Positions 1 through 64,000 of a stretch of 64,000 nucleotides of DNA are shown here, in pieces. Both the position numbers and the translations under genes were made by a program. Each line of letters starts with the position of its first letter. Within the stretch, counting starts at the first letter, position 1. The DNA lies in assembly GCA_050253335.1 (NCBI GenBank), contig JBFWJG010000001.1, positions 46,153 through 110,152 on the forward strand, read 5' to 3'. Under the pieces are notes generated by a model that worked only from the letters and a program-made list of their open reading frames with translations, had not been told where the DNA came from and did not search any database. The stretch is from Deferribacterales bacterium (GTDB lineage Bacteria; Chrysiogenota; Deferribacteres; Deferribacterales; Geovibrionaceae).

Positions 1-376
1 TGTCGTGGAATATGTTGAAAACATAGGGTTTATCATCTGAAAAGAACACTGATGAGTGAAATTCCAGATAATGCAGACCGCCTGCGGAGTCGACATGGCA
101 GGTGGTCACGGTGTCCACTCTTTTTTCAAGCACGCGGTTCACCAGCTCCATTGTCTTTTCGGGTTTGGACATGGTGAGATCCAGTATTCTTTTTGAGGTG
201 AGTTCTTCAAAACTGTAGCCGTAGAGCCTGCATGCGGCCTCGTTGGCGTCTGTTATTCTTGTGCTTTCCGGTTCGAATGTAAGCATGCACGCGTTGGCGT
301 GTCTGAAAATACGGCCGTAGTCCGGAGCCTGCTCCGCCTTTGTCCGGCAGATGTCCGTTGAATTAAGATATGTCAT
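1..376 (-). CDS. PAS-domain sensor protein (5' part only, runs off window)
   Basis: Manual translation MTYLNSTD...RITDANEAACRLYGYSFEELTSKRILDL matches the PAS N-x-A-x-x-x-x-GY motif. Confidence 0.75.
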   Translation of the reverse strand, partial: MTYLNSTDICRTKAEQAPDYGRIFRHANACMLTFEPESTRITDANEAACRLYGYSFEELTSKRILDLTMSKPEKTMELVNRVLEKRVDTVTTCHVDSAGGLHYLEFHSSVFFSDDKPYVFNIFHD

Positions 377-478
377 TTCCTGTCCTTGGTTTGTGTATCT
401 GATAAATCATATATAGAGCGCAGGCAAAAGCAATACAAAACTGGGACAGGAAATGGGGAAGTTAAGGGCGCTGAGTGT

Positions 479-1312
479 TCAGCACCCTGAAAATTTGTAC
501 CAGATGTTCATGGTTTCCGTTCCGCCGCAGATGTTTGTGTTATTGATCAGCCTGCCGCCGAATCTGTAGCCCCGCTTGGAAAAAGTTATATTCATTCCGT
601 AAGAAAGCGAGCGGGCTATGGTGTAAAACGTGCTTATCCCCAGATGCGGCACTTCCTGCTCCATTTTGGCAAGGAGAGCTGAGGCATAGCCTTTTCCCCT
701 CGCTTCAGGCAGGGTCGCGAAGTCTGTCATCTCTGCCGCTTTGATATGCGGGTTCATCTCCGCACTCGCCAGAGCGGTTATCCTGCCGTTCTCCCTTATG
801 CCGAAATATGCCACGGATTCCCTCATTGTCTGTCTGATATAGTCCGCTTCATGTATGGGAAAAGGGTATGATTCAAAAACCTGCCTGTAAACCCCGGCCA
901 TTTCATCCGCATCGGCGGGCGCCATCCTTTCGCAGGCTTCAGTGAAAGGAGGCTCGCTCTCTTCCGGTTTGTAGCTGAGCGCCTTCAGCAATATGTCGGA
1001 CTGAAGCTTTCTCTCCTTCTCCTCCCTCCGTTCAGGATTGGTGAATTTGGAGAGGAAGACGGCTTTTTCATAAGGTGCGCCGCTGAGAGGAAGCTCCGCC
1101 TCGGTGACGAAGCCTCTCTGCATGAAAATATCCGCTTTCTCAGCCGGAACTTTTGCAATTATTTTGGAATATCCGTTCTGCCCTGCCAGAAGCTCCGCCT
1201 TCGCGGCGGTTTCGTCCCCGCAGGAATCAGGGAATGAGAGAATGTAGACCCTGTCGCTGAATTTGCCGTGGTGAACCTGCGCTCCGTCCAGATTTATGAT
1301 TTCATCCGTCAT
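479..1312 (-). CDS. ablB: beta-lysine N-acetyltransferase (GNAT)
   Basis: [36 protein letters not shown] motifs; directly downstream of lysine 2,3-aminomutase. Confidence 0.9.
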
Positions 1313-2618
1313 CGTTTCTTCTCCTCAGCCTCTCCGTGTCTTCCGGTATGAGGGTTATCTGATCGTCATAATCCGCCATGAGCCTCTCAATGCCTATGGC
1401 CGCGGGGTTCTCCTCCCCTGTCACATTAAGCACGAGGCTGCATGTGTCGCATTTTCTGTCGCAGAAAACAGGCTCGTAAGAATCCGGCTCCTTGTAAGAG
1501 CAGATAACCCCTTCATAGTTTCGGAGTATAACCTTGTTGGTGGACCATGACACCACATAATTGGGGCTGACGGGTATTTTCCCTCCGCCTCCGGGAGCGT
1601 CGATAACATAAACAGGAACGGCGAACCCGCTTGTGTGTCCCCTCAGTGATTCAATTATCTCTATACCCTTGCCCACGGGAGTGCGGAAGTGCGAAAGCCC
1701 TTCGGAAAGGTCGCACTGATAAAGGTAATAAGGGCGGACACGGTGGCTGACCAGCTTCTGAACCAGCTTTCTCATGATGTAGGGGCAGTCGTTCACCCCT
1801 GCGAGAAGAACGGACTGATTGCCCAGAGGCACTCCCGCCGAGGAGAGCCTGCGCAGTGCGGCGGCTGAGGAATCGGTTATTTCTCTGGGGTGGTTGAAGT
1901 GGGTATTCAGCCAAAGATTAGGATAGCTCCCCAGAAGCGCCGCGAGCTCCTCCGTGATTCTGTAGGGGAGGACAACGGGCATCCTTGTCCCTATGCGGAT
2001 CACCTCCACATGCTCAATTGCGCTGAGCTCATCGAGAATCCATTCAATGGCGGAATCTGTCAGCATGAGCGGATCCCCGCCTGATATAAGAACGTCCCTT
2101 ACTTCGGGGGTCTTTCTGATGTAGGCAAGCCCTTTCTCAAGGGTGTCCCTGCCGGGGATGAAGTCCTTGTCCCCGACCTTGCGCTTTCTTGTGCAGTGAC
2201 GGCAGTACATAGCGCACATGTTGCTTACATGAAAAAGAACCCTGTCCGGGTAGCGGTGGGTGATGCATTCCGCGGGGCTGTCCACATCTTCGGACAGGGG
2301 GTCGCTCATCTCCCAGCTTTCGGTTATAAGTTCGTTAACGGACGGAAATGCCTGTCTGAAAACGGGATCATCCCGCCAGTTTTCCCTGTCTATGAGGGAG
2401 GCGTAGTAGGGGGTGATTGCTATGGGGAACTTTTCCGCAGTCATTTCAAGGTGCTTGCGCTCTTCCGGAGTAAAGCTTATCCCCAGAACCTCTTCAAAGG
2501 TTTTTATGTCCTTAATCGTTCTGCGGAGCTGCCAGTGCCAGTTTTTCCAGTCCTGCAGACCCGAATCGGGCTGGATGGATTCGGCTATGGACTTTTGGTT
2601 CGGTGTATATATACTCAC
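1302..2618 (-). CDS. ablA: lysine 2,3-aminomutase (radical SAM, KamA family)
   Basis: [19 protein letters not shown] (CxxxCxxC), [13 protein letters not shown]. Confidence 0.95.
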
Positions 2619-2825
2619 TGTTTCCTCCTTGATATTATGACCAATTATACCTTATATTGACATATTTTCAACATGAAATATAAATATGTGCAGTAATAAT
2701 GCCCCGATAAATAGGCATAAAAGGCTGTTTTACGGCTTTTCGGGATTATTTTGATGTTAAAAGTTCCTCAAATGTGCCGTTCTTGGTTGACAAACAGATA
2801 GCCCTCTGATATTTCCGTTTAATTT

Positions 2826-3257
2826 ATGAAACTGAAGATCGTAATGTCCTCGCGGATACGAGACAAAGCCGTGGAAGAACTGACGGCGGAATATGTGAAA
2901 AGAATCGGCGCATATGCCGAGTGTTCCGTGGTTGAGGCTTTTTCGGCCAATAAGGCAAAGCAGCTTCCTCTCCTGCTCAGGGCGGGCGAAGGCGCTCTGG
3001 TGGGCATGGACCCGAAAGGGAAAAGATTCACCAGCGAAAAATTTGCAGGCTGGCTCGAAAAAAAGCTTGAAGAAAACGGCGCGGTTACTTTTTTTATCGG
3101 CGAGGCGGACGGACTGCACGAAGAGCTTAAAGCCCGTTTGGACGATACCGTCTCTCTCTCGGAAATGACAATGGCGCACAGGATAAGCCTTGTTGTTCTC
3201 GCGGAGCAGCTTTACAGGGCATTAACAATAATTAAGGGTCATCCCTACCATAAATAG
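2826..3257 (+). CDS. rlmH: 23S rRNA pseudouridine-1915 N3-methyltransferase
   Basis: SPOUT motifs FFIGEADGL, SLSEMTMAH, EQLYRA..I.KGHPYHK. Confidence 0.92.
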   Translation: MKLKIVMSSRIRDKAVEELTAEYVKRIGAYAECSVVEAFSANKAKQLPLLLRAGEGALVGMDPKGKRFTSEKFAGWLEKKLEENGAVTFFIGEADGLHEELKARLDDTVSLSEMTMAHRISLVVLAEQLYRALTIIKGHPYHK

Positions 3258-3269
3258 GAGGGTTAATGT

Positions 3270-3635
3270 ATGATGGATGCTGAAAGGTTAAGCTACCATA
3301 GACAGAAACTTCTCGATATGAAGAAAGAACTTATCGAGAAGCTGAACGAAAAGTATAACGAAGCGATCAAGCTCGGTACTGAAGGGGTTCAGGATTCCGC
3401 TGACGAGGCTTACAACATCTACAACAAAAACCTCATGCTCGGTAAGGTCGAAACCGATGCGCTTAAACTCAGGCTGGTTGAGCAGGCTCTCCAGCGCATA
3501 GCGACCGGAACCTACGGAGTGTGCATTGAGTGCGAGGAGGAGATCGAGCAGAAAAGGCTTGAGTATGTCCCCTTCGCAAGGTACTGCACCGACTGCAAAT
3601 CCGAACTGGAAAAAAAGGGTCTCATAAAAATGTAG
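3270..3635 (+). CDS. dksA: TraR/DksA family C4 zinc-finger regulator
   Basis: DSADEA coiled-coil tip, GTYGVCIEC...RL...PFARYCTDC. Confidence 0.85.
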   Translation: MMDAERLSYHRQKLLDMKKELIEKLNEKYNEAIKLGTEGVQDSADEAYNIYNKNLMLGKVETDALKLRLVEQALQRIATGTYGVCIECEEEIEQKRLEYVPFARYCTDCKSELEKKGLIKM

Positions 3636-3897
3636 CATAAGCCCCGCGGGAGCAGGTTTTCTTCTTCCGCGGGCAGTTTGTTTATTTCGGCTTAAATCAG
3701 GTCTTTTTCTGTTGCCGTTTTTCACCGCCTCTATTATCTTAACGCTTGCGCGCGCATTTCGCGAGAATGTGGTTTTGCTGAAAATCATTCTCCGCTGTTC
3801 TGTGTGTCCTCCGTGCAGCCGGACCTTGTTTATCAGGGTGCGGGCGTGTATGGAAATTCTCATGGCTGAAGAATTTTTTTGTTAATGAAGGTGCATT

Positions 3898-5421
3898 ATG
3901 GCAGCAAGACTCATTTTACTGATACTCGACGGCTGGGGCTGCCGCGAAGATGAAAGAAACAACGCGGTTTCCCTGTCCCGTCCGGCTAATTTTCTGAAGC
4001 TGATGAAAACATGCCCCCACACCCTGCTTGATGCCAGCGAGGAGAGGGTCGGACTGCCCGCGGGGCAGATGGGCAACTCCGAGGTCGGGCACACCAACAT
4101 AGGCGCGGGACGCATAGTCTATCAGGATTTCCTGAAAATCAGCATGGATGTCCGCTCCGGCGAGATTGAAAAAAACACAAATATAAATACATTCTTTGAA
4201 GACACGCTCAAAGGTTCAGGCAGGCTGCACTTCTTCGGTCTGCTTTCAGACGGCGGAGTACACAGTCACATCGACCACCTGAAAGGTCTGGTGAAAATGG
4301 CGCAGGCAAAAGGTATTTCGCATATCTTCATCCACGCCTTCACCGACGGCAGGGACACCCCCCCTAAAAGCGGCATAGATTACGTCAGGGAGATTGAAGC
4401 ATTCCTTGAGGAAACCGGGGCAGGGCGGATCGCCACTGTCTGCGGCAGGTATTACGCCATGGACAGGGACAAAAGATGGGACAGAGTGGAAAAGGCTTAC
4501 AACATGCTCCGTCTGGGAGAGGGACGAAAGGTTCAGTCAGCTTCTCAGGCAGTGCTCGATTCCTACGCGGGCAGTGAGACGGACGAGTTCATTCAGCCCT
4601 CAGTCATTCAGGGTGTTGACGGAAAAGTGAAGGACGGGGATTTTGTCTTTTTCTATAACTTCCGTGCCGACAGAGCCAGAGAACTCTGCCTCGCCTTCAA
4701 TGACCGCAGCTTCGGCGGTTTTGCCCGCAAAGACCACCCGCATGTGAACTTCATGACCCTCACCAGATATGAGAAGAACTACACCTTCCCCGTGGCCTAT
4801 CCGCCGGAGGAGCTTAACGAGATATTCGGCGAGGTCATCAGCCGAGAAGGCTTAAAACAGCTCCGCATAGCCGAAACCGAGAAATACGCCCACGTGACGT
4901 ACTTCTTCAACGGCGGGCGGGAGACCGTTTTTGAGGGTGAGGAGCGCGAGCTTATTGAATCCCCCAAGGACGTGCCCACTTATGACAAAAAACCTGAGAT
5001 GAGCGTTTATAAAGTCGCTGAAAAATTCAGGGAAGTTTTCCTGAAAGGTGATGTTGACGTGGCTGTTATGAACTTCGCAAACCCCGACATGGTGGGGCAC
5101 ACCGGAGTTGAGGAAGCGGCGGTTAACGCCTGCCGCGCCGTGGATGAATGCCTGGGCGAAGTAATCCGCATCGCGGATGAAACAGGCGCGGTTCTTGCCG
5201 TTACGGCGGATCACGGCAACTGTGAGCAGATGTGGGATTATGAAAACGATCAGCCCCACACTGCACATACCTTGAATCCTGTGCCGTTTATAGTTTATAA
5301 TTATAAATGCGTACTTCAGAGCGAAAAAGGCAAGCTGGCGGACATTGCGCCGACCCTGCTTGACATCATGGGAATAAACCAGCCGGAAGCAATGACCGGA
5401 AAGTCGCTTCTGGTAAAATAA
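3898..5421 (+). CDS. gpmI: 2,3-bisphosphoglycerate-independent phosphoglycerate mutase
   Basis: ILDGWG, GQMGNSEVGH, DGRDT, AETEKYAHVT, NPDMVGHTG. Confidence 0.97.
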   Translation: MAARLILLILDGWGCREDERNNAVSLSRPANFLKLMKTCPHTLLDASEERVGLPAGQMGNSEVGHTNIGAGRIVYQDFLKISMDVRSGEIEKNTNINTFFEDTLKGSGRLHFFGLLSDGGVHSHIDHLKGLVKMAQAKGISHIFIHAFTDGRDTPPKSGIDYVREIEAFLEETGAGRIATVCGRYYAMDRDKRWDRVEKAYNMLRLGEGRKVQSASQAVLDSYAGSETDEFIQPSVIQGVDGKVKDGDFVFFYNFRADRARELCLAFNDRSFGGFARKDHPHVNFMTLTRYEKNYTFPVAYPPEELNEIFGEVISREGLKQLRIAETEKYAHVTYFFNGGRETVFEGEERELIESPKDVPTYDKKPEMSVYKVAEKFREVFLKGDVDVAVMNFANPDMVGHTGVEEAAVNACRAVDECLGEVIRIADETGAVLAVTADHGNCEQMWDYENDQPHTAHTLNPVPFIVYNYKCVLQSEKGKLADIAPTLLDIMGINQPEAMTGKSLLVK

Positions 5422-5446
5422 ATTTTTAAAGGGGGCGGGACAGAAT

Positions 5447-6109
5447 ATGTTTTCTGAAATTTTCCGCCCCGTTTGCGCCGCCTGCGGCGAGGACTCGCCG
5501 GAGGGTATTTTCTGCGCGGAATGCGGGGAAAGCCTGCGCCGCCTGAAGATGTTCTGCCGTACATGCGGACATCCGCTGAATGTTGACGCTCTGACGTGCG
5601 GTTTCTGCCCGTCAAGGCGCTATGACAGGCTTTTTACCGACTACCTCTATGCTCCGCCGGTTAAGGAACTGCTTAAAAAGATCAAGTTTGCTTACGGTGT
5701 GAGAGGTATTTTTCATCTTGGTGAACTGATTAGGCAGCCGGCGGAGATGTTTTCGGTGTATGATGTAATTACACCCGTGCCTTCGCACTACACACGGAAG
5801 CTTCGCAGGATAATGCATCCGGCGGATATTCTGGCGGCGCACATAGCCTCCGCGGCGGGAAAAAAAGCTGAAAGGCTCATAGTCCGCCGTAGAAAGACCG
5901 GCTATCAGTGGAAACTGAAAAAAAAGCAGAGAATAAGGAACGTAAGCGGAGCCTTCGCCCTTAACGGTGAATGTTCGGGAAAGAAAATCCTCATTGTTGA
6001 CGATATTTACACAACCGGTTCCACCGTCAACGAATGCGCAGGGGTTCTCAAAATAAACGGAGCGGAGCTTGTGGACGTATACGCCCTGAGCTGCACAGGA
6101 TATTATTAA
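5447..6109 (+). CDS. comF: ComF family amidophosphoribosyltransferase-like protein
   Basis: N-terminal CxxC pairs plus PRTase motif ILIVDDIYTTGST. Confidence 0.85.
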   Translation: MFSEIFRPVCAACGEDSPEGIFCAECGESLRRLKMFCRTCGHPLNVDALTCGFCPSRRYDRLFTDYLYAPPVKELLKKIKFAYGVRGIFHLGELIRQPAEMFSVYDVITPVPSHYTRKLRRIMHPADILAAHIASAAGKKAERLIVRRRKTGYQWKLKKKQRIRNVSGAFALNGECSGKKILIVDDIYTTGSTVNECAGVLKINGAELVDVYALSCTGYY

Positions 6110-6122
6110 TGGAGTTTTTCAG

Positions 6123-7772
6123 ATGAAGATGCTGGACATGCTCGCATCCAACCTTGCGGGGCTGGATTTTCCCATGTTTGCATATCTCCCGCGTACGGGG
6201 AAAATGTACCGCCTTGACGGGGGGAAAACATCGCCCATGCCTGTTCCCGAAACGATCAGGCCGGGGCTTGAGGATGAAACCAAGTCTGTTATATATTTCA
6301 GGAAGGGAGAGGAGATTATTGTCTTCTTCTTTTTCCGGATTGAGGCGGAAGGGAGTGAAATAATCCTCGTTATTCAGGACGGCAAAGGGGGGCAGCGTCC
6401 GGCAAGGGTGCTCTCTGTTTTTGCCTCTAAGGCGCTCACGGAGAAGCCGGTTCCCGCACCGGAGCCTGTTTTCAGGAATTACTCCGCGGATGATTCGCTC
6501 CGCCGCGAGCTTGAGCGGATGGTGGGCAGGGTCACCGAGCTTGAGATAAGCCTCACCGAGAAAGACGCCAGACTTATGGAGCTTCAGCGCAGGCTGTTTG
6601 TTCAGAACGAGCTTCTGGACAAGATGGAGAGCGCGGAAAGCAAGGATGAAGGGCGCCTTGAAGAGATAATGGAGCTGAAAGAGCAGATTGTGGCCAAAAA
6701 TGAGGAGATAGCAAGCCTCGAAGCGGAGATTCAGTCGCTCCAGATTGAGGCCGAATCCCTGAACGGCAAGCTCAGCAGCTATGACGATGTTCTTTCGGAT
6801 AATGATGTCAAGATACACGAGCTTGAGGCCGAGCTCGAAAATCAGGGCGAAGAACTGGCAAAAGCAGAAGATCTCAACGGCATTCTTAAAACCAGCCGAA
6901 ACAAGATAAGAAAGCTCATGGACGGACTGCCCATGCCGCTTTTCTCTGTGGATAAACACTATATTGTCAAAAACGTCAACCGTGCCGCCGGAGATTTTGC
7001 CGGAAACGGACCCCTCAACGAAATTGTCGGTCAGGAGTGCTACAAAGCTTTCTACGGATTTGACGCGCCCTGTTCGTGGTGCCACCTTTCGGATGCTCTG
7101 GAAGGGAAGGAAACCACGGAGCATATAGATGTGTATAAAAAGGACAAGCTTCTCAAGATAGAGCAGCAGATGTACCCTGTGCACAATAACGAAGGCGAAG
7201 TGGACGAGGCGGGCGAGCATCTCTTTGACATGACGGAGCAATATGAGCTGATAAACTCCCTTGAAACATACAGAGGGCAGATTAAGAAGTATAAAATGTC
7301 AAAGCTCAATGATATTAACGAGATAGAAGAACTTAAAAAAGAATATACCACCCTGAACGAAAGCTATGAGGAACTTCAGGCTAAGTTTCAGAAAATGCGC
7401 GTGACTCTGGAAAGGCTTCTCTCCGAAGATAAGATGAATGAGCTTCTGCGTACCAGAAACGAAAACGCCGAGCTGAGAAACAAGCTCACCCGTGCCGCCA
7501 GCGCACTCAGAAACTATCAGGTTAACCTTGACGACAGCAAAACCAGATACACCGAGCTGAATAAAAAGACGGTTTACCAGCTTGAGAGGCTGATAAACGT
7601 GCTCAATAACAAGGCAACCCTCAAACAGCCCGATATGGAACAGAGTCTCGCTTTCATCAACAGCGAGATTGCCCGCCTTAAACGTGATTATGATAAACTT
7701 TGTGGTGGAAAAACAGCCAAAACAAGTGTAAATGTTAGTGACGCCCCGGAAGGCGCGCCGGAAGCGGATTGA
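6123..7772 (+). CDS. long coiled-coil protein with central PAS domain
   Basis: E/L-rich heptads flank a PAS-like block (VNRAA...IVGQECYKAFYGFDAPCSWC). Confidence 0.6.
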   Translation: MKMLDMLASNLAGLDFPMFAYLPRTGKMYRLDGGKTSPMPVPETIRPGLEDETKSVIYFRKGEEIIVFFFFRIEAEGSEIILVIQDGKGGQRPARVLSVFASKALTEKPVPAPEPVFRNYSADDSLRRELERMVGRVTELEISLTEKDARLMELQRRLFVQNELLDKMESAESKDEGRLEEIMELKEQIVAKNEEIASLEAEIQSLQIEAESLNGKLSSYDDVLSDNDVKIHELEAELENQGEELAKAEDLNGILKTSRNKIRKLMDGLPMPLFSVDKHYIVKNVNRAAGDFAGNGPLNEIVGQECYKAFYGFDAPCSWCHLSDALEGKETTEHIDVYKKDKLLKIEQQMYPVHNNEGEVDEAGEHLFDMTEQYELINSLETYRGQIKKYKMSKLNDINEIEELKKEYTTLNESYEELQAKFQKMRVTLERLLSEDKMNELLRTRNENAELRNKLTRAASALRNYQVNLDDSKTRYTELNKKTVYQLERLINVLNNKATLKQPDMEQSLAFINSEIARLKRDYDKLCGGKTAKTSVNVSDAPEGAPEAD

Positions 7773-7895
7773 CAGTGTTTTTTCCAGAACGCTGTCTCGT
7801 TTTCGGGACGGGCAGAGTTTTATCCGTACAGGCGCACAGGGACGGTATGCTGACTCCGTTTAAGCGGAGTTTTTCAGTTTAATGTAAAAAATTAA

Positions 7896-8912
<1,017 letters not shown>

Positions 8913-8933
8913 TCCGGCAGCGGACAGAACGAA

Positions 8934-10103
8934 ATGGCTAAGAGCATAAAGGATCTTGAATTAAAAGGAAGAAGGCTGTTCATGAGGGTGGATTTCAACA
9001 TCCCCCTCAAAGACGGCGTGGTTCAGGACGATACGCGCATACGCGAGGCTTTGGAATCCATCAGGTACGCCAAGGACGCGGGGGCGAGGGTTATTCTCGC
9101 CTCCCATCTGGGCAGACCCAAAGGCGAGAGAAATCCGGCGTATTCCCTTGAACCTGTTGCGGAATATATCAGCAAGAACTACTTCCATGTGGATTTCATA
9201 GACGACTGCATCGGCGAAAAAGTGCAGCAGACGGTCGGCAGGATGCGCGACGGCGAGGTTCTGCTTCTGGAAAACCTGCGCTTTTATAAAGGCGAGGAGA
9301 AAAACCTCCCCGAGTTCACTGCTGAACTTGCGAAGCTTGCGGATGCTTATGTGAACGATGCCTTCGGCACATGCCACAGAAAGCACGCCTCCGTTTACGG
9401 ACTTCCCGAACTTGTTCAGGACAAGGCGGCCGGCTTCTTGGTTGAAAGAGAGATAAAATATTTCGAAAAGCTGCTGAAAAACGCCGACAGGCCATTCGCG
9501 GCTATCCTCGGCGGAGCTAAGGTTTCGGATAAGATAGGCGTTATCGAATCCCTGATCGAGCTTGCGGACAGAATCTTCATCGGCGGCGCCATGGCTTACA
9601 CTTTCCTTAAATTCAAGGGAATTAAGACGGGCATTTCCCTTGTCGAGTCGGATCAGGATGAAACTGTGGACAAAATCCTCAGAAAAGCGGCCGAGAAGGG
9701 AGTGCAGATATATCTTCCCGTTGATCATGTTGTTGCGCCTGAATTTAACTCATTATCAGGTATAATCACTGAGGGTGCGGACATAGCTGACGGAATGATG
9801 GGACTTGATATAGGCTCTAAAACTACTCAGTTGTACATCAAGGCGCTTGAGGAGTGCAGAACAGTGCTCTGGAACGGACCTATGGGCGTATTTGAGAAGG
9901 AGCAGTTCTCCAAGGGAACATTCTCGCTGGCGAGGGCTCTGGGCGACAGTGACGCTGTGGTTGTTGTAGGCGGGGGTGACTCTGTTTCCGCTGCCTGTCA
10001 GGCGGGCGTTGCGGACAAGCTGGCGCATATCTCCACCGGCGGCGGCGCTTCTCTGGAATATATAGAGTTCGGCAGACTGCCCGGAATCGAAATTTTAGGA
10101 TAA
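8934..10103 (+). CDS. pgk: phosphoglycerate kinase
   Basis: [31 protein letters not shown]. Confidence 0.98.
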
Positions 10104-10154
10104 AAAAATAAAGTCTCTGCTTCATTTGTGAAGCAGGTCAAAGTTTTTAAGGTT

Positions 10155-10194
10155 TTTTGGGGAAGCTTTTTTTAAAAGTTTCCCCAATTTTTTT
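10155..10194 (+). terminator. intrinsic terminator after pgk
   Basis: ttggggaagcttt..aaagtttccccaa hairpin followed by a T run. Confidence 0.65.
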
Positions 10195-10242
10195 GGCTTA
10201 ATTTCTGATAGTTCGGAAGCGGTACGTCCTGTTATGATAAAT

Positions 10243-10332
10243 CCCCCTCTTATCCCCCTTTTATAAAGGGGGAGGTTATTTCAGATAAACGAAAAACACC
10301 CTCCTTTTGCAAAAGGAGGGCAAGGGAGGATT
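10243..10332. repeat. pair of REP-like CCCCCTTT-N-AAAGGGGG palindromes
   Basis: cccccttttataaaggggg and ccctccttttgcaaaaggaggg; related copies at ~49562-49592 and ~54931-55017. Confidence 0.7.
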
Positions 10333-10366
10333 TCTGCCGATAGGTATGTCTTTTTAATTGCTGAAA

Positions 10367-10447
10367 TGTCTTTCTGAGCGTCAGCGAAGAATCATCGGAC
10401 GACTGCCTGCATATGAGATCCTTCACCCCTTTAGGGTTCAGGATGAC
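10367..10447. repeat. REP-like element, GTCATTCTGAGCG..GCGAAGAATC type
   Basis: gtctttctgagcgtcagcgaagaatc...gagatccttca...ttcaggatgac; homologous copy at 61984-62052. Confidence 0.7.
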
Positions 10448-10460
10448 TCATTGAGCAGCC

Positions 10461-10745
10461 TTACTTTCCGCCGCTGACCTTGGTTGATTTCTGATAGTTC
10501 GGAAGCGGTACGTCCTGTCCGTTTCTTTACACGCTCACGCCTTGCAGAGCAAGGCTTCGCTTCGCACGGCGCATTCCCATCCATGGGAGTGTTTACTTTC
10601 CGCCGCTGACCTTGCTTAATTTCTGATAGTTCAGAAACGGTACGTCCTGTCCGTTTCTTCACACGCTCGCGCCTTGCAGAGCAAGGCTTCGCTCCGCACG
10701 GCGCACTCCCATCCATGGGAGTGTTTATTTCCCGCCGCTGACCTT
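10461..10745. repeat. 132-bp tandem repeat (2 full copies plus start of a third; partial copy at ~10196-10232)
   Basis: Units start at 10461, 10593 and 10725; near-identical, with internal palindromes. Confidence 0.9.
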
Positions 10746-11156
10746 ATCAAGGGCCATGTCGTTGATTTTCTTTTCGTCCCCTTTTCTGATTGAGGTGAAC
10801 TGGATTCCGCAGAGCTTATGTGTGCGCCATGCAACACGCCCGCGTATTATGTCGCTGGCGAAAATATCTGCCGTAAGCGGCATGTTGGGGCATTTGAGGC
10901 AGGCAAGTTTTTTAAGGGAGTGCTTGTTCCCTATTTCAACTTCCTCGCCTTCAAGCAGGTTGCTGTTGTGGAAAATACAGAGACCGCCCGCGCTGTAGTC
11001 GTGCACACGGGCAATAAAGCATGTGGAGGGTTCTTTCAGCCCTGTTTTCTTGTCTGTTTTCAAAACCGCAACGCAGAGTCTGAAGCCGCCGGGCGCACGC
11101 CTGAAGTTTCTCTTGCGCTCCCCTTTTCCGATTAAACCTTTTAATTTATCCAGCAT
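10725..11156 (-). CDS. PilZ-domain (c-di-GMP binding) protein
   Basis: RxxxR (ERKRNFRR) and D-x-S-x-x-G (HDYSAGG) motifs, GRVAWR...CGIQF. Confidence 0.75.
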   Translation of the reverse strand: MLDKLKGLIGKGERKRNFRRAPGGFRLCVAVLKTDKKTGLKEPSTCFIARVHDYSAGGLCIFHNSNLLEGEEVEIGNKHSLKKLACLKCPNMPLTADIFASDIIRGRVAWRTHKLCGIQFTSIRKGDEKKINDMALDKVSGGK

Positions 11157-11230
11157 TGTGTATGAACCTATAAATATTTATACAATTCTACATGAAATTG
11201 TTATAAAATTACAAGACTTCGGAGAAAAAA

Positions 11231-11626
11231 ATGACAGATGTTGCGGCAGCGGTGATTTTTAAGGACAACAAAGTATTTCTGGCAAGAAGAAAACCTAACC
11301 AGAGGCTGGGCGGGTTCTGGGAATTTCCCGGAGGAAAGATTGAACAGGGCGAATCCGGCGCGGAGGCTATCATCCGCGAGATAAAAGAGGAGCTCGGAAT
11401 CAATGTTCAGGTTGGCGGGCTCATAGGCCAGTGCATCCACCATTATGACACATGGTCTATCCGTCTTATTGTGTATGAGTGCGACTGGGTTTCAGGGCGT
11501 CTTGTGCCGAGGGTGCATGACGATACTGCGTGGGTGGATGCTGACGAACTGGCTTCCTACAGCCTCGCTCCGGCGGATGTGCATTTTGTCGAGCCTGTGC
11601 GCGCGATAATGCTCAGCAGAGCCTAA
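11231..11626 (+). CDS. NUDIX hydrolase, MutT/NudG-like
   Basis: WEFPGGKIEQGESGAEAIIREIKEELG Nudix box. Confidence 0.9.
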   Translation: MTDVAAAVIFKDNKVFLARRKPNQRLGGFWEFPGGKIEQGESGAEAIIREIKEELGINVQVGGLIGQCIHHYDTWSIRLIVYECDWVSGRLVPRVHDDTAWVDADELASYSLAPADVHFVEPVRAIMLSRA

Positions 11627-12378
11627 GCCTTGTCCAGAAGCATCTGCACAGCGAACTGTTTCGCTATTCTTCCGCTTCTTCCGCCCCTGTCCATGGCGTA
11701 GTTTTCAGCCAGCCTCTGCCAGTCCTCAATATTAAGTCCGAATTTTTTCAGATAATGCTCCGCTATGTGCAGGTAAGCCTCCCTGCGCATGGGGTAGAAG
11801 CCTATGTTTATGGCGAAGCGTGATTTGAGTGAGGTTCTCTCATTCTCTTCGTCACGGTCGTAGATGTCGTTTGTGTCTGCCGCTTTGTCCGGAACCATGT
11901 GGCGCATGTTTGAGGTGGCGACTATCATGCAGTTTGACGGACGCTTCTCCAGCCCGCCCTCAAGAACGGACTTGAACCTTCTGAAAAGAGTGTCGTTTTT
12001 ATCGAATGATATGTCATCAAAGAAAATCATGTAATAGTGTCTTGTGTCCCTTCGGATCGAGGAGTAAAGAGCGGGAAGCTCCGTGATGTCCTCCTGACGG
12101 AACTCAACGGCGCGCAAGCCTTTTTCGTGATATTCGGTAAGAAGCATTTTGATTATGGAAGACTTACCGGCGCCTCTTTCACCCCAGAGGAGCATATCAA
12201 GATGGGCTCCTCCGGAAACGAAAGAGCGGATGTTCCGCTCGGCCTTTTCAATCTGGCTTTCAAGATCCACAAGGTCGCCCCTGCGGACGGAGTCCGTCTC
12301 CTCTATGGTTTCAAGCGCTCCGCCCTTCCATCTGAAAGCGTATATCCCGTCCATATGTTTAAAGCAGCCTTGCCGCAT
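11623..12378 (-). CDS. DUF815 family ATP-binding protein
   Basis: [41 protein letters not shown]. Confidence 0.85.
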
Positions 12379-13327
12379 CCTTAGCGAAATAGGTGAGGAT
12401 CAGCTTGGCTCCTGCTCTTTTCATGGAGAGCAGGGATTCGAACATCACTCTTTCATAGTCCAGCCAGCCTCTCTGGGCGGCGGCGTGTATCATGGCGTAT
12501 TCACCGCTTACGTTGTATGCGGCGATGGGTTTGTCAAAGTTGTCGGCAAGTTCGCGTATTATATCGAGGTAAGGCAGACCGGGCTTAACCATGAGGATGT
12601 CCGCGCCCTCCTCAACATCCGTCATAGCCTCGCGCAGAGCCTCACGCCTGTTTGCGGGGTCCATCTGGTAGGTTTTGCGGTCGCCGAATGCGGGGGTGCT
12701 TTCCGCGGCCTCACGGAAGGGGCCGTAAAACGCGGAGCTGTATTTGACGGCGTAGCTCATTATGGGGATATTGTGGTAGCCGTTGCCGTCCAGAATGTCC
12801 CTGATGGTGATTATGCGTCCGTCCATCATGTCGCTGGGGGCAACCATATCCGCGCCCGCCTCGGCGTGGCTGAGGGCTTCAAGGGCGAGATATTTCAGGG
12901 TTTCGTCATTATCCACATCGTTGTTTTTTATTATTCCGCAGTGGCCGTGGTCGGTGTATTCGCACATGCAGACATCTGTTATAACATACATTTCGGGCAC
13001 TTCGTGCTTTATGGCTCTTATGGCGTTCTGTATAACGCCGTGCTTGTCATAAGCCTGTGAGCCTTCAGCATCCTTGTGCTGGGGGATTCCGAAAAGGATT
13101 ACAGAGGGAACGCCCAGTGCCTTGAGCTTCTGGCATTCCGTGACGATGTGCTCGATGCTCATCTGATAAACGCCGGGCATTGAGGAGATCTCCTTCTTGA
13201 TGCCTTCGCCTTCTGCAACGAAAAGCGGATAGATCAGATCATCAACGGAGACCTGATTCTCTCTCACCATTCTTCTTATAGCGGGGTTGCTTCTGAGTCT
13301 TCTGCCTCTGTCTATGGGGAATGCCAT
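12359..13327 (-). CDS. hemB: porphobilinogen synthase
   Basis: [28 protein letters not shown]. Confidence 0.97.
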
Positions 13328-13328
13328 G

Positions 13329-14030
13329 TCAAACTCCTTTGTAAAGATTAGATATAAGCTCCGTCATGCCCTCAATGGTCTGCACCTGCGGGTAAACGGA
13401 TTCGTGCCCCCTCTCCCTGAGATACTGCCATGTGGTTTTCCCTATACTGACAAGGGTGACCTCGTGAAGGTTCTCTGCCTGCGCCAGAAGGCTTTCTGCG
13501 GCGCTTGGGGCGGTGAGGGTTATTATGTCTATGCCGTTTTCTTTTATATATCTGTCAACGAAGCCTTTTTCGTATATAACCGGAGATGTTTTGTAGGTGC
13601 TTATCTTATCTACCTCGGCTCCCCGCTCTTCAAGGTATCCGCAGAGATCCCCCGCGCGCTTCTCCGCACCGGGCGAGAGAACTTTCATCCCCTTAACCTC
13701 AATTTCGGAAAACATGCGGATAAGTCCCTCCGCGGAAAATTCATCCGGCACGCCGTCCGGAGTTATGCCATACTCCTGAAGCTTTTTAGCGGTCTTCGTG
13801 CCGACTGCCACTGTATAGCGGAACTTCACTCTGCCGAAATTCTGTGCGAAGGTTTCCACCGACACGGGGCTGGTGAATACCGCCACATCATAATCCTTAT
13901 CAGGGATCGGTGCGCCCGTCGGAACTGTCTCAATCAGCGGGAGAGAAAAGACCTGAAAGCCATCCTTCTCAAGGAGCCCGACAAGCTCCGCCGACTGGCT
14001 TTTCTGTCTGGTTACAAGAACCTGCCTCAT
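13329..14030 (-). CDS. hemD: uroporphyrinogen-III synthase (start reassigned to 14030)
   Basis: MRQVLVTR...FTSP...AVG.KTA...SIGKTT; ATG overlaps the hemC stop. Confidence 0.88.
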
Positions 14031-14947
14031 TTTGAGTATATTTCGTCCAGAATTTCTTTTCCGCCTGCGGCGAGTATGGATTCCGCGAGTTCGTAGCCAA
14101 TTTCCGCCGCGTCTTTCACGCTGCCTTTGTTCTCGGCTTCGATGTATGTTTCGCCTATAAGGTCGGAAACAAGGCCTTTCATTATGATGCGGTCGCCTTC
14201 TATAACGGAATGCCCGGCTATGGGAGCCTGACATCCGCCCTCAAGCCTTCTGAGGAAGGTTCTTTCGCATCTTACCCTTGTTTCTGTTGGTTCGTGGCGG
14301 AGGAAGTCAAGGAGCTTCTTGCTCTCAGTGTCATCACTGCGGACTTCTATTCCGAGAATCCCCTGACAAACGGCGGGGAGCATGTCCTCAACGGAGATCA
14401 CGTCTGTAACCCTGTCGTGGTATTCAAGACGCACAAGCCCCGCACGGGCAAGGATTATCGCGTCATATTCCCCATCGTCGAGCTTTCTCAGGCGGGTGTT
14501 CACGTTTCCTCTGAGGTCTTTTATCTCAAGATCCGGACGGAGGCGGGCAAGCTGAACCTTCCTGCGGAGGCTGCTTGTGCCGACCACTGCGTTCTGAGGG
14601 AGATCGGCTATTGTTTTATATTTTACTGAGACGAAAGCGTCCTCCGGTGTTTCCCCTTCGGGGCTTGCGTAAAGCTCCAGCCCTTCGGGAAGGAGCATCG
14701 GGACATCCTTCATGCTGTGCACGGCTATGTCAGCCTGATTTTCAAGCAGAGCGGTCTCTATCTCTTTCACGAAGAGCCCCTTGCCGCCTATTTTGGCCAG
14801 AGGCACATCGAGTATTTTGTCACCCTGAGTTTTGATTACAAGGAGTTCGCATTCGACCTTGTGCTCCTTCTCAAGCAGAGCCTTGATGTGATTGGCCTGC
14901 CACAGAGCGAGCATGCTTCCCCTTGTTGCGATTCTTACTTTTTTCAT
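14027..14947 (-). CDS. hemC: hydroxymethylbilane synthase
   Basis: IATRGSMLALWQA, GGKGLFVKEIE, VHSMKDVP, GTSSLRR. Confidence 0.97.
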   Translation of the reverse strand: MKKVRIATRGSMLALWQANHIKALLEKEHKVECELLVIKTQGDKILDVPLAKIGGKGLFVKEIETALLENQADIAVHSMKDVPMLLPEGLELYASPEGETPEDAFVSVKYKTIADLPQNAVVGTSSLRRKVQLARLRPDLEIKDLRGNVNTRLRKLDDGEYDAIILARAGLVRLEYHDRVTDVISVEDMLPAVCQGILGIEVRSDDTESKKLLDFLRHEPTETRVRCERTFLRRLEGGCQAPIAGHSVIEGDRIIMKGLVSDLIGETYIEAENKGSVKDAAEIGYELAESILAAGGKEILDEIYSK

Positions 14948-14962
14948 TATCTATCCCCTGAT

Positions 14963-16228
14963 TTAATCTTTTAAGTCGAAAATAATTTTTACTGCTTCAT
15001 CAAGGCTGTAGCGCTCCTTGCCGGGAGCCAGATCCTTGAGGTTGTTAAGCGGAGTGTGCAGAACCTTGTTCATAAAAGCGCTGAGGAGGTATTCCAGCTT
15101 CCTGCGCTCGCCTGCGTCCGCTACCTTGAACTTGTCGCAGAAGCGGTCAAGCTCAAGCATGCGCTTTTCATCAAAACTTTCACGCAGGGCTTTTATCACA
15201 GGCACAATCTTCATGGATTCCACCCAGCGGTAAAAGTCCGCCACGCCTGTTTCGATGTATTCCATAGCCTTTACGGCCTCTTTCTGGCGGAGTTTTTTGT
15301 TTGATTCCACCACGGCTTTCAGGTCGTCTATGTCGTAAACATATGCGTTTTCGATGTCCGCCACGGCGGGGTCAATGTCTCTGGGTACTGCTATATCTAT
15401 GAAGAACATGGGCTTATGCTTGCGTCTGATCATAACGGGCTTTATGTCTGCCGCTTCGATCATGTAGCCGCTTGCTCCGGTGGAGGAGAGCACTATATCC
15501 GCGTGGGCGAGTTCCTCACGGAACTGATCAAGGGGAACTGCTTTTCCGCCGACTTCCGCCGCGAGTTTTTCCGCCTTTTCGAATGTTCTATTTGTGACCG
15601 TTATCCCTCCGATGTCTGCACCCCGGAGGTGTTTACAGGCTATCTCGCACATTTCGCCCGCGCCTACCACGAGTGCATGCTTATCTTCAAGACTGCCGAA
15701 GATTTTGGAGGCGAGCTCAACAGCGGCTGAACTCACGGAGACGGGATTATCGCCTATGCCTGTATTGGTTCTGACCTTTTTGGTGGTTTTGATAACGAAT
15801 TCTTCCAGCTTGCGGATGAATGTTTTCGCCGCGCCGAACTTTCGGGAGTTCTCGAAAGCGTCCTTCACCTGACCGAAGATCTGCGGTTCGCCCATAACCA
15901 GAGAATCAAGCCCGCCTGCCACACGGAAAATGTGACGCACGGATTCCTCTCCGCAGTGGATATAGGTGTATTTCTGGAGAATACTGCGGTCGATTTTGCA
16001 TTGTTCAGCGATTATTTTGAGAACACTGTCCACGTTACAGAGAAAATCGTCAGTGACTATGTAATATTCCACCCTGTTGCAGGTGGAGATCACCATCGCC
16101 TCGTATATTCTGTCATTCTGGAGGATGTCGCCGTAAAGCTCCTCCAGCACCGCTTCGGCTACTGCCAAAGTTTCCCGCACCTCGACAGGGGCGGTATTAT
16201 GATTAAGTCCTACAACTGCCAACTGCAT
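14963..16228 (-). CDS. hemA: glutamyl-tRNA reductase
   Basis: STCNRVE, GLDSLVMGEPQI, GAGEM, DIAVPRD. Confidence 0.97.
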   Translation of the reverse strand: MQLAVVGLNHNTAPVEVRETLAVAEAVLEELYGDILQNDRIYEAMVISTCNRVEYYIVTDDFLCNVDSVLKIIAEQCKIDRSILQKYTYIHCGEESVRHIFRVAGGLDSLVMGEPQIFGQVKDAFENSRKFGAAKTFIRKLEEFVIKTTKKVRTNTGIGDNPVSVSSAAVELASKIFGSLEDKHALVVGAGEMCEIACKHLRGADIGGITVTNRTFEKAEKLAAEVGGKAVPLDQFREELAHADIVLSSTGASGYMIEAADIKPVMIRRKHKPMFFIDIAVPRDIDPAVADIENAYVYDIDDLKAVVESNKKLRQKEAVKAMEYIETGVADFYRWVESMKIVPVIKALRESFDEKRMLELDRFCDKFKVADAGERRKLEYLLSAFMNKVLHTPLNNLKDLAPGKERYSLDEAVKIIFDLKD

Positions 16229-16234
16229 CTATAT

Positions 16235-17026
16235 TCAGCCCATGAGAAAAAACGCGACACCGGCGTATGTCACTACGACGGAAATAAAACCCGCCAGAGT
16301 GGAGTAAGCGGTGCTTCTAGGCGTCATGCCTCTGTATTTTTTTAGATATGTTATCAGGCCGAATATCACCCATGTGACAACGGCAAATATCATCTTTGGA
16401 AGAATGATCCCGATCCGTTCAGGCTCGTAAATCATCCAGACGAAGCCTGAGATCAGGCCCACGCTGAAAAAGTAAAACCCTAGAAGGAGGTTTACCGCGG
16501 TCAGGCGGTCGATCTGATTCAGCGGCGGAAAGCGTTTGAAGATTATCCCGAAGTTTTTGCGCTTGAGCTCTCTCTCCTGCAAAAAGTACATAATGCTGGC
16601 GACTGTGGCGAACATGAAGAACGCTGTGCCGATCACGGTGAAGGGCAGGTGGATAAGAAGCCATATGCTGCTTATTCCCGCTGCGTCCTTAGGTGCGGCG
16701 GAAGGCAGGATGAGAACAAGAACGCTGAGTATTATCACTATCGGGAATATGAAAAGCCCCAGCAGAGGGCGCCTGTATTTCATGAACAGTATCAGGTAAA
16801 TAAGAGTAAGCGTCAGAGAGACCATGGCAAACAGATCCCCGAGGGAATATGACGGGAAATGGCCGAAATGCTTCCAGTGTGTGGCTATGCTCCCCGCGAA
16901 AAGCAGGAATGCAAGCACCGCGAACAGGTTTGTAAGGTGCTGAAGATACCTGTTCCCCAGAAAAAGATAAAGCGTGATATGTATAAAAGCGAGGATCGCC
17001 GCGCCCAGAGCAAAATCAAAGTGCAT
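16235..17026 (-). CDS. ccsA: cytochrome c assembly protein (CcsA/HemX-like)
   Basis: Multi-TM protein with WLLIH and YFLQERELK; first gene of the hem operon. Confidence 0.75.
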   Translation of the reverse strand: MHFDFALGAAILAFIHITLYLFLGNRYLQHLTNLFAVLAFLLFAGSIATHWKHFGHFPSYSLGDLFAMVSLTLTLIYLILFMKYRRPLLGLFIFPIVIILSVLVLILPSAAPKDAAGISSIWLLIHLPFTVIGTAFFMFATVASIMYFLQERELKRKNFGIIFKRFPPLNQIDRLTAVNLLLGFYFFSVGLISGFVWMIYEPERIGIILPKMIFAVVTWVIFGLITYLKKYRGMTPRSTAYSTLAGFISVVVTYAGVAFFLMG

Positions 17027-17262
17027 TTTTTCTCCTGCTTAATCCGATGATTCGTAAGTTACAAAAATTATCCTGTTTTGTGAAGCCCGAATATTATTAT
17101 ATAAAATTTTCCCGCTTGCGTAAGCTTTTATTTTGACAGCCCTGTTTTATTAAGGTTCAGGGCTGAGGCGGCACTGCCTTGTGTGCTTTTTTTCCCGCTG
17201 TAAATGATGTAAATATTATTTCCCATTGAAAGAGGACCGCCCTTGTAGTATTTTCATCTGCT

Positions 17263-18117
17263 ATGATTTGGGAAAAAATAGACCTTCACCATAAAGACGT
17301 TCTGTATGAAAGATTCCGCAATATATCGGAACCTCTTTCAGAGTATACCTTTGCGAACATCTTCCTTTTCAGGGGAACGCATGAATATGAAATAGGGCGC
17401 AACGGCGAGCCTGTTCTCCGAGGCAGAACCTATGACGGCAAGCCGTATATTCAGCCGGTGAATAACCTACAGGCGTATCCGAAAGAAAAACTCCTTGAAC
17501 TGCAGAAAGATGCGGATTTTTTCTTCCCCGTGTCGGAAGAAAGTCTGGCTCTGCTTGATCCGGAATCAATAGAATACACCAGCGATGAGGCCGACTCCGA
17601 CTATATATACACCAGAGAAAAAATGGCCACCTACGCCGGACGCAAACTGCACAAGAAGCGAAACCTTATGAAACAGTTCCGTGAAGAATATGCCGGAACC
17701 AGCCGCCCGATATGCGGCGAGGTGAAGGAGGACGCGCTCTATATCCTTGAAAAATGGCAGGAGCAGGCGGATCTCCCGAAGGAGCAGACAGACTACAGAG
17801 CCTGTCTGGAGGCGCTGACCCACTGCGAGGAGCTTGTGCTCTGCGGGGAAATATACTACGCCGACGGCAGACCCTGCGGGTTTATTCTGGGTGAGGAGCT
17901 CAATTCGGACACCTATGTTATGCACTTTGCCAAAGGGCTTGTGGATTTCAAAGGGGTTTATCAGTACATCTTCAACGAGTTTGCAAACCACCTGCCCGAA
18001 AAATATAAGTATATCAACTTCGAGCAGGACATGGGCAAGGAAAGCCTGCGCCAGTCAAAACGGAGCTACCTGCCTGATTTGCTCCTCAAAAAGTACAGGG
18101 TAAGGTTCAAGGGCTAG
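17263..18117 (+). CDS. DUF2156 / phosphatidylglycerol lysyltransferase-domain protein (stand-alone)
   Basis: DYIY, GRKLHKKRN, HFAKG, INFEQDMG..LRQSKRSY.P. Confidence 0.85.
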   Translation: MIWEKIDLHHKDVLYERFRNISEPLSEYTFANIFLFRGTHEYEIGRNGEPVLRGRTYDGKPYIQPVNNLQAYPKEKLLELQKDADFFFPVSEESLALLDPESIEYTSDEADSDYIYTREKMATYAGRKLHKKRNLMKQFREEYAGTSRPICGEVKEDALYILEKWQEQADLPKEQTDYRACLEALTHCEELVLCGEIYYADGRPCGFILGEELNSDTYVMHFAKGLVDFKGVYQYIFNEFANHLPEKYKYINFEQDMGKESLRQSKRSYLPDLLLKKYRVRFKG

Positions 18118-19301
18118 AGATCAGGATACACGCCCGGAAGCCAGTACTTGAGCACCTTGTACGGAAATCCCAGACGGACTTTACCCTTTGGGGTTTCAGA
18201 TGTAAGGATGCCGTCCGAAACAAGTTCGCTTATTATTTTGCTGCTGCTTGCGGCTGACATATCCAGAATATCGGCGGCGTTCCCTCTGCCGAACTCTCCT
18301 ATAATCAGCGCTTCTTTCAGCAGTCTGAACGCTTTTTTATGCATTCTCCCTTTTGAGGCTTCGTTTCTGCAGTAAAACTCAATCCTTTCCAGAAGTTCGG
18401 TCAGTTTAAGCAGAGATGCCATAAACTCTGTCTGGTCTATGCACTGCTCCAGAAAATATATGCAGAAATCCTGTAACCCTATCAGCGACAGGGAACCGCG
18501 CCCGTCAAGATCTCCCTTGCGGTCTGAATCCGCATATGCGAGCATTTCCTTGTATTTGGCTGAAGTTCGGGCAAGACCCCGTGATACTGACCAGAGGCTG
18601 CTGCCTATGCCGATCTCTTTTAAATACGCATGACTGAAAAGCCTTGCGGTACGTCCGTTGCCGTCAAGAAAAGGGTGTATCCAGAGCAGTCTGTGGTGGC
18701 TTGCCGCTGCTGCTGCCACCTGTTCGTGCCGTCCGAGTTTTTCGGGGTTATAGACAGTTACAAATCTTTCAATGAACGCAGGCACATCTTCAAAAGGCAC
18801 AGCCACATGCCGCCCGACCTTCACATCCCTCTTTCTGTATTCACCGGGAACAACCGGAATCTTTTCTTCCGTTTCCGGGACACTGACATATCGCAGTTCT
18901 TCCGGAAGTCTGCTGTAAAATTCTCCGTGTACCCAGCGGATAAACTCGCCCGATGCTGTTTTTGCAGTCTGCTCTCTCTTGTCTATCATTTCCTGAACAT
19001 AAATATGCGCCGCCGCCTCAAGCTGGAGGTTTCGTTTTTCAGGCTCATTTGAATAATCCCTGTTGAGGGCTTTCTCTATATCCACAGGATGGGTGTAGTG
19101 CCCTTCTATCAGGTTGCTGTAATAGCAGTTCATGGAACGGACAAGAGCGCCTATTGAATCCTGCACAACGGGATTAAGGGTGCTGTTAAGTGCCGCTGCC
19201 CTCTCTCTGAGAACTGAGGCGAGGTTATCTGTTTCACGTCTTTTTTCAGGACTTCTGCCATCCTGAAGAGGCATTGCAGGTTTCATATATTCAGGGAGCA
19301 C
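18114..19301 (-). CDS. Fic family protein with C-terminal HTH
   Basis: HPFLDGNGRTAR Fic motif; YYSNLIEG inhibitory motif. Confidence 0.92.
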   Translation of the reverse strand: MLPEYMKPAMPLQDGRSPEKRRETDNLASVLRERAAALNSTLNPVVQDSIGALVRSMNCYYSNLIEGHYTHPVDIEKALNRDYSNEPEKRNLQLEAAAHIYVQEMIDKREQTAKTASGEFIRWVHGEFYSRLPEELRYVSVPETEEKIPVVPGEYRKRDVKVGRHVAVPFEDVPAFIERFVTVYNPEKLGRHEQVAAAAASHHRLLWIHPFLDGNGRTARLFSHAYLKEIGIGSSLWSVSRGLARTSAKYKEMLAYADSDRKGDLDGRGSLSLIGLQDFCIYFLEQCIDQTEFMASLLKLTELLERIEFYCRNEASKGRMHKKAFRLLKEALIIGEFGRGNAADILDMSAASSSKIISELVSDGILTSETPKGKVRLGFPYKVLKYWLPGVYPDL

Positions 19302-19422
19302 CGTACCATCTCCTGCGTATTAAAATAGAGATCTTTTTATTTCTTGTAATGCTGATCATATAGGTATTTGGATCATTATTCAATAGATAAAATCAGAGAT
19401 CTTTTCAGAGATCTTCCGAAAC

Positions 19423-19452
19423 AAAAAAAAGCCGCCTCAAAAGGGCGGCTTT
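19423..19452 (-). terminator. intrinsic terminator after fabI
   Basis: gccgcc-N-gggcggc hairpin with an A8 run on the + strand. Confidence 0.75.
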
Positions 19453-19475
19453 CTGTTGTATTTTAAAAACTTTTT

Positions 19476-20243
19476 TCAGATTCCGATTACGTTGTACCCG
19501 CAGTCAACATGCAGTGTTTCACCTGTTATTGTTCTGGAAAGGTCGCTTGCGAGGAATGCCGCGGTATCTCCCACGTCTTCGATGGTTACGTTCTGGTGCA
19601 GGGGCGAGCGCTCCTCAATGTGGGCGAGGATGTTCTTGAACCCGCCTATGCCGGATGCGGCAAGGGTTTTGATGGGGCCTGCGGAGATGCTGTTTATCCT
19701 TATCTTCTTCACGCCGAGGTCGCATGAAAGGTAACGTGTGGAGCATTCCAGAGCCGCTTTCGCAACACCCATGAGGTTGTAATTGGTCACAACCTTTTCC
19801 GCACCGTAGTAGGAGAGGTTGATCACGCTGCCCCATTCGTTCATTATGGGTTCCGCAGCCTTGCAGAGCGCAACGAGAGAATAGGCGCTTATGTCCATGG
19901 AGAGCTTGAAGGCATCCCTTGTGGTGTCGATGTAGCGTCCTTTCAGCGCTTCGCCGGGGGCGTATGCTATGGAGTGGATGAGTATGTCTATATTGCCGAA
20001 GTCTCTGGCGATAATGCCGAAGGCCTTTTCTATATCTTCATCACATGTCACGTCACAGGGGACACAGAGCTTCGCGCCGAGTTCTTCCGCGATGGGAACC
20101 ACTCTTGATTCAAGCTTTTCGCCTGCGTAGGAGACCGCAAGTTCCGCCCCTTCTTCCTTAAATTTTTTAGCAATGCCGTAAGCTATGCTTTTGTTGTTGG
20201 CAATGCCGAAGATAAGAGCCTTTTTTCCTGTCAGTAAGCCCAT
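19476..20243 (-). CDS. fabI: enoyl-ACP reductase
   Basis: GIANNKSIAYGIA, YNLMGVAKAALE, ISAGPIKTLA. Confidence 0.96.
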   Translation of the reverse strand: MGLLTGKKALIFGIANNKSIAYGIAKKFKEEGAELAVSYAGEKLESRVVPIAEELGAKLCVPCDVTCDEDIEKAFGIIARDFGNIDILIHSIAYAPGEALKGRYIDTTRDAFKLSMDISAYSLVALCKAAEPIMNEWGSVINLSYYGAEKVVTNYNLMGVAKAALECSTRYLSCDLGVKKIRINSISAGPIKTLAASGIGGFKNILAHIEERSPLHQNVTIEDVGDTAAFLASDLSRTITGETLHVDCGYNVIGI

Positions 20244-20251
20244 GTTTCCTC

Positions 20252-21583
20252 CTAGAATTTGTCAAGAAAGTCTGAAATATTTTTAACTGGGATTATATCA
20301 AGTTTTCCGTCAAAGTCTATCTTTTCGGGGAGATATGCGCGCTTTACACCAAATTTGACCGCCTCGGTCAATCTGTTTTTGATGTTGGCAACATTCCTTG
20401 TCTCTCCCGTCAGTCCTACTTCTCCGACGAAAACCGTGTCTGTCCGAACGGGTTTTTCCCTGAATGAGGAAATTATCGCCGCGCACACAGCGAGGTCGGC
20501 GGAGGTTTCCGTTATCTTTATTCCGCCTGCAATATTCAGGTAGATGTCCGACGCGCCGAGGTTCAGCCCGCCCTTTTTGTCAAGAACAGCGATCAGCATG
20601 TTCAGCCTGTTGGTGTCAAAGCCGTTTGCGTTGCGGCGGGAGAACTGGAAGTAGGTGGGTGTCACAAGCGCCTGCAGTTCCACAAGAAACGCCCTTGTGC
20701 CCTCCATCACGGGTACAAGCACCTTGCCCGCCGCGTCCGACTGAGTGCTGCCGAGCAGTCCGCCGTCCGGACATTCCAGAAGCCCCTGACTGCTCATCTC
20801 AAACAGTCCGACCTCGTTTGTGGGGCCGAAGCGGTTTTTGACGGAGCGGAGGATTCTTATACCTCTGGAATAGTCCCCCTCGAAGTAAAGCACTGTGTCC
20901 ACAAGGTGTTCCAGAACCTTCGGCCCTGCGATATATCCGTCCTTGGTAACCTGACCGACGATCAGGGTTGTTATCCCTTTCTGCTTCGCCGCCTCAACCA
21001 TGCGGTAGGTAACGTGCTTCACCTGTCCCACTGTGCCGGGGGCGGAGTTAAGCTCCTCCGAGGCGATGGTCTGCACGGAGTCCGCAACTATGTAGGCGAA
21101 CTTGTCCCTGTCCGCCGCTGTGAGTATGTCCTCAAGGGAGTTTGTGGCGAGGATTGAGAGATTGTCTGTTGCTATGCCCAGCCTTTCAGCGCGCATTTTT
21201 ATCTGTGAGGGGGATTCCTCGCCGGATGCGTAAAGTATCTTTGCGCCCCTTGTGCCGAGGATTCCCGCCACCTGAAGCATGATTGTTGATTTGCCTATGC
21301 CCGGCTCACCGCCCACAAGGACAACGGAACCCTTCACGAAGCCGCCGCCCAGAACCTGATCAAGCTCGCCGATTCCGGTCTTTGTGCGGTCAACCTCAAG
21401 CCCTTTTATGGAGCCGAGGAGAAGGGGCTGAACATCCCTTGCCTTTGCGGAAGATGTTGTCTCGTCCTGAGGCATCTCCTCCACATAGCTGCTCCATGCG
21501 CCGCATTCGGGGCATTTGCCTATCCATTTCGGGGAGACGCTGCCGCAGCTCTGGCATATGTAAACTGATTTTTTCTTAGCCAT
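20252..21583 (-). CDS. radA: DNA repair protein RadA
   Basis: C4 zinc finger, GGEPGIGKST, KNRFG. Confidence 0.97.
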   Translation of the reverse strand: MAKKKSVYICQSCGSVSPKWIGKCPECGAWSSYVEEMPQDETTSSAKARDVQPLLLGSIKGLEVDRTKTGIGELDQVLGGGFVKGSVVLVGGEPGIGKSTIMLQVAGILGTRGAKILYASGEESPSQIKMRAERLGIATDNLSILATNSLEDILTAADRDKFAYIVADSVQTIASEELNSAPGTVGQVKHVTYRMVEAAKQKGITTLIVGQVTKDGYIAGPKVLEHLVDTVLYFEGDYSRGIRILRSVKNRFGPTNEVGLFEMSSQGLLECPDGGLLGSTQSDAAGKVLVPVMEGTRAFLVELQALVTPTYFQFSRRNANGFDTNRLNMLIAVLDKKGGLNLGASDIYLNIAGGIKITETSADLAVCAAIISSFREKPVRTDTVFVGEVGLTGETRNVANIKNRLTEAVKFGVKRAYLPEKIDFDGKLDIIPVKNISDFLDKF

Positions 21584-22611
21584 TATTCACCGAGGAAATC
21601 ATCAATGGTTAGCCCGCTGCGGGGTTCCATGTGAAGGTGTTCGTAGGCAAGGCGGGTGGCGACCCTGCCTCTTGGGGTCTTTTTGACGAAGCCTTTATAT
21701 ATGAGGTACGGCTCTATTACGTCCTCTATTGTGTCTTTTTCTTCGGAGAGAGTCGCCGCGAGGGTTTCAAGCCCCACGGGGCCGCCTTCGTATTTTTCGA
21801 TTATGGCTTTCAGGAATCCTCTGTCTGACGCGTCCAGCCCCTCATTGTCAATTTCCAGACGCAGAAGCCCTTCGCGGGCTATCTCCAAATCTACCAGCCC
21901 GTTGTTGAGCACATCGGCAAAATCGCGTACACGGCGGAGGATGCGGTGGGCTATCCTTGGCGTACCTCTGCTTCTGCGGGCTATCTCAAGGGCGGCGGCG
22001 TATTCTGTTTTGAGATTGAGTATTCTTGACGCTCTGGTGATTATTGTGGCGAGGTTCTCCTCATCATAAAACTCAAGGCGCATGATGACCCCGAAGCGGT
22101 CACGCAGGGGAGAGGTGAGAAGCCCCGCGCGGGTGGTTGCGCCCACAAGGGTGAAGCTCTGCAGATCAACCTTGATTGTCCTCGCCGCAGGTCCCTGACC
22201 TATGATGATGTCAAGCTTGAAGTCCTCCATAGCCGGATAGAGAATCTCCTCCACGTTGGAGTGCAGACGGTGGATTTCGTCTATAAAGAGAACATCCCCC
22301 TCCTGCAGGTTGGTGAGAATGGCGGCTAGATCCCCCGCCTTTTCTATAACGGGGCCTGAGGTGGAGTTTATGTTTACCCCAAGCTCGCTTGCGATGATGT
22401 AGGCGAGGGTGGTTTTTCCCAGCCCCGGAGGGCCGTAAAACAGGCAGTGATCCAGGCTCTGGCCTCTCTGCTTGGCGGCCTGAACGAATATGCGCAGGTT
22501 TTCCTTGACCTTATGCTGGCCGATGTAGTCGTCCAGCCTCTGCGGGCGTATGTGGCTTGTGAGGGTGTCCTCATCGAATTTATCTTTTGAGAAAATGCTG
22601 TCTGAATCCAT
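21583..22611 (-). CDS. ruvB: Holliday junction helicase RuvB
   Basis: [26 protein letters not shown]. Confidence 0.97.
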
Positions 22612-22713
22612 GACAAAACAATATCAGGACTGCCCGCAAATTGCAAAGGGGTTGTTGCGGGCGGAGGCGGGGCGGATAAAAGACTGCCTCCCTTCGCAGG
22701 GGTTCAGAGCTTT

Positions 22714-23847
22714 TTAAGAATAGTTTCTGCGGAGATAGTCCTCAAAAACCTTGTCAACAAGGGTATAAATATCAGCGTCTCTATGCACTAAATCCTCATT
22801 CAGGAGAGCCTTCAATGCAGACTGTAATGTGGCTGCGGAAGGCAGGCTGTGTCTTCTGATGTAGTCCTGCGCGAAAGGCTGTTTTGTGTTTTCACGTGCC
22901 AGTGCGGTGAGCAGGTTTCTCTGCGCTGGTGCCAGAGGTTTAAGGTATGATTCCTCGAAAACAGTCTTTTCGCTTTCAAACAGATCCTGATACGCGTCTA
23001 TAAGGCTTTCCTTTGTAACTGCTTTGTCAGACAGATTAAATGTCAGCATTCCCAGCTTTTGTACATAAAATGTGTGTCTACGGGCAAGCCGCACCAGCTC
23101 ACAGGCTAGTTCTGCCTCGCAGACAACGCCGCTGTTTTCAAACTGCTCTTTTATCCAGAGTGACAGATCGTTTTCTGCTATTTTTTCCAGAGGGTAGCTC
23201 ATTGCCATTTTATAAAACGGACGTTTGCGTTCATTGAACATATCAGAAAGAATACGCCTTCTGCTGCCCACAAAGAAGAACGATGCTCTGGTTTCCTGCA
23301 TATATGTTCTCAGCAGAGCCTCAATCTTTGCGGAATCCCGCAGTGATGTGACCTCCTGAAACTCATCGATAAAAATATTCAGGGGGCTCCCTGCGCTTTC
23401 GGAAAATATTTTTAATGACTCAAGCACATCTTCCAGAAGCTCAAAGCCCGTTTTTCCTGATACGCTCAGTAACGTAAGGGACACGCTGCCTGTGAGGGGG
23501 TCTGTCTGAACGGCGGGACGGAATGACTTAATGAGGCTCACTGCCTTCCTGTAGAGCGGCTCATGTTTTTTTGTTTCGCTGAAAACCGCCTTTGCCAGCC
23601 GTGCGGCTATGTCTTCCACGGAAAAAACGCTGAGGAAATCCGCCTTTACGGTAATTACGCCCGATTTGCGCAGTCTTTCCTGCACCCTGTTCACAAGCGA
23701 GGTTTTACCCTCTCTTCTGGGTGAGTAGATTACAACACTTGTTCCGCTGTATCCGTAGCTTTCAAGCTCCTTAAGCTCCCTGACCCTGTTGCAGAAGGGG
23801 GCTTCCTGCGGCAGAACTTTAAGGTAGAACGGATTCTTTCTCAACAT
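22714..23847 (-). CDS. AAA / archaeal-type ATPase with C-terminal wHTH
   Basis: NPF..FCNR..E, SPRREGKTSL, IDEFQ, GSRR. Confidence 0.8.
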   Translation of the reverse strand: MLRKNPFYLKVLPQEAPFCNRVRELKELESYGYSGTSVVIYSPRREGKTSLVNRVQERLRKSGVITVKADFLSVFSVEDIAARLAKAVFSETKKHEPLYRKAVSLIKSFRPAVQTDPLTGSVSLTLLSVSGKTGFELLEDVLESLKIFSESAGSPLNIFIDEFQEVTSLRDSAKIEALLRTYMQETRASFFFVGSRRRILSDMFNERKRPFYKMAMSYPLEKIAENDLSLWIKEQFENSGVVCEAELACELVRLARRHTFYVQKLGMLTFNLSDKAVTKESLIDAYQDLFESEKTVFEESYLKPLAPAQRNLLTALARENTKQPFAQDYIRRHSLPSAATLQSALKALLNEDLVHRDADIYTLVDKVFEDYLRRNYS

Positions 23848-24212
23848 GGCAAACCTCTTATGCTTGAGTCTAATTCATTATCAGCAAAAGAGCAAGTGTA
23901 TTACGCCAGTATCATTATGATATTATCATTATGACATTGGCATAACATGTTTGAGGTTTGAAACGGCGAAGTAGCAGGAGTATATGCGGACTGCTTCACA
24001 CCCGTTTTCAGTGTCATGAATCCTCAGCTGTCAGGCATCTGTTTCATAAGTAAATTCCATATTTCGTATTGTAATCAGCCCTGTTCAGACTTATTATCTC
24101 TAAAACTGCATAAACACCGTTTTACAGCTTGATCATGGATATGTGTTGTGCTAATGTTACTGCTTAACAATGTTTAGCCTCCCTGAAGTCAGCGAGGGGT
24201 GCAAATCTTTAC

Positions 24213-24249
24213 AAAGCCTTGAAACCGCAGGGTTTTTAAGGCTTTTTTC
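24213..24249 (+). terminator. terminator hairpin in the ilvD leader (candidate attenuator)
   Basis: aaagccttgaaacc-gcag-ggtttttaaggctttttt about 20 nt before the ilvD start. Confidence 0.6.
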
Positions 24250-24267
24250 TACATTAAGGAGAGCCTA

Positions 24268-25923
24268 ATGCGAAGCGACAGAGTGAAAAAAGGTCTGGAC
24301 AGAGCCCCCGCACGCGCGCTGATGTACGGCGCGGGCGTTCCCAAAAGCAGCATGGAAAGACCGCACATCGGCATCTGCTCCAGTTTCACCGACCTTATAC
24401 CCGGACACACCGGGATGAGAGACCTAGAGCGTTTCATTGACAAAGGCATTCACACGGGCGGAGGGCACGGCTTTATTTTCTGCGTGCCGGGAATTTGCGA
24501 CGGTATCTCCATGGGGCATTCAGGCATGCACTACAGCCTCCCTTCCAGAGATGCAATCGCCGATATGATCGAGTGCGTGGTGGAAGCCCACGCTCTGGAC
24601 GGAGTGGTTTTTCTCTCCAACTGCGATAAAATCACCCCCGGTATGCTCATGGCTGCCGCAAGGCTTAATGTTCCTTCAATCGTTGTCACCGCAGGGCCTA
24701 TGCTCGGCGGTTCATGGCGCATGAAGAGGCGCTCCTTCATCACAGACAGTTTCGAGGCCATGGCTCAGTGCCGCGCAGGAAAAATCAGCGCGGAGGAGAT
24801 GGAAGGGCTTGAAATGAACGCATGCCCCGGTCAGGGCGCCTGTCAGGGACTTTTCACCGCAAATACCATGGCATGCCTCACCGAAGCTATGGGAATGAGC
24901 CTTCCCGGATGCGGAACAGGAATCGCCGGTTCCGGCAACAAACGCAGAATAGCCTTTGAATCAGGCGTTCAGATATGCGAGCTGGTAAGGCAGGACATCA
25001 AACCCAGAGATATTATGAATGAAAAGGCGTTCAACAACGCAGTGAAGATGGATCTCGCCCTCGGCGGCTCCACAAACACCACCCTTCACCTTCCCGCAAT
25101 CGCATACGAAGCGGGTGTTGAGCTTAACCTTGATACTTTTGATAAATTCAGCAAATCCACGCCGCACATAACAAGCATCAACCCCGGCGGCGAATTTTAT
25201 ATGGAAGATGTTGACGCGGCAGGCGGAATCCCCGCTTTCCAGAAACGCCTCAAGCCTCTGCTTGAGGACAATATAACCGTAAGCTGCAAAACAGTTTACG
25301 AAATAGCCGACAAGGCGCATATCTTCGATGAGGATATAGTGCGCCCGCTGGACAACCCTTATCACAAAGAGGGCGGAATCGCCGTTCTGAAAGGGAACAT
25401 AGCGCCGAACGGCTGTGTTGTGAAACAGTCCGCAGTTAATGAGGACATGCTTGTTTTCAGCGGTAAAGCAAAGGTATTCGACAGCGAGGAGGCGGCTATG
25501 GCTGCCATCCACGCTGGTAAAATAGTTAACGGTGATGTTGTTGTCATCCGTTACGAAGGCCCCAAGGGCGGGCCGGGTATGCGTGAAATGCTTGCCCCCA
25601 CCGCCGCCATCATGGGTATGGGGCTTAACAGAGTCACGCTTATTACAGACGGACGCTTCTCCGGCGGCACAAGGGGACCCTGCATAGGGCACATTTCCCC
25701 CGAAGCGGCGGAAGGCGGCATAATAGCGTTAGTAGAGGACGGGGATGTGATAAACATCAATATCCCGGAGAGAGGTATCGGTCTCGCCGTTTCCGAAGAA
25801 GAGCTTAGGAGACGGCAGGCCCGCTGGGTCAAGCCCGAACCGAAAGTCAAGCACGGCTACCTGCTGAAATACGCCAAAGGCGTTTCAAGCGCGGCAGACG
25901 GCGCCATCTTCAAAAGGGACTGA
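24268..25923 (+). CDS. ilvD: dihydroxy-acid dehydratase
   Basis: [32 protein letters not shown]. Confidence 0.97.
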
Positions 25924-25973
25924 ACCGTTTATCTAACCTTGTAATAGTTTTGTAATACTCAGGAGATTTTAAA

Positions 25974-27665
25974 ATGCCGATCACCGGAGCGGAAATATTA
26001 GTTAAAGCCCTGCATGAGGAGGGAGCCGATCTTATCTTCGGCTACCCCGGCGGAGTGCTTTTAGGGATATACGACAAACTCTTCGACGCGGACTTGCTCC
26101 ACGTCCTTCCCCGCCACGAACAGGGCGGCATACACGCAGCGGAAGGCTTTGCCAGAGCAACAGGCAAGGTCGGCGTATGCTTCGGGACATCTGGCCCCGG
26201 AGCCACCAACCTCGTTACGGGCATAGCCAACGCTTATATGGATTCCATCCCCCTTGTGGTTTTCACGGGGCAGGTCTCCACAAATCTCATAGGCGGAGAC
26301 GCGTTTCAGGAAGCGGACATAGTGGGTATTACACGCCCCATAGTCAAGCACAGCTATCTGGTGAACGATGTCAAAGAAATGGCGGCAACCATAAAAGAGG
26401 CATTCTACATAGCCAGAACAGGCCGACCCGGCCCCGTTGTGGTGGATCTGCCCAAGGATGTTGTCAATGCCAAGGCTGAGTTCAACTGGGACAAAGAGAT
26501 AAGCCTCCCCGGCTACAGCCCCAATACCAAAGGGCATCCGGGACAGATACGCAAAATGCTCAGGCTCCTCGAAGGTGCGAAAAGACCTGTCATCCTTTCA
26601 GGCGGCGGTGTTACCCTTGCCAATGCCGCAGACGAGCTTAAACAGCTTGCGGAGATAACGGGCGTTCCTGTTATAACCACCTTCCTCGGTCTCGGCTCAT
26701 TCCCCGGAACCCATCCGCAGTGCGTGGGCTGGCTCGGAATGCACGGCAACAAAGCCTCAAATATGGCCATAACCGAGGCGGACTATATCATAGCCGTGGG
26801 CACAAGGTTCTCCGACCGCTCAACAGGCAAGCTCAGCGGTTTTGCGCCCCATGCGAAGATAGCCCATATTGACGTTGACCCCGCATCCATAAGCAAAAAT
26901 GTTCCCGTTGAGATCCCCATAGTCGGGGACTGCAAAATCGTTCTCGCTCAGGCACTGGAAGAGGTTAAAAACTTCGGATGGGACAAGCACAAAGCGGACA
27001 GAACAGCCTGGCAGGCGAAGATCGACTCATGGAATAAAGAACAGCCTTTTTCATACACTTTTTCGGATAAAGTCATAAAACCCCAGTATGTTGTGGAGCA
27101 GATCTACAAGGTGACCAAGGGCGATGCCATTATCTGCACGGAAGTCGGCCAGCACCAGATGTGGGCGGGTCAGTTCTATAAGTTTGACCGTCCGCGCCAG
27201 TTTATCTCCTCCGGCGGCCTCGGCACCATGGGCTTCGGTTTTCCCGCGGCCATAGGCGCAAAGATGGGTATGCCCGATAAAGAGGTTTTCGACATAGCGG
27301 GAGACGGCAGTTTCCTTATGAACATACAGGAGATGACCACCGCCGTTCAGTACAGAGTCGGCGTTAAGGTGGCGATACTCAACAACTTCTTCCTCGGAAT
27401 GGTGAGGCAGTGGCAGCAGATGTTCTTTGACAAGCGCTACAGCAGTACATGCCTTGAATGCCAGCCTGATTTTGTGAAGCTGGCTGAGGCGTTCGGCTGT
27501 GTGGGTCTGCGCGCTGAGAAACCCTCAGAAGTTGAGGATGTTCTCCGTGAATCCCTGAAGATCAAAAATCTTCCGGTTATAATGGACTTCCGTGTGGACA
27601 GAGAGGAAAACGTTTTCCCCATGGTTCCCGCCGGAGCCTCTAACAATGAAATGCTTTTCAGGTAA
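25974..27665 (+). CDS. ilvB: acetolactate synthase large subunit
   Basis: FGYPGG, RHEQG, TSGPGATN, GDGSF..N. Confidence 0.96.
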   Translation: MPITGAEILVKALHEEGADLIFGYPGGVLLGIYDKLFDADLLHVLPRHEQGGIHAAEGFARATGKVGVCFGTSGPGATNLVTGIANAYMDSIPLVVFTGQVSTNLIGGDAFQEADIVGITRPIVKHSYLVNDVKEMAATIKEAFYIARTGRPGPVVVDLPKDVVNAKAEFNWDKEISLPGYSPNTKGHPGQIRKMLRLLEGAKRPVILSGGGVTLANAADELKQLAEITGVPVITTFLGLGSFPGTHPQCVGWLGMHGNKASNMAITEADYIIAVGTRFSDRSTGKLSGFAPHAKIAHIDVDPASISKNVPVEIPIVGDCKIVLAQALEEVKNFGWDKHKADRTAWQAKIDSWNKEQPFSYTFSDKVIKPQYVVEQIYKVTKGDAIICTEVGQHQMWAGQFYKFDRPRQFISSGGLGTMGFGFPAAIGAKMGMPDKEVFDIAGDGSFLMNIQEMTTAVQYRVGVKVAILNNFFLGMVRQWQQMFFDKRYSSTCLECQPDFVKLAEAFGCVGLRAEKPSEVEDVLRESLKIKNLPVIMDFRVDREENVFPMVPAGASNNEMLFR

Positions 27666-27677
27666 GGGGGCAGAAAG

Positions 27678-28172
27678 ATGAGACATATCATATCCGTTCT
27701 TGTTGAAAACAAATTCGGCGTCCTCTCCCGCATTTCCGGCCTGTTCAGCGGCAGAGGCTACAACATAGAAAGCCTCTCCGTAGGCGAAACTGTGGAAGAG
27801 GGGCTCTCCATAATGACCATAGTCACCAGAGGGGATGACGCTGTGATCGAGCAGATCATAAAGCAGCTCCGCAAGCTGGTGAATGTTATAAAAGTGCGTG
27901 ATGTTGTTTCCATGGATCACATAGAGCGTGAAATGCTCCTTGTGAAGGTTCATGCCACAGGACGCACAAGACCTGAGATCTTTAATATCGTCAGCACTTT
28001 CAGGGCGAAAACCATAGACCTCAACGGTGAGTCTCTGGTTATTGAAATCACAGGCACAAAAGACAAAAACACCGCCTTCCTCAAGGTGATGGAACCCTAC
28101 GGAATAATCGAGGTCGTCCGCACCGGAAGCGTCGCTATCGCAAGGGGCAGTAAGGCCACAAGCGATAAGTAA
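27678..28172 (+). CDS. ilvN: acetolactate synthase small subunit
   Basis: ACT domain VENKFGVLSRISGLFSGRGYNIESL. Confidence 0.95.
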   Translation: MRHIISVLVENKFGVLSRISGLFSGRGYNIESLSVGETVEEGLSIMTIVTRGDDAVIEQIIKQLRKLVNVIKVRDVVSMDHIEREMLLVKVHATGRTRPEIFNIVSTFRAKTIDLNGESLVIEITGTKDKNTAFLKVMEPYGIIEVVRTGSVAIARGSKATSDK

Positions 28173-28278
28173 ACGGTATTCGATTTTTTGGGAAGAGTGT
28201 GAGAAACCGTTTTTTTCGTGAAAAAAGGGTTTCTCACTTTATAAAAAAGAATTAAAAAGATTGTAAATAAACAGCTAA

Positions 28279-29316
<1,038 letters not shown>

Positions 29317-29378
29317 TATATTGTAATTATTCAGGGCGGACTTTTCCGCCCTGAAATAATATATTTCGGAGTTCTCCC

Positions 29379-30014
29379 TTGTTTGCAAAAGAAGGCTATC
29401 CGTTCATTCTCACAGCGCTTGCCGTATTCCTTATCATTTTCTTTTTACCGAAAGGTCTGCTTACATTCCTTTCTCTGGTTATTCTCGGTCTGCTTCTCTG
29501 GTTTTTCAGAGATCCGGAGAGAGATATCCCCCCGTTTGATGAAATAGCTGTCTCAGCGGCGGACGGAAAAGTAATCGACATAGCGGAAACTGAATTTGAA
29601 GGAAGGACGTATAACAAAATCAGCGTATTCATGAATATTTTCAATGTTCATGTAAACAGGATGCCCATTGCGGGAACAGTCACCGGAATACGCCACAAGC
29701 CCGGCTCCTTCATCCCCGCCGACAGACCGGACGCAGGGGACAGAAACGAGCAGAACGTGATCTACGTGGACACGGAATACGGCCCTATGGTGGTTAAGCA
29801 GATTGCAGGCCTCGTTGCCAGACGCACAGTGTGCTACTGGAAAAAAGGTGACAAAGTATGCTTCGGCGACAGGCTGGGGATAATCAAGTTTTCCTCCCGC
29901 GTGGATCTGTTCCTCCCCAAAAGCTTTGACATAATCGTCAAAAACGGCGATATTGTGAAAGCAGGCGAAACTGTTATCGCAAAATATAACGAAAAGCTTG
30001 ATACGGACGATTAG
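29379..30014 (+). CDS. psd: phosphatidylserine decarboxylase (PSD-A)
   Basis: FFRDPER, FMNIFNVHVNR, QIAGLVARR, IKFSSRVD. Confidence 0.92.
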   Translation: MFAKEGYPFILTALAVFLIIFFLPKGLLTFLSLVILGLLLWFFRDPERDIPPFDEIAVSAADGKVIDIAETEFEGRTYNKISVFMNIFNVHVNRMPIAGTVTGIRHKPGSFIPADRPDAGDRNEQNVIYVDTEYGPMVVKQIAGLVARRTVCYWKKGDKVCFGDRLGIIKFSSRVDLFLPKSFDIIVKNGDIVKAGETVIAKYNEKLDTDD

Positions 30015-30030
30015 GCATTAAGGCATATAA

Positions 30031-30786
30031 GTGAAAATATTCAAAGAGGCTGAATTGGTAAACAAAAACGCGATTTTTCCGAACTTCGTTACGCTTCTGG
30101 GGCTTTTCAGCGGGTTCTACTCCATAATTGCCACCCTGAACGGCAACTATGTTATGGCCGCATACGCCACTCTCATAGCGTTCGTTTTTGACGGACTGGA
30201 CGGAAAAATAGCAAGAATGCTCAACGCTTCAAGCGAGTTCGGCATTCAGCTCGACTCGCTGGCGGATCTCATCTCCTTCGGAGTGGCTCCTGCTCTGCTT
30301 GTTTACAAATGGGCTTTGGAACCCTACGGAAGGCTCGGATGGATGGCGGCGTTTCTTTTTGTCGCGTGTGCGGCGCTGAGGCTTGCCCGATTCAATGTGC
30401 AGGCTAAACGCATCTCAAACAAATTTTTTGTCGGTCTGCCCAGCCCCGCAGCAGCGGGTGTTGTGGTGACAAGCGTTCTGTTTGCCCGTCACTTTTTCGG
30501 CGATCCCACTGCCATTGAGGTTCCGCTCTGGTTCACGTTCATGATATATATTCTGGCGTTCCTCATGGTCAGCAACGTGCCCTATTTCAGCTTCAAAAAT
30601 ATTGAGTATTTCCACAAAAAGCCATTTAACTCCATGGTGGCTTTCGTTCTTTTTATATTTGTACTCGGTCTCTATCCCGAAGTATTCCTGTTTCTTTTTG
30701 CTTTCACATATGCCGCAAGCGGTATGATTGCGCTACTACTAAGGAAAAACAGGGTGCATCTGGAGGAAGAGGCTCAGGAAATATAG
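30031..30786 (+). CDS. pssA: CDP-diacylglycerol-serine O-phosphatidyltransferase
   Basis: DGLDGKIAR...FG..LDSLADLISFGVAP, LRLARFN. Confidence 0.93.
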   Translation: MKIFKEAELVNKNAIFPNFVTLLGLFSGFYSIIATLNGNYVMAAYATLIAFVFDGLDGKIARMLNASSEFGIQLDSLADLISFGVAPALLVYKWALEPYGRLGWMAAFLFVACAALRLARFNVQAKRISNKFFVGLPSPAAAGVVVTSVLFARHFFGDPTAIEVPLWFTFMIYILAFLMVSNVPYFSFKNIEYFHKKPFNSMVAFVLFIFVLGLYPEVFLFLFAFTYAASGMIALLLRKNRVHLEEEAQEI

Positions 30787-30825
30787 CTGTAATAAATATC
30801 CTTTTATAGGAATAGGTTATATTAA

Positions 30826-30862
30826 GAGGTCTCACCCTTCAGGGGATGAGGCCTTTTTTTTT
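30826..30862 (+). terminator. intrinsic terminator between pssA and leuA (candidate attenuator)
   Basis: aggtctcaccct-tc-aggggatgaggcct followed by a T9 run. Confidence 0.7.
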
Positions 30863-30900
30863 GCACAATGCTCGCATAAAATTAATCAGGGAGGCGGAAA

Positions 30901-30990
30901 ATGTTCGGGAAAAACCATCCGAAAAGAAAAACAAGAGTGCTACGGAACAGCAGGAACCCACTGAAACTATGGACTGAGATTAAGAAATAA
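30901..30990 (+). CDS. putative 29-aa small ORF upstream of leuA
   Basis: GGAGG RBS 6 nt before ATG; MFGKNHPKRKTRVLRNSRNPLKLWTEIKK*. Confidence 0.3.
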   Translation: MFGKNHPKRKTRVLRNSRNPLKLWTEIKK

Positions 30991-31022
30991 TTGATAGATA
31001 ATAAATTTACAGGAGATTTAAA

Positions 31023-32576
31023 ATGAGCAAAAAAAGAGTGATAATTTTCGACACCACCCTGAGAGACGGAGAACAGGCGCCCGGTTTCAGTATGAACACC
31101 GAAGAGAAAATCAAGATGGCGCTTCAGCTTGAAAAACTGGGTGTTGATGTGATGGAGGCAGGTTTTCCCATATCATCCCCCGGTGATTTCGAGGCAGTGC
31201 AGAAGGTGGCGTCCGTTATAAAGAACGCGGGTGTCGCCGGGCTCTGCCGCGCAAACCAGAAGGATATATCAGTGGGCTGGGATGCCCTGAAAGGTGCTGT
31301 CCGCCCCAGAATCCACACATTTCTCGCGACAAGCGACATCCACCTCCAGTACAAGCTGAAAAAGACCCGCGAAGAGGTTCTGGAAATAGCCACAGGCGCA
31401 GTGAAGTTTGCCCGCAACCTTTGCGGTGATGTCGAGTTCAGCTGCGAGGACGCCACAAGGAGCGATCTGGACTTCCTGTGTCAGATGGTTGAAGCTGTTA
31501 TCGCTGCCGGTGCCTCAACGGTGAACCTGCCTGATACAGTGGGCTATACTGTGCCTTTTGAGTATGAAAAAATAATCTCCACAATCATGAACAAAGTTCC
31601 CAACATTGACAAAGCCAGAATAAGCGTCCACTGCCATAACGACCTCGGTCTTGCCTCCGCAAACTCTCTGGCGGCAATCCGCGCGGGAGCCACGCAGGTG
31701 GAGTGCACCATAAACGGCATAGGCGAAAGGGCAGGGAACGCCGCGTTTGAGGAAGTCATCATGGCTCTTAACGTCCGCAAGGATCTGTTCGATGTTGAGA
31801 CAAATGTAAACACAAAAGAGATCTACCGTTCCAGCAAGCTGCTTACATCCATCACAGGCGTGGGTGTTCAGCCCAACAAGGCTGTTGTGGGCAAAAACGC
31901 TTTTGCGCACGAGGCGGGAATACATCAGGACGGCGTGCTGAAAAACAGGATCACCTATGAGATAATGACCCCCGAAAGCGTGGGCTATCCCTCCAACGCT
32001 CTGGTTCTCGGCAAGCATTCCGGACGTCACGCGTTCATCAAAAGGCTTGAGGCGCTCGGCTTCACCCTTGACGCGGAGCAGACGGAAACAGCGTTCAACA
32101 AGTTCAAGGTTCTGGCGGACAAGAAGAAGGAAGTTTTCGATGAAGATCTTGAAATGCTTGTGGAACAGCAGCTTAACGAATCGGTTAAGCATTTCTCTGT
32201 GGGAACGGTCACTTTCGCAAGCGGCAACGCTGGAATACCCACGGCGACTGTGGAGCTTAAAAACGAGCAGGGCGAAGTTCTTGTTGATGCCTGCATAGGC
32301 GATGGTCCGGTTGATGCTTGCCTCAAGGCAATAGAACGCACAACGGGAATAGTCGGAAGGCTGAAAAGCTATAAAATAAATGCGCTCACTGCCGGAAAGG
32401 ATGCTCAGGGCGAGGTTGTGCTCACTGTTGAGTTTGAGAAATGCGGCTATGACGTAACAGGCAGAGGCTCAAACACGGACGTTGTAGTCGCCAGTGCCGA
32501 GGCGTATGTTTATGCAATGAACAGATACCTTTCCAGAAAAGATCAAAAGAAAGAGATGGAAGACAGAGGAATATAA
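31023..32576 (+). CDS. leuA: 2-isopropylmalate synthase
   Basis: DTTLRDGEQ, HCHNDLG, GIGERAGN, HEAGIHQDG, C-terminal regulatory domain. Confidence 0.97.
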   Translation: MSKKRVIIFDTTLRDGEQAPGFSMNTEEKIKMALQLEKLGVDVMEAGFPISSPGDFEAVQKVASVIKNAGVAGLCRANQKDISVGWDALKGAVRPRIHTFLATSDIHLQYKLKKTREEVLEIATGAVKFARNLCGDVEFSCEDATRSDLDFLCQMVEAVIAAGASTVNLPDTVGYTVPFEYEKIISTIMNKVPNIDKARISVHCHNDLGLASANSLAAIRAGATQVECTINGIGERAGNAAFEEVIMALNVRKDLFDVETNVNTKEIYRSSKLLTSITGVGVQPNKAVVGKNAFAHEAGIHQDGVLKNRITYEIMTPESVGYPSNALVLGKHSGRHAFIKRLEALGFTLDAEQTETAFNKFKVLADKKKEVFDEDLEMLVEQQLNESVKHFSVGTVTFASGNAGIPTATVELKNEQGEVLVDACIGDGPVDACLKAIERTTGIVGRLKSYKINALTAGKDAQGEVVLTVEFEKCGYDVTGRGSNTDVVVASAEAYVYAMNRYLSRKDQKKEMEDRGI

Positions 32577-32583
32577 GAGCAGG

Positions 32584-32614
32584 AAGCCCCGCACGGAAAA
32601 ATGCGGGGCTTTTT
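32584..32614 (+). terminator. terminator after leuA
   Basis: aagccccgca...tgcggggcttttt. Confidence 0.8.
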
Positions 32615-32695
32615 ATTAAGTCCTATCAATTGTAATGCGCCCTGATTGATGATATATTTAATATAAAGATACAATGCTTTTTGCGGAGGGGCTCT

Positions 32696-34408
32696 ATGAA
32701 GCTCAACACGATCATGGCTCTTATTATTTCATTGGTGGTTGCCTGCGGCATGGGGATCATTCTTGCGGTTAACTACACTATCACGAAAAACCAGATGTTT
32801 AACGCTGAGTTTGAACGCGCAAGAAGCTTCATTCTGGCGGCGGAAGGCGTTAGGGAATGGGGAGCACAGCAGCTCAAGGAAGGCGTTTTCGCCACTGATG
32901 AGATCAAGTCTGATGTTGATAAGTTTCTCTACACTGTGCCTGTCATAGGTGCGATAAGGGTTATGGAGTCAAAGTCCGAAGAGGCCGGACTGAAGTTCAA
33001 GGTGCCTAAATTCCAACCGAGAAACCCCAAAAACGCTCCGGATGCTAAAGAAGCGGAAGTTCTTCAGATGCTTGCCAAAAAAGATACCGGCTCCGGTAAT
33101 ACCCCTGAGCATATGTTTTATGATAAAGAAACCGGAATGCTCCGTTATTTTAAGGCAATAAGGCTCACTTCAGAGTGCGAGCTCTGCCACGGCGATCCGG
33201 CGACCTCCTCCGAGCTCTGGGGAACAAACGACGGAACAGACCCGACAGGCGTTAAGATGGAAAACTGGAGAGCAGGGGAGATACACGGGGCATTTGAGGT
33301 CTTTCTTCCCACTAACAACGCATATGCCATGCTGCGCAAAGGGCTTTACACTTATATAGGCATATTCATCCCCATTACAATCGCTCTGATACTGGTGATA
33401 TATGCCCTTAACAAAAAAATGATTTTCAGAAGGCTTGAGGATATGGAGCGGGTTTTCAGCACCATAGCTTCCGGCGATTATACTGTTAAAGTTAAAATAA
33501 AGAGAGATGACGAGGTAGGCAAACTTGGCGTGGCTGTGAACAAAATGGTTGACGGAACCAGCCGTGCGCTTTCTATGGTTGTGGACAGCATCACAAGCCT
33601 CGCCAGCACATCCGCTGAGCTTGCGAGCAACTCGGAAACCATTGCGAAAAACGCGCAGAATCAGGCGGAACAGTCCGTGAGCACTGCGTCTGCTGTTGAA
33701 GAGATAAGCGGCACTGTGGCTGAAGTGGCTGAAAATGCCGCAAATGTTTCTGACAGCACAAATAAAGCGAAGCAGAACGTTGTCCGCGGTTATTCTCTTG
33801 TTATGGAAACAAGGGATATGATGGAGAAAATTGCCTCTACCGTTGAGGATTCGGCAGTAACCGTGCGGAAACTCGGCGAATCCAGCGAGCAGATCGGCGC
33901 AATAGTGCAGGTTATTGACGATATAGCGGATCAGACAAACCTTCTCGCGCTTAATGCCGCAATTGAGGCCGCAAGAGCAGGGGAACACGGACGTGGATTT
34001 GCGGTTGTCGCAGATGAGGTGCGCAAGCTGGCGGAAAAAACAGTGAAGGCCACCAAGGAAATAGCTGATATGATCCAGAATATTCAGGCTGACACGGGCG
34101 GCGCTGTTATGGGAATGGCCGAAGGTGTTCAGCAGGTTGATAGCGGAAAGCAGAAAGCTGTGGAAGCAGGAGACGCGCTCGGCGTTATCAAGTCAAACAT
34201 GGAGGATGTAGCGGGAGGCGTCGGCCAGATTGCCCGCGCTACGGACGAACAGGCGAATGCAATGGAGCTCATGTCCAGAAGCATAGAGAGTATATCCGCT
34301 ATCTCCGGCGAGAACTCAAACGCGGCACACGAATCTGCGGAAGCAGTGGAACAGCTCAGCAGGCTTGCCTCGGAGCTTCAGAATATTGTTTCCAGATTCA
34401 AACTCTGA
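32696..34408 (+). CDS. methyl-accepting chemotaxis protein with DUF3365 (c-heme) sensor domain
   Basis: TM, periplasmic PRNPKN and CELCH (CxxCH), [43 protein letters not shown]. Confidence 0.92.
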
Positions 34409-34416
34409 GAAAAATC

Positions 34417-34443
34417 AGGGGAGCCCTTAGGGCTCCCCTTTTT
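34417..34443 (+). terminator. terminator after the MCP gene
   Basis: aggggagccc-tta-gggctccccttttt. Confidence 0.8.
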
Positions 34444-34450
34444 AAAGCCG

Positions 34451-34524
34451 AGCGAGATAATTTTTACTCAATGGTGAGATAATTTTTTCTTGAAGCGGTT
34501 TGATACTGTCAAAAACAGTTTGAA
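34451..34524 (+). repeat. left-end motifs of the Mu-like element
   Basis: gAGATAAtttttactcaatggtgAGATAAttt and tgtcaaaaacagtttga; inverted counterparts at 47820-47920. Confidence 0.65.
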
Positions 34525-34528
34525 ACAC

Positions 34529-34560
34529 GAAAAAGGGCGGGATAAAAACCGCCCTTTTTC
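34529..34560 (-). terminator. terminator of the leftward repressor/cargo operon
   Basis: gaaaaagggcgg...ccgccctttttc. Confidence 0.8.
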
Positions 34561-34562
34561 AT

Positions 34563-35306
34563 TTAAATATTGTTCAAAAGTGTTATTGCGTTTTTGTCAT
34601 TCAAATCATACATTTTTTTCCACTCTGATAGCTGCCTAAAGCTAAGGGAAGGGAAACCTCTCAATATGTGTTCAACATCATATTCAAAATGGGCATATTT
34701 TTCTAAAAGTGCTTCCTGTGATGCCGAAAACATTTTTTCTTTTTTAGTTGCTATTAATGTGGTCATTAAAAGCTCGTTGTAAATCCAAGGAGAATATGTT
34801 GAGTAGTCATTTTCAACAGAGTTATCTGATTCAAGAAAAATAAAAACGGGTGTTTCCGAAATCATTTTAGTTAAAGCTGTAGACAAAATTATATTAATAT
34901 TATCTACACACCTTATTATTTGTTTTTTATTACTCATTGATCCAGTTAGTTCTTTAATCAAATTGTCTTTATATCCCCATACATCTGAATCAATAAATGT
35001 TGTTAAATCTAATTCTTTTGATAGCCAGTTTGAAAAATATTGTACTAAATCAACATCTGCATGGGAATGAGATAAAAAAATATCTGCATTTATTTGCGGA
35101 AACCAATCATTTTCAAGCCTAGCAACGTCAATCGTCTCATTTTTTAGAACATCGACCTTCCCTTTCAAATACTGCAAATATGGGCTATAGCTTCTTGTGC
35201 TTGCTTTTAGCCTTTTATCAAGTATTTCGCTAAATAAAAGATCTAGTCTTTTGGATGGTACAAACCTTTTAATTTCTGCTTCATTAATCTTAAACTTAAG
35301 GAACAT
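34563..35306 (-). CDS. TIR-domain protein (candidate antiphage)
   Basis: DIFLSHSHAD, FIDSDVW and SPWIYNEL (putative catalytic Glu) are TIR-like motifs; very AT-rich. Confidence 0.75.
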   Translation of the reverse strand: MFLKFKINEAEIKRFVPSKRLDLLFSEILDKRLKASTRSYSPYLQYLKGKVDVLKNETIDVARLENDWFPQINADIFLSHSHADVDLVQYFSNWLSKELDLTTFIDSDVWGYKDNLIKELTGSMSNKKQIIRCVDNINIILSTALTKMISETPVFIFLESDNSVENDYSTYSPWIYNELLMTTLIATKKEKMFSASQEALLEKYAHFEYDVEHILRGFPSLSFRQLSEWKKMYDLNDKNAITLLNNI

Positions 35307-35315
35307 GCCTACCTC

Positions 35316-35777
35316 CTATTGAAAATATGTAACAACGAGTGCAACCCCTGTTAAAATGAAATAAAGAGGAGCAACCGACCAAGTGAAAAAATTGTCTAAA
35401 ATGGAGCTTACTTTTTTATATGACATATCTGGCTTTAGATTAAAAAGTGTCCTGTCATCAAATTTACCGTCAAGCATAGCGGTAACAGCTTTATCGTATT
35501 TTGCTGTATAATCTTTTCTCAAAGCAGCATAGAGAGCATTCTGAACACCAAGAAGCACTATAACGACAAGGCATAAGGGAAGCTTCAAATTTGCCTGAAC
35601 AGAGTCATTGCTCAAAGCAATAATAGCTCCAACGATAAGTACACAAAGCATTCTACATTGAGATGAATAAGTAGACATTCTCACTATATTTTGCTGTATA
35701 AATTCAAGATAAGCGATAAATGAAGGTGAATCTGCTGTAGGCTTTTTTGAGCAATCTGAAGAGTCTTTATTTTCCAT
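35316..35777 (-). CDS. 3-TM membrane protein (TIR-associated effector-like)
   Basis: YLEFIQQNIVRMS then hydrophobic helices and a C-terminal WSVAPLY TM. Confidence 0.65.
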   Translation of the reverse strand: MENKDSSDCSKKPTADSPSFIAYLEFIQQNIVRMSTYSSQCRMLCVLIVGAIIALSNDSVQANLKLPLCLVVIVLLGVQNALYAALRKDYTAKYDKAVTAMLDGKFDDRTLFNLKPDMSYKKVSSILDNFFTWSVAPLYFILTGVALVVTYFQ

Positions 35778-35800
35778 TGTATAACCTTCTATGATTTCTT

Positions 35801-36475
35801 CTATTTTATTGACATTACATAGGTATAAAGCTTTTCGAGCTGCTTGAAATTCAGTTCCTTAAGAGATGATATTTCAACGTCCAGTAGCCTTTGAGCTATG
35901 ATGTAAGCATCATTCTTCTTATACCCTTTTTCCTTGAGCCTAACATGGATTGCAACCTGCCAATCTTTCATCACTTGGTTAGAGGTTATGTTGGGGGAGA
36001 TCTTACGCAAACGTGCTATCTGGCTGTTGAGATACTTTTGAATAGTAGGAAAATCGACTTGCTTAAGTTGATTATATTTCGTTACTTTAAATCTTCTGCA
36101 CAAAACCCCATACCACTTTTTATAAAGCCCTTGGCGGGTTTTAGTGTTGTCTGTGTCAAGGTCAACAAGCTCCTCAATCTTTGTGCGGACGGTGAGCTGT
36201 TGGGCAGGTGTTATGTCATCAGGCTGAGGAGCAATGACATGCTTTTCTGTGATCTTGGGGTTTACGTTCGTGATGAACTGGTTGTTGCTTCCTGCTATCT
36301 GGACGTTATTGTTGCCTTCAATGGATTGGCTTACGTTGGTCCGGGAACTGACCTGAAGGTTGCCGTCACCTTTAACCTTTTGAGAGGCTCTGCTTGTGTT
36401 TCCCAAAGGTTTCTTTCTTTTCTTAGCTTCTTTGAACAAGTCTATAATTTTGCCTTTTGTATCTTTGTCAGACAT
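35801..36475 (-). CDS. protein with N-terminal Q/N/G repeat motif and ORF6C-like DNA-binding region
   Basis: SQKVKGDGNLQV..SQSIEGNNNVQIAG; WYGVLCRRFKVTKYNQLKQVDF resembles ORF6C. Confidence 0.6.
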   Translation of the reverse strand: MSDKDTKGKIIDLFKEAKKRKKPLGNTSRASQKVKGDGNLQVSSRTNVSQSIEGNNNVQIAGSNNQFITNVNPKITEKHVIAPQPDDITPAQQLTVRTKIEELVDLDTDNTKTRQGLYKKWYGVLCRRFKVTKYNQLKQVDFPTIQKYLNSQIARLRKISPNITSNQVMKDWQVAIHVRLKEKGYKKNDAYIIAQRLLDVEISSLKELNFKQLEKLYTYVMSIK

Positions 36476-36497
36476 AATCAGCCTCTAAAATTATTCT

Positions 36498-36956
36498 TTA
36501 GTCTTCCATGAGGTTGTCAAATTTATATTTTTTTATACCTGCTTCAACAATACTAAATTCATCTTTCAATTTATTGTTCATCAGTACATAGTTATTTTGA
36601 AGTCTTGCAAAAATGCAATATGCTATGATTATTACAATTAATGAATGTATGGGGCTGAAAATATATGAAACTACGATAACCGATAAAAGAGTAATAATTA
36701 ACAATACAAACTTGTTCCATTCAAAATTGTCCACGTTTTTCTTGCTTTCTGCATTAAGTCTGTTAATTTCAGCATTAATCTTTTCAGGACTAATACGAGA
36801 TTTATTATTAGTAATGTTGAAATACTGGGTAAGGTCTCCTGACAGTTGTATGTTTCCACTGCCTTTAATATATTGACTTCCCGCCTCATGTGACTTGTAT
36901 TGTTGATTTTCATCACCGATAATTTTTTGAGATATTTTGTCATCTTTATCAGCCAT
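36498..36956 (-). CDS. 2-TM membrane protein with the same N-terminal Q/N/G motif
   Basis: SQKIIGDENQQY..SQYIKGSGNIQLSG followed by two hydrophobic helices. Confidence 0.65.
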   Translation of the reverse strand: MADKDDKISQKIIGDENQQYKSHEAGSQYIKGSGNIQLSGDLTQYFNITNNKSRISPEKINAEINRLNAESKKNVDNFEWNKFVLLIITLLSVIVVSYIFSPIHSLIVIIIAYCIFARLQNNYVLMNNKLKDEFSIVEAGIKKYKFDNLMED

Positions 36957-36964
36957 ACACACAC

Positions 36965-37390
36965 CTACGAAGCAAGGCTTATCAAATTGCGTATTTTATC
37001 TTTGTCTATAGTTGATTTCTCACTATTCATTGCGTCCTGAAGCAGGAGCATTACTAGCTTACTTTTCTTATCAGGCTTCATATAGAGGTCATTTTTATCC
37101 AATATTTCTTCAACTGTCTCAATAATCACTCTGAGCTTGTTTTCGATATTTTGGAAACCATTTGCTACTGTCTTGTACTCTTCTTTTGTATTTCCATTGA
37201 TAATCCAATTTAAATCTTGGTCATGGCATACTGAGAATATTTTCTCATAATCAAGAGAATTTCTTTTTTTCCATGTTGAAACCGTATTGGGCTTGATTTC
37301 AAGTAGTTGAGCAAGCTCCACATCACTGTGTAACCCTTTTACTTTTTTCAAACGCTCAATAACTAAAGTGGCATTTTGCGATTTTTCCAT
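36965..37390 (-). CDS. phage CI-like HTH repressor
   Basis: IERLK...SDVELAQLLEIKPNTVSTWKKRNS...DLNWIING; divergent from the ner-like gene. Confidence 0.85.
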   Translation of the reverse strand: MEKSQNATLVIERLKKVKGLHSDVELAQLLEIKPNTVSTWKKRNSLDYEKIFSVCHDQDLNWIINGNTKEEYKTVANGFQNIENKLRVIIETVEEILDKNDLYMKPDKKSKLVMLLLQDAMNSEKSTIDKDKIRNLISLAS

Positions 37391-37419
37391 TTGACACATT
37401 CTCAATTTGCGATTATTAT
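37391..37419 (+). promoter_or_regulatory. sigma70 early promoter of the element with candidate operator
   Basis: TTGACA-17-TATTAT; tttgcgatt occurs twice nearby. Confidence 0.7.
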
Positions 37420-37452
37420 AACGTATTAAAACAGTTTAGCACGAGGTCAACG

Positions 37453-37716
37453 ATGACACAATATGAAATCAAAACGGTTTTGACAGAGGAGATTAAACGG
37501 AAACTGCTTGAGAAGGGGCATTCCATATCGTCTTGGGCAAGGCTGAAAGGGTACAGGGTTCAGAACGTCATCACCTACATTGACCGCTATTCATCAAAAC
37601 CTCAACTGCCTCAAAGTCCAAAGATATATGAAATTTTACTTAACATTCGCAAAAGTACGGGTGTTGACCTCACAACAGGAAGAATACACAGCATGAGTAT
37701 AAGAAAAAGTACATAA
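37453..37716 (+). CDS. Ner/Cro-like DNA-binding protein
   Basis: EIKRKLLEKGHSISSWARLKGY, Ner-like HTH; position opposite the repressor. Confidence 0.7.
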   Translation: MTQYEIKTVLTEEIKRKLLEKGHSISSWARLKGYRVQNVITYIDRYSSKPQLPQSPKIYEILLNIRKSTGVDLTTGRIHSMSIRKST

Positions 37717-37733
37717 GACCTCCTTTGGTTTTG

Positions 37734-37777
37734 CCCTCCGTGTGTTTTCAGTGCTTCAAGCACGGAGGGATTTTTTT
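37734..37777 (+). terminator. terminator after the ner-like gene
   Basis: ccctccgtg...cacggaggg-a-T7. Confidence 0.65.
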
Positions 37778-37813
37778 CACCACTGGAGAAATAACAATAA
37801 CGGAGGAAACAGA

Positions 37814-38050
37814 ATGACAGCGGAACAGGCAAGAGAACGGGTAAACGGAGTTATCAGGCTGTTGGACGGGCTAACAGTAAAGGAAGCTAACCAAGTGCTT
37901 GATTCCGTAAGAAGGCAGACACAGGAAGCCATTATAAGACCGCTGGAAGACGGCATGAATTTGGCTGTTCCCCCCCAAAGAGACAGTTTCATCACTTCGC
38001 TTGAGGCTTTGGTTGAACGGCATACTAAAGGCAGTCCTGCCTCTATTTAA
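37814..38050 (+). CDS. hypothetical phage protein
   Basis: GGAGG RBS before MTAEQARER. Confidence 0.55.
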   Translation: MTAEQARERVNGVIRLLDGLTVKEANQVLDSVRRQTQEAIIRPLEDGMNLAVPPQRDSFITSLEALVERHTKGSPASI

Positions 38051-38061
38051 GGCTTTGTAAG

Positions 38062-38304
38062 GTGGTTATTTTGGAAACTGGATTGAAAGAGACGCTTGTT
38101 AGAGAACTAAGTGCAGCAAACCCTGAATATACACCTAAGGACGTTATCACCGCCTTAAAGGGTAACAGGGAATGCGCCTTTCTGACGGCGTGTGAGTTTG
38201 CGGACTTGGTTCTGGAAATATTTGAAGAAAGCAGCTTGGCGAAGATGTTTTACAGCATGAGAGAGCTTAAGAGGAGCGGGGGAGAAAAAATCCTCCCCCT
38301 TTAG
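38062..38304 (+). CDS. hypothetical phage protein
   Basis: ORF in the early operon, same strand as neighbours. Confidence 0.4.
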   Translation: MVILETGLKETLVRELSAANPEYTPKDVITALKGNRECAFLTACEFADLVLEIFEESSLAKMFYSMRELKRSGGEKILPL

Positions 38305-38462
38305 CCAAGCGATAAGCACCTTAGAACGCTCTGCCCCAACGCTTCCCAAGAATGCTTACAAGGCTTATGCCAGTTTGATCAGGTGACATGGGTAACGTAC
38401 AGGCGAATATGCACAAATACACAGGTAACACAGCTTAGGAATTAACGTCAAAAGAGGTTGAA

Positions 38463-38750
38463 ATGGCAAACAATATACAGAAGTTCGCAAAACTTGTTGA
38501 TACAGAGGAGTACGGTCAAGTCCTTCTGATGACTCTTTATAACGATGAGGCAGAACAATATGAGCTTAGATTTATGGTTAATTCAGGCAATCTCACTATT
38601 CAGGAATTACGTTGGGGCTTTCTTCCACATGCAACATTAGAAGATATATACGACTACTTGATGGATTTTCCTGTTGAGGGAATTGTTGAGGCTATTGGCA
38701 TGATGATAGAGAGAGCACCTGAAGCATGGATTCAGACGAGGGAGATATAA
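38463..38750 (+). CDS. hypothetical phage protein
   Basis: GAGG RBS, acidic 95-aa ORF. Confidence 0.6.
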   Translation: MANNIQKFAKLVDTEEYGQVLLMTLYNDEAEQYELRFMVNSGNLTIQELRWGFLPHATLEDIYDYLMDFPVEGIVEAIGMMIERAPEAWIQTREI

Positions 38751-38751
38751 G

Positions 38752-39276
38752 GTGCAAGGTACAGGTTTTAAATTAGATACGAGCGAGCTTGAAGATCTTT
38801 TCAAGGATCTGTTAGCGAAAATTGCAAATCCTAAACCTGCATTGCGTGATATAGGCGAAGCTCTTGTCTCTAGCACAGTCGAACGTCTGTATGATGGTGT
38901 CACACCTGAGGGGAAAAAGCAAACACCCGTTAAAAATCGTCCTGGTGAAACACCCCTATTGGATTCGACAGACTACTCAAGAGGCTTCAAATATGCAGTA
39001 GGTAAAGATTGGGTTGTTGTTGGCACGAATAAGCCGCAAGCCCGTCTGCTGCACAAAGGCGGTGTGCTTGAACCCAAAGTAATCAAATCCAAAGTAGGCA
39101 AAGACGGTAAGCGTAAGCCTTTAGCTTTTACCATAGGCGGTAAAAAAGTCTTTGCCCATAGTGTAAAAATTCCTGCGGTCACAATACCCGCTAGACCGCA
39201 CATAGGCATAAGTGAAGATGATAAGGAAGAGATAGCCTATCTTATAAGGCTTTACTTATCAGGAGCAGCAAAATGA
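38752..39276 (+). CDS. phage virion morphogenesis protein (Mu gpG / P2 gpS family)
   Basis: P.L..IGE.L..ST..R, VVVGTNKPQARLLHKGG, IPARPHIGISEDD. Confidence 0.85.
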   Translation: MQGTGFKLDTSELEDLFKDLLAKIANPKPALRDIGEALVSSTVERLYDGVTPEGKKQTPVKNRPGETPLLDSTDYSRGFKYAVGKDWVVVGTNKPQARLLHKGGVLEPKVIKSKVGKDGKRKPLAFTIGGKKVFAHSVKIPAVTIPARPHIGISEDDKEEIAYLIRLYLSGAAK

Positions 39277-39437
39277 TAAAAATTTATTTAACAGTATTTT
39301 TCGGAACGGTGCTTCTTATGAATGTCTTTAACGGGATTCAACTTATGAATCAGAAACCTAACATCATTATAACGGCAATATCTACAGGCATGACAATAGC
39401 CCTTTGTATGTTGTTGCTGGCTGCTTTGTGGAAATGA
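39273..39437 (+). CDS. 54-aa two-TM protein (not in ORF track)
   Basis: ATGA overlap with the upstream stop; MIKIYLTVFFGTVLLMNVF...ALCMLLLAALWK*. Confidence 0.55.
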   Translation: MIKIYLTVFFGTVLLMNVFNGIQLMNQKPNIIITAISTGMTIALCMLLLAALWK

Positions 39438-39446
39438 GGGGGATAT

Positions 39447-39743
39447 ATGGCTGAAAAAACATACAAGCCCATAGCGGCTGGGTTAAAGATACTCAAAGCT
39501 TTAGACATTATCGCAATGAGTTCCGAGCCTGTGACGGTGAAGCGGATAACGGAAATGACCGAAGAACCATACGGAACGACCATGACGCACATAGCCACGC
39601 TTGAACAGGCTGGCTACATAGAGCGTGTGGGTGACGGATACGCTATCACCCTGAAGCTCGGTACGTTCTGGGCAAAGAAAAAGGCAAGCCTTCAAGGGGT
39701 AATAACCCGCACACAGGCGGAACTAAGGGAAATAGGAGCATAG
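39447..39743 (+). CDS. IclR-type HTH protein of Mu-like phages
   Basis: AGLKILKAL...TVKRI...YGTT..HIATLEQAGYIER...YAI. Confidence 0.75.
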   Translation: MAEKTYKPIAAGLKILKALDIIAMSSEPVTVKRITEMTEEPYGTTMTHIATLEQAGYIERVGDGYAITLKLGTFWAKKKASLQGVITRTQAELREIGA

Positions 39744-39746
39744 GTT

Positions 39747-40745
39747 ATGAAGCGTGATATTGAATACGAACAGGCACAGCTTGAGGCGGCTGATGACATA
39801 GCAGAGATGGAGCTTGCCAAGGTTCAGCAGGTGAAATCAGAGCAACCGCATAATCAGCAGGAAAGAGAGGCGTTGATTGCGGAAGCGTACAGGCTGACAG
39901 GTAGAATTGAAGCATTTTCGACTTTTGCAAAATTTGCCGATGTCGGCACTTTGATTATGCTTAAACAAATCAAAGACAACAAGATTTATAAAGATATGCC
40001 AAGTCTTGGTACATGGGAAAATTATTGTCAATCAATAGGAATGTCAAGGAGCAAAGTAGATGAAGACCTCAAAAACCTTGAAATGTTTGGCGAAGCTTTT
40101 TTAGCCGACATCGGCAGTTTTGGACTTGGCTATCGTGAACTTCGCAAGCTCCGCTCCGCCGCTTCGGAAGGAACACTTTCCATAACCGACAATTCTATCA
40201 CTATCGAAGTGATAGACGGCGAAACAACCAAGCAGGAGACCATACCGTTGAACGACAAGGACGAGCTGAAGGAAGCCCTTGAGCGTATCATCACCGCCAA
40301 AGATGAAGCTCTTGCCGCTAAAGACCGTGAGCTGAAGGCGCAGGAAAAGCTAACAGAGTTCAACAAAAACGAGTGGGATAAAAGCGAAAAACAACTTCTT
40401 ACAGCCACAAAAGAGCTTAATAAGCTGACTGGCAAGGGTGTTATAAACGGCGTACCTTCTGATGATTACCCCATCTTCTCAAGGCTTTCAAGCGTTGCTT
40501 CGGACATAACGGGCATTTATGCAGAGCTGAAGCAGATTCATGCGGAAACGCTTTCTGACAACAACACCCAGTATCTCCACGGAACAATCATGTACATGGT
40601 TCAACTTGCCAGTGAGCTTTCATTCCTTGTGCCTGCGGGCATAGGAGACATGGAGGCAACGCCCGATGAAATTGACGAGATAGCAGACGGTTTACCTCTC
40701 CCCGGCATACGCAACCTGCCTAATTACGGAAAGGCTGAAAGGTAA
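39747..40745 (+). CDS. DUF3102-like protein preceding the Mu-like transposase
   Basis: LKQIKDNKIY..TWENYC..IGMSRSKVDEDLKNL..FGEAFL..GLGYRELRKLR. Confidence 0.65.
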   Translation: MKRDIEYEQAQLEAADDIAEMELAKVQQVKSEQPHNQQEREALIAEAYRLTGRIEAFSTFAKFADVGTLIMLKQIKDNKIYKDMPSLGTWENYCQSIGMSRSKVDEDLKNLEMFGEAFLADIGSFGLGYRELRKLRSAASEGTLSITDNSITIEVIDGETTKQETIPLNDKDELKEALERIITAKDEALAAKDRELKAQEKLTEFNKNEWDKSEKQLLTATKELNKLTGKGVINGVPSDDYPIFSRLSSVASDITGIYAELKQIHAETLSDNNTQYLHGTIMYMVQLASELSFLVPAGIGDMEATPDEIDEIADGLPLPGIRNLPNYGKAER

Positions 40746-40749
40746 GCAT

Positions 40750-42531
40750 ATGTCACCTGAAGCTCTGAATCACATAAAAACCTCTCTTGAGACCTGCGAA
40801 ACGCCTAAGGAACGCACCATCGAAGCCGCAAGGTTGAGTGAGTTCTACGGTATTTCTACCGCTTCATTTTGGAGATGGGCAAACAAGGCGGGTTTTCGGG
40901 TGCGTTCGGCACGCTCCGACAGGGGTAAAAGCGAGCTGACAGATGACGAGTTGAAGCTTATAGCCGCTAGAGTGCTTGTGGGCAAGCAGTTAAGGAACAA
41001 GTTTACCAACTCCGTTAAAAACGCCCTTGAGGAGCTTGCAAGAGAGGGGTTCACCTTCCCTGTGGGGTATGAACGTATATGCTCACTGCTTCGTGAAAAG
41101 GGGTACGACAAGGAGAGCTTGGCGACTATTCCGCCCCATGTAAGGCTTATCTCAAAGCACCCGAACGAGACATGGCAGTTTGATGTTACCAACTGCTTAC
41201 AGTGGCATTTGGACAAGAAAACAGGGCTTACAGAGCGTGATTTGGAGATGAATTTCTACAGCAACAAGGCTGTGAAGTTTCTTAAAACCATCAAAAGGGA
41301 GCTTCTCCGCTTCGTTATGGTTGACCATTGCACGGGTGCTTTTTTCTTCTGGTATTACTATGTTCCCGGCGAACGTGCAGAGGAAGGGGCGGACTTCTTT
41401 TATAAGGCTTTTGCTAGGAAAGACAGCCTCATACAGACCTATCTGAACTCTGAAACAGGCATGTACCAGATGCACGGAGTACCTTTCAGGCTTGTTTCCG
41501 ACAAGGGGTCAATCCTTAGGCATAAGTCTATTATCAACCTTATGGACGCTCTTGATGTGAAGATTGAGCTTCATGCCGCAGGCAACCCAAGGGCAAAAGG
41601 CAAGGTTGAACGCCTTATGCGCACCATAGGCACTAAGTTTGAAACAATCCTGAAAGTACGCCGACCTGTAGACCTTGCCGAGCTGAACCGATGGGCATTG
41701 GCATGGTGCATTAACCATAATCAGACCTTCGTGAGCAAAAAGAAGGAGCTTCCTGCCGCTGAATACTGGCTGAAGATAAGGCAGACAGAACTTAGGCTTT
41801 GCCCTCCCGAAGAGCTTTTTAAGACCCTTATACACAGGGCGGATTATGAAAGAACGGTTGACGGCAGTGGGCATATATCATTCCACGGACGGGAGTATTT
41901 TATCAAAGATGTCAACGCCGTACGCAAGAAGGTTAAGGTCACTATCAATGCCTATGAATACCCACTGATTGATATTCATTTTGACGGGCATGTATGGAAG
42001 ACCGCCCCTATAGGAACAGACGAATACGACAGGCTGATAAGCCCTGCAAACGTTGAATACGGCACTTACAGGGCATTACCCCATACCATCACGCAAAAGC
42101 ATATCAGCGAGCTTGAACAGGTGGCTATAGACAACTTTGGAGTCGGTTTTAAGGGTAATAAGCAGAAACGCCAGTCCATAGCCCCAGAACGAGGCAAAGA
42201 GAAGATTAAACCTATGGATAAGGTCATTCAGCCTGAGAAGGTTCACCATCTTCAGAAACAGGGCATTGAGCTTGTAACGCCTGATATCCATGCACCTTTG
42301 ACGGAAAAAGAGGAAAGGCACTACACCGTTACGCTTCTGTTTGACACTGGTGAAAAACGCCTTAGCACAACCGACTTGATACTCCGTATTGTTCGGGAGG
42401 TTCGTAAGCTCTCGGTTGAGGAAAATAAAGCGATAAAAGCACGTTGGAAGAACGGAGTAACAGCCACAGAGGCAGACCAAATTATACAGAACATGCTGGA
42501 GGTGACACATGCCGAGAGTAATTACAGCTAA
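40750..42531 (+). CDS. Mu-like DDE transposase
   Basis: PNETWQFD, VDHCTG, VSDKGS, GNPRAKGKVER integrase-core motifs. Confidence 0.9.
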   Translation: MSPEALNHIKTSLETCETPKERTIEAARLSEFYGISTASFWRWANKAGFRVRSARSDRGKSELTDDELKLIAARVLVGKQLRNKFTNSVKNALEELAREGFTFPVGYERICSLLREKGYDKESLATIPPHVRLISKHPNETWQFDVTNCLQWHLDKKTGLTERDLEMNFYSNKAVKFLKTIKRELLRFVMVDHCTGAFFFWYYYVPGERAEEGADFFYKAFARKDSLIQTYLNSETGMYQMHGVPFRLVSDKGSILRHKSIINLMDALDVKIELHAAGNPRAKGKVERLMRTIGTKFETILKVRRPVDLAELNRWALAWCINHNQTFVSKKKELPAAEYWLKIRQTELRLCPPEELFKTLIHRADYERTVDGSGHISFHGREYFIKDVNAVRKKVKVTINAYEYPLIDIHFDGHVWKTAPIGTDEYDRLISPANVEYGTYRALPHTITQKHISELEQVAIDNFGVGFKGNKQKRQSIAPERGKEKIKPMDKVIQPEKVHHLQKQGIELVTPDIHAPLTEKEERHYTVTLLFDTGEKRLSTTDLILRIVREVRKLSVEENKAIKARWKNGVTATEADQIIQNMLEVTHAESNYS

Positions 42532-43714
42532 TGCACGGGAAATCAACCTAAAACGGATAATACAGGCTGCACGTATGACGCAGGAAGGTTTCCGTACCAT
42601 GTTGGCAGAGGAAGCGCAGATAGATATAGCGCAGTCAAGCTTCAAGCTGCTTCTGCAAAAAGGGATTATCCCTAAATGGATAGATAAGAAGCAGGTTGAA
42701 GGCTTTGTCATGACAAGGCTGCCTTTCGTTATGCAGTCACAGGAACTGACAGCCCCGCAGATATGGGATTATGCGGAGCAGGAACAGGGTAAAAGGTTCG
42801 TGTTTGAAGCAAGCGAAGACGATTATGCCAAAAAGTTAAAAACATACATGGAGATTACTATGCTTAGATTGGATACAATGAGGCATTTCAAACTGGCTCA
42901 GAACCCTTTCATTTTGGATATACGCAGAGAGAGCGAGATATTCATGGGTTCATCTCATCAATTCGCCTTTGAAGTGATGAAACAGACGGCGGAAACAGGC
43001 GGGTTTGCCGTTATCACGGGTGAAGTCGGAGCGGGTAAATCAACCGTTCGCCGCAAGTTTTTTGAGGACTCAAGGCAGAATAAGATTTGCCAGATTATTT
43101 ACCCTGAATCAATCGACAAATCACGTTTGACTGCTAAGGACGTTCTGTATTCCATCATCTACGACCTGACCGAAGCCAAGCCGCAGGGCAATAAAGAAGC
43201 CCTAAGCAGGCAGGCAAAGGCACTGCTGCTTGCCAGAAGCAACAACAATGAGCGTACGGTTCTGGTTATCGAAGAGGCTCACGACCTGCCTGTTACCACC
43301 TTGAAGTTTCTTAAGCGCATATGGGAGCTTGAAAACGGTTTACAGAGGCTTTTAGGCATTATTCTCATAGGTCAGAATGAGCTTGAGACAAGGCTTTACG
43401 GACGAAACAGTACGGAGATAAGGGAAGTGACCGCAAGAACCGCTCATGCAAGGGTTGAAGCTCTCGGCAAGGAAATGCCTTCTTACATAGCTCACAAGTT
43501 CAAATGCGCTAAGGCAGATGTGAACAGGATTATTTCACCTGAAGCACTTAAGCTTTTGGTTGACTGTATGAAGATAACCGACCGTATGGGCAAAGAAAAA
43601 TCAATGGGGTATCCGCTCTTTGTGAGCAATGTGATGATAAGGCTTATGAACTACGCAGCAGAAGCGGGGGAAGAGCTTATAACCCCTGAAATAATAGAGA
43701 CGGTAGGAGTTTAG
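42509..43714 (+). CDS. MuB/ExeA-like AAA ATPase with N-terminal extension
   Basis: NPF, GEVGAGKST, VIEEAH, ILIGQNEL. Confidence 0.9.
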   Translation: MPRVITANAREINLKRIIQAARMTQEGFRTMLAEEAQIDIAQSSFKLLLQKGIIPKWIDKKQVEGFVMTRLPFVMQSQELTAPQIWDYAEQEQGKRFVFEASEDDYAKKLKTYMEITMLRLDTMRHFKLAQNPFILDIRRESEIFMGSSHQFAFEVMKQTAETGGFAVITGEVGAGKSTVRRKFFEDSRQNKICQIIYPESIDKSRLTAKDVLYSIIYDLTEAKPQGNKEALSRQAKALLLARSNNNERTVLVIEEAHDLPVTTLKFLKRIWELENGLQRLLGIILIGQNELETRLYGRNSTEIREVTARTAHARVEALGKEMPSYIAHKFKCAKADVNRIISPEALKLLVDCMKITDRMGKEKSMGYPLFVSNVMIRLMNYAAEAGEELITPEIIETVGV

Positions 43715-43715
43715 C

Positions 43716-44081
43716 ATGGAAAGAGTAGGCATATTTATTATCAGGTATGACGGGCGTTTTATGGTTATGCCTGACGGTACGGGAACGTTAAGAGGCTTTT
43801 TAGAAGAAGGGGAGACCCCAACCGATGCGGCAGTCAGAGTTTTGGCGAACTCTGCCCCATGCGGCTACACAGGCTCTCCCGTGTTTGTTATATCCGAAAA
43901 AACAGAGGTTGCGAAGGATTATCTGTTTGCCGTCCGTGCGGCAAAGCATGACGGCAGATTTTTGAGCCACAAAGAACCTACGGATATGGTTCAGTGCTTA
44001 GCTTGGACTTCTCTGCGTCAGGCTGAAAAGAAAGAAAAATATGTAAAGAAACAAATAGCTGATAAGGCGGTGAACTCATGA
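43716..44081 (+). CDS. hypothetical protein with degenerate Nudix-like box
   Basis: GFLEEGETPTDAAVRVL lacks the REUxEE glutamates. Confidence 0.5.
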   Translation: MERVGIFIIRYDGRFMVMPDGTGTLRGFLEEGETPTDAAVRVLANSAPCGYTGSPVFVISEKTEVAKDYLFAVRAAKHDGRFLSHKEPTDMVQCLAWTSLRQAEKKEKYVKKQIADKAVNS

Positions 44082-44284
44082 GCTACACACATAACATGAC
44101 AAACGCAGAACGGCTTAGAGAGCTGGCTAAACTAAGCAGCACGGTTGGTGAGTTTCAGGACAAAGCCATATCGGGCGTAATGCTGAAAATGACTTTATCA
44201 GAGTTTGAAACAGAGCTGGAAACCATGAAGGTAGGGGATCTGCACGACTACTTTGAAAAGGTCAAAAACGGAGATGGAAAATGA
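44078..44284 (+). CDS. hypothetical phage protein
   Basis: Coupled ATGA overlaps at both ends. Confidence 0.55.
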   Translation: MSYTHNMTNAERLRELAKLSSTVGEFQDKAISGVMLKMTLSEFETELETMKVGDLHDYFEKVKNGDGK

Positions 44285-44766
44285 CCATACAAAACTGGAA
44301 CGATGTTGATAAGGCACTCCGCCTTATCGGTGAAAAAGAAATAGCACTGGCAAATATAGACGGCGATATGACGCTTAAAATAAACGCTGTGAAAGAGGAC
44401 GCAAAACAAGCAGCCGAAACCATAGCCATAGAGAAAAAGGAGCTTGAAAAGGCTGTAGAGGGCTTTTGTGAGGCGAATAAGGCTGAGTTTGCCCTTAAAC
44501 GCAGCAAAGAACTTACTTTCGGTGAGATAGGTTACAGGCTGGTTAAGTCCGTATCCATTCCAAGAGTTAAAACTAAGCTTGAATCACTCATAAAGAGCTT
44601 AAAGGTTTTCGGGCTTTCCGACTGCATTACATACACCGAAGCAGTGGACAAGGACAAGCTTACGGAATTGAAAGATGAAGACCTTGTAAAGCTCGGTTTA
44701 AAGCGCACCGTCAAGGATTCGTTCCGTATCAAAACCAACATTGAGAAGGTTAAGGAAGTCGGTTGA
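44281..44766 (+). CDS. gam: Mu Gam-like host-nuclease inhibitor
   Basis: WNDVDKALRLIG...FCEANK...KELTFGEIGYR...VDKDKL. Confidence 0.85.
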   Translation: MTIQNWNDVDKALRLIGEKEIALANIDGDMTLKINAVKEDAKQAAETIAIEKKELEKAVEGFCEANKAEFALKRSKELTFGEIGYRLVKSVSIPRVKTKLESLIKSLKVFGLSDCITYTEAVDKDKLTELKDEDLVKLGLKRTVKDSFRIKTNIEKVKEVG

Positions 44767-44797
44767 ACCCCAAGTACCAATTTAGCAGGAGATAGCT

Positions 44798-45085
44798 ATG
44801 AACACGAAAAGTCAGACGGTTTTCAATCAAAGCTTCCAAGAGGTTGTAGAGGTTGTGGGTATGGAAGGGGCGATAAAGCTTTGTGAAGTCTTTGGTGGGC
44901 TTGAAATATACATTCCAAAAATGGACTACCTAAAACGCTTGGAGAGGAACAGAGCTATAGTTGACGCTTATGACGGTACTCAAGCTTCTATTGCCCTGCT
45001 TGCTAAAGAATACCAGCTTTCTTCAAACCAAATCAGAGTGATTTTGAGAGGAAGGAAGACACGAAATAAGGAGATTGAAGCATGA
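44798..45085 (+). CDS. mor: Mor/C family transcription activator
   Basis: GAIKLCEVFGGLEIYIPK...RNRAI...LAKEYQLSSNQIRVIL. Confidence 0.88.
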   Translation: MNTKSQTVFNQSFQEVVEVVGMEGAIKLCEVFGGLEIYIPKMDYLKRLERNRAIVDAYDGTQASIALLAKEYQLSSNQIRVILRGRKTRNKEIEA

Positions 45086-45600
45086 GCAATAGGAAATATT
45101 ACACTCTTACGGGAGAAAGTCTTAAAAAGGTTAAAGTATTTGTTGATGAGCTTCAGGCAGTCTTTAAGAAAAGGAATGAGTACATGAAAATAAACAATTT
45201 CGCAGGACTCACGCATGGCGGTGGAGTTGTTAGCGGAGTGATTTTGAAGGAACAATCTGACGATAAAAAGTGGCGAAAAAGAAAAAAGGCTTCGCAGTAC
45301 GGATACGCTCATTACCCATCAAACACAAAAGAAGGCAAAAAGATTTCAGGTGAGCTAAGCAGACTTAGAGGAAAGGATATGATGGCTTTCAGCGATGAAT
45401 TTAACCTGCCTTTAGCGTTTACAATGGAAGGCTTATACACATCGGCAGTTCATCTTGTAGGCGAAAACATTATTTTGACTGTTCCAGAGCCAGAAGAAAT
45501 TAAGCCTGAACACCCTTTTTTCAAAGACGCTACCCTGCTTAAGCTAAGCGAGTATTACGCACTCAAAGAGCAGGTGCTAGAAGCCGAAACGCCCCGCTAG
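45082..45600 (+). CDS. hypothetical phage protein
   Basis: Coupled to mor; YPSNTKEGKKI; its 3' end overlaps a hammerhead ribozyme. Confidence 0.65.
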   Translation: MSNRKYYTLTGESLKKVKVFVDELQAVFKKRNEYMKINNFAGLTHGGGVVSGVILKEQSDDKKWRKRKKASQYGYAHYPSNTKEGKKISGELSRLRGKDMMAFSDEFNLPLAFTMEGLYTSAVHLVGENIILTVPEPEEIKPEHPFFKDATLLKLSEYYALKEQVLEAETPR

Positions 45601-45645
45601 GGGTGTCTGGTGGGAGTAACCGCCCATCACTGACGAGGCAGGTTA
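45583..45645 (+). ncRNA. type II hammerhead ribozyme #1
   Basis: gcc-GAAAC-gcccc(gcta)ggggt-GTC^-tggtggg(agtaaccg)cccatca-CTGACGA-ggc; loop taacc can pair with ggtta at 45641-45645. Confidence 0.88.
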
Positions 45646-45656
45646 AGGAGTTATCC

Positions 45657-45818
45657 ATGTGGAAATATATTGTTGGCTGGTTCATCGTGAACACTGTTTT
45701 TGCTATCTACGAAGAAATCGTATATGGCAAAGCTTTCGTACATATTTTTGACATTCTTAATGTGCTTTTTTGGGGTGGTTTGTATCTCCTTGAACTTTTC
45801 GGAGGAGCATATGAATAG
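45657..45818 (+). CDS. small two-TM protein
   Basis: AAGGAG RBS, MWKYIVGWFIV... Confidence 0.55.
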   Translation: MWKYIVGWFIVNTVFAIYEEIVYGKAFVHIFDILNVLFWGGLYLLELFGGAYE

Positions 45819-46371
45819 GGTAACGGCAAAGCAGGTTCAGCTGATTCATATAGCCAAAAAGCAGCTTGAAATATGCGATGACGATTACCGCAGTATTTTG
45901 AATGAATACTTCAAAGTTAGGAGTTCTAAAGACCTTACGGAACGTCAGGCTGAAAGACTGATTACTCATTTCAGGCAAAAAGGTTTCCGTATAAACACCG
46001 CCAAGAAAGCCAAGCCTACAGGCTCTACTATTATCGCTTTCCCTACATCATTTCAGCTTGAGCTTATAGAGGTTTTAAAAAGCAATATCGTATGGAAAGC
46101 AGGATTTGAGGGGTTTCAGCTTTGGCTTGAAAAGCGAATGAGGATTAAGAAAATTCGCACAAAGCAAGAGGCGGCAAAAGTCATTGAAGGCTTGAAAGCC
46201 ATGCTTGGGATTGATGCCGAGATAATCAAAATGAAATCGCTGCCTTTCCCTATATGCCTTGATGAAGCCTACTTTATAGATAACTTCACGGGTGAGGTTC
46301 TGCCCTTCAGGTGGGTTTATGACATTGAAAAAAGAAAGCTTATCAGAATTGAAAACTCTATATGGAGATAA
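45811..46371 (+). CDS. gemA: GemA / Mu gp16 (DUF1018) regulatory protein
   Basis: QLIHIAKKQL..DDDYRSIL...SSKDLT..QA..LI..F..GF; KVIEGLKAM. Confidence 0.85.
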   Translation: MNRVTAKQVQLIHIAKKQLEICDDDYRSILNEYFKVRSSKDLTERQAERLITHFRQKGFRINTAKKAKPTGSTIIAFPTSFQLELIEVLKSNIVWKAGFEGFQLWLEKRMRIKKIRTKQEAAKVIEGLKAMLGIDAEIIKMKSLPFPICLDEAYFIDNFTGEVLPFRWVYDIEKRKLIRIENSIWR

Positions 46372-46373
46372 AT

Positions 46374-46562
46374 ATGAGAATAACTTGTACTGCACAGATT
46401 CGCCCTTACTGCTTTTTTGGAACGGGGAAGTGCTGCCTTGCTTGTCCGTTAAACCAGAAGTGCCGCGAAGAAAATAAAAAGAAAGGTTGTAAGCTTATAC
46501 CTTGCGGTGATGAACACGCCGAATCTTTAAAAGAGTGTGGATTCTGCTCCATTGAGAAGTAA
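46374..46562 (+). CDS. small Cys-rich protein (10 Cys)
   Basis: GGAG RBS; MRITCTAQIRPYC...CCLAC...CGFC. Confidence 0.5.
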   Translation: MRITCTAQIRPYCFFGTGKCCLACPLNQKCREENKKKGCKLIPCGDEHAESLKECGFCSIEK

Positions 46563-46601
46563 GTGAAGATCTTAACAAAATTATATAAAAAGGAGATTAA
46601 A

Positions 46602-47069
46602 ATGAAAAACTGGGAAGACGTTTCAGCCGGAATAAGCAGGCTGACCGCAATTAAGCACGAAAAAAAGCAATTAAAAATCACAGCCGGAAGAGTGGCGGAC
46701 AGTGTTATTAACGAACTTGTCAAAAGAAGAGACGATGAAATCAACGCAATCAGAATGAAGTACGCTGAACTTATTCCGCAGGAACAGGCAAAAACGATAA
46801 AAGAGATCTCTTCCAAAAAAGACAAGCTCAATGAAGAAGCTTTTGAGCTTGAAGAATCTATAAAAGATTACGTGCTTCAAAGCAAGGAAACAAAGGAGAT
46901 AAAAGAGCTAATCGAACAGCCATACAAAAGAGATGACAATTCACCGTATGAGTTTAATAAGACCTTCAGAGAGGGGAGTATATACTATCGGAACAACCTT
47001 CCTTTCACCATACCTCCGTCATATTCAAGAAGTGAAGAGATTCAGATTATATTGAATTGTGATAGGTGA
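46602..47069 (+). CDS. second, divergent Gam-like coiled-coil protein
   Basis: MKNWEDVSAGISRL resembles Gam IQNWNDVDKALRL; KTFREGSIYYR resembles KELTFGEIGYR. Confidence 0.55.
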   Translation: MKNWEDVSAGISRLTAIKHEKKQLKITAGRVADSVINELVKRRDDEINAIRMKYAELIPQEQAKTIKEISSKKDKLNEEAFELEESIKDYVLQSKETKEIKELIEQPYKRDDNSPYEFNKTFREGSIYYRNNLPFTIPPSYSRSEEIQIILNCDR

Positions 47070-47073
47070 ATCA

Positions 47074-47676
47074 ATGGCTTGGGATAAAATAGCACGAACA
47101 GGCTCTTTTACTGATATGAACGGAAATACATACACCTTCACCGATGATATTCTCAAACGTTTGGTGCGTTCTTTCAAAACTGGTTCAGAAAAAGTACCCC
47201 TTGTCTTAGGTCACCCTGAAACAGACTATCCTGCACATGGTTGGATAAAAGATTTAAGAGTAAATAACGGCTTTCTTGAAGCTCAATATGAAAACCTCTC
47301 TGAAGAGTTGAAAAGACTCGTACAGGAAGGACGGTTTAAATATAAAAGTATCTCCGTTAATGGCGGTCTGACCAAGTTGAAGCACTTAGGCATACTAGGT
47401 GCGGTTGCACCTGCTATGAGCGGCTTAGGGAGCATTCAGTTTAATAAATATGATAACGGCATTGTGATGTACTTTGCTGAAAAGGTCATGGAGGGAAATA
47501 TGACATTAGAAGAATTAGGTAAAATGGTTGAGCAACAGCAAGACGAAATCGAAAAATGCAGAAGGGACATTGACGCACTTATGAAGGCAATCGCCGCAGG
47601 CGGTACTTCATCGTCTAGCTTCGCAAGTTCCAGTCACTACGGTGTATCAGGGCAGAAAATGGCAAGTAAGCTTTAA
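47074..47676 (+). CDS. Mu-like prohead protease (gpI-like) with short C-terminal scaffold
   Basis: IARTG.FTD, PLVLGHP..PAHGWI, GRFKYKSIS, LKHLGILGAVAPAM.GL. Confidence 0.85.
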   Translation: MAWDKIARTGSFTDMNGNTYTFTDDILKRLVRSFKTGSEKVPLVLGHPETDYPAHGWIKDLRVNNGFLEAQYENLSEELKRLVQEGRFKYKSISVNGGLTKLKHLGILGAVAPAMSGLGSIQFNKYDNGIVMYFAEKVMEGNMTLEELGKMVEQQQDEIEKCRRDIDALMKAIAAGGTSSSSFASSSHYGVSGQKMASKL

Positions 47677-47681
47677 CCTGA

Positions 47682-47735
47682 AGCCGAAACAGGGGAAAGC
47701 CCCCTGTCTGCAACTAAGCTTGTACTGATGAGGCT
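47682..47735 (+). ncRNA. type II hammerhead ribozyme #2
   Basis: agcc-GAAAC-agggg(aaagc)cccct-GTC^-tgcaa(ctaagc)ttgta-CTGATGA-ggct. Confidence 0.88.
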
Positions 47736-47819
47736 GCGGTAAAAAATTTAAAAACGACCCGCAAAAAATTACAAAAAACACACATCTTCAAAAAATTCAA
47801 AAAAAATCCTGAAAACCAA

Positions 47820-47920
47820 TCAAAACAGTTTTGACATTTAACACAAAAGGAGCGGAGTGTAAGACACCTGTTAAGAGATTTTTCTAAATTATCTCATCAT
47901 TAGCGGGTTCTTATCTTACA
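47820..47920 (-). repeat. right-end motifs of the Mu-like element
   Basis: Reverse complement reads TGTAAGATAAgaacccgctaatgatgAGATAAttt...tgtcaaaactgttttga. Confidence 0.7.
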
Positions 47921-47941
47921 CCCCGTCACCTTTTTGTTTGT

Positions 47942-48742
47942 TTATTTTACAGAAAAGCCCACTACGGCTTCGGGGGTGATCACTCTGAATGTGAATGATT
48001 CCGTAAGGAACAGGTGCACCTTTTCGGAATCGTGGTTGTGGTAGCCAACTGCAAAATCCTGCCCTATTGTGAGTTCAAGGTCGCCTTCCCTGTCAGCGAC
48101 GAGGAGAGCACCGTCAACCGCTTCCGAATAGACAACGGAACCTTTGATCTGCTGTTTGATCAGGTCTCCCAGTGTTCCGCCGGGGAAGAGCCGTGCGAGG
48201 TATTTCCACAGAGCGGGATTGACAACGAGATTTGCGCCGCCTGTAATCCCTTCCTTCATCATGCGTGTCTGAGCTTCGCTCACAGCGTCCACTATGCTGT
48301 CCTTGTCCAGAGTCATTGCAATTTTTGACTTGGCAGTAAGCTGGTTCAAGCCCACAATGCCGCTGTCCTTAAAACCGTTGAAAACAGCATTTTCCTCGAA
48401 TGCAGCAAGCTTTCTGGCCGCTTCGGTGAGGGGCTCCAGCTCAAGGTCTTTTGCGCCTCTGTCTATGTTGTCCAGCTCCCATATATCAAGGGAGAAATTG
48501 ACTCTCGCCTCAACAAGAGGAAGTATTTTGTGTACACCGAAGCATACCTCTCCTGCTTTCTGCTTAGCGGGCAGAGCAAGGCGCCCGAGGCTGACTGAAG
48601 TGTAATCTATGCCGTAAGGGCCTTCAACATCCGCAAACTTTCTGGCTGAAAGGTTAGCGGACAGGGTTTCTTTAGCGAGTGTGTTTATTTCTTTCCATGC
48701 TGCTGCGCTTATCGGTGCGAAATCTTTTCTGAGCAGATTCAT
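47942..48742 (-). CDS. family 1 encapsulin shell (Linocin M18-like)
   Basis: MNLLRKDFAPIS..AW, SARKFADVEGPYG, ELDNIDRGA, LTIGQDFAVGY, ESFTFRV. Confidence 0.95.
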   Translation of the reverse strand: MNLLRKDFAPISAAAWKEINTLAKETLSANLSARKFADVEGPYGIDYTSVSLGRLALPAKQKAGEVCFGVHKILPLVEARVNFSLDIWELDNIDRGAKDLELEPLTEAARKLAAFEENAVFNGFKDSGIVGLNQLTAKSKIAMTLDKDSIVDAVSEAQTRMMKEGITGGANLVVNPALWKYLARLFPGGTLGDLIKQQIKGSVVYSEAVDGALLVADREGDLELTIGQDFAVGYHNHDSEKVHLFLTESFTFRVITPEAVVGFSVK

Positions 48743-48756
48743 ATATTCCTCCTTGG

Positions 48757-49128
48757 TTATTTTTTCTTCAGGCTGCCGATTCCGAGCCCGCCGCTTTCGC
48801 CTGCCGCCGGTTCCGCGCCTTCGGCGGAAGCGCCTGAAAGAAATTCGTCTTCCACTTCTTTATATCCCTGCTGATAAAACTCTTCCTCCTGAGGATCAAG
48901 CTCCTTGAGCAGACGGAGAAATTCTCCGGCGTGCACCTTCTCCTCGTCGGCTATATCCATAAGAACCGCCTGAGCCAGCTTGTTGTCGGTGGATTCGGCA
49001 AGCTGCTGATAAAGCTGGATAGCTTCATATTCTGCCGCAACCATGAAACGGATGGCTCTGACAAGTTCCTGGTCTGTAAGTTTCCGGTCGTGTTTCAAAC
49101 CGCTGAAGGGATTTCCAAAATCGGGCAT
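48757..49128 (-). CDS. encapsulin cargo, ferritin-like/rubrerythrin-like protein
   Basis: EYEAIQLY..DIADEEKVHAGE; C-terminal cargo-loading peptide GGLGIGSLKKK. Confidence 0.92.
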   Translation of the reverse strand: MPDFGNPFSGLKHDRKLTDQELVRAIRFMVAAEYEAIQLYQQLAESTDNKLAQAVLMDIADEEKVHAGEFLRLLKELDPQEEEFYQQGYKEVEDEFLSGASAEGAEPAAGESGGLGIGSLKKK

Positions 49129-49350
49129 TTTATCCTCCTGTGCTCCTTTTTATTTAATAATACAATATAAACAGTGATATTTCGCAAGCATTACTCATGA
49201 TAATTAATATAAGATTAATTTTTGGAAAATACAAAGGATAATTTTTATTATTTAGATATTGAGTAAAAAAGGAGATGAGATGAAAACAGTTGAAAATAAA
49301 GCTGATGCCTAATAATATTCAGAAGATAAAATTAAGCTGAGAGGTGTCTC

Positions 49351-49527
49351 ATGAAACTTACTGCTCCGAAATTTATTACCTGGCTTCTGGGTACATTTCT
49401 GGGTGTTCTGGGACTGCTTGTATATTTCGGCGTGGTGAGCATCAGCGTCATGACTTTCAGCCCCTTCTGGCTTGTTGTGGCAGGCTTCGGAATACTCGCC
49501 GCCGCGCCTCTCTTCTCCGGACTGTAA
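49351..49527 (+). CDS. 58-aa two-TM membrane protein (not in ORF track)
   Basis: GAGG RBS; MKLTAPKFITWLLGTFLGVLGLL...FWLVVAGFGILAAAPLFSGL*. Confidence 0.7.
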   Translation: MKLTAPKFITWLLGTFLGVLGLLVYFGVVSISVMTFSPFWLVVAGFGILAAAPLFSGL

Positions 49528-49717
49528 ACCGTCCGCTATCCTGCATATCTTCATAAAATCCTCCTCAGTCCCCCTTTATTAAAGGGGGAAGTTATTGCCG
49601 TCAAAAGTAAAATGCTTTCTATGAACGCAAGTGAAACATTCGAAGTGAAGCCGAACAGATTCGGCGCGGGCGTGCGGGAAAACGGGCATGGTGCAGCGTT
49701 TCTGAACTGTCATAAAT

Positions 49718-49755
49718 AAAAAAGCGGCTTCCCTGAAACTCAGGAAAGCCGCTTT
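49718..49755 (-). terminator. terminator after the cytochrome gene
   Basis: aaaaagcggctt-cctga..tcagg-aaagccgcttt. Confidence 0.75.
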
Positions 49756-49783
49756 GCTGTATCTTGCTAAAATATTCTGATTC

Positions 49784-51283
49784 TTATTTATGGCATGTGT
49801 TGCATGACTTTTTCACACGCTGTTTCGTGTGGCAGTCGATGCAGAGTTTGTCGTGGAAGTCGTTTTTCATGCCTTTTATTTCGCCTACTTCAAACTTCAG
49901 AGCGCCTGCTTCGGGATCAGCGTGGCATTCTGTACATGCCATCTTCTGAGCGTGTGCGAGGTGTTCAAAGTTTACTGCGGGCTTTGTGGGCGCGGGAACA
50001 TATTTCTCTGCTATGTTGATTATCTCCATAGCGGAGGCGATGTCCATGAGCTCAGCGGGGTTTCCTGCAAATGCGGGTTCAGCGGGTGCTTCCTCTGCTG
50101 CTGCAGCTTTCTGGACAACAGGAGCCGCGGTTTCTTCAACAGCGGGGGCTGTCCATGTGTCTATGGCTTCCGTGAGTTCAAGCGCTCTTGTGAAGAGGGC
50201 ATCAAGATAGTCAGGGTTGTGAACTCCTTTTGAGCCGTCCATTTCAGCTATTCTGATTATGCGTGCGTATTCGTTGAAGAGCGCGCGTTTGCCCATGGGC
50301 ATATCGTCTCTTTCAGAGAAGAGCTGAGAGTATTTCCCTTTCACTTCGGCGAGCCTTTCTGCAAAAGCTTCCTGAGTGTCGGTCATGATATCGGCGTATG
50401 ATTCGTCGTGGCACGCTACGCATTTGTCTGTATTGGGACGGTCAAACGCTGTGTCGTGGCAGTCAGAGCAGGAGAGGTCAGCCATGTACCATCTCATTTC
50501 GTCCACGCCTTTAACATATGTGCCTTCCTGAAGGCCTTTCTGCATTGTATGGCAAGCAGCGCAGTCCTCGTTTGCGGGAACTGTCTGCACTTTTTCTCTT
50601 ACTGTATCGTGACAGTCGAAGCATGTCTGCATTTTGGGCTTGTTATAAAGCTCGCCGCCGTGGGCAACCCCGAGGTGGCAGTTTGTGCAGAGGAGTCCTG
50701 CGCTGATGTGTTTTGCGTGGTTAGGCTCAACACCTTTGGTCACAGGTTCGCCTGTTATGCTTGCGAGTCCGTATGATGTTCTATAGGAGGGGTTCTTAAC
50801 TTCGTCGATGTTTCTGAAATGGATTCCGACGGAGATAAGCTTCTCTCTGCGGAGCTGCTGGTTTACATCATCCGAGTGGCAGAAAAGACATGCCGCATCG
50901 GGCGCGGCGTGTTCAGCCGCCACAGGGTCAGTAGCCGCATGAGTAAGAAGTTCGAGAACTTTTTCGTCTGATACGAATATTTCATATAAAAGACTTTTTG
51001 TACCGGCCACGACATGCGCGTCAAGATAACCGAGTACGCCGGGATCTCCGTGACAGTCAAGACAGCTTACGTCCGCCTTGCTGTGAATGTTTTTGTCCCA
51101 CGTGAAGTGTTCGCCCCGTACGCCGACTCTCTGTTCTGCATGACACGTTTTACAGAATGTGTCCGTACTGGTCATGTGCATAGCCTCAAGACCGCCAAAC
51201 GTGGCTCCCACAACAATAACAATTATGGCAAGTACGAAGATGAGAGGGTCTTTACGGCTGAAGTTTTTGAGTTTCTGCCACAT
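49784..51283 (-). CDS. membrane-anchored 11-heme cytochrome c (NapC/NirT-like N-terminus, c3-like C-terminus)
   Basis: N-terminal TM; 11 CxxCH motifs counted. Confidence 0.9.
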   Translation of the reverse strand: MWQKLKNFSRKDPLIFVLAIIVIVVGATFGGLEAMHMTSTDTFCKTCHAEQRVGVRGEHFTWDKNIHSKADVSCLDCHGDPGVLGYLDAHVVAGTKSLLYEIFVSDEKVLELLTHAATDPVAAEHAAPDAACLFCHSDDVNQQLRREKLISVGIHFRNIDEVKNPSYRTSYGLASITGEPVTKGVEPNHAKHISAGLLCTNCHLGVAHGGELYNKPKMQTCFDCHDTVREKVQTVPANEDCAACHTMQKGLQEGTYVKGVDEMRWYMADLSCSDCHDTAFDRPNTDKCVACHDESYADIMTDTQEAFAERLAEVKGKYSQLFSERDDMPMGKRALFNEYARIIRIAEMDGSKGVHNPDYLDALFTRALELTEAIDTWTAPAVEETAAPVVQKAAAAEEAPAEPAFAGNPAELMDIASAMEIINIAEKYVPAPTKPAVNFEHLAHAQKMACTECHADPEAGALKFEVGEIKGMKNDFHDKLCIDCHTKQRVKKSCNTCHK

Positions 51284-51362
51284 TATAAAGCCTCCGTTAT
51301 GGTGAAAGAAGGGCAGGAATACCCCTTGCGGAAATTCCTGCCCTTTTATTGGTGCCTGTTAA

Positions 51363-51677
51363 TTAAACAACAAGAAGAAGGATAAGTGCAACTACGAGTG
51401 CGTAGATTGCGATTGACTCGATAAGCGCAAGACCGATGATCATGGTAGTGGAGATTTTACCGGATGCGCTGGGGTTTCTGGAGATGCCTTCCACTGCGCC
51501 GCGGATAGCGTTACCCTGACCCATACCTGTACCGAGAGCGGCAATACCCATACCGAAGCCTGCTGCTATGTAGTGTGCCCATTTGTAAGTTTCGCCGCCT
51601 TCTGCTGCGAATGCGCTTACTGAAAATACAGCCATGATAGCTGCTACGTTGAAAAGAATTTTTGCTGCTTTAGACAT
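51363..51677 (-). CDS. atpE: ATP synthase Fo subunit c
   Basis: [29 protein letters not shown]. Confidence 0.96.
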
Positions 51678-51705
51678 TTAAGTCCTCCTGATATTAGTTT
51701 ATCTC

Positions 51706-52377
51706 TTAGTGTGCTTCTTCAAGTGCACCACTGATATAGATCATAGAAAGCATCATGAACACATATGCCTGAAGGGCGCCTGTGAACATGCCGAGCATAA
51801 CCATGGGCAGAGGTATAAGGAAGGGTACGAGCATGAAAAGAATAACTATAACAAGCTCCTCACCGAACACGTTACCGAAAAGCCTCATGGAGAGGGACAT
51901 GGGTCTTGCCAGGTGACCGATGACCTCGATAATGAACATAAGGGGGGCAAGGAAAGCCACGGGCCCGAGGAAATGCTTGATGTAGTGTGCGCCGTGTTTT
52001 TTAATTCCTATTGCCTGATAAGTGAAGAACACCACCAGAGCGGGTGCTATGGTTGAGTTCAGGTTGGATGTGGGTGCGAGAAAACCCGGGATAAGCCCCA
52101 TCCAGTTTGAGAAGAGTACATAAACGCCTATACCGAAAATGAGGGGTATGTAGGGTTTGCCTTCTTCGCCCATGAGTTCAACGCCCATGTTGTAAACAGC
52201 GCCTACAGCCATCTCGAAAGCGCCCTGTGCTCTGCCGGGGATTTCGCTGCCCTGTCTGGAGGCTATGCTTCCGAGGAAAAGGGTGAACAGCATTACAAGG
52301 AAAGTCATCATGACATGCCAGTATGTGTGCCCGATGTCCGCGGGAAAAAGCATGGAAATATTAAGCGGGTGTTCCAT
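51706..52377 (-). CDS. atpB: ATP synthase Fo subunit a
   Basis: PTSNLN, RPMSLSMRLFGN, LQAYVFMMLS. Confidence 0.96.
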   Translation of the reverse strand: MEHPLNISMLFPADIGHTYWHVMMTFLVMLFTLFLGSIASRQGSEIPGRAQGAFEMAVGAVYNMGVELMGEEGKPYIPLIFGIGVYVLFSNWMGLIPGFLAPTSNLNSTIAPALVVFFTYQAIGIKKHGAHYIKHFLGPVAFLAPLMFIIEVIGHLARPMSLSMRLFGNVFGEELVIVILFMLVPFLIPLPMVMLGMFTGALQAYVFMMLSMIYISGALEEAH

Positions 52378-52427
52378 CTTTAAATTCTCCGTAAAAACAA
52401 TTTAAAACTTTTCAGGTCAGGCGAAAG

Positions 52428-52814
52428 TCAAGCCGACCCTCCGCATCCGTCTGATGTGTCATCATTTTCGGAGCGGTAGTGGTGTACTGCGGCCGGAAGT
52501 ATACTAAGGGGTACGACAGAGATCCCTACGAGTATGCCTATCAGGCTGACATGAAGATATTCATAAGCGGCCCAGACGGCGGCTCCGGTTCCCACCAGCC
52601 TTATCTGAGAGTTAAAGGCCAGTGCGCCGAAAATCTTACCTTCAAATGCGCTTTTTATCTTCCTTGAAAGCATGAAAAAGTTCAGCACGGCAATTATATA
52701 ACCGCACAGAACTCCAGCCGTGAAGCTTTTATTAAAAAAGATCGTGCATACTGTATACAAGATAGCGAAAAAGATCAATGAAAGAATGAAGATTTTATTT
52801 GTTATCTTCATCAA
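52428..52814 (-). CDS. atpI: ATP synthase protein I
   Basis: 4-TM protein immediately upstream of atpB. Confidence 0.75.
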   Translation of the reverse strand: MMKITNKIFILSLIFFAILYTVCTIFFNKSFTAGVLCGYIIAVLNFFMLSRKIKSAFEGKIFGALAFNSQIRLVGTGAAVWAAYEYLHVSLIGILVGISVVPLSILPAAVHHYRSENDDTSDGCGGSA

Positions 52815-53049
52815 AAACGCCGGCTTTTTTCATAAAATAAATCATGTTTTTAAATCCCGCGGCAATTCCGAAGAGCATGAAAATAAAGGTGAGTATCGGC
52901 TTGGTTCCGAAAAAACCGTCCAGCCACCAGCCCATGCCGGTTCCGATCAGTATGCTGAACACGAATGACATGCCAATTGAGCTGGCGTGCATTAGTTTGT
53001 CGGCTTTTTTGAGCTTTGATTCCGGTTTGTCTTTTTCTTCATTATTCAT
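52795..53049 (-). CDS. atpZ: AtpZ/AtpI family protein
   Basis: IG..MGWWLDGFFGTKP..LFGIAAGFKN. Confidence 0.85.
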   Translation of the reverse strand: MNNEEKDKPESKLKKADKLMHASSIGMSFVFSILIGTGMGWWLDGFFGTKPILTFIFMLFGIAAGFKNMIYFMKKAGVFDEDNK

Positions 53050-53159
53050 ACTGCTCTCCGTGAGAAACGGACATTAGCACGGCATATTTATTTTCTCAAG
53101 AAATTATGGCACGAAAACACCTTTATATGCTATAAATGTTGCTTCCAAGAGGTTCCCCT

Positions 53160-54854
53160 ATGAAACTTACCCCGAACGAACTGGCTGTTATGTTCCTCTC
53201 ACTGGGAATCCTGCTCTTCACCTCCAAGCTGTTCGGTGAAATAGCGAAAAAGTACGGCCAGCCGTCCGTTCTGGGCGAGATCCTCGCGGGGATAATTCTG
53301 GGACCTACAGTTCTGGGATTTTTCGCTCCCGGAGTCACCGATTTCCTTTTCCCGTCCGAAGGCATAAGAAAAGCTGTCATGGACAGCATCGCCACCATAT
53401 CCATCGTCCTTTTTCTTCTTGTGGCGGGCATGGAAGCGGATATCGGCACAATCCGCAAGCAGGGCAGGCTTGTTTTCAACATAGGCATATCAGGCATAAT
53501 TTTCCCCTTTGCTGTCGGGTTTGCGGTCACTTATTTCATGCCCGGCCTGTTCGGGATGGACGAGGGGCAGGAAACTCTGATTTTTGCGCTGTTTGTCGCC
53601 ACGGCTCTTGCTATCTCCGCACTGCCTGTTATCGCCAAGACGCTTATGGATCTGAATTATTATAAGAGCGAACTCGGGATGGTGATCGTCGCTTCCGCTA
53701 TTTTTAATGATATAGTGGGCTGGATGATGTTTGCCGCTGTTCTGAGTCTGGCGGGGAACGGGGATGCTCAGCACATGCCGCTGTATGTCACGCTTGGTCT
53801 GACGATCCTCTTCACTGTTTTCATGATAACAGTTATGCGGAGGGTCATCCACCGCATTCTCCCATGGGTTCAGGCGAATTTCAGCTGGCCTGAGGGGATT
53901 CTGGCGTTTTCCCTTGCGCTCACCATGATAGGGGCGGCCGCTACGGAGATGATAGGCATTCACGCAATCTTCGGGGCATTCCTTGTGGGGCTTGCTCTAG
54001 GGGACACTCACCATTTCAGGGAGAAAACCAGAACAATCATCGAGCAGTTCGTTTCCGCTTTTTTCGCTCCGCTTTTCTTCGCCAGCATAGGTCTGAACGT
54101 GAACTTCATCGCCAATTTTGATTTTATGGTTGTGGCCATTTTCCTTGTAATAGGAACAATCGGCAAGGTGGCCGGATGCAGCGCCGCCGCTGTTTTTTCG
54201 GGAATGAAGCAGAGAGAGGCGCTTGCTGTGGGCTTTGCCATGAACGCAAGGGGCGCCATGGAGATAATTCTGGGTCTTGTGGCGCTGAATTTCGGGCTGA
54301 TAAACGAGAAGGTTTTTGTCGCTCTGGTTGTTCTTGCCATAGTAACTTCGGTTATGAGCGGCCCTGCGATAAAAATGCTTCTGAAACTGAAGAAAAGCTT
54401 CAATTTCAGGGACTATCTGGAGCCTAGGGCATTTGTCCTGATGAATAACTCCGTGGACAAATACAAGGCTATCGAAACCCTGTGCGCGCCTCTTGCCGCC
54501 GTCACGGGAATCCGCTATGACACCATAAGGGCGGCGGTCATGGACAGGGAGAGCATTATGCCAACAGGACTCAAAAACGGCATAGCTATACCGCACGCAA
54601 GGCTGAAGGAACTGAAAAAGCCTGTGATAGCGGCGGGAATCGCGTCCCACGGGATAGATTTCGGCGCGACGGACGGCAGTCCCGCCCACTGTGTTTTTCT
54701 CATTCTCACCCCTGCGGAGGACAACATGGCTCAGCTTGAGATACTCTCCGGCATAGCAAGAACATTCAAGGAACAGGAATTTGACTCCAGAACGGTGAGG
54801 CCGAACAACTTCACCGAATTTATCTCTATGATTATAAGCAGCGGCGGGGCATAA
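53160..54854 (+). CDS. CPA2 cation:proton antiporter fused to a PTS EIIA-like domain
   Basis: QPSVLGEILAGIILGP, ISALPV, MNARGAME; C-terminal RE..MPTG..GIAIPHAR. Confidence 0.88.
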   Translation: MKLTPNELAVMFLSLGILLFTSKLFGEIAKKYGQPSVLGEILAGIILGPTVLGFFAPGVTDFLFPSEGIRKAVMDSIATISIVLFLLVAGMEADIGTIRKQGRLVFNIGISGIIFPFAVGFAVTYFMPGLFGMDEGQETLIFALFVATALAISALPVIAKTLMDLNYYKSELGMVIVASAIFNDIVGWMMFAAVLSLAGNGDAQHMPLYVTLGLTILFTVFMITVMRRVIHRILPWVQANFSWPEGILAFSLALTMIGAAATEMIGIHAIFGAFLVGLALGDTHHFREKTRTIIEQFVSAFFAPLFFASIGLNVNFIANFDFMVVAIFLVIGTIGKVAGCSAAAVFSGMKQREALAVGFAMNARGAMEIILGLVALNFGLINEKVFVALVVLAIVTSVMSGPAIKMLLKLKKSFNFRDYLEPRAFVLMNNSVDKYKAIETLCAPLAAVTGIRYDTIRAAVMDRESIMPTGLKNGIAIPHARLKELKKPVIAAGIASHGIDFGATDGSPAHCVFLILTPAEDNMAQLEILSGIARTFKEQEFDSRTVRPNNFTEFISMIISSGGA

Positions 54855-54930
54855 GAAAAGGAGCCAAAAGGCTCAGCAGTTTGCTGACAAAGTCTTTTTG
54901 GAAGTAAAAAGCCTGTATTTGCATAAATCC

Positions 54931-55017
54931 ACCCCAGCCCTCCTTTATGAAAGGAGGGCGTTTTGCTTTTAGCAACAATGGCTTCCACCTTTGCAAAGGG
55001 GGACAGGAGGGGGATTT
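54931..55017. repeat. REP-like CCCTCCTTT/AAAGGAGGG palindrome pair
   Basis: Same family as 10243-10332; lies between convergent genes. Confidence 0.65.
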
Positions 55018-55086
55018 TATAGATATGAACAAGTCAGCTACTGTGTTTGTTACCAGTCTGAGGAGCCCGAAGGCTCCTCTTTTTTT

Positions 55087-56355
55087 TTATCCTATCTCTT
55101 TCAAGCTGTCGTAATGGGCGGCGATTGTTTTCTCCAGATCCTCTTCCGTGTGCGCGGCGGAGACAAACATGCACTCAAACTGCGCAGGAGCGAGGTTCAC
55201 GCCTCTTTTCAGCATTGCGTGGAAGAAAGCGGCATATTTTTTGGTGTCAGACTTGACCGCCTGAGCGAATGATTTTACCTCGCCGTCCGTGAAGAACAGA
55301 CAGCCGAGAGATTCAACGCTGTTGAAGGCGTATTTGAGGCCGAGTTTTCCGCAGTTTTCCCTGAAGCCGTCCCAGAGTATGTCTGATTTTGCTTTCAGTG
55401 CCTCATAGAAGCCGGGCTGATTGAGCTTTTTCAGCGTGGCAAGCCCTGCCGCCGTGGCGAGGGGGTTTCCTGACAGTGTGCCCGCCTGATAGACAGCGCC
55501 CACGGGGGAAATCTGCTCCATTATCTCTTTTCTGGCACCGTATGCGCCCACAGGGAGACCGCCGCCTATTATTTTACCCATAGTGGTGAGATCGGGCGTT
55601 ACGTTGTAATACTTCTGTGCGCCGCCCGCGCTCATGCGGAAGCCTGTGATGACCTCGTCAAAAAGAAGGAGAGCGCCTTCCTCCGCGCAGAGGTTTTTGA
55701 GGCTTTCAAGGAAGCCTTTTTCGGGGAGAACAAGCCCCATGTTTCCTGCCGCAGGTTCAACGAGAACGCAGGCTATCTTATCTTTATTTTCTTTGAAAAG
55801 CGCTCTCACGCTGTCAATGTCGTTGTACTGGGCTATGAGGGTGTGTTTGGCGAAATCGGCGGGGACGCCGGGGCTTGAGGGCTGGTTGAAGGTAAGAAGC
55901 CCGCTTCCCGCCTTAACCAGAAGGCTGTCGGAGTGGCCGTGGTAGCATCCCTCAAACTTGACTATGGTGTCTCTCTTCGTGTATGCCCTTGCAAGGCGGA
56001 TTGCGCTCATCAGGGCTTCCGTGCCGGAGCTCACAAGGCGCACCATCTCAACGGAGGGAACCATCTCTGTTATGAGCTTGGTCATGTTCAGTTCGTTTAC
56101 TGTGGGCGCGCCGAAGCTTGCGCCTTTTTCTGCGGCATCCTTGATGGCTTTGAGAACGTCCTCGTCGGTGTGGCCGAGGATCATGGGACCCCATGAGCAC
56201 ACGTAATCTATATATTCCTTGCCGTTAACGTCATATATTTTGGAGCCCTTCGCCCTGTCCACAAAAACGGGCTCTCCGCCTACTGAGCCGAAGGCTCTTA
56301 CGGGGCTGTTGACGCCGCCGGGCATGTATTTGCAAGATTCCTGAAAATAATTCAT
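55087..56355 (-). CDS. hemL: glutamate-1-semialdehyde 2,1-aminomutase (start reassigned to 56355)
   Basis: PGGVNSPVRAF, SGTEA, FEGCYHGH, GKIIGGGLP; GGAGG RBS. Confidence 0.97.
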   Translation of the reverse strand: MNYFQESCKYMPGGVNSPVRAFGSVGGEPVFVDRAKGSKIYDVNGKEYIDYVCSWGPMILGHTDEDVLKAIKDAAEKGASFGAPTVNELNMTKLITEMVPSVEMVRLVSSGTEALMSAIRLARAYTKRDTIVKFEGCYHGHSDSLLVKAGSGLLTFNQPSSPGVPADFAKHTLIAQYNDIDSVRALFKENKDKIACVLVEPAAGNMGLVLPEKGFLESLKNLCAEEGALLLFDEVITGFRMSAGGAQKYYNVTPDLTTMGKIIGGGLPVGAYGARKEIMEQISPVGAVYQAGTLSGNPLATAAGLATLKKLNQPGFYEALKAKSDILWDGFRENCGKLGLKYAFNSVESLGCLFFTDGEVKSFAQAVKSDTKKYAAFFHAMLKRGVNLAPAQFECMFVSAAHTEEDLEKTIAAHYDSLKEIG

Positions 56356-56490
56356 CGCATCCTCCGAAAAAATGAATTCTCTGGCTGAATCATAATAGAA
56401 ATAAGCCAAAGGTACAAGAGAATATGCCCGCATATCTGCGGGGGTTTTGTGCAATTTATCTGTTTCTTAAAACTTATATTATGATAATAT

Positions 56491-57555
56491 ATGCCTATGA
56501 ATATAGCATTTATTAACTTCAACAAAAGATGGGCAGGGGTAAAAACCTGGACGGTGGATTACGGGCGGGAGCTTGTGAAGCTCGGGCACAGGGTTGTCAT
56601 GGTTATCCGCAAGGGAACCGGCCACAGGGATATTTACGAATCCGCAGGCTTTACTGTTTATGAAATGCGCGCGGGGATGAAATACAACCCGTCCACCATC
56701 TATAAACTGTCCAAAATACTTATTAAAAACGATATTGATATCTCTGTCGTTAATATTTCCAAGGATCTCAACATCGGCGCGACAGCCTCGAAGCTTTCGG
56801 GCATTCCGGTCATCCACCGCGTCGGCCTTATAAATGACATAAAAAACAGGTTTGAGGACAGGGCTCTGCATAAAACGATAGTGGACGCAGTCATTGTGCC
56901 CAGCCATTTTCTGAAGCATGAACTGGCGGAAATAAGCTGGTTTGATGTTGACAGGGTTCATGTTATCTCAAACAGCAAAATAGCCGCGAACTATCCTGTT
57001 CCCCAGAGACGCAGCGAAGGACGGACATTCGGAATAACAAGCAGGCTTGATGCCTCAAAGGGGCACGACCTTCTTCTGGAGGCTTTCAGCAAAGTGCTGA
57101 AGGAAATTCCCGATGCGAAGCTTCATATCGCCGGAACAGGGAAAAAGGAAGGCAGTATAAGGGAGCTGATAAAAGCTCTGGGCATTGAGAACAGCGTGAA
57201 GCTTTACGGATTTATAAAGGATATCCCCGCTTTTCTTGCAGAGCTTGATATTTATGTTCTCACCAGTCTTGAGGAAAGCTTCGGCAATACTGTTCTGGAG
57301 GCTATGTTCGCCGCGCTGCCGGTAGTTTCCTTTGAAACCGGCGGTGTGCCTGAGGTTTTAGGGGGAACAGGGATTCTTACTCCAGTGGGTGATACTGATG
57401 CTCTGGCGGAGAAGATGATTCTCGCCGCCCGGGACGCCTCGCTCCGCACTGAGAAAGGCGAAGCGGCGAGAAAGCGTGCCGAAGAGGTTTATGATCTTGA
57501 AAAAAACACCCACAGGCTCATAGAGCTTTTTGAGCAGGTTATCAGCTCTCAGTAA
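56491..57555 (+). CDS. GT4 family glycosyltransferase
   Basis: SRL..SKG, ESFGNTVLEAM, GGVPEV. Confidence 0.9.
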   Translation: MPMNIAFINFNKRWAGVKTWTVDYGRELVKLGHRVVMVIRKGTGHRDIYESAGFTVYEMRAGMKYNPSTIYKLSKILIKNDIDISVVNISKDLNIGATASKLSGIPVIHRVGLINDIKNRFEDRALHKTIVDAVIVPSHFLKHELAEISWFDVDRVHVISNSKIAANYPVPQRRSEGRTFGITSRLDASKGHDLLLEAFSKVLKEIPDAKLHIAGTGKKEGSIRELIKALGIENSVKLYGFIKDIPAFLAELDIYVLTSLEESFGNTVLEAMFAALPVVSFETGGVPEVLGGTGILTPVGDTDALAEKMILAARDASLRTEKGEAARKRAEEVYDLEKNTHRLIELFEQVISSQ

Positions 57556-59266
57556 ACTGCATGTTGTAGAGTCTGGTATATATCTCCGATCTTCCTATGA
57601 GGTCGTCATGCCTGCCGATGGATTCTATTTTTCCCTTATCCATGACAACAATCATATCCGCGCTTAATATGGTGGAGAGCCTGTGTGCTATTACAAAGCT
57701 TGTGCGCCCCTTCATAAGGTTCGCAAGCGCCTGCTGAACTATGCGCTCGGATTCGGTGTCCAGAGAGCTTGTGGCTTCATCCAGAATGAGGATTGGCGGG
57801 TTTATGAGAAGCGCCCTTGCTATCGTGAGTCTCTGCCTCTGACCGCCTGAGAGCCTGTCGCCCCGTTCGCCTATCATGGTTTCAAAACCTTCGGGAAGCT
57901 TCATTATAAAATCAGTGGCATAAGCGGAATCCGCCGCCGCTTTTATTGACTCGTCCGTCACGTCGGATGCGCCGTAGGCGATGTTGTTCTTTATGGTGTC
58001 ATTAAAAAGATAGGGCTCCTGAGAGACAATGCCTATGTTGCGCCTGAGGGAATAAACATCAAATTCGCGCACATCTGTGCCGCCGATGGTGAGGCTTCCT
58101 CCTGTTACATCGTAAAATCTGGGTATAAGGCTGACTATGGTGGTCTTGCCCGCCCCGCTGGAGCCCACGAATGCCACTGTCTGCCCGGGTTTTACGCTGA
58201 GGCTGAAATCGTTGATCACCTTTTCCGTGTGCCCTCTGTAGCTGAAAACAACATTTCTGAACTCGATGTCTTTGCCTACCGCGCTGCACTCCTTGGTTCC
58301 GTTGTTGTCCAGTATTTCATTGTCCATGTCCATTATGTCAAAAAAACGTTCGGCCGCTGTTATGGAGTTCTGTATGGTGTAGTTTTCCTGATTGATTTTC
58401 TTAAAGGGCTCAAACATCATGGCGAATGCCGCAATGAAGGAGAAGAATGTGCCGGGGGTTGATTCCCCGCTGATTACCTTTGAGCCGCCGTAGTAAATTA
58501 TGACGGCAAGCGCCAGCCCCGATATAATATCCATGAGCGGCGAGCCGATGGCGGCGACTTTGGCTCTTTTTATCTGATAGCGGGTTTCGTGATCGTTTTC
58601 CTTAGCGAACTTGCCGGACTCAAACTTCTCCATGACAAAAGCTTTTACAACCTTTATCCCTGAGAAGGATTCCTGAAGCACTCCGGCGAGAGTTCCCATT
58701 TTTTCGTGCCCTTTGGAGCTGTATTTCTTGGTTTTTCTGCTTGTTTTTCTGATCAGGATCATCATGAAGGGGATGGCGGCGAGGCCATATATCCCCAGTT
58801 CTATGTCCTGATAAAATACTATGCCTATGAGGAAAACAACGGTGAAGCTGTCCTTCATCACGTTTATCAGAGACGGGATTGCTGATTTCACCTGGTTTAT
58901 GTCGTTGACTATTCTGGACATCATGTCCCCTGTGCTGTTGTTGTCGTAATAGCTCATGGGGAGGCGGATCATTTTTGCATAGAGATCATAGCGCATCTCC
59001 TGCACGACTTTGAGGCCTATTTTCCTCAGCAGATAAAGCTGAAGAAAACGGAAAACACCCCTTATCAGAAATATGGCGGAAACCGCCACAGGGATGACAA
59101 CAAGCATTTCACTGTTCCGGTTTATGAAAATATCGTCCAGAACATGCTTGAGAATATATGCGGAAGCGCCGTCCGTTCCTGCCACGAAAAGCGAGGAAAC
59201 AACAGCGAGGGAGAGCAGGAAGAGATGTTTTCTGAAATATGCCCAGATTTTTTTAATAATATTCAT
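57542..59266 (-). CDS. msbA: MsbA-like ABC transporter (TMD plus NBD)
   Basis: GSSGAGKTT, LSGGQRQR, ILDEATSSLD, IAHRLST. Confidence 0.85.
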   Translation of the reverse strand: MNIIKKIWAYFRKHLFLLSLAVVSSLFVAGTDGASAYILKHVLDDIFINRNSEMLVVIPVAVSAIFLIRGVFRFLQLYLLRKIGLKVVQEMRYDLYAKMIRLPMSYYDNNSTGDMMSRIVNDINQVKSAIPSLINVMKDSFTVVFLIGIVFYQDIELGIYGLAAIPFMMILIRKTSRKTKKYSSKGHEKMGTLAGVLQESFSGIKVVKAFVMEKFESGKFAKENDHETRYQIKRAKVAAIGSPLMDIISGLALAVIIYYGGSKVISGESTPGTFFSFIAAFAMMFEPFKKINQENYTIQNSITAAERFFDIMDMDNEILDNNGTKECSAVGKDIEFRNVVFSYRGHTEKVINDFSLSVKPGQTVAFVGSSGAGKTTIVSLIPRFYDVTGGSLTIGGTDVREFDVYSLRRNIGIVSQEPYLFNDTIKNNIAYGASDVTDESIKAAADSAYATDFIMKLPEGFETMIGERGDRLSGGQRQRLTIARALLINPPILILDEATSSLDTESERIVQQALANLMKGRTSFVIAHRLSTILSADMIVVMDKGKIESIGRHDDLIGRSEIYTRLYNMQFTES

Positions 59267-59383
59267 AACGCCTCTTAAAAGCGTCATAATAATAGGAAAC
59301 GGCATCAGCCGCAATGATATATTTTTAGGGGAAGGTTCAACCCCCTGTCGTCATTTGCCGGCAGGCAGGGGGCACTGTAAATG

Positions 59384-59776
59384 TTAGCGGCTGTGTCCGC
59401 AGCTGTGTCCGTGACCGTGGTCATGATCGGATGAGCAGGAAGCGGAGACCAGCTCTGTGAGCGCTCCTTTTCTGAAAGCTTCAAGATTTTCCTGCACAGT
59501 GCCGCTGACAGCCTGATAAACCTTTGTGCGGAGACTGTTGAGCTTGGATACGGCTCCCGCCCCTATGCCGCCGACCACAACAGCGTCGATGCTTTTTCCG
59601 GCGAGAGCAAGTGCGGGGTTGCATGCTCCGTGCACATGGTTCAGATCTGCGTTGTCAACCATGCTGACTGCGCCTGTTTCACTGTCTGCCACTATGAAAG
59701 CGGGAGCGGAACCGAAATGTCCGTACACTCTGCTTTCAAGCCCTTTGTCCTGTGAAATTGGGAAACAAATTTTCAT
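59384..59776 (-). CDS. NifB/NifX family (dinitrogenase Fe-Mo cofactor domain) protein with His-rich tail
   Basis: HFGSAPAF, VVVGGIGAGA, HDHGHGHSCGH. Confidence 0.85.
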   Translation of the reverse strand: MKICFPISQDKGLESRVYGHFGSAPAFIVADSETGAVSMVDNADLNHVHGACNPALALAGKSIDAVVVGGIGAGAVSKLNSLRTKVYQAVSGTVQENLEAFRKGALTELVSASCSSDHDHGHGHSCGHSR

Positions 59777-59929
59777 GCTCTTTACCTCCAATGGTTTAAA
59801 AGAGATGTTATGAGCATATGATAGTATCATCTGTGTAAAAAGAAAGTAAAAAATAAGAATTTACTTTAAAAAAGTTTATGTTTTTTATACTTTAGAAACT
59901 CACGACTATTAAACAAAGGCGGCAGAAGA

Positions 59930-60601
59930 TTGTTTTTCCCCATTAAGGACAACGTACCCTCAAGAACCTTTCCGTTTGTAAACTGGCTGATAATTCTTGC
60001 CAATATTGCTGTGTTTATCTATCAGCTGGGTCTGGGGTATGAGCTTAACTGGTTTGTCTATGAATACGGGCTTGTTCCAAAGAGGGTCACGCATTATGAG
60101 TCGATTCTGGGTGACAGCGTAATCCCTTTCTTCACCCATATGTTTATGCATGGCGGGTTCTTCCATATTTTCAGCAATATGTACATTCTCTTCATTTTCG
60201 GCGACAATGTGGAGGACAGGCTGGGTCATGCCAGATACCTTTTCATGTATATCCTCTTCGGGCTTTTTGCGGGTTTCAGCCAGTTTCTTCTTTCTTATGA
60301 ATCGCTTATCCCCATGGTCGGTGCAAGCGGCGCTGTGGCCGGCGTTATGGGCGCATACATGGTTTTTTATCCTAAGGCGAAGGTTAAGTCGCTTCTGATC
60401 ATAATTATTTTTATAACATTCGTGGATATCCCCGCCGTGTTTTATCTGCTGTTCTGGTTTTTCATTCAGTTCATGAACGGAGCGGTTTCAGTGGGATATG
60501 ACGGCGGAGGGGTCGCATGGTGGGCGCACGTGGGCGGTTTTATCATCGGCCTTCTTTACGCTGTGCGCTTTAAAAGCAGAGAACAGGAAGTTTATATATA
60601 A
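59930..60601 (+). CDS. rhomboid intramembrane serine protease
   Basis: MFMHGG..HI..NM..FG..VE, GASGAV, AWWAHVGGF. Confidence 0.92.
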   Translation: MFFPIKDNVPSRTFPFVNWLIILANIAVFIYQLGLGYELNWFVYEYGLVPKRVTHYESILGDSVIPFFTHMFMHGGFFHIFSNMYILFIFGDNVEDRLGHARYLFMYILFGLFAGFSQFLLSYESLIPMVGASGAVAGVMGAYMVFYPKAKVKSLLIIIIFITFVDIPAVFYLLFWFFIQFMNGAVSVGYDGGGVAWWAHVGGFIIGLLYAVRFKSREQEVYI

Positions 60602-60616
60602 ACAGGAGCAATATAT

Positions 60617-60856
60617 ATGTGTTTGGGTTTTCCCGGAAAACTTATTGAAATGGATGATTTCAAAGCCGTTGTGGATATTGACGGCACAACAAGAGAGGTT
60701 TCTCTCATGATGCTGCCCGATGAGGTGGTGCTGGGGGATTATGTTATGGTTCACGCAGGTTTCGCCATCGCCAAGATGGACCCGGAAGAGGCTTTGAAGA
60801 CCCTTGAGGCGCTGAGAGAGTTTGCTGATATGCTTGATGAGGAAGGTCAGCTGTGA
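60617..60856 (+). CDS. hypC: hydrogenase maturation chaperone
   Basis: MCLGFPG...GDYVMVHAGFAI. Confidence 0.95.
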   Translation: MCLGFPGKLIEMDDFKAVVDIDGTTREVSLMMLPDEVVLGDYVMVHAGFAIAKMDPEEALKTLEALREFADMLDEEGQL

Positions 60857-61938
60857 AATTCGTGAAAGACTTCCGCGACAGAGAGCTCGCGGAAAAACTG
60901 CTCACAGCCATAAACCGCGAGGCGGATTCATCCCGCGTTTACAGATTTATGGAAGTATGCGGCAGCCACACAATGGCGGTTTCCCGTTTCGGTCTGCGCA
61001 GCCTTCTTCCGAAAAATATAGAGCTTGTCTCGGGCCCCGGCTGTCCTGTGTGCGTAACCCCGCAGTGGGAGATAGACGCGATATTTGAAATAGCCTCAAG
61101 GGATGACGCAACCATTGTTACCTTCGGGGATATGATCCGCGTTCCCGGCAGCAGGGGCGAGAGCCTCCAGAAGCTCAGGGCGGACGGAGCGGACATCCGC
61201 ATAGTTTTTTCTCCGCTGGATACGCTGAAAATAGCGGAAGAAACAGGGAAAAACACAGTGTTCATCGGCATAGGCTTTGAAACCACAGCACCCACTGCGG
61301 CGGCTCTGGCGAAGACAGCCAAGGAACTGGGCAGAACGAATGTCTTTGTTGCGCCGTTCTGCAAGACAGTGCCGGAGGTTATGGATGTTCTCCTCGCGGA
61401 CGACACGCTTGAGATCGACGGCTTCCTCTGTCCCGGGCATGTTTCGGTGGTGACGGGGCTTGATATATACAACGCAGTGACGGCGCAGAAGAGAAGCGCG
61501 GTCGTCACAGGGTTTGAGCCCCTTGATATACTTTCATCCGTCCTTGAAATGGTGCGTCAGCACAACAGGGGAGAGTACGAGGTGAAAAACTTTTATACCA
61601 GAGCGGTTAAGAACGAGGGGAACACAAAGGCGCAGGCTCTTCTGAAAGAGGTTTTCTATCAGGCAGATACCGACTGGAGGGGTCTGGGACGGATTCCGAA
61701 AAGCGGTCTCCGCTTCAGGGACGAGTACAAATCCGCGGATGCGCTTGCGAAATTCGGCATAAGTGAAACCGGAGTGACCGATCTGAAAGGCTGTAAATGC
61801 GGGGATGTGCTTAAAGGAAAGATGAAGCCCTCCGCATGTCCGATGTTTGACAACGGCTGCACGCCACAGAACCCTTACGGTCCCTGCATGGTCTCTTCCG
61901 AGGGCTCATGCTCTGCGTATTACAAATACGAGAGATAG
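60853..61938 (+). CDS. hypD: hydrogenase maturation protein
   Basis: MEVCGSHT, GPGCPVC, GFETT, PGHVS, GPCMVSSEGSC. Confidence 0.96.
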   Translation: MKFVKDFRDRELAEKLLTAINREADSSRVYRFMEVCGSHTMAVSRFGLRSLLPKNIELVSGPGCPVCVTPQWEIDAIFEIASRDDATIVTFGDMIRVPGSRGESLQKLRADGADIRIVFSPLDTLKIAEETGKNTVFIGIGFETTAPTAAALAKTAKELGRTNVFVAPFCKTVPEVMDVLLADDTLEIDGFLCPGHVSVVTGLDIYNAVTAQKRSAVVTGFEPLDILSSVLEMVRQHNRGEYEVKNFYTRAVKNEGNTKAQALLKEVFYQADTDWRGLGRIPKSGLRFRDEYKSADALAKFGISETGVTDLKGCKCGDVLKGKMKPSACPMFDNGCTPQNPYGPCMVSSEGSCSAYYKYER

Positions 61939-61983
61939 AATTTTCTGATCCGTTTTAAGTGCAATAAAAAACACCCGTAATTC

Positions 61984-62052
61984 GTCATTCTGAGCGAAGC
62001 GAAGAATCTCAACCTGTTTCTGAGATTCTTCATCCTACGGATTCAGAATGAC
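61984..62052. repeat. REP-like inverted element
   Basis: gtcattctgagcgaagcgaagaatctc...gagattcttca...ttcagaatgac. Confidence 0.75.
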
Positions 62053-62079
62053 GCTTACGCAGAGTTACTTTGAGGAGCG

Positions 62080-64000
62080 TCAGCGACGCTCCTTCCTTCT
62101 AATCACTATTCTGGCCATTCCCGCAAGTGCGAAAAGAGCTATTGGCAGGTTGGCGCTTCCGCCAGCGGAGCATCCGCCTTTGGGTTCGCCGCTTTCGCCG
62201 TTTCCGCCGCCGTCAGTATCGTCATCGCCGTCATCCGTTCCGTTGTCAGATGAGGAGCCTGTACCGCGTCCTGTGACGCTGAAGCTTGTTGATATTCCCG
62301 CGTCAGTGCTTATGCTCACTGTTCTTGTCACAGCCGTTGCGGAGGAAGGAGTATAGCTGATGTAGAACACTGCTTCGCTTCCTGCGTTGAGAGTGTAGGG
62401 CAGGACAGGGCTGTTTGCGGTGTCAAATGCGAAAGGCGCGCTTACCTGTACGCCGTTGATGTTGTAGCCTACCTGTCCGTTGTTTCTTATTCTGAATGAC
62501 TGGCTTGCTGTTGTTCCCACGGTTACATTATCAAAATTAAGCGTATTGCCGGTCAGGTTGGGTATCTCAATTGATGCCTGCTGTGCAGTTCCAGTGAGGT
62601 ATATTGTTCTGTAGCCTGCGTTTGATACAATTTCAAAGCTTGTGTTGAATGTGCCGTTTGCAGTAGGGGAGAAGGTCACGTTGTATGTCTGCTCCGTGTT
62701 GGGGTTAATTTCCTGATAGTTGTTATCGCAGGCGCTGAGTTCCGCAGGAAGATTAACATAGGAAAACGGTGCGGATATTGAACTGAAGCATTTCAGCCTG
62801 AGTACATCATCACCTGTATTTCTTATTTTGAAGCTTTTTTGCAGAGTTGCGGATGTGTTTATAGTGCCGTAGCTTATCTGCGCAGGATTCAGTATTGAGC
62901 CTGATTCGCCGTAAAGAGTTATCTGCGGCTGACCCAGTGCATAGCGTATGGCGTATATGTCGGAACCGCAGGGCTGAGCTCCTGAGCCGCAGGTGCTTGT
63001 TCCGAGATTTCTGGCATCTGCCCAGACAGAGATGAATGTCTGGCTGAATGCGTTATAGGCGGCAGAGGGGTTCTGCTGGTTGTACTGGTTGGTGGTGAGG
63101 GGGAAGTTGCTTCCGCTGAGCGAACCTGCTCCGTTCACAAATTGACCGAAGACATCAATGTTCTCAAGGGATGTCGCTCCTGTTCTGGCATCTGCCCATG
63201 TTACAAGGAAGCGTCCGTTGGTGCTGTCGTATGTTATGTTGGGGTTTGTCTGCCCGTGCTCAACTGTTTCGTAGTTGAAGCCTATCTGGAAATTACCGGA
63301 ATATAAGCCGCCGCCGGAGTACAGGATCTGTCCGAAAATTTTCGGTTTGACGCTGGTTTGGTGACGTTCCCATGCCACAAGGTATCGCTGTGTTGTTCCG
63401 TCGAATCCTATGGCGGGGTAATGACTGGCAAATTCAGTTCCTGTGTTCACTTTTTCAGTTATGCCGTCTCCCGTGAGGTCTGAGTCGTGGATGGCGTATA
63501 TGTTGCTTACTGTGTCAAGGGATGTTTCTTCCCATGACATTTCGATTACACCGTTGTTGTCTTCGCATTCCATTGTATATGTTCTTCTGATTGCTTCGAA
63601 AACCACAGTGCACTCACCCGTGAGGTAGCTGCAGGCTATATCGGGGTTCTGAAGGCTGAGAAAATCTTCCACCTCTATTGTTTCAGGGCTCCAGCCGAGA
63701 TTTGTGCTGTCTGATATTCTCATGGTGGTGTAGCCGTCGGTCAGCTTGCCTGTTGTGTCCTGTGTATTTGCCAGATCTGCCGCAAAGGGAGAGGCGTTTC
63801 CGAGTGATGCTGCGGGAACTTCCGCAAAGCCTATATATGTATTGCCGTCTGCAAGAACCTGAGTGTAGGTTGCGGCGGGAGTATTAAGGCACTGATGTCT
63901 TATAGTGTGTTTGAGTGCTCTTTTTTCAATCCAGACGAAGTAAAATGTATCGTTCTGGGAGTTGTATCTTACTACGGGCTTTACCCTTGTAGTAAGTCCG
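62080..64000 (-). CDS. large surface protein (3' part) with Ig-like/choice-of-anchor-D domains and a C-terminal GGC-TM-basic sorting signal
   Basis: Frame stays open to the window end; IRNTG/IRNNG Ig repeats; DDGDDD linker, GGCSAGG, TM, RRKERR. Confidence 0.8.
   Translation of the reverse strand, partial: GLTTRVKPVVRYNSQNDTFYFVWIEKRALKHTIRHQCLNTPAATYTQVLADGNTYIGFAEVPAASLGNASPFAADLANTQDTTGKLTDGYTTMRISDSTNLGWSPETIEVEDFLSLQNPDIACSYLTGECTVVFEAIRRTYTMECEDNNGVIEMSWEETSLDTVSNIYAIHDSDLTGDGITEKVNTGTEFASHYPAIGFDGTTQRYLVAWERHQTSVKPKIFGQILYSGGGLYSGNFQIGFNYETVEHGQTNPNITYDSTNGRFLVTWADARTGATSLENIDVFGQFVNGAGSLSGSNFPLTTNQYNQQNPSAAYNAFSQTFISVWADARNLGTSTCGSGAQPCGSDIYAIRYALGQPQITLYGESGSILNPAQISYGTINTSATLQKSFKIRNTGDDVLRLKCFSSISAPFSYVNLPAELSACDNNYQEINPNTEQTYNVTFSPTANGTFNTSFEIVSNAGYRTIYLTGTAQQASIEIPNLTGNTLNFDNVTVGTTASQSFRIRNNGQVGYNINGVQVSAPFAFDTANSPVLPYTLNAGSEAVFYISYTPSSATAVTRTVSISTDAGISTSFSVTGRGTGSSSDNGTDDGDDDTDGGGNGESGEPKGGCSAGGSANLPIALFALAGMARIVIRRKERR

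Follow-up and report, generated by a model that had tools for sequence, protein, structure and literature searches.

Is a Mu-like element of 13.5 kb, with both ends of a transposable phage and no genes for a capsid, a satellite that depends on a helper phage, or is it what remains of a decayed prophage? The question is raised by a locus within a window of 64,000 nucleotides (the whole stretch of DNA that was analysed, GCA_050253335.1 JBFWJG010000001.1:46153-110152) from a Deferribacterales bacterium, in which a sequence-only reading had seen a streamlined Mu-derived satellite rather than decay. The compact, intact and bounded nature of the element, here called E1, has been borne out, and the claim gains from two assembly genes within the early operon and a conserved short protease; reliance on a helper is what we infer. 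The most likely reading, with a probability of about 0.5, is that E1 is a helper-dependent natural mini-Mu acting as a phage satellite, and as part of this reading it would derive from a Mu-like transposable phage of the B3/BcepMu style.

E1 is a discrete Mu-type insertion of 13,486 bp. The element with two ends thus exists as proposed, and its coordinates had to be moved from 34451-47920 to 34443-47928. The following features delimit it.

34437-34442, no strand: target-site duplication, left copy CCTTTT, a single copy at the empty site of sister genome G024
34443-34524, plus strand: late-arm terminus, with direct 12-mer transposase-site repeats at 34452-34463 and 34474-34485
47819-47928, plus strand: early-arm terminus, ending in ..GTCA, with an inverted 12-mer site at 47886-47897
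47929-47934, no strand: target-site duplication, right copy CCTTTT, a direct repeat of 34437-34442

In G024, the terminator of the chemotaxis receptor is joined to the 3' end of the encapsulin gene with one CCTTTT between them, and three sister genomes lack both E1 and E2, a larger Mu-like prophage of the same genome as E1. The target duplication appears to comprise 6 bp in E1 and in E2 (ACAGGC), the latter being a single insertion; that of Mu is 5 bp. With at most one mismatch, the 12-mer GTGAGATAATTT occurs at three sites in the 64 kb, two at the left end of E1 and one, inverted, at the right. G+C is 0.35-0.48 within E1 versus about 0.49-0.52 in the flanks, and both junctions as well as the internal order are backed by independent assemblies of the source run (X1 records 2, 4 and 5). 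Full-size relatives have their late genes (tail-fibre/methylase) at the end equivalent to 34443, and the early operon heads to 47928, which had rightly been placed near the last gene, at a measured distance of 252 bp instead of about 240 bp.

Between these ends lies the regulation, replication and transposition set of a Mu-like phage. The repressor/ner pair, DDE transposase, AAA ATPase, gam, mor and gemA named from the sequence were all recovered with Pfam, PHROGs and PADLOC.

36965-37405, minus strand: CI-type repressor (Pfam Phage_CI_repr, E 2e-9; phrog_4), HTH only, without an S24 peptidase domain
37391-37419, plus strand: sigma-70-like promoter, TTGACA-17-TATTAT, 11/12 consensus match, directly 5' of ner
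37453-37716, plus strand: Ner-like HTH protein, gene 1 of the early operon (phrog_8503, phrog_925)
39447-39743, plus strand: winged-helix DNA-binding protein, kept 5' of A in all relatives
39747-40745, plus strand: conserved protein of 332 aa (phrog_4623), directly before A in all relatives
40750-42531, plus strand: DDE transposase A (phrog_310, E 1e-51)
42509-43714, plus strand: MuB-like AAA+ transposition protein (phrog_296, E 6e-42; Pfam AAA_22)
44281-44766, plus strand: Gam-like DNA-end protection protein (Pfam Phage_Mu_Gam, E 1.4e-34)
44798-45085, plus strand: Mor-like late-transcription activator (Pfam Mor, E 5e-13)
45700-46371, plus strand: GemA-like protein (Pfam GemA, E 3.7e-15)

The promoter at 37391-37419 is the best sigma-70-like match in E1 and likely the early promoter. 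Every early gene has an open frame, often with its start overlapping the stop of the gene before it, as had been described, and E1 contains no broken ORF. The Gam, Mor and GemA matches all lie above the Pfam family cut-offs, and transposase A keeps D251-35-E287 plus further invariant Asp residues, with the D/D/E columns invariant among the 11 sequences of alignment A2. In relatives, the core order towards one end is wHTH, phrog_4623, A, B, gam, gemA, mor, with mor as the final gene; in E1, mor is displaced, preceding gemA, which is followed by three extra genes.

E1 is not a complete Mu-like phage, since none of its 25 scanned ORFs matches lysis, terminase, portal, capsid or tail families in Pfam or PHROGs, which agrees with the absence of terminase, portal, major capsid, tail and endolysin genes noted from the sequence. 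What is lacking is the late arm of about 25-30 kb (lysis, terminase, portal, capsid, tail) carried by six of the seven surveyed relatives. As in satellites generally, most virion genes are absent, with the element's own regulation and replication kept. Two assembly genes are retained, one of them beside a further gene that overlaps its start.

38752-39276, plus strand: Phage_tail_S, a Mu G / P2 S-like tail-completion/neck protein (Pfam 69.2 bits, cut-off 24.3; phrog_26)
46563-47069, plus strand: protein of 168 aa without assigned function, its gene overlapping the start of the protease gene
47059-47676, plus strand: prohead (capsid maturation) protease (phrog_976, E 3e-34)

The Phage_tail_S gene is the sole copy in the genome, and the 168-aa protein gave no family match in Pfam or PHROGs. 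In the protease, H52, S97 and H109 are invariant across 53 sequences (alignments A1 and A3) and presumably represent the Ser/His/His chemistry of assemblins; its structural model (pLDDT 84) has an assemblin-like fold, the top PDB matches being herpesvirus proteases and T4 gp21 at weak E-values of 1.7e-3 or higher. Its homologues (n=3787) are mostly 270-320 aa long, and the E1 protein has a shortened coiled-coil/scaffold-like region with a conserved C-terminal ..KL tail. Two internal deletions are common to it and a 189-aa protein of 60% identity, and no remnant of the deleted part was found downstream of the E1 gene; these comparisons identify the E1 protein as a short variant that is conserved, not as a truncated one. 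Both assembly genes sit within the early operon, a position they occupy in no fetched relative, and homologues of the two were found in none of the relatives' fetched loci. This placement, the shift of mor and the intact short protease may be seen as signs of adaptation, not of simple deletion, and both gene products, the G-like protein and the short protease/scaffold, are candidate redirectors of a helper's assembly or packaging.

The alternative that survives best, possible if rather unlikely, is a defective prophage: a once full-length E1 would have been deprived of its late arm by a deletion and would persist in cryptic, repressed form, its assembly genes and cargo having been left over or gained by chance, with no part in transfer. 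Truncated Mu-like prophages exist in other bacteria, and a single deletion with one edge a little inward of the late-arm end and the other at the genes that lie downstream of the repressor would yield the layout of E1, so that late-arm loss in one step is possible and weighs against the satellite reading. The sequence-only reading had itself named full-length closest relatives as evidence against a satellite, and this applies by half: of seven relatives with sufficient sequence context, six proved to be full-length prophages, and the remaining one, G041, is headless. It had also suggested looking for the compact gene order in related genomes. The search returned no second compact homologue among the 68 reference genomes of the phylum, nor in IMG/VR, and JGI metagenomes yielded distant relatives only. 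Further, E1 begins with TA where E2 begins with TG, while its right end reads ..CA as in the TG..CA pattern; in Mu termini, TA in place of TG could weaken transposition, and the exchange counts against a satellite and for a remnant. So does read depth in the source run, which at 10.9 over E1 equals that of the flanks and therefore gives no sign of ongoing replication.

A remnant of this kind does not readily explain other observations. Leftovers of a late arm would not be expected in the early operon, yet this is where the G-like and protease genes are situated, and relatives offer no counterpart to either; the short protease variant is intact and common to another sequence, and no reading frame is broken. 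Moreover, the compact form is found nearly unchanged in runs of other studies in which the flanks of the window are missing. In run X2, four overlapping contigs cover 34626-47332 with 0, 0, 3 and 0 differences at a depth of 5-11, which amounts to 3 differences in 12.7 kb, the contigs spanning the interior of E1 and not its junctions. The left flank (32601-33802) has a depth of 0 there, although, the comparison being contig-based, a gap in cover proves nothing, and the right flank is represented by one contig only, at depth 35, with 173 differences in 1,697 bp (about 90% identity). Apparently, compact E1 thus sits in another flanking context in X2, a run that also contains E2-like end contigs. 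In runs X3 and X4, which come from two further studies, scattered contigs with 0-1 differences extend from the TIR gene through the protease gene.

The ends of E1 and E2 likewise speak against mere decay, as they are conserved far beyond the level of synonymous sites. Identity is 92.5% over 80 bp at the late-arm terminus (E2 contig C16) and 90.9% over 110 bp at the early-arm terminus (contig C9), versus 70-75% in coding DNA, and the last 53 residues of transposase A are 92% identical. For all eight gene pairs, dN is 0.12-0.27 and dS is at least 1.4 or saturated. Given this saturation of synonymous sites and a gene order unlike that of E2, E1 is not a fresh deletion derivative of E2. E2 carries baseplate, tail-fibre and methylase genes, and a candidate helper, sought elsewhere in the genome as had been advised, is present in this larger Mu-like prophage. 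Sheath, tube, Mu F, Phage_portal_3 and DUF3383 gave no match, and the middle of E2 is absent from the assembly; E2 is thus a candidate head-making helper, incompletely assembled. The closest full-length relatives have a head module of the DUF2213 type, unlike the phrog_976 protease of E1, which for this reason may not fit the capsid of E2.

On the repressor side, E1 carries four cargo genes on the minus strand.

34563-35306, minus strand: ThsB-like TIR protein, 247 aa (PADLOC PDLC00430, E 4.9e-40; phrog_33368; Pfam TIR_2 below cut-off)
35316-35777, minus strand: PDC-M50A-like candidate defence protein, 153 aa (PADLOC PDLC04686, E 2.3e-12; phrog_19896)
35801-36475, minus strand: cargo protein of 224 aa, no assigned function, weak anti-repressor-like match (phrog_17822, E 4.7e-9; phrog_2127, E 3e-4)
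36498-36962, minus strand: small protein of 154 aa, beginning 2 nt past the repressor stop, with weak membrane-protein family matches only

Among the nine E1 proteins scanned against PADLOC, none matched the ThsA effector. A complete Thoeris system was accordingly rejected, and the TIR gene is termed only defence-like because its ThsB-like match lacks the ThsA partner. Such cargo leads to a second, quite improbable explanation, a virion-less Mu-derived transposon that moves by A and B inside a replicon or from one to another, spreads to new cells on plasmids, conjugative elements or other phages and is kept because its defence-like genes benefit the host. The complete A/B module, the terminal sites and target duplication, the cargo in the repressor operon and the near-identical copies across several metagenomes would suit it. 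However, gam, mor, gemA, the prohead protease and the neck protein are all retained and open, and the two assembly genes would have no evident role outside a phage cycle. In addition, E1 had no match among 72,556 plasmid records, and no conjugation or mobilisation gene was detected in its ORFs with Pfam and PHROGs. The idea that E1 exploits family-wide chromosomal head genes instead of a prophage, namely a protease-decoration-capsid cluster (C4) and a terminase-portal pair (C15), is far-fetched: both proteases belong to phrog_976 and the capsid and portal genes are stop-free in 16/16 family genomes, yet the proteases are merely distantly similar (29-31% identity), particle production by C4/C15 is purely hypothetical and the ends of E1 match E2, not the cluster.

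Under the satellite reading, the life cycle could run as follows. In a lysogen, the repressor operon would express the cargo genes. After de-repression, E1 would undergo replicative transposition via its own A and B, and a co-induced Mu-like helper, E2 or a similar phage, would supply lysis, heads, tails and headful packaging from the ends common to both; entry into a new cell would be followed by insertion through E1's own transposase. Circumstantial pointers to packaging by a helper are the ends shared with E2 and the nearly identical copies found in other runs. A more speculative addition is that helper procapsids might take up the short protease/scaffold together with the G-like neck protein, and that these two would bias assembly towards particles fit for a 13.5-kb genome. 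The fullest version, in which E1 is the first recognised satellite of Mu-type phages, with its own transposase, helper packaging via shared ends, a shortened protease/scaffold and a neck protein that direct helper capsid proteins to form small heads for about 13-16 kb, and TIR cargo serving host defence, is, taken whole, unlikely.

Should the satellite reading hold, satellites could arise by a new route, in which a transposable phage loses its late arm, and E1 would be a natural case for testing whether capsid size can be set by a shortened protease/scaffold; as a mere defective prophage, it would be ordinary. Mu-type heads package host DNA adjoining the element by headful, and E1, if packaged in this way, would yield particles carrying host DNA from every insertion site and act as a transducing agent. 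A helper packages mini-Mu, too, by headful together with flanking host DNA. The laboratory derivatives mini-Mu and mini-D3112 share with E1 two Mu-type ends, A/B, an immunity region and the loss of late genes. As stated in a paper on Leptospira transposable prophages, engineered mini-Mus keep their transposition capacity (PMC8705779). Unlike these constructs, E1 is natural, recurs in several metagenomes and has its own cargo operon, a prohead protease, a neck protein and a rearranged early operon.

P4 (Sid/Psu) and SaPI/PICI (CpmB scaffold) resemble E1 in being about one third of helper size, in having their own regulation and replication, in carrying a few genes that possibly act on helper capsid assembly and in their defence-type cargo. 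Sid and CpmB are the capsid-size redirection mechanisms of P4 and SaPI/PICI, respectively; the candidate assembly factor of E1 is a catalytic-type protease with a short scaffold-like tail. E1 also differs in having no integrase, primase or AlpA-type module and in inserting and replicating by DDE transposition. As no integrase or primase match was found among its ORFs with Pfam and PHROGs, membership in the P4-like, PICI, cfPICI, PLE or PICMI families was rejected. All phage satellite families listed in a 2024 review rely on non-transposase routes of their own for integration and replication, and none of them descends from a transposable phage (PMC11389934); no published Mu-derived satellite was found in the literature.

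All six Mucispirillaceae relatives with fetched late arms carry terminase, portal, Mu F, DUF2213, sheath-like, baseplate and methylase genes, and these Mu-like prophages have a core gene order like that of E1 and, unlike it, full late arms. Cultured B3-like relatives (Pseudomonas B3, Stenotrophomonas phiSHP3, Leptolyngbya Lsp-JY19) measure 37-40 kb with full late arms, whereas E1 measures 13.5 kb without one, and the identity of its transposase A is 25-29% to these cultured phages and 35-50% to Deferribacterota prophages.

The likeliest reading of the compact Mu-type element E1 (13,486 bp, 34443-47928), with a probability of about one half, is a natural mini-Mu that depends on a helper and would be a satellite in the wider sense of the term. 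The sequence-only reading had described a capsid-less element with a Mu-type regulation and replication set, two morphogenesis genes and defence-like cargo, and this core observation is confirmed: ORF listing and family scans bore out the Mu-type inventory, identified a G-like protein, a protease and a ThsB-like TIR protein, and matched none of the 25 ORFs to terminase, portal, capsid-shell, tail or lysis families. The ORFs were also rightly described as open and coupled, as every gene is open and many starts overlap the preceding stop. The G+C content is 0.35-0.48 within E1 versus about 0.49-0.52 outside. Atlas searches with the 168-aa and 172-aa uncharacterised proteins gave no informative match.

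Genes of E1 and its right-hand neighbours in the window
34563-35306, minus strand: ThsB-like TIR protein (PADLOC PDLC00430, E 4.9e-40)
35316-35777, minus strand: PDC-M50A-like protein
35801-36475, minus strand: uncharacterised protein
36498-36962, minus strand: uncharacterised protein
36965-37405, minus strand: CI-type repressor
37453-37716, plus strand: ner-like HTH protein, followed by several small ORFs
38752-39276, plus strand: Phage_tail_S / Mu G-like protein (69.2 bits, cut-off 24.3)
39447-39743, plus strand: winged-helix protein
39747-40745, plus strand: phrog_4623 protein
40750-42531, plus strand: transposase A
42509-43714, plus strand: MuB-like AAA+ protein
44281-44766, plus strand: Gam
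44798-45085, plus strand: Mor
45700-46371, plus strand: GemA
Between GemA and the protease, plus strand: two uncharacterised ORFs
47059-47676, plus strand: head-maturation protease (phrog_976, E 3e-34)
47942-49128, minus strand, directly beside E1: encapsulin (Linocin_M18, E 2.5e-82) and an EncFtn/rubrerythrin-like partner

Aligning the ends of E1 with those of E2, a second, larger Mu-like prophage in the same genome, places the termini of E1 at 34443 (TAAAGCC...) and 47928 (...CCCCGTCA), with CCTTTT on either side. The site is empty in the sister genome G024, where the chemotaxis-receptor terminator leads directly to the encapsulin 3' end with one CCTTTT only. Within the 64-kb window, the 12-mer GTGAGATAATTT has just three sites at up to one mismatch, namely 34452 and 34474 in direct and 47886-47897 in inverted orientation. 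The terminal dinucleotides are TG...CA in E2 but TA...CA in E1, and the TA terminus may be suboptimal. The encapsulin/EncFtn operon was considered as a part of E1 and rejected, as it belongs to the host and is found beside the empty site of the sister species too.

The ends of E2 lie on contigs C16 (34059-41523, locus L021) and C9 (45793-52835, locus L005). In the sister genome G022, which lacks E2, the sequences flanking the two ends meet and overlap by 6 bp (ACAGGC); E2 is therefore a single insertion, and both elements carry a 6-bp duplication. The C16 end encodes a Dam-type methylase, a tail-fibre chaperone, a fibre and P2-type baseplate genes, all reading toward the end, and position 34443 is thus the late-arm end of E1, from which the whole late arm is missing. 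The non-coding ends of the two elements are 92.5% (80 bp) and 90.9% (110 bp) identical, versus 70-75% for coding DNA, and the last 53 residues of transposase A are 92% identical, which points to end recognition common to E1 and E2. A full Mu-like helper elsewhere in the genome had been proposed as something to look for; E2 is present and related, yet no head genes were found in its assembled parts. The middle of E2 is missing from the assembly, and the ends of contigs C16 and C9 overlap with no other contig. When late proteins of the relatives were searched against the genome by tblastn, only the C16 tail genes were recovered. Family searches of the genome had no hit for sheath, tube, Mu F, Phage_portal_3 or DUF3383; four of these searches are weak, since control genomes gave no signal either. 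E1 and E2 are both absent from the three sister genomes. Between the C9 end of E2 and the next gene lies a tandem repeat of ~113 bp (L005, about 12540-12800), of which G024 has more copies, seen as BLAST hits 113 bp apart.

Relatives of the transposase, 35-50% identical to it, come from Mu-like prophages in the Mucispirillaceae and elsewhere in the Deferribacterota; the search for closer ones returned eight loci at 35-42% identity from genome contigs, one distant locus from IMG/VR and two from JGI metagenomes. Late genes of these relatives read leftward, starting beside the repressor, while the early operon runs rightward through ner, small genes, wHTH, phrog_4623, A, B, gam, gemA and mor. Of the four annotated early arms, three (L010, L011, L013) have no gene between mor and the end, and the fourth (L015) has additional plus-strand genes beyond mor. 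All six fetched late arms contain a terminase, a Phage_portal_3 portal, Mu F, DUF2213, a DUF3383 sheath-like protein, baseplate genes and a DNA methylase. The genomes of cultured relatives (B3-like phages, phiSHP3 and others) measure 37-40 kb, and IMG/VR contigs that encode a related transposase are in many cases 34-42 kb long. A seventh relative, in genome G041, has lysis and tail genes without head genes: besides its early arm and repressor, the element has an amidase and a complete contractile tail module with three fibre genes, it lacks genes for terminase, portal and capsid, and it looks like a headless, tailocin-like transposable element.

Features outside the window
G041, L030 2400-20000 and L031 1-8800 (contig C10): Mu-like element with a transposase 50% identical to that of E1
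Own genome, C4 16596-about 28337 (loci L007, L008): protease, decoration protein, major capsid protein and more, to an endolysin-like gene
Own genome, C15 9715-12264 (locus L024): large terminase and Mu-type portal

The alternative that E1 is a plain defective prophage is possible but rather unlikely. The late arm could be removed by a single deletion. The divergence from E2 is old, yet all E1 genes are open. Across all eight gene pairs, dN is 0.12-0.27 and dS is at least 1.4 or not computable; a recent deletion of E2 was rejected on these saturated synonymous sites, and the two lineages are old. The D/D/E columns of A are invariant. Both assembly genes sit within the early operon, whose order is rearranged, with mor preceding gemA and three additional genes beyond gemA. 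A BLASTP comparison with every ORF in the fetched loci returned nothing homologous to the G-like protein and, for the protease, only a distant homologue on contig C4. A recent passive remnant is a poor fit because the lineage is old, the genes are intact, the assembly genes belong to a rearranged early operon, the protease is not truncated and the non-coding ends have stayed close to those of E2. The proposal of a streamlined satellite rather than decay gains from this misfit, but the compact relatives that it anticipated are lacking: none of the 68 reference genomes of the phylum has a compact homologue.

The E1 protease has 205 aa, and its homologues (n=3787) are mostly 270-320 aa. Two internal deletions in the coiled-coil/helical part are common to it and a 60%-identical protein of 189 aa, and both keep the C-terminal ..KL tail; a 3'-truncated pseudogene was rejected, as this tail is conserved and the missing part has no downstream remnant. 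H52, S97 and H109 do not vary across 53 sequences, and the AlphaFold model (pLDDT 84) best matches herpesvirus proteases and T4 gp21 in the PDB, with weak E-values. The protease belongs to the family of another Mu-like lineage in the same bacterial family (G021, G029) and of the chromosomal cluster, and is not of the DUF2213 type found in the closest full-length relatives of E1. The protease pattern had no match in IMG/VR. It could be speculated that a short protease/scaffold redirects capsid size, an attractive if improbable idea.

Besides the absence of compact homologues, several results count against the satellite reading, namely the sister genomes without E1 and E2, the unassembled middle of E2, a protease of another head type and the TA terminus. 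A full-text search found no description of Mu-derived, Mu-like or transposable satellites. In the passages of a 2024 review that treat satellite families, P4-like, PICI, cfPICI, PLE, PICMI, VEIMEs, Tycheposons and a few others appear, none of them transposable (PMC11389934), and the pertinent part of a 2026 gut-prophage preprint has only a P4-like satellite alongside Mu-like phages. The mini-Mu's in the corresponding part of a Leptospira transposable-prophage paper are all engineered (PMC8705779), unlike the natural mini-Mu that we read in E1.

Four sequencing runs (X1-X4) were searched for E1 as contigs, in which gaps in cover prove nothing. In X1, the probable source, E1 has a depth of 10.9, equal to that of its flanks, and the contig is broken inside both ends, as expected if these are common to E1 and E2. 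X2, from another study, holds 93% of the sampled E1 words; four overlapping contigs of depth 5-11 span 34626-47332 with 0, 0, 3 and 0 differences, cover is absent from the left flank (32601-33802, depth 0), and the right flank is covered by a single contig (depth 35, 173 differences in 1,697 bp). Short X2 contigs carry E2-like versions of both ends, and joints at 46605/49554 and 49565/43958 were treated as spurious for their short sides. X3 and X4, two wastewater runs with 21-23% of the sampled words, gave eight and seven short contigs with 0-1 differences, scattered over the element from TIR to protease. As the data are contigs, we take them as suggestive of a recent movement of the compact unit between backgrounds. 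The exact 401-aa B protein is recorded on three contigs, of which one, in another assembly, is 14,992 bp long, roughly what E1 with short flanking sequences would measure. Among the listed sequencing runs with E1 there was no RNA run; the conserved 38-nt end sequence had 0 matches in IMG/VR, E1 DNA had none in phage and plasmid records, and each word-index homologue search found only a single relative beyond the proteins of the window itself. That E1 is instead a virion-independent transposon seems quite unlikely.

Use of the chromosomal head genes by E1 is highly improbable. Host genes surround both the C4 and C15 clusters. The C4 capsid gene (62-97% identity) and the C15 portal gene are without stops in all 16 genomes of the family, with 54-97% identity for capsid and portal together; beyond the family, the capsid gene has one match, at 40% identity in G063, and 0 of 49 other genomes has a comparable orthologue. 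These genes look like a vertically inherited, domesticated head system and are a candidate domesticated (GTA-like) particle system. On C15, the terminase-portal pair has three HTH regulators, two of which contain an S24 peptidase domain, together with a PilZ protein on one side (L024 6326-8900), and two large uncharacterised proteins of 608 and 691 aa on the other (L024 12721-16619).

Follow-up and report, generated by a model that had tools for sequence, protein, structure and literature searches.

Two adjacent genes in the repressor operon of a Mu-like prophage, p4 and p3, encode otherwise unrelated proteins with a common segment of 37 aa, and the motif family to which this segment belongs is, by sequence comparison, conserved and previously undescribed. 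The reading preferred here, held tentatively and with doubt slightly ahead of confidence, is that the segment is a HET-s/RHIM-like β-arch/β-solenoid assembly motif that may couple the ORF6C-domain protein p3 to the membrane protein p4 in the lysogeny operon; as parts of it we infer direct p3–p4 contact, a templating (amyloid) character, a trigger and a membrane output.

The features of the operon are collected in Table 1; the window is the whole stretch of DNA that was analysed (64,000 nucleotides). The p4/p3 pair stands directly behind the repressor in Mu-like prophages, in the window as well as in related loci. The window's own CI-type repressor is without the motif (ORF translations). Transposase, MuB-like, Gam and Mor-like genes lie downstream of the divergent Ner/Cro-like HTH gene. 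In the window the motif pair is followed by a defence-like pair of a TIR and a TM protein; this TIR/PDC-M50A pair was considered as part of the motif system and rejected as cargo, since related loci run into host genes right after the motif pair. The hairpin with T-run behind the TIR gene is, judged from its sequence, likely the operon terminator; a consensus scan did not list it.

Table 1: Features of the repressor operon and of the adjoining early operon (positions in the window).
Feature	Position	Strand	Basis
CI-type repressor of Mu-like element; first gene of leftward operon	36965..37405	-	Pfam Phage_CI_repr E 2e-9; PHROG transcriptional repressor E 1e-9
p4, 154 aa from GTG, 152 aa from ATG at 36956; N-terminal two-repeat motif and 2-TM hairpin	36498..36962	-	ORF
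p4 motif, aa 11-47, two 18-aa pseudo-repeats	36822..36932	-	BLASTP, alignment, single-repeat HMM
p4 hydrophobic hairpin, aa 80-117, two predicted TM helices	36612..36725	-	Kyte-Doolittle
p3, 224 aa, soluble; N-terminal helix, two-repeat motif, helical ORF6C-fold domain	35801..36475	-	ORF, AF2
p3 motif, aa 31-67, two 18-aa pseudo-repeats	36275..36385	-	BLASTP, AF2, single-repeat HMM
p3 C-terminal helical ORF6C-like domain, aa 85-224	35804..36223	-	Pfam, ESM Atlas, hhalign
Downstream cargo gene 1, 153-aa membrane protein, PDC-M50A-like	35316..35777	-	PADLOC PDC-M50A E 2e-12; phrog_19896 E 3e-10
Downstream cargo gene 2, ThsB-like TIR protein, last operon gene	34563..35306	-	PADLOC ThsB PDLC00430 E 4.9e-40; Pfam TIR_2 E 0.0045
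GC-rich hairpin, then T-run, immediately 3' of TIR stop codon	34530..34562	-	Read from sequence
Ner/Cro-like HTH gene, divergent; opens rightward early operon of Mu-like element	37453..37716	+	phrog_8503 E 2e-10, phrog_925 HTH

Shared segment of p3 and p4: The preliminary description had reported a 37-aa two-repeat segment in two neighbouring proteins that differ in all other parts, and the segment proved real, with the ORFs as described. The gapless alignment, read from the translations, gave 16/37 identities; the single-repeat HMM placed two pseudo-repeats 18 aa apart in each protein (p3, 30-44 and 48-62; p4, 11-24 and 28-42); outside the segment, the C-terminus of p3 is all-helical and p4 has hydrophobic segments at 80-98 and 99-117 (Kyte-Doolittle 19-aa windows, 1.99 and 1.94, respectively). 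The repeat consensus is Q-x-I-x-G-(D/N)-x-N-x-Q, in fuller form Q-x-I-x-G-(D/N)-x-N-φ-Q-φ, in an 18-aa unit; the shared segment amounts to 37-56 aa, and the interval 36275-36932 reaches from where the p3 motif ends to where the p4 motif begins. BLASTP aligned only p3 29-82 with p4 9-64 (21/56 identical, E 5e-7).

Q, N, G and S abound in the segment, and the DNA pattern used for related loci also caught N/Q-rich low-complexity false positives, namely L052 (N/Q low complexity) and four others (L046, L049 and L065, which with L052 belong to the 25 metagenome loci; L042 of the 11 genome loci). That the likeness is due to chance or low complexity, or to a recent functionless local duplication, is nevertheless hardly credible. 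The local score of p3 with p4 was 87, against a best of 67 in 2000 whole-protein shuffles and of 55 in 5000 composition-preserving shuffles of the motif segment; as 0/5000 of the latter reached 87, the match is not an effect of Q/N/G composition, and a composition artefact was rejected. The back-translated two-repeat DNA pattern gave exactly 2 matches in the window vs 0 in 100 shuffles, and conservation of the motif extends to >60 proteins of independent sources. The p4 motif is 39% identical to that of p3 and 36-49% identical to motifs of other genomes; p3 and p4 are thus no more alike than motifs from unrelated genomes, and a recent tandem duplication of the motif was rejected on this ground.

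Motif family: A search of 1.84e9 representatives with a 2-sequence profile added 22 proteins at E<=1e-3, each of which has the two repeats. G36, N39, Q41, Q50, G54, N57 and Q59 (p3 numbering) are invariant in 24/24 sequences, an invariance that is partly due to ascertainment because the profile and the patterns selected for these residues. DNA and peptide patterns led to about 60 loci, mostly in Mu-like or P2-like prophages, and the motif was met in at least five unrelated protein contexts; named sources annotate the motif-family protein only as hypothetical protein. The region, p3 and P0005 had no match in 50,697 phage records by blastn and tblastn; L029 had none in the complete genomes of E. 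coli by blastn, and viral scans with P0006 and P0024 were likewise negative. Beyond the genome of the window itself, the profile gave no convincing match in 63 genomes from the same order (best E 0.03). No description of the family was found in the running text of the literature searched, and overlap with a published motif list, such as that of BASS1-11, is possible.

Pairing in adjacent genes: The single-repeat HMM was applied to 71 sources with 5470 ORFs in all. Lack of pairing in homologues had been named beforehand as grounds for refutation; a motif-bearing neighbour, with one or two repeats, was found in all 12/12 assessable p3-family loci (9/12 at E<0.05). All 23/23 weak or single-repeat matches (1e-5<=E<0.3) have another match as their same-strand neighbour; no such match stands apart among the 5470 ORFs. 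The neighbour has TM segments in 8/12 loci (the window, L013, L029, L037, L039, L044, L045 and L063) and is an HTH repressor-like protein in four (L008/9, L010, L011 and L012), where it occupies the repressor position of a Mu-like phage. The p3-family pairs span Mu-like phages of very different G+C and taxa, and their stop and start codons often overlap. In the complete loci of the long class the soluble protein carries two repeats and the TM partner one (7/7); the same 2+1 pattern is additionally seen in L025 and L043, and the window has 2+2. Fusions join a p3-type domain with HNH nucleases (P0065, P0066) or with an HTH repressor (P0064) through repeat-like linkers.

Over all 46 distinct locus configurations, motif-sharing adjacent genes were found in 14; the remaining 32 hold small motif proteins with no detectable partner, one of them being a long-class protein cut at the contig end. 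These 32 agree with the explanation that the motif serves each protein separately and that p3 and p4 do not touch, its role being to bind a common third partner (host factor, envelope or nucleic acid) or to drive homo-oligomerisation, adjacency being due to domain shuffling in a recombination-prone slot beside the repressor. By eye, the p4 motif is most like those of long-class proteins of other genomes, which points to module shuffling, and the repeats of paired loci have, again by eye, no within-pair excess similarity; co-variation specific to each pair, as is typical of known amyloid pairs, is thus not apparent in this motif. The explanation is improbable all the same: a motif-bearing neighbour is kept in every assessable p3-family locus across diverse G+C and taxa, the secondary matches fall beside another match and nowhere else, and the fusions place the partner types in one polypeptide.

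p3 and p4 outside the motif: No Pfam, PHROG or PADLOC family was found for p4, ESM Atlas gave nothing over chance level for it, and word-index homologue searches with p4 (5.8-billion index) and p3 each returned only the query itself. Given the hairpin, both the motif and the C-terminal tail of p4 would be cytoplasmic. The AF2 model of p3 has a mean pLDDT of 82.9. The preliminary description had assigned to p3 an ORF6C-like DNA-binding region; the fold part of this assignment is supported by Pfam matches in the family and by ESM Atlas, and the DNA-binding part is unsupported. Against Pfam ORF6C (PF10552) p3 itself scored 16.3 bits, under the cutoff of 22 (E 0.0095); 2/24 motif-family members matched at E<=0.01 (best 7.2e-7); p3 85-224 gave ESM Atlas structural matches named ORF6C with TM 0.64 and 0.75, both sides being predicted models. 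The C-terminal domain of p3 matched the long 'IGAN' class in hhalign (prob 99.4, E 1e-21), and p3 has weak PHROG 'anti-repressor' matches (E 3e-4). ORF6C-fold clusters in ESM Atlas are joined to HNH, TIR and Mrr_cat domains; ORF6C is also combined with P22_AR_N and pRha. The domain is a candidate sensor or partner-binding domain. Best in VIA-align for whole p3 were SaPI2 Stl (Z 7.4), the Red-beta C-terminal domain (7.3) and NinB (7.0); none was taken as the fold because all Z values are below the 8-13 that helical models reach by chance. Foldseek of the p3 model and of the motif model vs PDB gave no match at E<=0.001.

Predicted structure of the motif: AF2 placed strand-turn-strand twice in the p3 motif (strands 32-35, 40-43, 50-53 and 58-61; pLDDT 73-88). 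Compared with 48,161 solved chains, the motif model matched only the HELLF prion fibril 6eka at Z>=2, and weakly (Z 2.5, rmsd 5.1, 39 aligned). The motif profile had one match among PDB sequences, two coils of the LpxA left-handed beta-helix (3hsq_A), again weak (E 0.025); left-handed beta-helices of the LpxA type have 18 residues per coil. The Pfam models RHIM, HET-s and Hexapep did not match p3 or p4 at E<=0.1. Complex prediction of p3 22-75 with p4 3-56 (score 0.02, mark 0.32) speaks neither for nor against binding.

Comparison with amyloid-signalling pairs: A short motif common to the products of adjacent genes with unrelated other domains is one trait of FASS/BASS pairs, and p3/p4 have it. 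That an amyloid pair could act in a prophage without an NLR, as had been proposed, has a precedent: Ibarlosa et al. described Bab/Agp (BASS11) of an E. coli ECOR25 prophage as a non-NLR amyloid-motif pair giving abortive infection (bioRxiv 10.1101/2024.11.07.622273). Bab/Agp resembles p3/p4 in being encoded by adjacent prophage genes, in having a short G/N-containing motif as the only shared part and in a sensor that is not an NLR; its partner presumably targets the membrane, and p4 is a predicted membrane protein. Unlike Bab/Agp, p3 and p4 each carry a pair of 18-aa repeats, at the N-terminus of the 2-TM hairpin protein p4 and close to that of the ORF6C protein p3; this comparison is one of repeat and domain layout. 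A sensor of the NLR type (NACHT/NB-ARC) that bears the motif at its N-terminus, another trait of FASS/BASS pairs, is absent: NACHT or NB-ARC was found neither in the operon proteins (Pfam) nor in the 24 family members. Bab/Agp shows that such pairs can do without an NLR. Pfam gave no match to a Bell/HeLo-type domain in the operon. The p4 motif is N-terminal and precedes the 2-TM hairpin, unlike that of FASS/BASS effectors, which is C-terminal to a Bell/HeLo-type or other immune domain.

In motifs of the HET-s type the pseudo-repeat is 21 aa long, and one partner has two copies, the other a single copy; in HET-S/NWD2 and HELLF the two pseudo-repeats of each molecule form two windings. The present motif is like HET-S/NWD2 and HELLF (HRAM) in its two pseudo-repeats with conserved Asn, Gln and Gly in register, and relatives of the p3/p4 loci are like HET-S/NWD2 in having 2-repeat and 1-repeat partners, in reverse order: in these relatives the single repeat is on the membrane protein, and the soluble partner has two. 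It differs from HET-S/NWD2 in the unit of 18 aa, not 21 aa, in lacking an NLR and a HeLo domain, and, in the window, in the 2+2 repeats. The label RHIM/BASS-like, given at the outset, is not supported: the G-φ-Q-φ-G core common to RHIM, fungal PP and BASS3 is absent from p3 and p4, as is an (I/V)-Q-(I/V)-G core, and Pfam RHIM (PF12721) did not match at E<=0.1. p3 reads N-V-Q-I-A-G and p4 N-I-Q-L-S-G, with N in place of the first G and A/S before the last G; in other loci the sequence of the single-repeat partners is N-(I/V)-Q-(I/V)-G. What is like RHIM/PP/BASS3 is Q flanked by aliphatics and followed by G, with N nearby.

Lambda RexA/RexB pair a soluble sensor with a small membrane protein; both are transcribed together with the repressor and protect the lysogen from other phages. 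p3/p4 are like RexA/RexB in gene logic only, as a soluble and a small membrane protein beside a prophage repressor; no peptide is known to be common to the two Rex proteins, and a Rex family was not among the Pfam matches of the operon at E<=0.1.

Proposed course of events: If the assembly reading is correct, p3 and p4 would both be made from the repressor (lysogeny) operon, and p4 would be an N-in/C-in hairpin of the inner membrane whose motif lies free on the cytoplasmic side. The C-terminal domain of p3 would sense a trigger, perhaps a superinfecting phage or a stress signal, upon which p3 would oligomerise; its windings would stack and recruit or template those of p4, in the manner of HET-S/NWD2 and of Bab/Agp, and p4, thus clustered or activated, could bring about superinfection exclusion or abortive infection.

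Control of the repressor is a serious rival reading to abortive infection, since the motif partner is an HTH repressor in four loci and in the fusion P0064, and it would fit the HTH-partner loci at least as well. Its fullest form, which is rather doubtful, takes the motif as a plain module for constitutive hetero-oligomerisation that serves the lysogeny switch, its short interface being of beta-helix or beta-sheet type and free of prion-like templating; p3 would be anti- or co-repressor-like, tethered by p4 at the membrane or bound to the repressor elsewhere, and would control induction or immunity, not killing. ORF6C is typical of phage anti-repressor-type proteins, as its combinations with P22_AR_N and pRha and the weak PHROG matches of p3 indicate; the gene always adjoins the repressor; HTH proteins in repressor position are the motif partners in L008/9, L010, L011 and L012; P0064 unites HTH repressor, repeats and p3-type domain; and in L071 and L072 the repressor tail and a p3-like N-terminus share a different short motif ('AGRD' type), which looks pair-specific (n=2). 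The window's own repressor, however, is without the motif, and the fusions of the domain with HNH, TIR and Mrr_cat speak for conflict systems. Two isolated 18-aa windings would moreover be unlikely as a stable closed domain, and N/Q/G ladder-type conservation together with the 2-vs-1 repeat asymmetry are traits of templated beta-solenoids.

RstC of the Vibrio RS1 satellite phage is a small anti-repressor under whose action the repressor aggregates and becomes inactive; it offers a precedent for a repressor as motif partner, and a shared-motif logic is not known for RstC.

Should templated stacking of p3 and p4 be true, the motif would found a new amyloid-signalling family of bacteria or phages, and only Bab/Agp would precede it among those with a tie to phage biology. 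No earlier system would have its place in a repressor operon of transposable or P2-like prophages, pair with 2-TM, HTH and HNH proteins or consist of HET-s-like double repeats. With proteins of 224 and 152 aa and seven invariant residues the system is small and tractable, and it could show how a lysogen turns a superinfection or stress signal into membrane damage or prophage induction. Even as a plain hetero-oligomer the family would be an unannotated companion of Mu-like repressors, with the ORF6C domain in use as a modular partner of defence-type effectors.

The 'AGRD' pairs are like p3/p4 in that a short peptide is common to neighbours in a prophage repressor operon; they are unlike them in that one copy is on the C-terminal tail of the repressor, the carriers in the window being p3 and p4 with two repeats each. 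Intermediates link both motifs: G-N-G-N-N-V-A-G-R-D-I (P0058) and G-N-N-N-V-Q-V-G-R-D-L (P0065). A wider proposal, on balance unlikely, would make Q-x-I-x-G-x-x-N-x-Q and 'AGRD' one phage amyloid-signalling superfamily, independent of NLRs and of Bell/HeLo effectors, in which an ORF6C sensor would template a prion-like two-winding peptide on an adjacent output: a membrane hairpin (death or exclusion), an HNH nuclease, or a repressor (induction via templated aggregation). No RNA run is listed among the sequencing runs that contain the window's DNA; the same DNA, with 3 base differences, is present on contigs from two other metagenome studies.

The soluble 224-aa protein p3 and the small membrane protein p4, neighbours in the repressor operon of the Mu-like prophage, were similar only over residues 29–82 of p3 and 9–64 of p4 (21/56 identities, BLASTP E 5e-7); gapless alignment of the translated 37-mers gave 16/37 identities. 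The local score was 87; the maxima were 67 in whole-protein shuffles (n = 2000) and 55 in shuffles of the motif segments (n = 5000), and Q/N/G composition therefore does not explain the match. Two copies of a ca. 14-aa core, spaced by 18 aa, were found in each protein with a single-repeat HMM; beyond the motif p3 was helical (AF2) and p4 contained two hydrophobic segments within residues 80–117. The preliminary description of a 37-aa two-repeat segment common to two otherwise unrelated neighbours was thus confirmed. In most family members the motif was preceded by a helix and a short, conserved N-terminal peptide (hydrophobic-hydrophobic-x-F/L-P/K; e.g., I-I-Q-F-P, I-I-D-L-F-K), located at residues 9–14 of p3 and also in P0003, P0005, P0008, P0009 and P0013 (proteins from the profile searches) and the 162-aa protein of locus L025; p4 lacked both.

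Features of the operon, the prophage and related loci (L numbers: loci from genome, metagenome and viral scans; all other positions refer to the window)
Feature	Position	Strand	Basis
ThsB-like TIR protein	34563-35306	-	PADLOC PDLC00430 E 4.9e-40
153-aa membrane protein like PADLOC candidate PDC-M50A	35316-35777	-	PADLOC E 2e-12
p3	35801-36475	-	ORF, third in operon
Promoter-like site	36493-36520	-	TTGACA, 16 nt, AAGAAT
p4	36498-36962	-	ORF, second in operon
CI-type repressor	36965-37405	-	Pfam Phage_CI_repr E 2e-9
Virion-morphogenesis/tail-completion gene	38752-39276	+	Pfam Phage_tail_S E 4.5e-19
Transposase	40750-42531		phrog_310 E 1e-51
L052, rejected candidate	4001-5083	+	DNA pattern
L071, repressor/p3-like A-A-G-R-D pair	3421-4519	+	
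L072, repressor/p3-like A-A-G-R-D pair	3466-4513	+	

The leftward operon (34563–37405) consisted of five co-directional genes with intergenic gaps of ≤23 nt. By PADLOC similarity its last cargo (34563–35777, minus strand) looks like a Thoeris-like defence pair, TIR plus TM; neither SIR2 nor Macro ThsA was present. The element also encoded a MuB-like protein, Gam and a Mor-like activator and, judged by gene content, is Mu-like. The tail-completion gene stood in the early region, past the Ner-like gene and ahead of the transposase, an odd position for a Mu-like element. The promoter-like site (10/12 consensus positions), within the end of p4 and directly upstream of the p3 start, could, by this consensus match, drive p3 and the genes after it separately from the repressor. 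Metagenome contigs of two other studies contained the DNA of 34500–37500 with three base differences (36272, 36845 and 37054), so that the element is not restricted to the source sample.

Word-index homologue searches with p3 and p4 gave no match beyond the two query proteins; a profile of both motif segments, run against 1.84 billion representatives, gave 22 further proteins (E ≤ 1e-3), all with both repeats. In the 24-sequence alignment G36, N39, Q41, Q50, G54, N57 and Q59 (p3 numbering) never varied and Q32, D37 and I52 hardly did, a constancy that is partly ascertainment because the search profile selected those residues. Three classes of carrier were distinguished: proteins of 59–121 aa whose C-terminal end carries the motif; the long or 'IGAN' class (240–289 aa), in which the motif precedes a conserved helical domain; and p3-like proteins of 145–258 aa with an ORF6C-like domain. 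The last two were aligned by hhalign over 189 columns, C-domain included (probability 99.4, E 1e-21). The back-translated two-repeat DNA pattern matched twice in the window and never in shuffles; it gave 11 loci (10 true members) in 185,579 species genomes, from Achromobacter, Pusillimonas, Paracandidimonas, Aromatoleum, Rhodocyclaceae, Bowmanella, Colwellia, Shewanella and one proteobacterial MAG, and 25 loci (21 true) in metagenomes; 27 loci were picked up in IMG/VR with a peptide pattern. L052, an ORF of >800 aa with N/Q/G-rich low complexity (N-G-N-P-N-Q-Q-N type), was rejected as a false positive because the DNA pattern matched it six times and the protein HMMs never. The family was not found in 62 other genomes of the order (profile search), among 50,697 phage records or in E. 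coli complete genomes; it is rare. Its proteins were annotated as hypothetical in every named source, and no description of it was found in the literature, the published BASS1-11 logos and supplements lying outside this comparison.

The AF2 model of p3 (family alignment, mean pLDDT 82.9) had four short strands in the motif (32–35, 40–43, 50–53 and 58–61) followed by a six-helix domain (90–222); the 42-aa motif modelled from 38 sequences (pLDDT 80.9) likewise gave strand-turn-strand twice. Foldseek found no match for the motif model. On exhaustive alignment with 48,161 solved chains the only one with Z ≥ 2 was the HELLF prion amyloid fibril 6eka, a weak match (Z 2.5, rmsd 5.1, 39 residues); the only PDB sequence match of the motif profile was to two coils of the LpxA left-handed β-helix (E 0.025), a fold with 18 residues per coil, which is the period of the motif. 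The two matches, neither significant alone, hint at two β-solenoid windings that could be completed only by stacking on other copies. As to the helical part, Pfam ORF6C matched the p3 C-domain under the cutoff (E 0.0095) and 2/24 family members (best E 7e-7), and ESM Atlas structural rows named ORF6C gave TM 0.64–0.75; the p3 C-domain thus has a predicted ORF6C fold. From the earlier 'ORF6C-like DNA-binding region' the fold is retained, DNA binding being left without support. ORF6C partners in those Atlas clusters were HNH, TIR, Mrr_cat, P22_AR_N or pRha domains.

The single-repeat HMM was applied to all 5470 ORFs from 71 sources. All 23 weak or single-repeat matches (1e-5 ≤ E < 0.3) adjoined another match on the same strand, with none elsewhere, and every assessable p3-family locus (12/12; nine at E < 0.05) had a motif-bearing neighbour, so that the motif is kept as a pair in homologues, the reverse of the outcome that had been named beforehand as refuting the idea. 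L053, a long-class protein ending at a contig edge, was left out of this count. A chance match or a recent duplication, as the source of the p3–p4 likeness, is refuted by the shuffles, the 22 further proteins, the adjacency across loci and the motif identity comparison, and is regarded as extremely improbable.

Pairs commonly combined a two-repeat partner with a single-repeat one. A neighbour with TM segments occurred in eight p3-family loci (window, L013, L029, L037, L039, L044, L045 and L063). Among them, the seven long-class loci encoded a neighbour of 123–147 aa in which a single N-terminal repeat (Q-x-I-D-G-x-N-N-x-Q-V-G) was combined with a CxxC...CxxC zinc ribbon and with one TM segment or two; its start overlapped the stop of the soluble gene. 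In L025 the partners were a zinc-ribbon-TM protein with one repeat and a two-repeat protein of 93 aa; in L043 they were a two-repeat protein of 65 aa and one of 326 aa whose N-terminal repeat was weak. In both L037 and L045 a Mu transposase was oriented divergently to the repressor; host genes started directly after the TM partner in L037 and L044. The cargo at the repressor end thus closes with the motif pair, and the window carries TIR/PDC-M50A as an additional pair. In L008/9, L010, L011 and L012 the neighbour was an HTH protein (one repeat, coiled coil) located where a Mu-like phage has its repressor; Ner-like, transposase and MuB-like genes were divergent from it.

The long-class profile retrieved 49 proteins. 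P0064 joined an HTH repressor, N-rich G-x-N-N-x-I repeats and a p3-type domain in one polypeptide; in P0065 and P0066 an HNH nuclease was fused to this domain, in P0065 through one repeat (G-N-N-N-V-Q-V-G-R-D-L). These fusions are Rosetta-stone hints that the p3-type domain works with repressors and nucleases. In some members, P0058 among them, G-N-G-N-N-V-A-G-R-D-I replaced the Q-type repeat. In L071 and L072 an A-A-G-R-D motif linked an HTH repressor, which had it on its C-terminal tail, with the ORF6C-type neighbour, which had it at the N-terminus; its details, identical within each locus and different between the two, make it look pair-specific. P0020 carried such a peptide after two Q-type repeats, and the Q-type and A-A-G-R-D motifs probably form one superfamily.

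We tentatively read the motif, at slightly less than an even chance, as a hetero-assembly module of the type known from HET-s and RHIM, with p3 as sensor and p4 as membrane output. A trigger would cause p3 to oligomerise, stacked p3 windings would recruit those of p4, and clustering or activation of p4 would lead to exclusion or abortive infection. Established by the analysis are the motif with its conservation and pairing, where the pair lies in the operon, the strand and TM predictions and the fusions that swap effectors; p3–p4 contact, templating, trigger and output we infer. Against it, NLR and Bell domains were absent from the operon proteins and the 24 family members (Pfam), and no excess motif similarity within pairs was seen (identity comparison; repeats by eye). 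The HTH partners of four loci also count against it, as do 32 of the 46 de-duplicated configurations, which are single proteins as opposed to 14 pairs. As a rival, judged rather unlikely, p3 would be an anti-repressor-like factor, retained at the membrane or bound to the repressor, within a constitutive hetero-oligomer that controls the repressor. That the motif acts independently in p3 and p4 is considered improbable. The boldest reading, also judged rather unlikely, is that prion-like wiring is general to temperate-phage immunity operons, templated repressor inactivation included.

The two-to-one asymmetry of repeats is also described for HET-s-type motifs. The G-phi-Q-phi-G core (phi, hydrophobic) of RHIM, PP and BASS3 is missing from both p3 and p4, which counts against the assembly reading. 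The logic of λ RexAB is comparable to the proposed sensor and membrane output. We class the system with amyloid-signalling-like motif pairs, the motif, partner domains and genomic niche being new. The Bab/Agp pair (BASS11) is comparable in mechanism to the proposed recruitment (bioRxiv 10.1101/2024.11.07.622273).

The unpaired proteins were all small except L053; the small ones without partner were encoded next to the repressor in P2-like prophages and had gpD and tape-measure genes as further neighbours. Proteins of 96–111 aa (L014–L024, L026, L028, L030, L031, L036, L041, L055, L057–L060, L064 and L069), for which the single-repeat HMM detected no motif-bearing neighbour, may self-assemble, act as decoys or have a partner encoded elsewhere. 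Encoded next to the repressor in P2-like prophages of Burkholderiales type, they had a conserved peptide at the N-terminus (x-N-V-H-F/I-L), then a helix, two repeats and a tail that was hydrophobic and β-like (I-G-A-V-Q-L-V-V-x-V).

Follow-up and report, generated by a model that had tools for sequence, protein, structure and literature searches.

The stretch of DNA analysed here, 64,000 nucleotides from a Deferribacterales bacterium (hereafter the window), carries a Mu-like element, and within the operon of that element there is a short sequence with the appearance of a self-cleaving RNA. The locus raises two questions: whether this sequence, referred to as ribozyme 1, is a genuine type II hammerhead, and, if so, what its cleavage would do for the genes on either side.

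Ribozyme 1 was proposed in a sequence-only reading of the window, which identified it as type II and named the Hammerhead_II covariance model as a way to check it. When run, that model (RF02276), whose gathering score is 37, gives the site 52.8 bits (E 5e-8 over the whole window), and the match covers the Rfam structure line from end to end (positions 1-66 of 66, at 45582-45647). Hammerhead_II is the sole Rfam family above threshold within the 64-kb window, and ribozyme 1 is the sole above-threshold hammerhead found with Rfam in the 2.58-Mb genome. Weak Rfam matches to isrK (43897-43970, E 0.4) and Atu_C9 (34532-34630, E 0.48) were judged to be chance. The type II identification is shared by a second covariance model (R1), trained on 92 hammerheads taken from viral contigs and other genomes and none from the window, which gives a score of 54.1 bits (E about 1e-12); R1 models 12 base pairs only, and its training sequences were picked by the pattern GCCGAAAC..GTC..CTGANGAGGC. 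A descriptor consisting of the core motifs, a stem II of at least 2 bp and stems III and I of at least 4 bp had 15 matches in 300 dinucleotide shuffles of the window (0.05 per window), and both stems reached at least 5 bp in one of the 15. The match of ribozyme 1 far exceeds chance.

Each coordinate that the sequence-only reading gave for the ribozyme proved right on inspection of the sequence (Table 1). The helices follow in the type II order, II-III-I-II, with stems of 3, 7 and 7 bp, and stem II is open. The core is complete, comprising CUGACGA, GAAA (within GAAAC, 45586-90), the A45589-U45606 pair, and C45607 (not G) as H17. Stem III pairs 45589-95 with 45600-06 and stem I pairs 45608-14 with 45623-29, in both cases through seven pairs of which one is G-U. 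At the three column pairs of stem II (4-68, 5-67 and 6-66), all sequences of the 45-sequence alignment described below pair, and the GAAA core columns are invariant in alignments A3 and A4. A pseudoknot between loop I and the 3' tail, touching the ribosome binding site of the next gene, had also been claimed. It is present, with five canonical pairs (in this subclass, loop I and the 3' tail form a pseudoknot of at least 4 bp; Perreault 2011), a duplex energy of -5.3 kcal/mol and covarying columns, and its final base is the first A of AAGGAG (45645). The claimed overlap with a stop codon is likewise evident: the TAG of the upstream ORF (45598-45600) comprises the last two bases of loop III and the first base of the 3' strand of stem III, and the last six codons of this ORF (p172) fall within the ribozyme along with the stop.

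Table 1. Features of the hammerhead ribozymes and of the surrounding mini-Mu element (positions are those of the window).
Feature	Position	Strand	Basis
CI-type repressor	36965-37405	opposite	Pfam/PHROG
Ner-like HTH, then Mu G / tail-completion-like gene		+	Pfam/PHROG
HTH gene, then 332-aa ORF (p332), before A		+	gene calls
DDE transposase A	40750-42531	+	Pfam/PHROG
AAA+ B	42509-43714	+	Pfam/PHROG
Gam	44281-44766	+	Pfam/PHROG
Mor	44798-45085	+	Pfam/PHROG
p172, 172-aa ORF, start overlapping the mor stop	45082-45600	+	ORF call
Hammerhead ribozyme 1, type II, pseudoknot tail included	45582-45647	+	RF02276 and model R1
Ribozyme 1 stem II, 5' strand GCC, with GGC 45637-45639	45583-45585	+	three canonical pairs
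Ribozyme 1 core G12 A13 A14 A15.1 (GAAA)	45586-45589	+	sequence
Ribozyme 1 stem III hairpin, loop GCUA 45596-99	45589-45606	+	sequence, MFE and centroid folds
GUC cleavage triplet, predicted scission after C45607	45605-45607	+	Rfam alignment, core position 17
Ribozyme 1 stem I hairpin, 8-nt loop AGUAACCG	45608-45629	+	sequence, Rfam alignment
Ribozyme 1 core C3 U4 G5 A6 N7 G8 A9 (CUGACGA)	45630-45636	+	sequence, Rfam
Pseudoknot 3' strand GGUUA, partner UAACC 45617-45621 in loop I	45641-45645	+	5 canonical pairs
Shine-Dalgarno AAGGAG for the 53-aa ORF, 6 nt before ATG 45657	45645-45650	+	sequence
TM53, 53-aa hydrophobic ORF, first gene past the predicted cut	45657-45818	+	ORF call
GemA-like gene	45811-46371	+	PF06252, E 2.5e-15
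p66, 66-aa Cys-rich ORF	46362-46562	+	no Pfam/PHROG family
p168, 168-aa ORF	46563-47069	+	no Pfam/PHROG family
205-aa ORF, Mu-type head maturation protease, N-terminal part	47059-47676	+	phrog_976, E 3e-34
Hammerhead 2	47683-47734	+	descriptor, R1, MFE fold
Host encapsulin operon	from 47942	other	gene calls

Nearest-neighbour folding by itself is unremarkable for ribozyme 1 (z -0.73). Stem III is present in both the MFE and the centroid structure, and the MFE favours an alternative to stem I. The hammerhead fold has an energy of -28.4 kcal/mol, at most 0.5 kcal/mol from the MFE, with the energy of the pseudoknot not yet added.

The element that hosts ribozyme 1 is a mini-Mu of roughly 13.5 kb with a + strand operon of roughly 10 kb. 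Pfam and PHROG identify the genes of a Mu-like early operon (repressor, Ner-like protein, A, B, Gam, Mor and GemA), and according to the same searches most virion genes have been lost. The product of p172 has no Pfam or PHROG family and no usable Atlas match, and no family was identified for TM53 with Pfam or PHROG. Placement of the ribozyme within an operon, ahead of a block made up of TM53, GemA, p66, p168 and the protease, was part of the earlier proposal and agrees with the packed + strand genes and their Pfam and PHROG calls. The label of second Gam ("Gam2") given there to p168 was rejected (no Pfam or PHROG family; BLASTP to the Gam of the element, E 1.1). The protease ORF covers positions 30-178 of the 415 in the phrog_976 profile. 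The right end of the element lies near 47928, as judged by comparing it to a paralogue that the same genome carries on contig C9. Between 44000 and 48000, no terminator-like sites were identified on the + strand and promoter-like sites occur at the level of shuffled sequence. Thus, given the packing of the genes, ribozyme 1 is most simply placed inside one long transcript.

We identified a second hammerhead (hammerhead 2) 7 nt past the stop of the protease ORF and about 194 nt from the right end of the element. Its parts are GCC, GAAAC, a 7-bp stem III, GUC, a 5-bp stem I closed by the loop CUAAGC, CUGAUGA and GGC; the cut is predicted after C47708. A stretch of 11 nt (GAAGCCGAAAC) is identical in the two hammerheads, and the MFE fold of hammerhead 2 reproduces all three stems. 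Hammerhead 2 has an R1 score of 43.4 bits (E about 9e-10), which is good support for the core but not for activity, because the model rewards the primary-sequence pattern by which its training set was selected. Up to E 10, R1 finds ribozyme 1 and hammerhead 2 alone in the 64-kb window. Hammerhead 2 is without the 3'-tail pseudoknot, and an Rfam search of 47600-47850 (251 nt, E up to 10) gave no match to it, likely due to the short stem I and the absent tail pseudoknot. The gene block is therefore enclosed by a same-strand pair of hammerheads, of which the second fails the Rfam model, and the predicted cuts, 2101 nt apart (U45608-C47708), bracket five ORFs. Escape from Rfam by a hammerhead with a perfect core and no pseudoknot implies that counts of such pairs are too low.

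Two same-strand hammerheads around a gene block could also mean that the RNA from U45608 to C47708 is excised and its ends joined, by RtcB or by the reverse reaction, to give a circular or otherwise special RNA. Circular or spliced products were raised as a possibility by Perreault et al. (PMC3088659), and an RtcB homologue is present in the genome, as an open frame of 523 aa in which two stretches match PF01139 (179.9 and 83.5 bits). However, the same paper reports that no such product was detectable, RtcB is widespread (10 of 14 control genomes), no sequence feature joins both ends, and hammerhead 2 may be slow, having no tertiary contact. We consider formation of such an RNA very improbable.

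Relatives of ribozyme 1 were sought in viral contigs with the pattern GCC..GAAAC..GTC..CTGANGAGGC, which matches at least 134 loci, some of them, among the matches listed, with arrays of up to nine. The matches listed include 147 unique copies with 60-nt flanks. A Shine-Dalgarno sequence and start codon occur within 50 nt downstream in 105 of these 147; the 50 nt on the upstream side contain them in 17 of 147, and shuffles average 22.8 with a maximum of 34. Of the 147 listed copies, 108 have the end of an ORF of at least 50 codons just 5' of stem II. This end overlaps the first bases of stem II in 11 copies and falls within the ribozyme in 13, whereas 15 copies have no such ORF. Also among the matches listed, loop I and the tail form a helix of at least 4 bp in 54 of 137 parsed copies and of at least 5 bp in 28. 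We searched 150 of the 310 ORFs flanking the viral hammerheads against Pfam; 11 have any family, and none is GemA, Mor or Gam. By tblastn of 13 element proteins against the compared loci, none of the viral hammerhead loci was matched.

The covariation alignment (n=45) contains the window copy, two copies from genomes of the same class (G004 and G005, described below) and 42 viral copies chosen from 92 for their long loop I. Pairing is seen in 84.3% of the cells of this alignment. The covariation score is 0.508, whereas shuffles give 0.153 and controls with slid partners do not exceed 0.195. Changes on both sides are seen in four of the five pseudoknot pairs, a count that is biased upward because the tails were known when the 42 copies were chosen. 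Judged by its sequence, ribozyme 1 is a typical member of this subtype, with the stop codon inside loop III as its sole minority trait.

Within the Deferribacteres class, Hammerhead_II matches (E up to 1e-4) were identified in 3 of 65 genomes. The copy in G004 (63.6 bits) lies in another short Mu-like element, in the order A, B, 70 aa, DUF3164, GemA, 70 aa, 90 aa, ribozyme, 84 aa, HNH and Mor, and the proteins of that element are 27-61% identical to those of the window element (A 27%, B 34% and GemA 37%). The G004 ribozyme has the same architecture, with GCUCC/GGAGC in stem III, UGUGGAGA/UCUCCGCA in stem I and a pseudoknot in which UGGUC/GACCA replaces UAACC/GGUUA; every helix is thus rewritten in a compensatory manner. 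AAGGAGA and an ATG are directly 3' of it. The copy in G005, a genome of the same genus, scores 43 bits and belongs to another phage type, in which it is upstream of a 206-aa ORF and of DUF6148, portal and S49 protease genes. It is located just past a promoter-like TTGACT-17-TATATT, a weak hint (one site seen, 1.1 expected). A strong Shine-Dalgarno sequence directly follows the ribozyme in all three cases from the class. Alignment of GemA to genome contigs identified one locus, the G004 element. Alignment of p332 identified one locus in viral contigs (L143), which is without a hammerhead, and one 1.5-kb fragment in metagenome contigs. A blastn search of 44281-47676 against the phage collection returned one 106-nt match, to Gam.

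The paralogous mini-Mu on contig C9 is closely comparable to the window element (p332 is 66%, A 75%, B 69% and Gam 83% identical) and shares its right-end sequence. There, the order is Gam, GemA, Mor and the end of the element, and no hammerhead was identified with the descriptor or R1. It follows that the ribozymes travel with variable accessory modules and that the backbone of the element can do without them.

The paralogue is also consistent with a reading in which ribozyme 1 has been inherited and is intact but effectively silent in vivo and plays no part in this defective or satellite-like element; ribosomes translating p172 through its 5' half might, for instance, keep it from folding. 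The loss of most virion genes from the element and the position of the stop inside the ribozyme, a minority arrangement among the viral matches listed (13 of 147), point the same way. However, decay would be expected first at core or pseudoknot positions, and ribozyme 1 retains a perfect core, both 7-bp stems and the 5-bp pseudoknot. A second core-perfect hammerhead on the same strand only 2.1 kb away, and a descriptor with just 0.05 chance matches per window, also argue against an idle copy, which we regard as quite unlikely.

Among phages, tblastn with the GemA of the element retrieved 199 phage records, 167 of them Pseudomonas phages, and five diverse Mu-like phages were sampled (PhiKM, vB_E274, HS6, RS138 and MP22). 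Two of these phages contain type II hammerheads according to Rfam. Ralstonia phage RS138 (NC_029107.1) has two identical copies (68.5 bits), before ORF20 and ORF22, with gemA as ORF24. Pseudomonas phage MP22 (DQ873690.1) has a 66.2-bit copy between orf16 and orf17, and orf18 is GemA-like. R1 agrees for RS138 and MP22, and no hammerhead was found with Rfam or R1 in PhiKM, vB_E274 or HS6. As in the window, the type II hammerheads of MP22 and RS138 are downstream of A and B, with one to three small ORFs before gemA. Their stem sequences differ from those of ribozyme 1, stem II is GC/GC, and the phages are complete, whereas the window element is a mini-Mu with hammerhead 2 at its right end. Together these data indicate that the layout of hammerhead, small ORF(s) and gemA recurs in three distant lineages of Mu-like elements, those of Pseudomonas, Ralstonia and Deferribacterales. 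A hammerhead-free paralogue on C9, and three of five sampled phages without a hammerhead, indicate that the ribozyme is dispensable for such elements.

Much of this agrees with published work. Hammerhead and twister ribozymes are described as associating most strongly with Mu-like phage genes in PMC10085705 (citing Roth 2014 and Weinberg 2015), the only source found in our literature search on hammerheads and Mu-like phages. The type II class of Perreault et al. 2011 (PMC3088659) has the same core, the same topology (capped stems I and III and a short, open stem II) and the same pseudoknot between loop I and the 3' tail. Its prophage members are located between genes, and pairs or arrays of them frequently enclose a short block of genes. 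Nothing essential sets the class apart from ribozyme 1, which differs in minor respects, in the upstream stop inside loop III and in the Deferribacterales host. The kind of ribozyme, the pseudoknot, the pairing around gene blocks and the association with Mu-like phages are all already published in these sources. Ribozyme 1 is thus real yet ordinary, since clustering of its class in Mu-like phages was known before.

Prophage type II hammerheads cleave both in vitro and in vivo, 3' of position 17 and by internal transesterification, and the pseudoknot is required for fast cleavage at about 0.5 mM Mg2+ (PMC3088659). In prophage transcripts of ~2 kb with multiple hammerheads, all of the ribozymes cleaved in vitro, and in one case also in E. 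coli (PMC3088659). Three chromosomal type II hammerheads of Desulfovibrio vulgaris cleave in vivo according to cyPhyRNA-seq (PMC8782182). These are from the same Rfam class and near phage-like genes, and provide a precedent for activity in cells, although the organism and the loci are different (PMC8782182). From family membership and the published cleavage of prophage type II hammerheads (PMC3088659, PMC8782182), we predict that ribozyme 1 splits the polycistron. The best explanation for the locus, and one we hold to be probable, is a catalytically competent hammerhead that cuts its own operon mRNA, making the distal block a separate mRNA.

In the proposed sequence of events, stems I, II and III would form once the polymerase has moved past about 45645, five pairs would lock loop I to the 3' tail, and the folded ribozyme would cut after C45607. 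The upstream fragment would retain the p172 stop intact, 7 nt from its 3' end, and its 3' terminus would be the stem III hairpin, bearing a 2',3'-cyclic phosphate. U45608, with a 5'-hydroxyl, would be the first nucleotide of the downstream fragment, which would open immediately with the stem I hairpin and pseudoknot, followed by the CUGACGA core, the 3' strand of stem II, AAGGAG (45645) and the ATG. The resulting five-gene mRNA would have a 5' end that is constant whatever lies upstream and that is poorly recognized by 5'-end-dependent RNases, and the stability and translation of the distal genes would thus be uncoupled from those of the transposition genes. With hammerhead 2, the block would be released as a defined 2101-nt RNA. 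The most likely role of ribozyme 1 is to cut the polycistronic mRNA so that the distal block receives a capped 5' end of its own. Because the p172 stop lies in loop III, terminating ribosomes must unwind the 5' half of the ribozyme, and they could slow or block its folding. Ribosomes at 45598-600 would cover this half, so folding would have to take place ahead of or between ribosomes.

RiboJ is an engineered part derived from a type III hammerhead of a plant satellite RNA. Placed before an RBS, a synthetic hammerhead insulator increased protein levels 2- to 10-fold and roughly doubled the transcript (PMC6206723). Cleavage by RiboJ-type insulators upstream of an RBS leaves a 5'-OH and a hairpin, drops the upstream context and raises expression (PMC6206723), as proposed here; RiboJ is, however, no relative of ribozyme 1, and its effect was measured in E. 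coli only. By analogy with these synthetic insulators, expression of the distal block should be context-independent and probably more stable (PMC6206723).

Cleavage by ribozyme 1 might instead act mainly in a negative or upstream direction, limiting the distal block or altering the life of the transposase, Gam and Mor mRNA. In that case the cut would provide this mRNA with a new 3' end, and the downstream message would be neither protected nor activated. In the MFE of the 3' product the Shine-Dalgarno region pairs with downstream codons, so better translation is not assured. However, the Shine-Dalgarno sequence that follows the ribozyme in 105 of the 147 listed viral copies and in all three cases from the Deferribacteres class suggests selection for downstream translation, and RiboJ increases expression (PMC6206723). 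We therefore find a mainly negative or upstream effect unlikely. A switch in which cleavage unmasks the RBS is not indicated, as the Shine-Dalgarno sequence (GGAG, 45647-50) is unpaired in the ribozyme fold. Under the preferred reading, in which the cut makes the distal block a separate mRNA, ribozyme 1 may control translation or stability, a role that is hypothetical for the class as a whole; a review calls the biological purpose of the prophage hammerhead class unknown (PMC6765202).

In a bolder and rather doubtful extension, the two ribozymes would be transcript boundaries that are independent of the insertion site and that replace promoters and terminators in a randomly inserting mini-Mu satellite. 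Ribozyme 1 would give the block with GemA and the remnant of the capsid protease a fixed, protected 5' end, and hammerhead 2 would free the mRNA of the element from host read-through, which here would be antisense to the encapsulin operon. Ribozyme 1 alone matters little, being one more well-formed type II hammerhead, in this case from the phylum Deferribacterota. The locus as a whole is a clean test case for the role of prophage hammerheads, since it combines a mini-Mu, two hammerheads, five genes and a hammerhead-free paralogue in the same genome. If the two ribozymes do serve as transcript boundaries, this could explain the published enrichment of self-cleaving ribozymes in Mu-like phages.

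We identified a second type II hammerhead at the right end of the element, the roughly 13.5-kb mini-Mu in the window (see table). Its core is perfect. The last ORF ends 7 nt before it, and about 194 nt separate it from the right end of the element. Stem I comprises only 5 bp, the 3'-tail pseudoknot is absent, and the Rfam search returned no match for this hammerhead. A palindromic AAGCUU in stem I/loop I (47716-21) recurs in the 5' flank (47668-73), so the two copies could pair with each other, and such pairing might either act as a tertiary contact or give rise to a fold that competes with the hammerhead.

The genes for a host encapsulin and its ferritin-like/rubrerythrin cargo adjoin the right end of the element on the outside and are convergent with its operon. 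Based on this arrangement, transcriptional read-through out of the element would be antisense to both genes. A Mu G/tail-completion-like gene precedes the transposase gene within the early region, an unusual site for a virion morphogenesis gene.

The same genome encodes a paralogous mini-Mu that has a right-end sequence in common with the window element and proteins that are 66% (the 332-aa ORF), 75% (the DDE transposase A), 69% (the AAA+ protein B), 83% (Gam) and about 70% (GemA) identical. In this mini-Mu, Gam is followed by GemA, Mor and then the end of the element; no hammerhead was found at this locus. The tblastn match to GemA is split into two pieces, which suggests a frameshift in the gene.

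Features identified in the window, in related genomes and in phages
Feature	Location	Strand	Evidence or remark
Type II hammerhead #2	window 47683-47734	+	43.4 bits with R1 (covariance model from 92 hammerheads, window excluded; rewards the primary-sequence pattern used for selection)
Encapsulin and cargo genes	window 47942-49128	-	encapsulin: Linocin_M18, E 2.5e-82
Mu G/tail-completion-like gene	window 38752-39276	+	Phage_tail_S, E 4.5e-19
Paralogous mini-Mu	G000 contig C9, L151 about 3800-10000	-	protein identity, common right-end sequence
Type II hammerhead, same-genus relative G005	G005 contig C44, L007 7560-7660	-
Type II hammerhead, Pseudomonas phage MP22	L156 8315-8386		Rfam-positive
Two type II hammerheads, Ralstonia phage RS138	L155 9987-10053, 10670-10736		Rfam-positive
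Viral type II hammerheads with CUGACGAGGC-CGUCAG	e.g. L030, L076, L080, L108, L119, L124, L133, L139		CGUCAG: complement of CUGANG
Viral type II hammerheads with CUGAUGAGGC-CAUCAG	e.g. L038, L072, L110, L122		CAUCAG: complement of CUGANG

In the same-genus relative, the hammerhead is followed by genes for a 206-aa ORF, DUF6148, portal and S49 protease. A promoter-like TTGACT-17-TATATT occurs about 8 nt before its start, the one such site found at the locus versus 1.1 expected by chance. We predict that this hammerhead would trim a 5' leader, not separate cistrons. The hammerheads of the isolated Mu-like phages MP22 and RS138 occupy unannotated gaps of the early region just upstream of gemA, and the sequence records contain no RNA feature at these sites. 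One viral contig (IMGVR_UViG_3300038412_000035, 792-10057; L034/L035/L036) carries nine or more type II hammerheads in an array, with roughly one hammerhead per small ORF, each 5' of the ORF.

Among the matches listed from a pattern scan of viral contigs, 17 of 147 unique type II hammerheads have six bases 3' of stem II that are perfectly complementary to the core sequence CUGANG. In these hammerheads, covariation is seen at the base facing N7 (12 C/G, 5 U/A, 0 mismatched). Judging from this complementarity, the tail would fold back on the catalytic strand and sequester it in a hairpin, which might represent an off-state or a fold adopted after cleavage.

Follow-up and report, generated by a model that had tools for sequence, protein, structure and literature searches.

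A Mu-like transposable element of 13.5 kb carries, immediately behind its final gene and at positions 47682–47735 (+ strand) of the window (the whole 64,000-nt stretch of DNA analysed here), what is, judged by its sequence, a genuine type II hammerhead ribozyme. This ribozyme, HH2, was recognised by sequence reading, a descriptor, a covariance model (R1) and its minimum free energy (MFE) fold, and it adds one example to a pattern that has been in print since 2011. With moderate confidence, we propose that HH2 is a working, short-form ribozyme that cuts a long rightward transcript and leaves linear mRNAs with hairpin-capped ends; that cleavage takes place, that one long transcript is made and that stability is affected are what we infer here.

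Structure of HH2 and its recognition by search models

By direct reading, stem II of HH2 pairs AGCC (47682–47685) with GGCU (47732–47735) over 4 bp; the core is made up of GAAA (47686–47689) and CUGAUGA (47725–47731), with every conserved base intact; stem III runs for 7 bp from A47689–U47707 through G47695–C47701 and is closed by the loop AAAGC; and stem I, short and A+U-rich, joins UGCAA (47709–47713) to UUGUA (47720–47724) in 5 bp under the loop CUAAGC. The cleavage-site base C17 corresponds to C47708, and the cut is predicted to fall after it. All elements of the type II core are in place (CUGANGA, GAAA, the A15.1–U16.1 pair as A47689–U47707, and a non-G cleavage-site base), together with three helices of 4, 7 and 5 bp (II, III and I, respectively), of which I and III are loop-closed and II is open, i.e. 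the permuted type II hammerhead in a short form.

Our own loose descriptor (at least 3 pairs in stem II, at least 4 in stem III and at least 4 in stem I; core GAAA / U-H / CUGANGA) matched twice in the window, and the identical two matches were the only ones in the whole genome (2.58 Mb, 142 contigs, both strands): HH2 and a first hammerhead, HH1, matched at 45583–45639. On 20 block-shuffled copies of the genome, the same descriptor gave 0 matches. The MFE fold of the HH2 54-mer is the hammerhead three-way junction, which is retained in a 101-nt context, where ACC/GGU can lengthen stem II across a small internal loop. Folding-energy z-scores are weak (−1.5 for the 54-mer and −0.7 in the 101-nt context), so that support for HH2 comes from the motif and not from the energy. 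Loop I is complementary to the 3′ tail over at most 4 nt and to the 5′ flank over at most 5 nt, which is no more than other loci show as background, and a search for a loop I/3′-tail pseudoknot in HH2 gave no match above that background; since no convincing tertiary contact was found, cleavage could be slow. The preliminary description had presented this site as a second hammerhead, which core, stems, descriptor, shuffled genomes and R1 all bear out, and its drawing of the fold is reproduced here.

HH1 (45582–45647, +; cut predicted after C45607) has, by sequence reading, a clear 5-bp pseudoknot between loop I and the 3′ tail (UAACC/GGUUA), and this tail reaches into AAGGAG, the Shine–Dalgarno sequence that precedes the following ORF. 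The two ribozymes have the core and GCC/GGC alone in common and are unlike each other in stems I and III and in their loops. The earlier reading of these different, still paired stems as covariation is the weaker for comparing two separate ribozymes and not orthologues.

An Rfam cmscan of the window reported HH1 alone, as Hammerhead_II (RF02276, 52.8 bits). No hammerhead family matched 47550–47850 at E ≤ 10, and HH2 was absent from the 4 matches that a whole-genome Rfam search returned at E ≤ 10; it fails the RF02276 gathering score and goes unreported even at this permissive threshold. In the Rfam consensus, stem I is 9 bp long and loop I pairs with the 3′ tail; in HH2, stem I has 5 bp and stem II 4 bp. 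HH2 shares with the type II hammerheads of RF02276 the core, the permutation and the location in prophage intergenic spacers on the coding strand (PMC3088659, partial text), and differs from them in its 4-bp stem II, its 5-bp stem I with a 6-nt loop, and the lack of a clear loop I/3′-tail pseudoknot. According to the available part of PMC3088659, this pseudoknot is present in most type II hammerheads and is not obligatory.

Because HH2 is shorter in stems I and II than the Rfam consensus, natural short-form ribozymes were sought. IMG/VR was scanned with the pattern GCCGAAAC...GTC...CUGANGAGGC (the core plus GCC/GGC, taken from the window's own ribozymes), which yielded at least 134 loci, many of them with several hammerheads and one viral contig (L051–L053) carrying as many as 9 in ~5 kb. 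From the IMG/VR loci listed, the descriptor extracted 80 distinct ribozymes, with a stem II of 3 bp in 37 and of 4–5 bp in 43; 23 of the 80 were 50–59 nt long with 4 bp or more in stem II. All of these except L042:3729-3786 and the second, near-duplicate copy in L051 (21/23) entered the training alignment of R1, a covariance model of phage type II hammerheads with a stem II of 4–5 bp and a hand-written structure. On the window, R1 scored HH2 at 43.6 bits (E = 8e−12) and HH1 at 39.8, the next match being 10.9; HH2 and HH1 were the sole matches in the whole genome at E ≤ 1, and across the phylum the model gave 4 matches in 3 of 68 genomes. Because the training pattern came from the window's own ribozymes, about 20 of the 54 positions of HH2 fit R1 by construction; the model is partly circular (core, part of stem II), yet its specificity is real.

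It is extremely improbable that HH2 is a chance match or an inactive look-alike. Such a reading would agree with its absence from the Rfam results, the short, A+U-rich stem I and an energy z-score of only −1.5, but it is at odds with the contrast between no matches in any of the shuffled genomes and two real ones, both in one 2.1-kb operon stretch, and with the R1 score of a sequence whose core bases are all intact.

Many short-form hammerheads in the viral contigs (L025–L158) have a 7-bp stem I with a conserved G-U-N-A-N-G-C-like top and are without a 3′-tail pseudoknot. One short-form member, HH2, was tested against RF02276 and went unreported. The curated Rfam type II model thus passes over a short form common in phage contigs, as judged from HH2, the Rfam-tested member.

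The Mu-like element, its transcript and its surroundings

The element occupies 34442–47928 (+) and was recognised by its gene content (repressor, transposase A, B, Gam, Mor and GemA), a target duplication and the similarity of its right end to that of another element. The 5-bp duplication CCTTT stands at 34437–34441 and 47929–47933, and excision of the element in silico restores a hairpin with a T-run behind a chemotaxis-receptor gene. The right end (47818–47928, +), which terminates in ...CCCCGTCA, is ~90% like that of a second element on contig C9, and 47928 is the point where this similarity stops; contigs from other metagenomes match up to 47928–47931 and then continue as unrelated DNA. 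It is this right terminus together with the CCTTT duplication that sets the span of the element, which looks mobile because the DNA beyond its right end is a different one in other metagenomes. From the end of HH2 to the right terminus there are 193 nt with no ORF among them; the first 82 of these, up to the shared right-end sequence, belong to this element alone.

Leftward, a CI-like repressor is encoded at 36965–37405 (−; family matches). A promoter-like site at 37391–37419 (+), TTGACA-17-TATTAT (11/12; a consensus match only), precedes the first rightward gene and is the likely start of the transcript cut by both ribozymes. From 37453 to 47676, all genes lie on the + strand with short gaps. 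Family matches identify a tail-completion-like gene (38752–39276), transposase A (40750–42531), the AAA+ B protein (42509–43714), Gam (44281–44766) and Mor (44798–45085), after which follows orf172 (45082–45600; no family found), whose TAG stop at 45598–45600 lies within HH1. Behind HH1 come, in this order, orf53 (45657–45818; small and hydrophobic, no family), a GemA-like gene (45811–46371; Pfam GemA 3.7e−15, phrog_286; start taken from the beginning of the family match), orf66 (46362–46562; cysteine-rich, no family), orf168 (46563–47069; no family) and the 'protease' gene (47059–47676), all on the + strand. The product of the last gene has 205 aa, or 200 aa if started at the ATG at 47074; its first ~146–150 aa resemble the head maturation protease/scaffold family phrog_976, and its C-terminus is coiled-coil-like. 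Terminase, portal, capsid and tail genes were not found within 34442–47928, where only the tail-completion-like and protease/scaffold-like genes are kept. The element could be a helper-phage-dependent, satellite-like mini-Mu or a deletion derivative.

No terminator-like site was detected on the + strand between 43091 and 48100, in agreement with the earlier remark that none follows the last gene, and the simplest reading would be a single long rightward transcript, cut at 45607/45608 and 47708/47709. From the sequence and from hammerhead chemistry, the RNA between the two predicted cuts, both on the + strand, would span 45608–47708 (2101 nt) and hold five ORFs, with orf53 as the first, which matches the ~2.1 kb given in the preliminary description. 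This RNA would begin, with a 5′-OH, at the stem I hairpin of HH1, behind which come the pseudoknot tail, AAGGAG and the ATG at 45657, and would finish in HH2's stem III hairpin, carrying a 2′,3′-cyclic phosphate. HH2 had also been placed right after the protease gene, and it indeed starts 6 nt past the stop codon (47674–47676) of this phrog_976-like gene. The label of a late mRNA does not suit the block: it carries GemA and small ORFs, the element has no virion genes, and the block looks like the last part of the early operon.

To the right of the element, the host DNA carries an encapsulin operon, a cytochrome gene and ATP-synthase genes. We give next to no credence to the earlier suggestion that HH2 serves to limit antisense read-through into the convergent encapsulin gene. 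The genes do converge with no terminator between them, but the encapsulin gene is host DNA outside an element that ends at 47928 with its CCTTT duplication, and in other samples the element sits at other sites. As the right end joins other DNA in other metagenomes, the convergence is an accident of insertion. Self-cleavage does not halt RNA polymerase, and the antisense RNA would therefore still be made.

Several further features of the element and its borders were observed. A two-way terminator shared by the convergent chemotaxis-receptor and encapsulin genes was apparently split by the insertion (34418–34441 and 47929–47945), and encapsulin transcripts may now run on into the right end of the element, where they would be antisense to HH2 and to the gene of the protease-like protein. 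The palindrome TCAAAAC-N-GTTTTGA(CA) occurs in its exact form just twice in the genome, at 37469–37485 by the early promoter and at 47820–47836 in the right end, with a near copy in the left end at ~34519–34535; these are probably repressor or transposase binding sites, as in Mu. The leftmost gene (34563–35306, −) matches phrog_33368 and, weakly, TIR_2 (E = 0.0045, below the cut-off), and may be a cargo or defence gene. Depth gaps in metagenome contigs, such as that of X2 at 47362–47845, are assembly breaks without meaning.

Hammerheads in related elements and phages

A copy of HH2 was found on X5 (record 27), a 195-nt contig from a compost metagenome that covers 47656–47744 with 6 substitutions and 1 deletion, the latter (47700) in the stem III loop. 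The flanks of X5 fall below the 80% threshold, and the HH2 copy is thus better conserved than its surroundings; by eye, the loose upstream end of the contig resembles a diverged copy of the end of the protease-like gene. On this alignment, the X5 copy is a case of conservation of HH2 and not of covariation, its substitutions being known as counts. In a search of 5.8 billion proteins, the protease-like protein itself showed one close homologue, 60% identical and encoded on a contig of 1239 nt, and as both share the full C-terminus the gene is not truncated. As a single query, the protein found no relative in the genome-contig and viral-contig collections. The DNA of 45050–47800 had no match in the phage collection, and among 61 related genomes it matched short pieces only, plus a 73% GemA match on contig C9.

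The idea that homologous elements might keep both ribozymes found no support in the nearest relatives. Among the 9 Mu-like loci nearest by transposase (35–42% identity; one viral contig and eight genome contigs, most of them Mucispirillum or Deferribacteraceae MAGs), none had a hammerhead by descriptor or Rfam. The second element of the same genome (contig C9, 45800–52835), with a transposase 75% identical and the order Gam–GemA–Mor–right end, likewise had no hammerhead by descriptor. An association of hammerheads with genes of the protease family was tried and rejected, with 0 hammerheads within 3.5 kb in the best 80 of 551 phage loci. Taken together, these three counts indicate that HH2 is not a conserved requirement. 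When the at least 134 IMG/VR hammerhead loci were compared with the element's proteins (tblastn, E ≤ 1e−4), no shared protein was found.

Elsewhere, hammerheads are present in comparable positions. In a genome of the same family (G006, L170 ~8170–15450), a type II hammerhead with 63.6 bits lies between ORFs of 90 and 84 aa, in an order in which GemA precedes it and an HNH gene and Mor follow; the upstream stop is inside the ribozyme and the next start ~20 nt behind it. The metagenome loci L173 and L174 represent a Mu-like element with transposase, B, two small ORFs and a 524-aa fusion gene (L173 4302–5876; L174 24–1598) that joins a phrog_976-like N-terminal domain to a Phage_cap_E major capsid domain; here, a type II hammerhead starts 2 nt behind the stop of the fusion gene and is followed by an HTH gene. 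Three type II hammerheads stand upstream of a likely transposase gene on the viral contig L185, which alone among the 10 loci of a further set has weak Gam and Mor matches. By their sequences, then, hammerheads recur in the early regions of Mu-like elements. In the third hammerhead-bearing genome of the phylum (G002), the hammerhead is within the head module of a lambdoid prophage.

The Mu-like elements of C9 and L170 both end within ~150 nt after Mor, without late genes, and their right ends resemble that in the window (...CTTATC..ACA..CCCGTCA). Two by-products of this analysis, the short form missed by Rfam and a family of Mu-like elements without virion genes, may outweigh the ribozyme itself.

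Transcript processing and other possible fates

In the proposed course of events, HH2 would fold as the RNA is made and cut behind C47708, a position 32 nt beyond the stop codon of the final ORF. The message upstream of the cut would then end in the 7-bp, G+C-rich hairpin of stem III with a 2′,3′-cyclic phosphate, a new 3′ end that resembles a terminator hairpin and should slow 3′ exonucleases, and the cut would separate the message from the element's right end and the host DNA beyond. Cleavage by both ribozymes would release a linear 2.1-kb mRNA of five ORFs with a hairpin at both ends, which may have a stability and a translation unlike those of the 8 kb upstream with transposase, B, Gam and Mor. 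The last message would in this manner get a fixed, hairpin-capped 3′ end whatever lies beyond the insertion. In RiboJ, an engineered 5′ ribozyme insulator, self-cleavage makes the mRNA end independent of the neighbouring sequence; the likeness is an analogy only, as HH2 would act at the 3′ end and in a natural element.

Published cases point the same way. Hammerheads flank genes or short gene blocks in prophages and cleave both in vitro and in E. coli, and the authors proposed for clustered prophage hammerheads that long transcripts are processed into operon-length mRNAs (PMC3088659, partial text). HH1 and HH2 are like these clustered hammerheads in lying on the same, coding strand and bracketing a short gene block, here five ORFs, inside a prophage-like (Mu-like) element; HH2 differs from those described in the available part of that paper in that no gene or other feature separates it from the terminus of a transposable element. 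The processing of polycistronic transcripts has likewise been suggested as a role of hammerheads (PMC6765202, partial text). In D. vulgaris, three type II hammerheads near phage-like genes (loc 1-3, two of them close together) cleave in vivo and in vitro, as given in the accessible part of Olzog et al. 2021 (PMC8782182); organism and sequence are different, and cleavage is shown there and predicted here.

Unlike HH1 and the hammerheads of the relatives, HH2 has no ORF behind it, and this brings in the main rival to transcript processing. HH2 may be a leftover that in an ancestral, full-length Mu-like phage stood between the protease/scaffold gene and a next cistron, e.g. that of a capsid, with the sequence behind it lost in the deletion that produced the 13.5-kb element; it may still cut, now serving nothing in particular. 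We regard this as unlikely, though clearly worth weighing. A Shine–Dalgarno sequence and a start codon ~10–30 nt behind the ribozyme are found with the hammerheads HH1, G006 and L173 and are missing behind HH2, the element keeps two morphogenesis-like genes while lacking virion genes, and the 82 nt that separate HH2 from the shared right-end sequence are its own. Against a leftover stand the intact core, the better conservation of the X5 copy than of its flanks, and the full length of the protease-like gene relative to its one close homologue. Nor was such an ancestral state found, as no hammerhead lies behind the gene in the best 80 of 551 phage loci of the protease family.

A different fate for the bracketed RNA would be circularisation, by the host RtcB ligase or by a hammerhead that the 5′ half of HH2 and the 3′ half of HH1 would together restore; we consider this very unlikely. 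Stems I and III of type II hammerheads are self-contained hairpins, so the excised ends would need only stem II to form a full ribozyme; from the sequence reading, GCC of HH2 matches GGC of HH1, the ends of the excised RNA would be chemically right for ligation, and an RtcB homologue is encoded in the genome. Against this, a GCC/GGC stem II is the norm of the family and was fixed by our search pattern, the Rfam consensus being similarly short there; Perreault et al. sought circular or spliced products of clustered prophage hammerheads and, in the available part of the paper, report none detected (PMC3088659); and HH1 and HH2 are not repeats of one unit. DNA contigs contained no joint of 47708 to 45608, as expected for an event at the RNA level. 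It seems extremely unlikely that a rebuilt hammerhead (stem II strand and stem III from HH2; stem I, core and stem II strand from HH1), or RtcB in its place, would close a translatable circular mRNA; if true, a bacterial mobile element would here be producing a circular mRNA that codes for proteins.

The comparison with viroid-like RNAs and retrozymes is instructive in this respect. Two cuts likewise leave them with a 5′-OH and a 2′,3′-cyclic phosphate that a ligase can join, and their units are flanked by repeats of a single ribozyme, mostly non-coding and replicated as circles (PMC6765202, partial text). The present locus, in contrast, is part of a DNA element, and its two ribozymes, which differ from each other, enclose an mRNA of 2.1 kb with five ORFs; the repetition of one ribozyme that characterises hammerhead-bounded circular RNAs is absent from HH1 and HH2.

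As far as the available text of PMC6765202 goes, what bacterial and phage hammerheads, of which there are thousands, do biologically has yet to be settled. With a ribozyme at the very 3′ end of an operon, varied insertion sites and no gene or terminator behind, this locus is a clean case for the question whether such ribozymes act as makers of 3′ ends or as insulators from context.

Stop codons and ribozymes overlap at two of the loci. The stop codon of orf172 (45598–45600) falls in the stem III loop of HH1, and in the G006 relative (L170 ~9721–9723) the stop of the upstream ORF overlaps stem II of the ribozyme. A terminating ribosome would cover part of the ribozyme in such an arrangement, which hints at a coupling of translation and cleavage.
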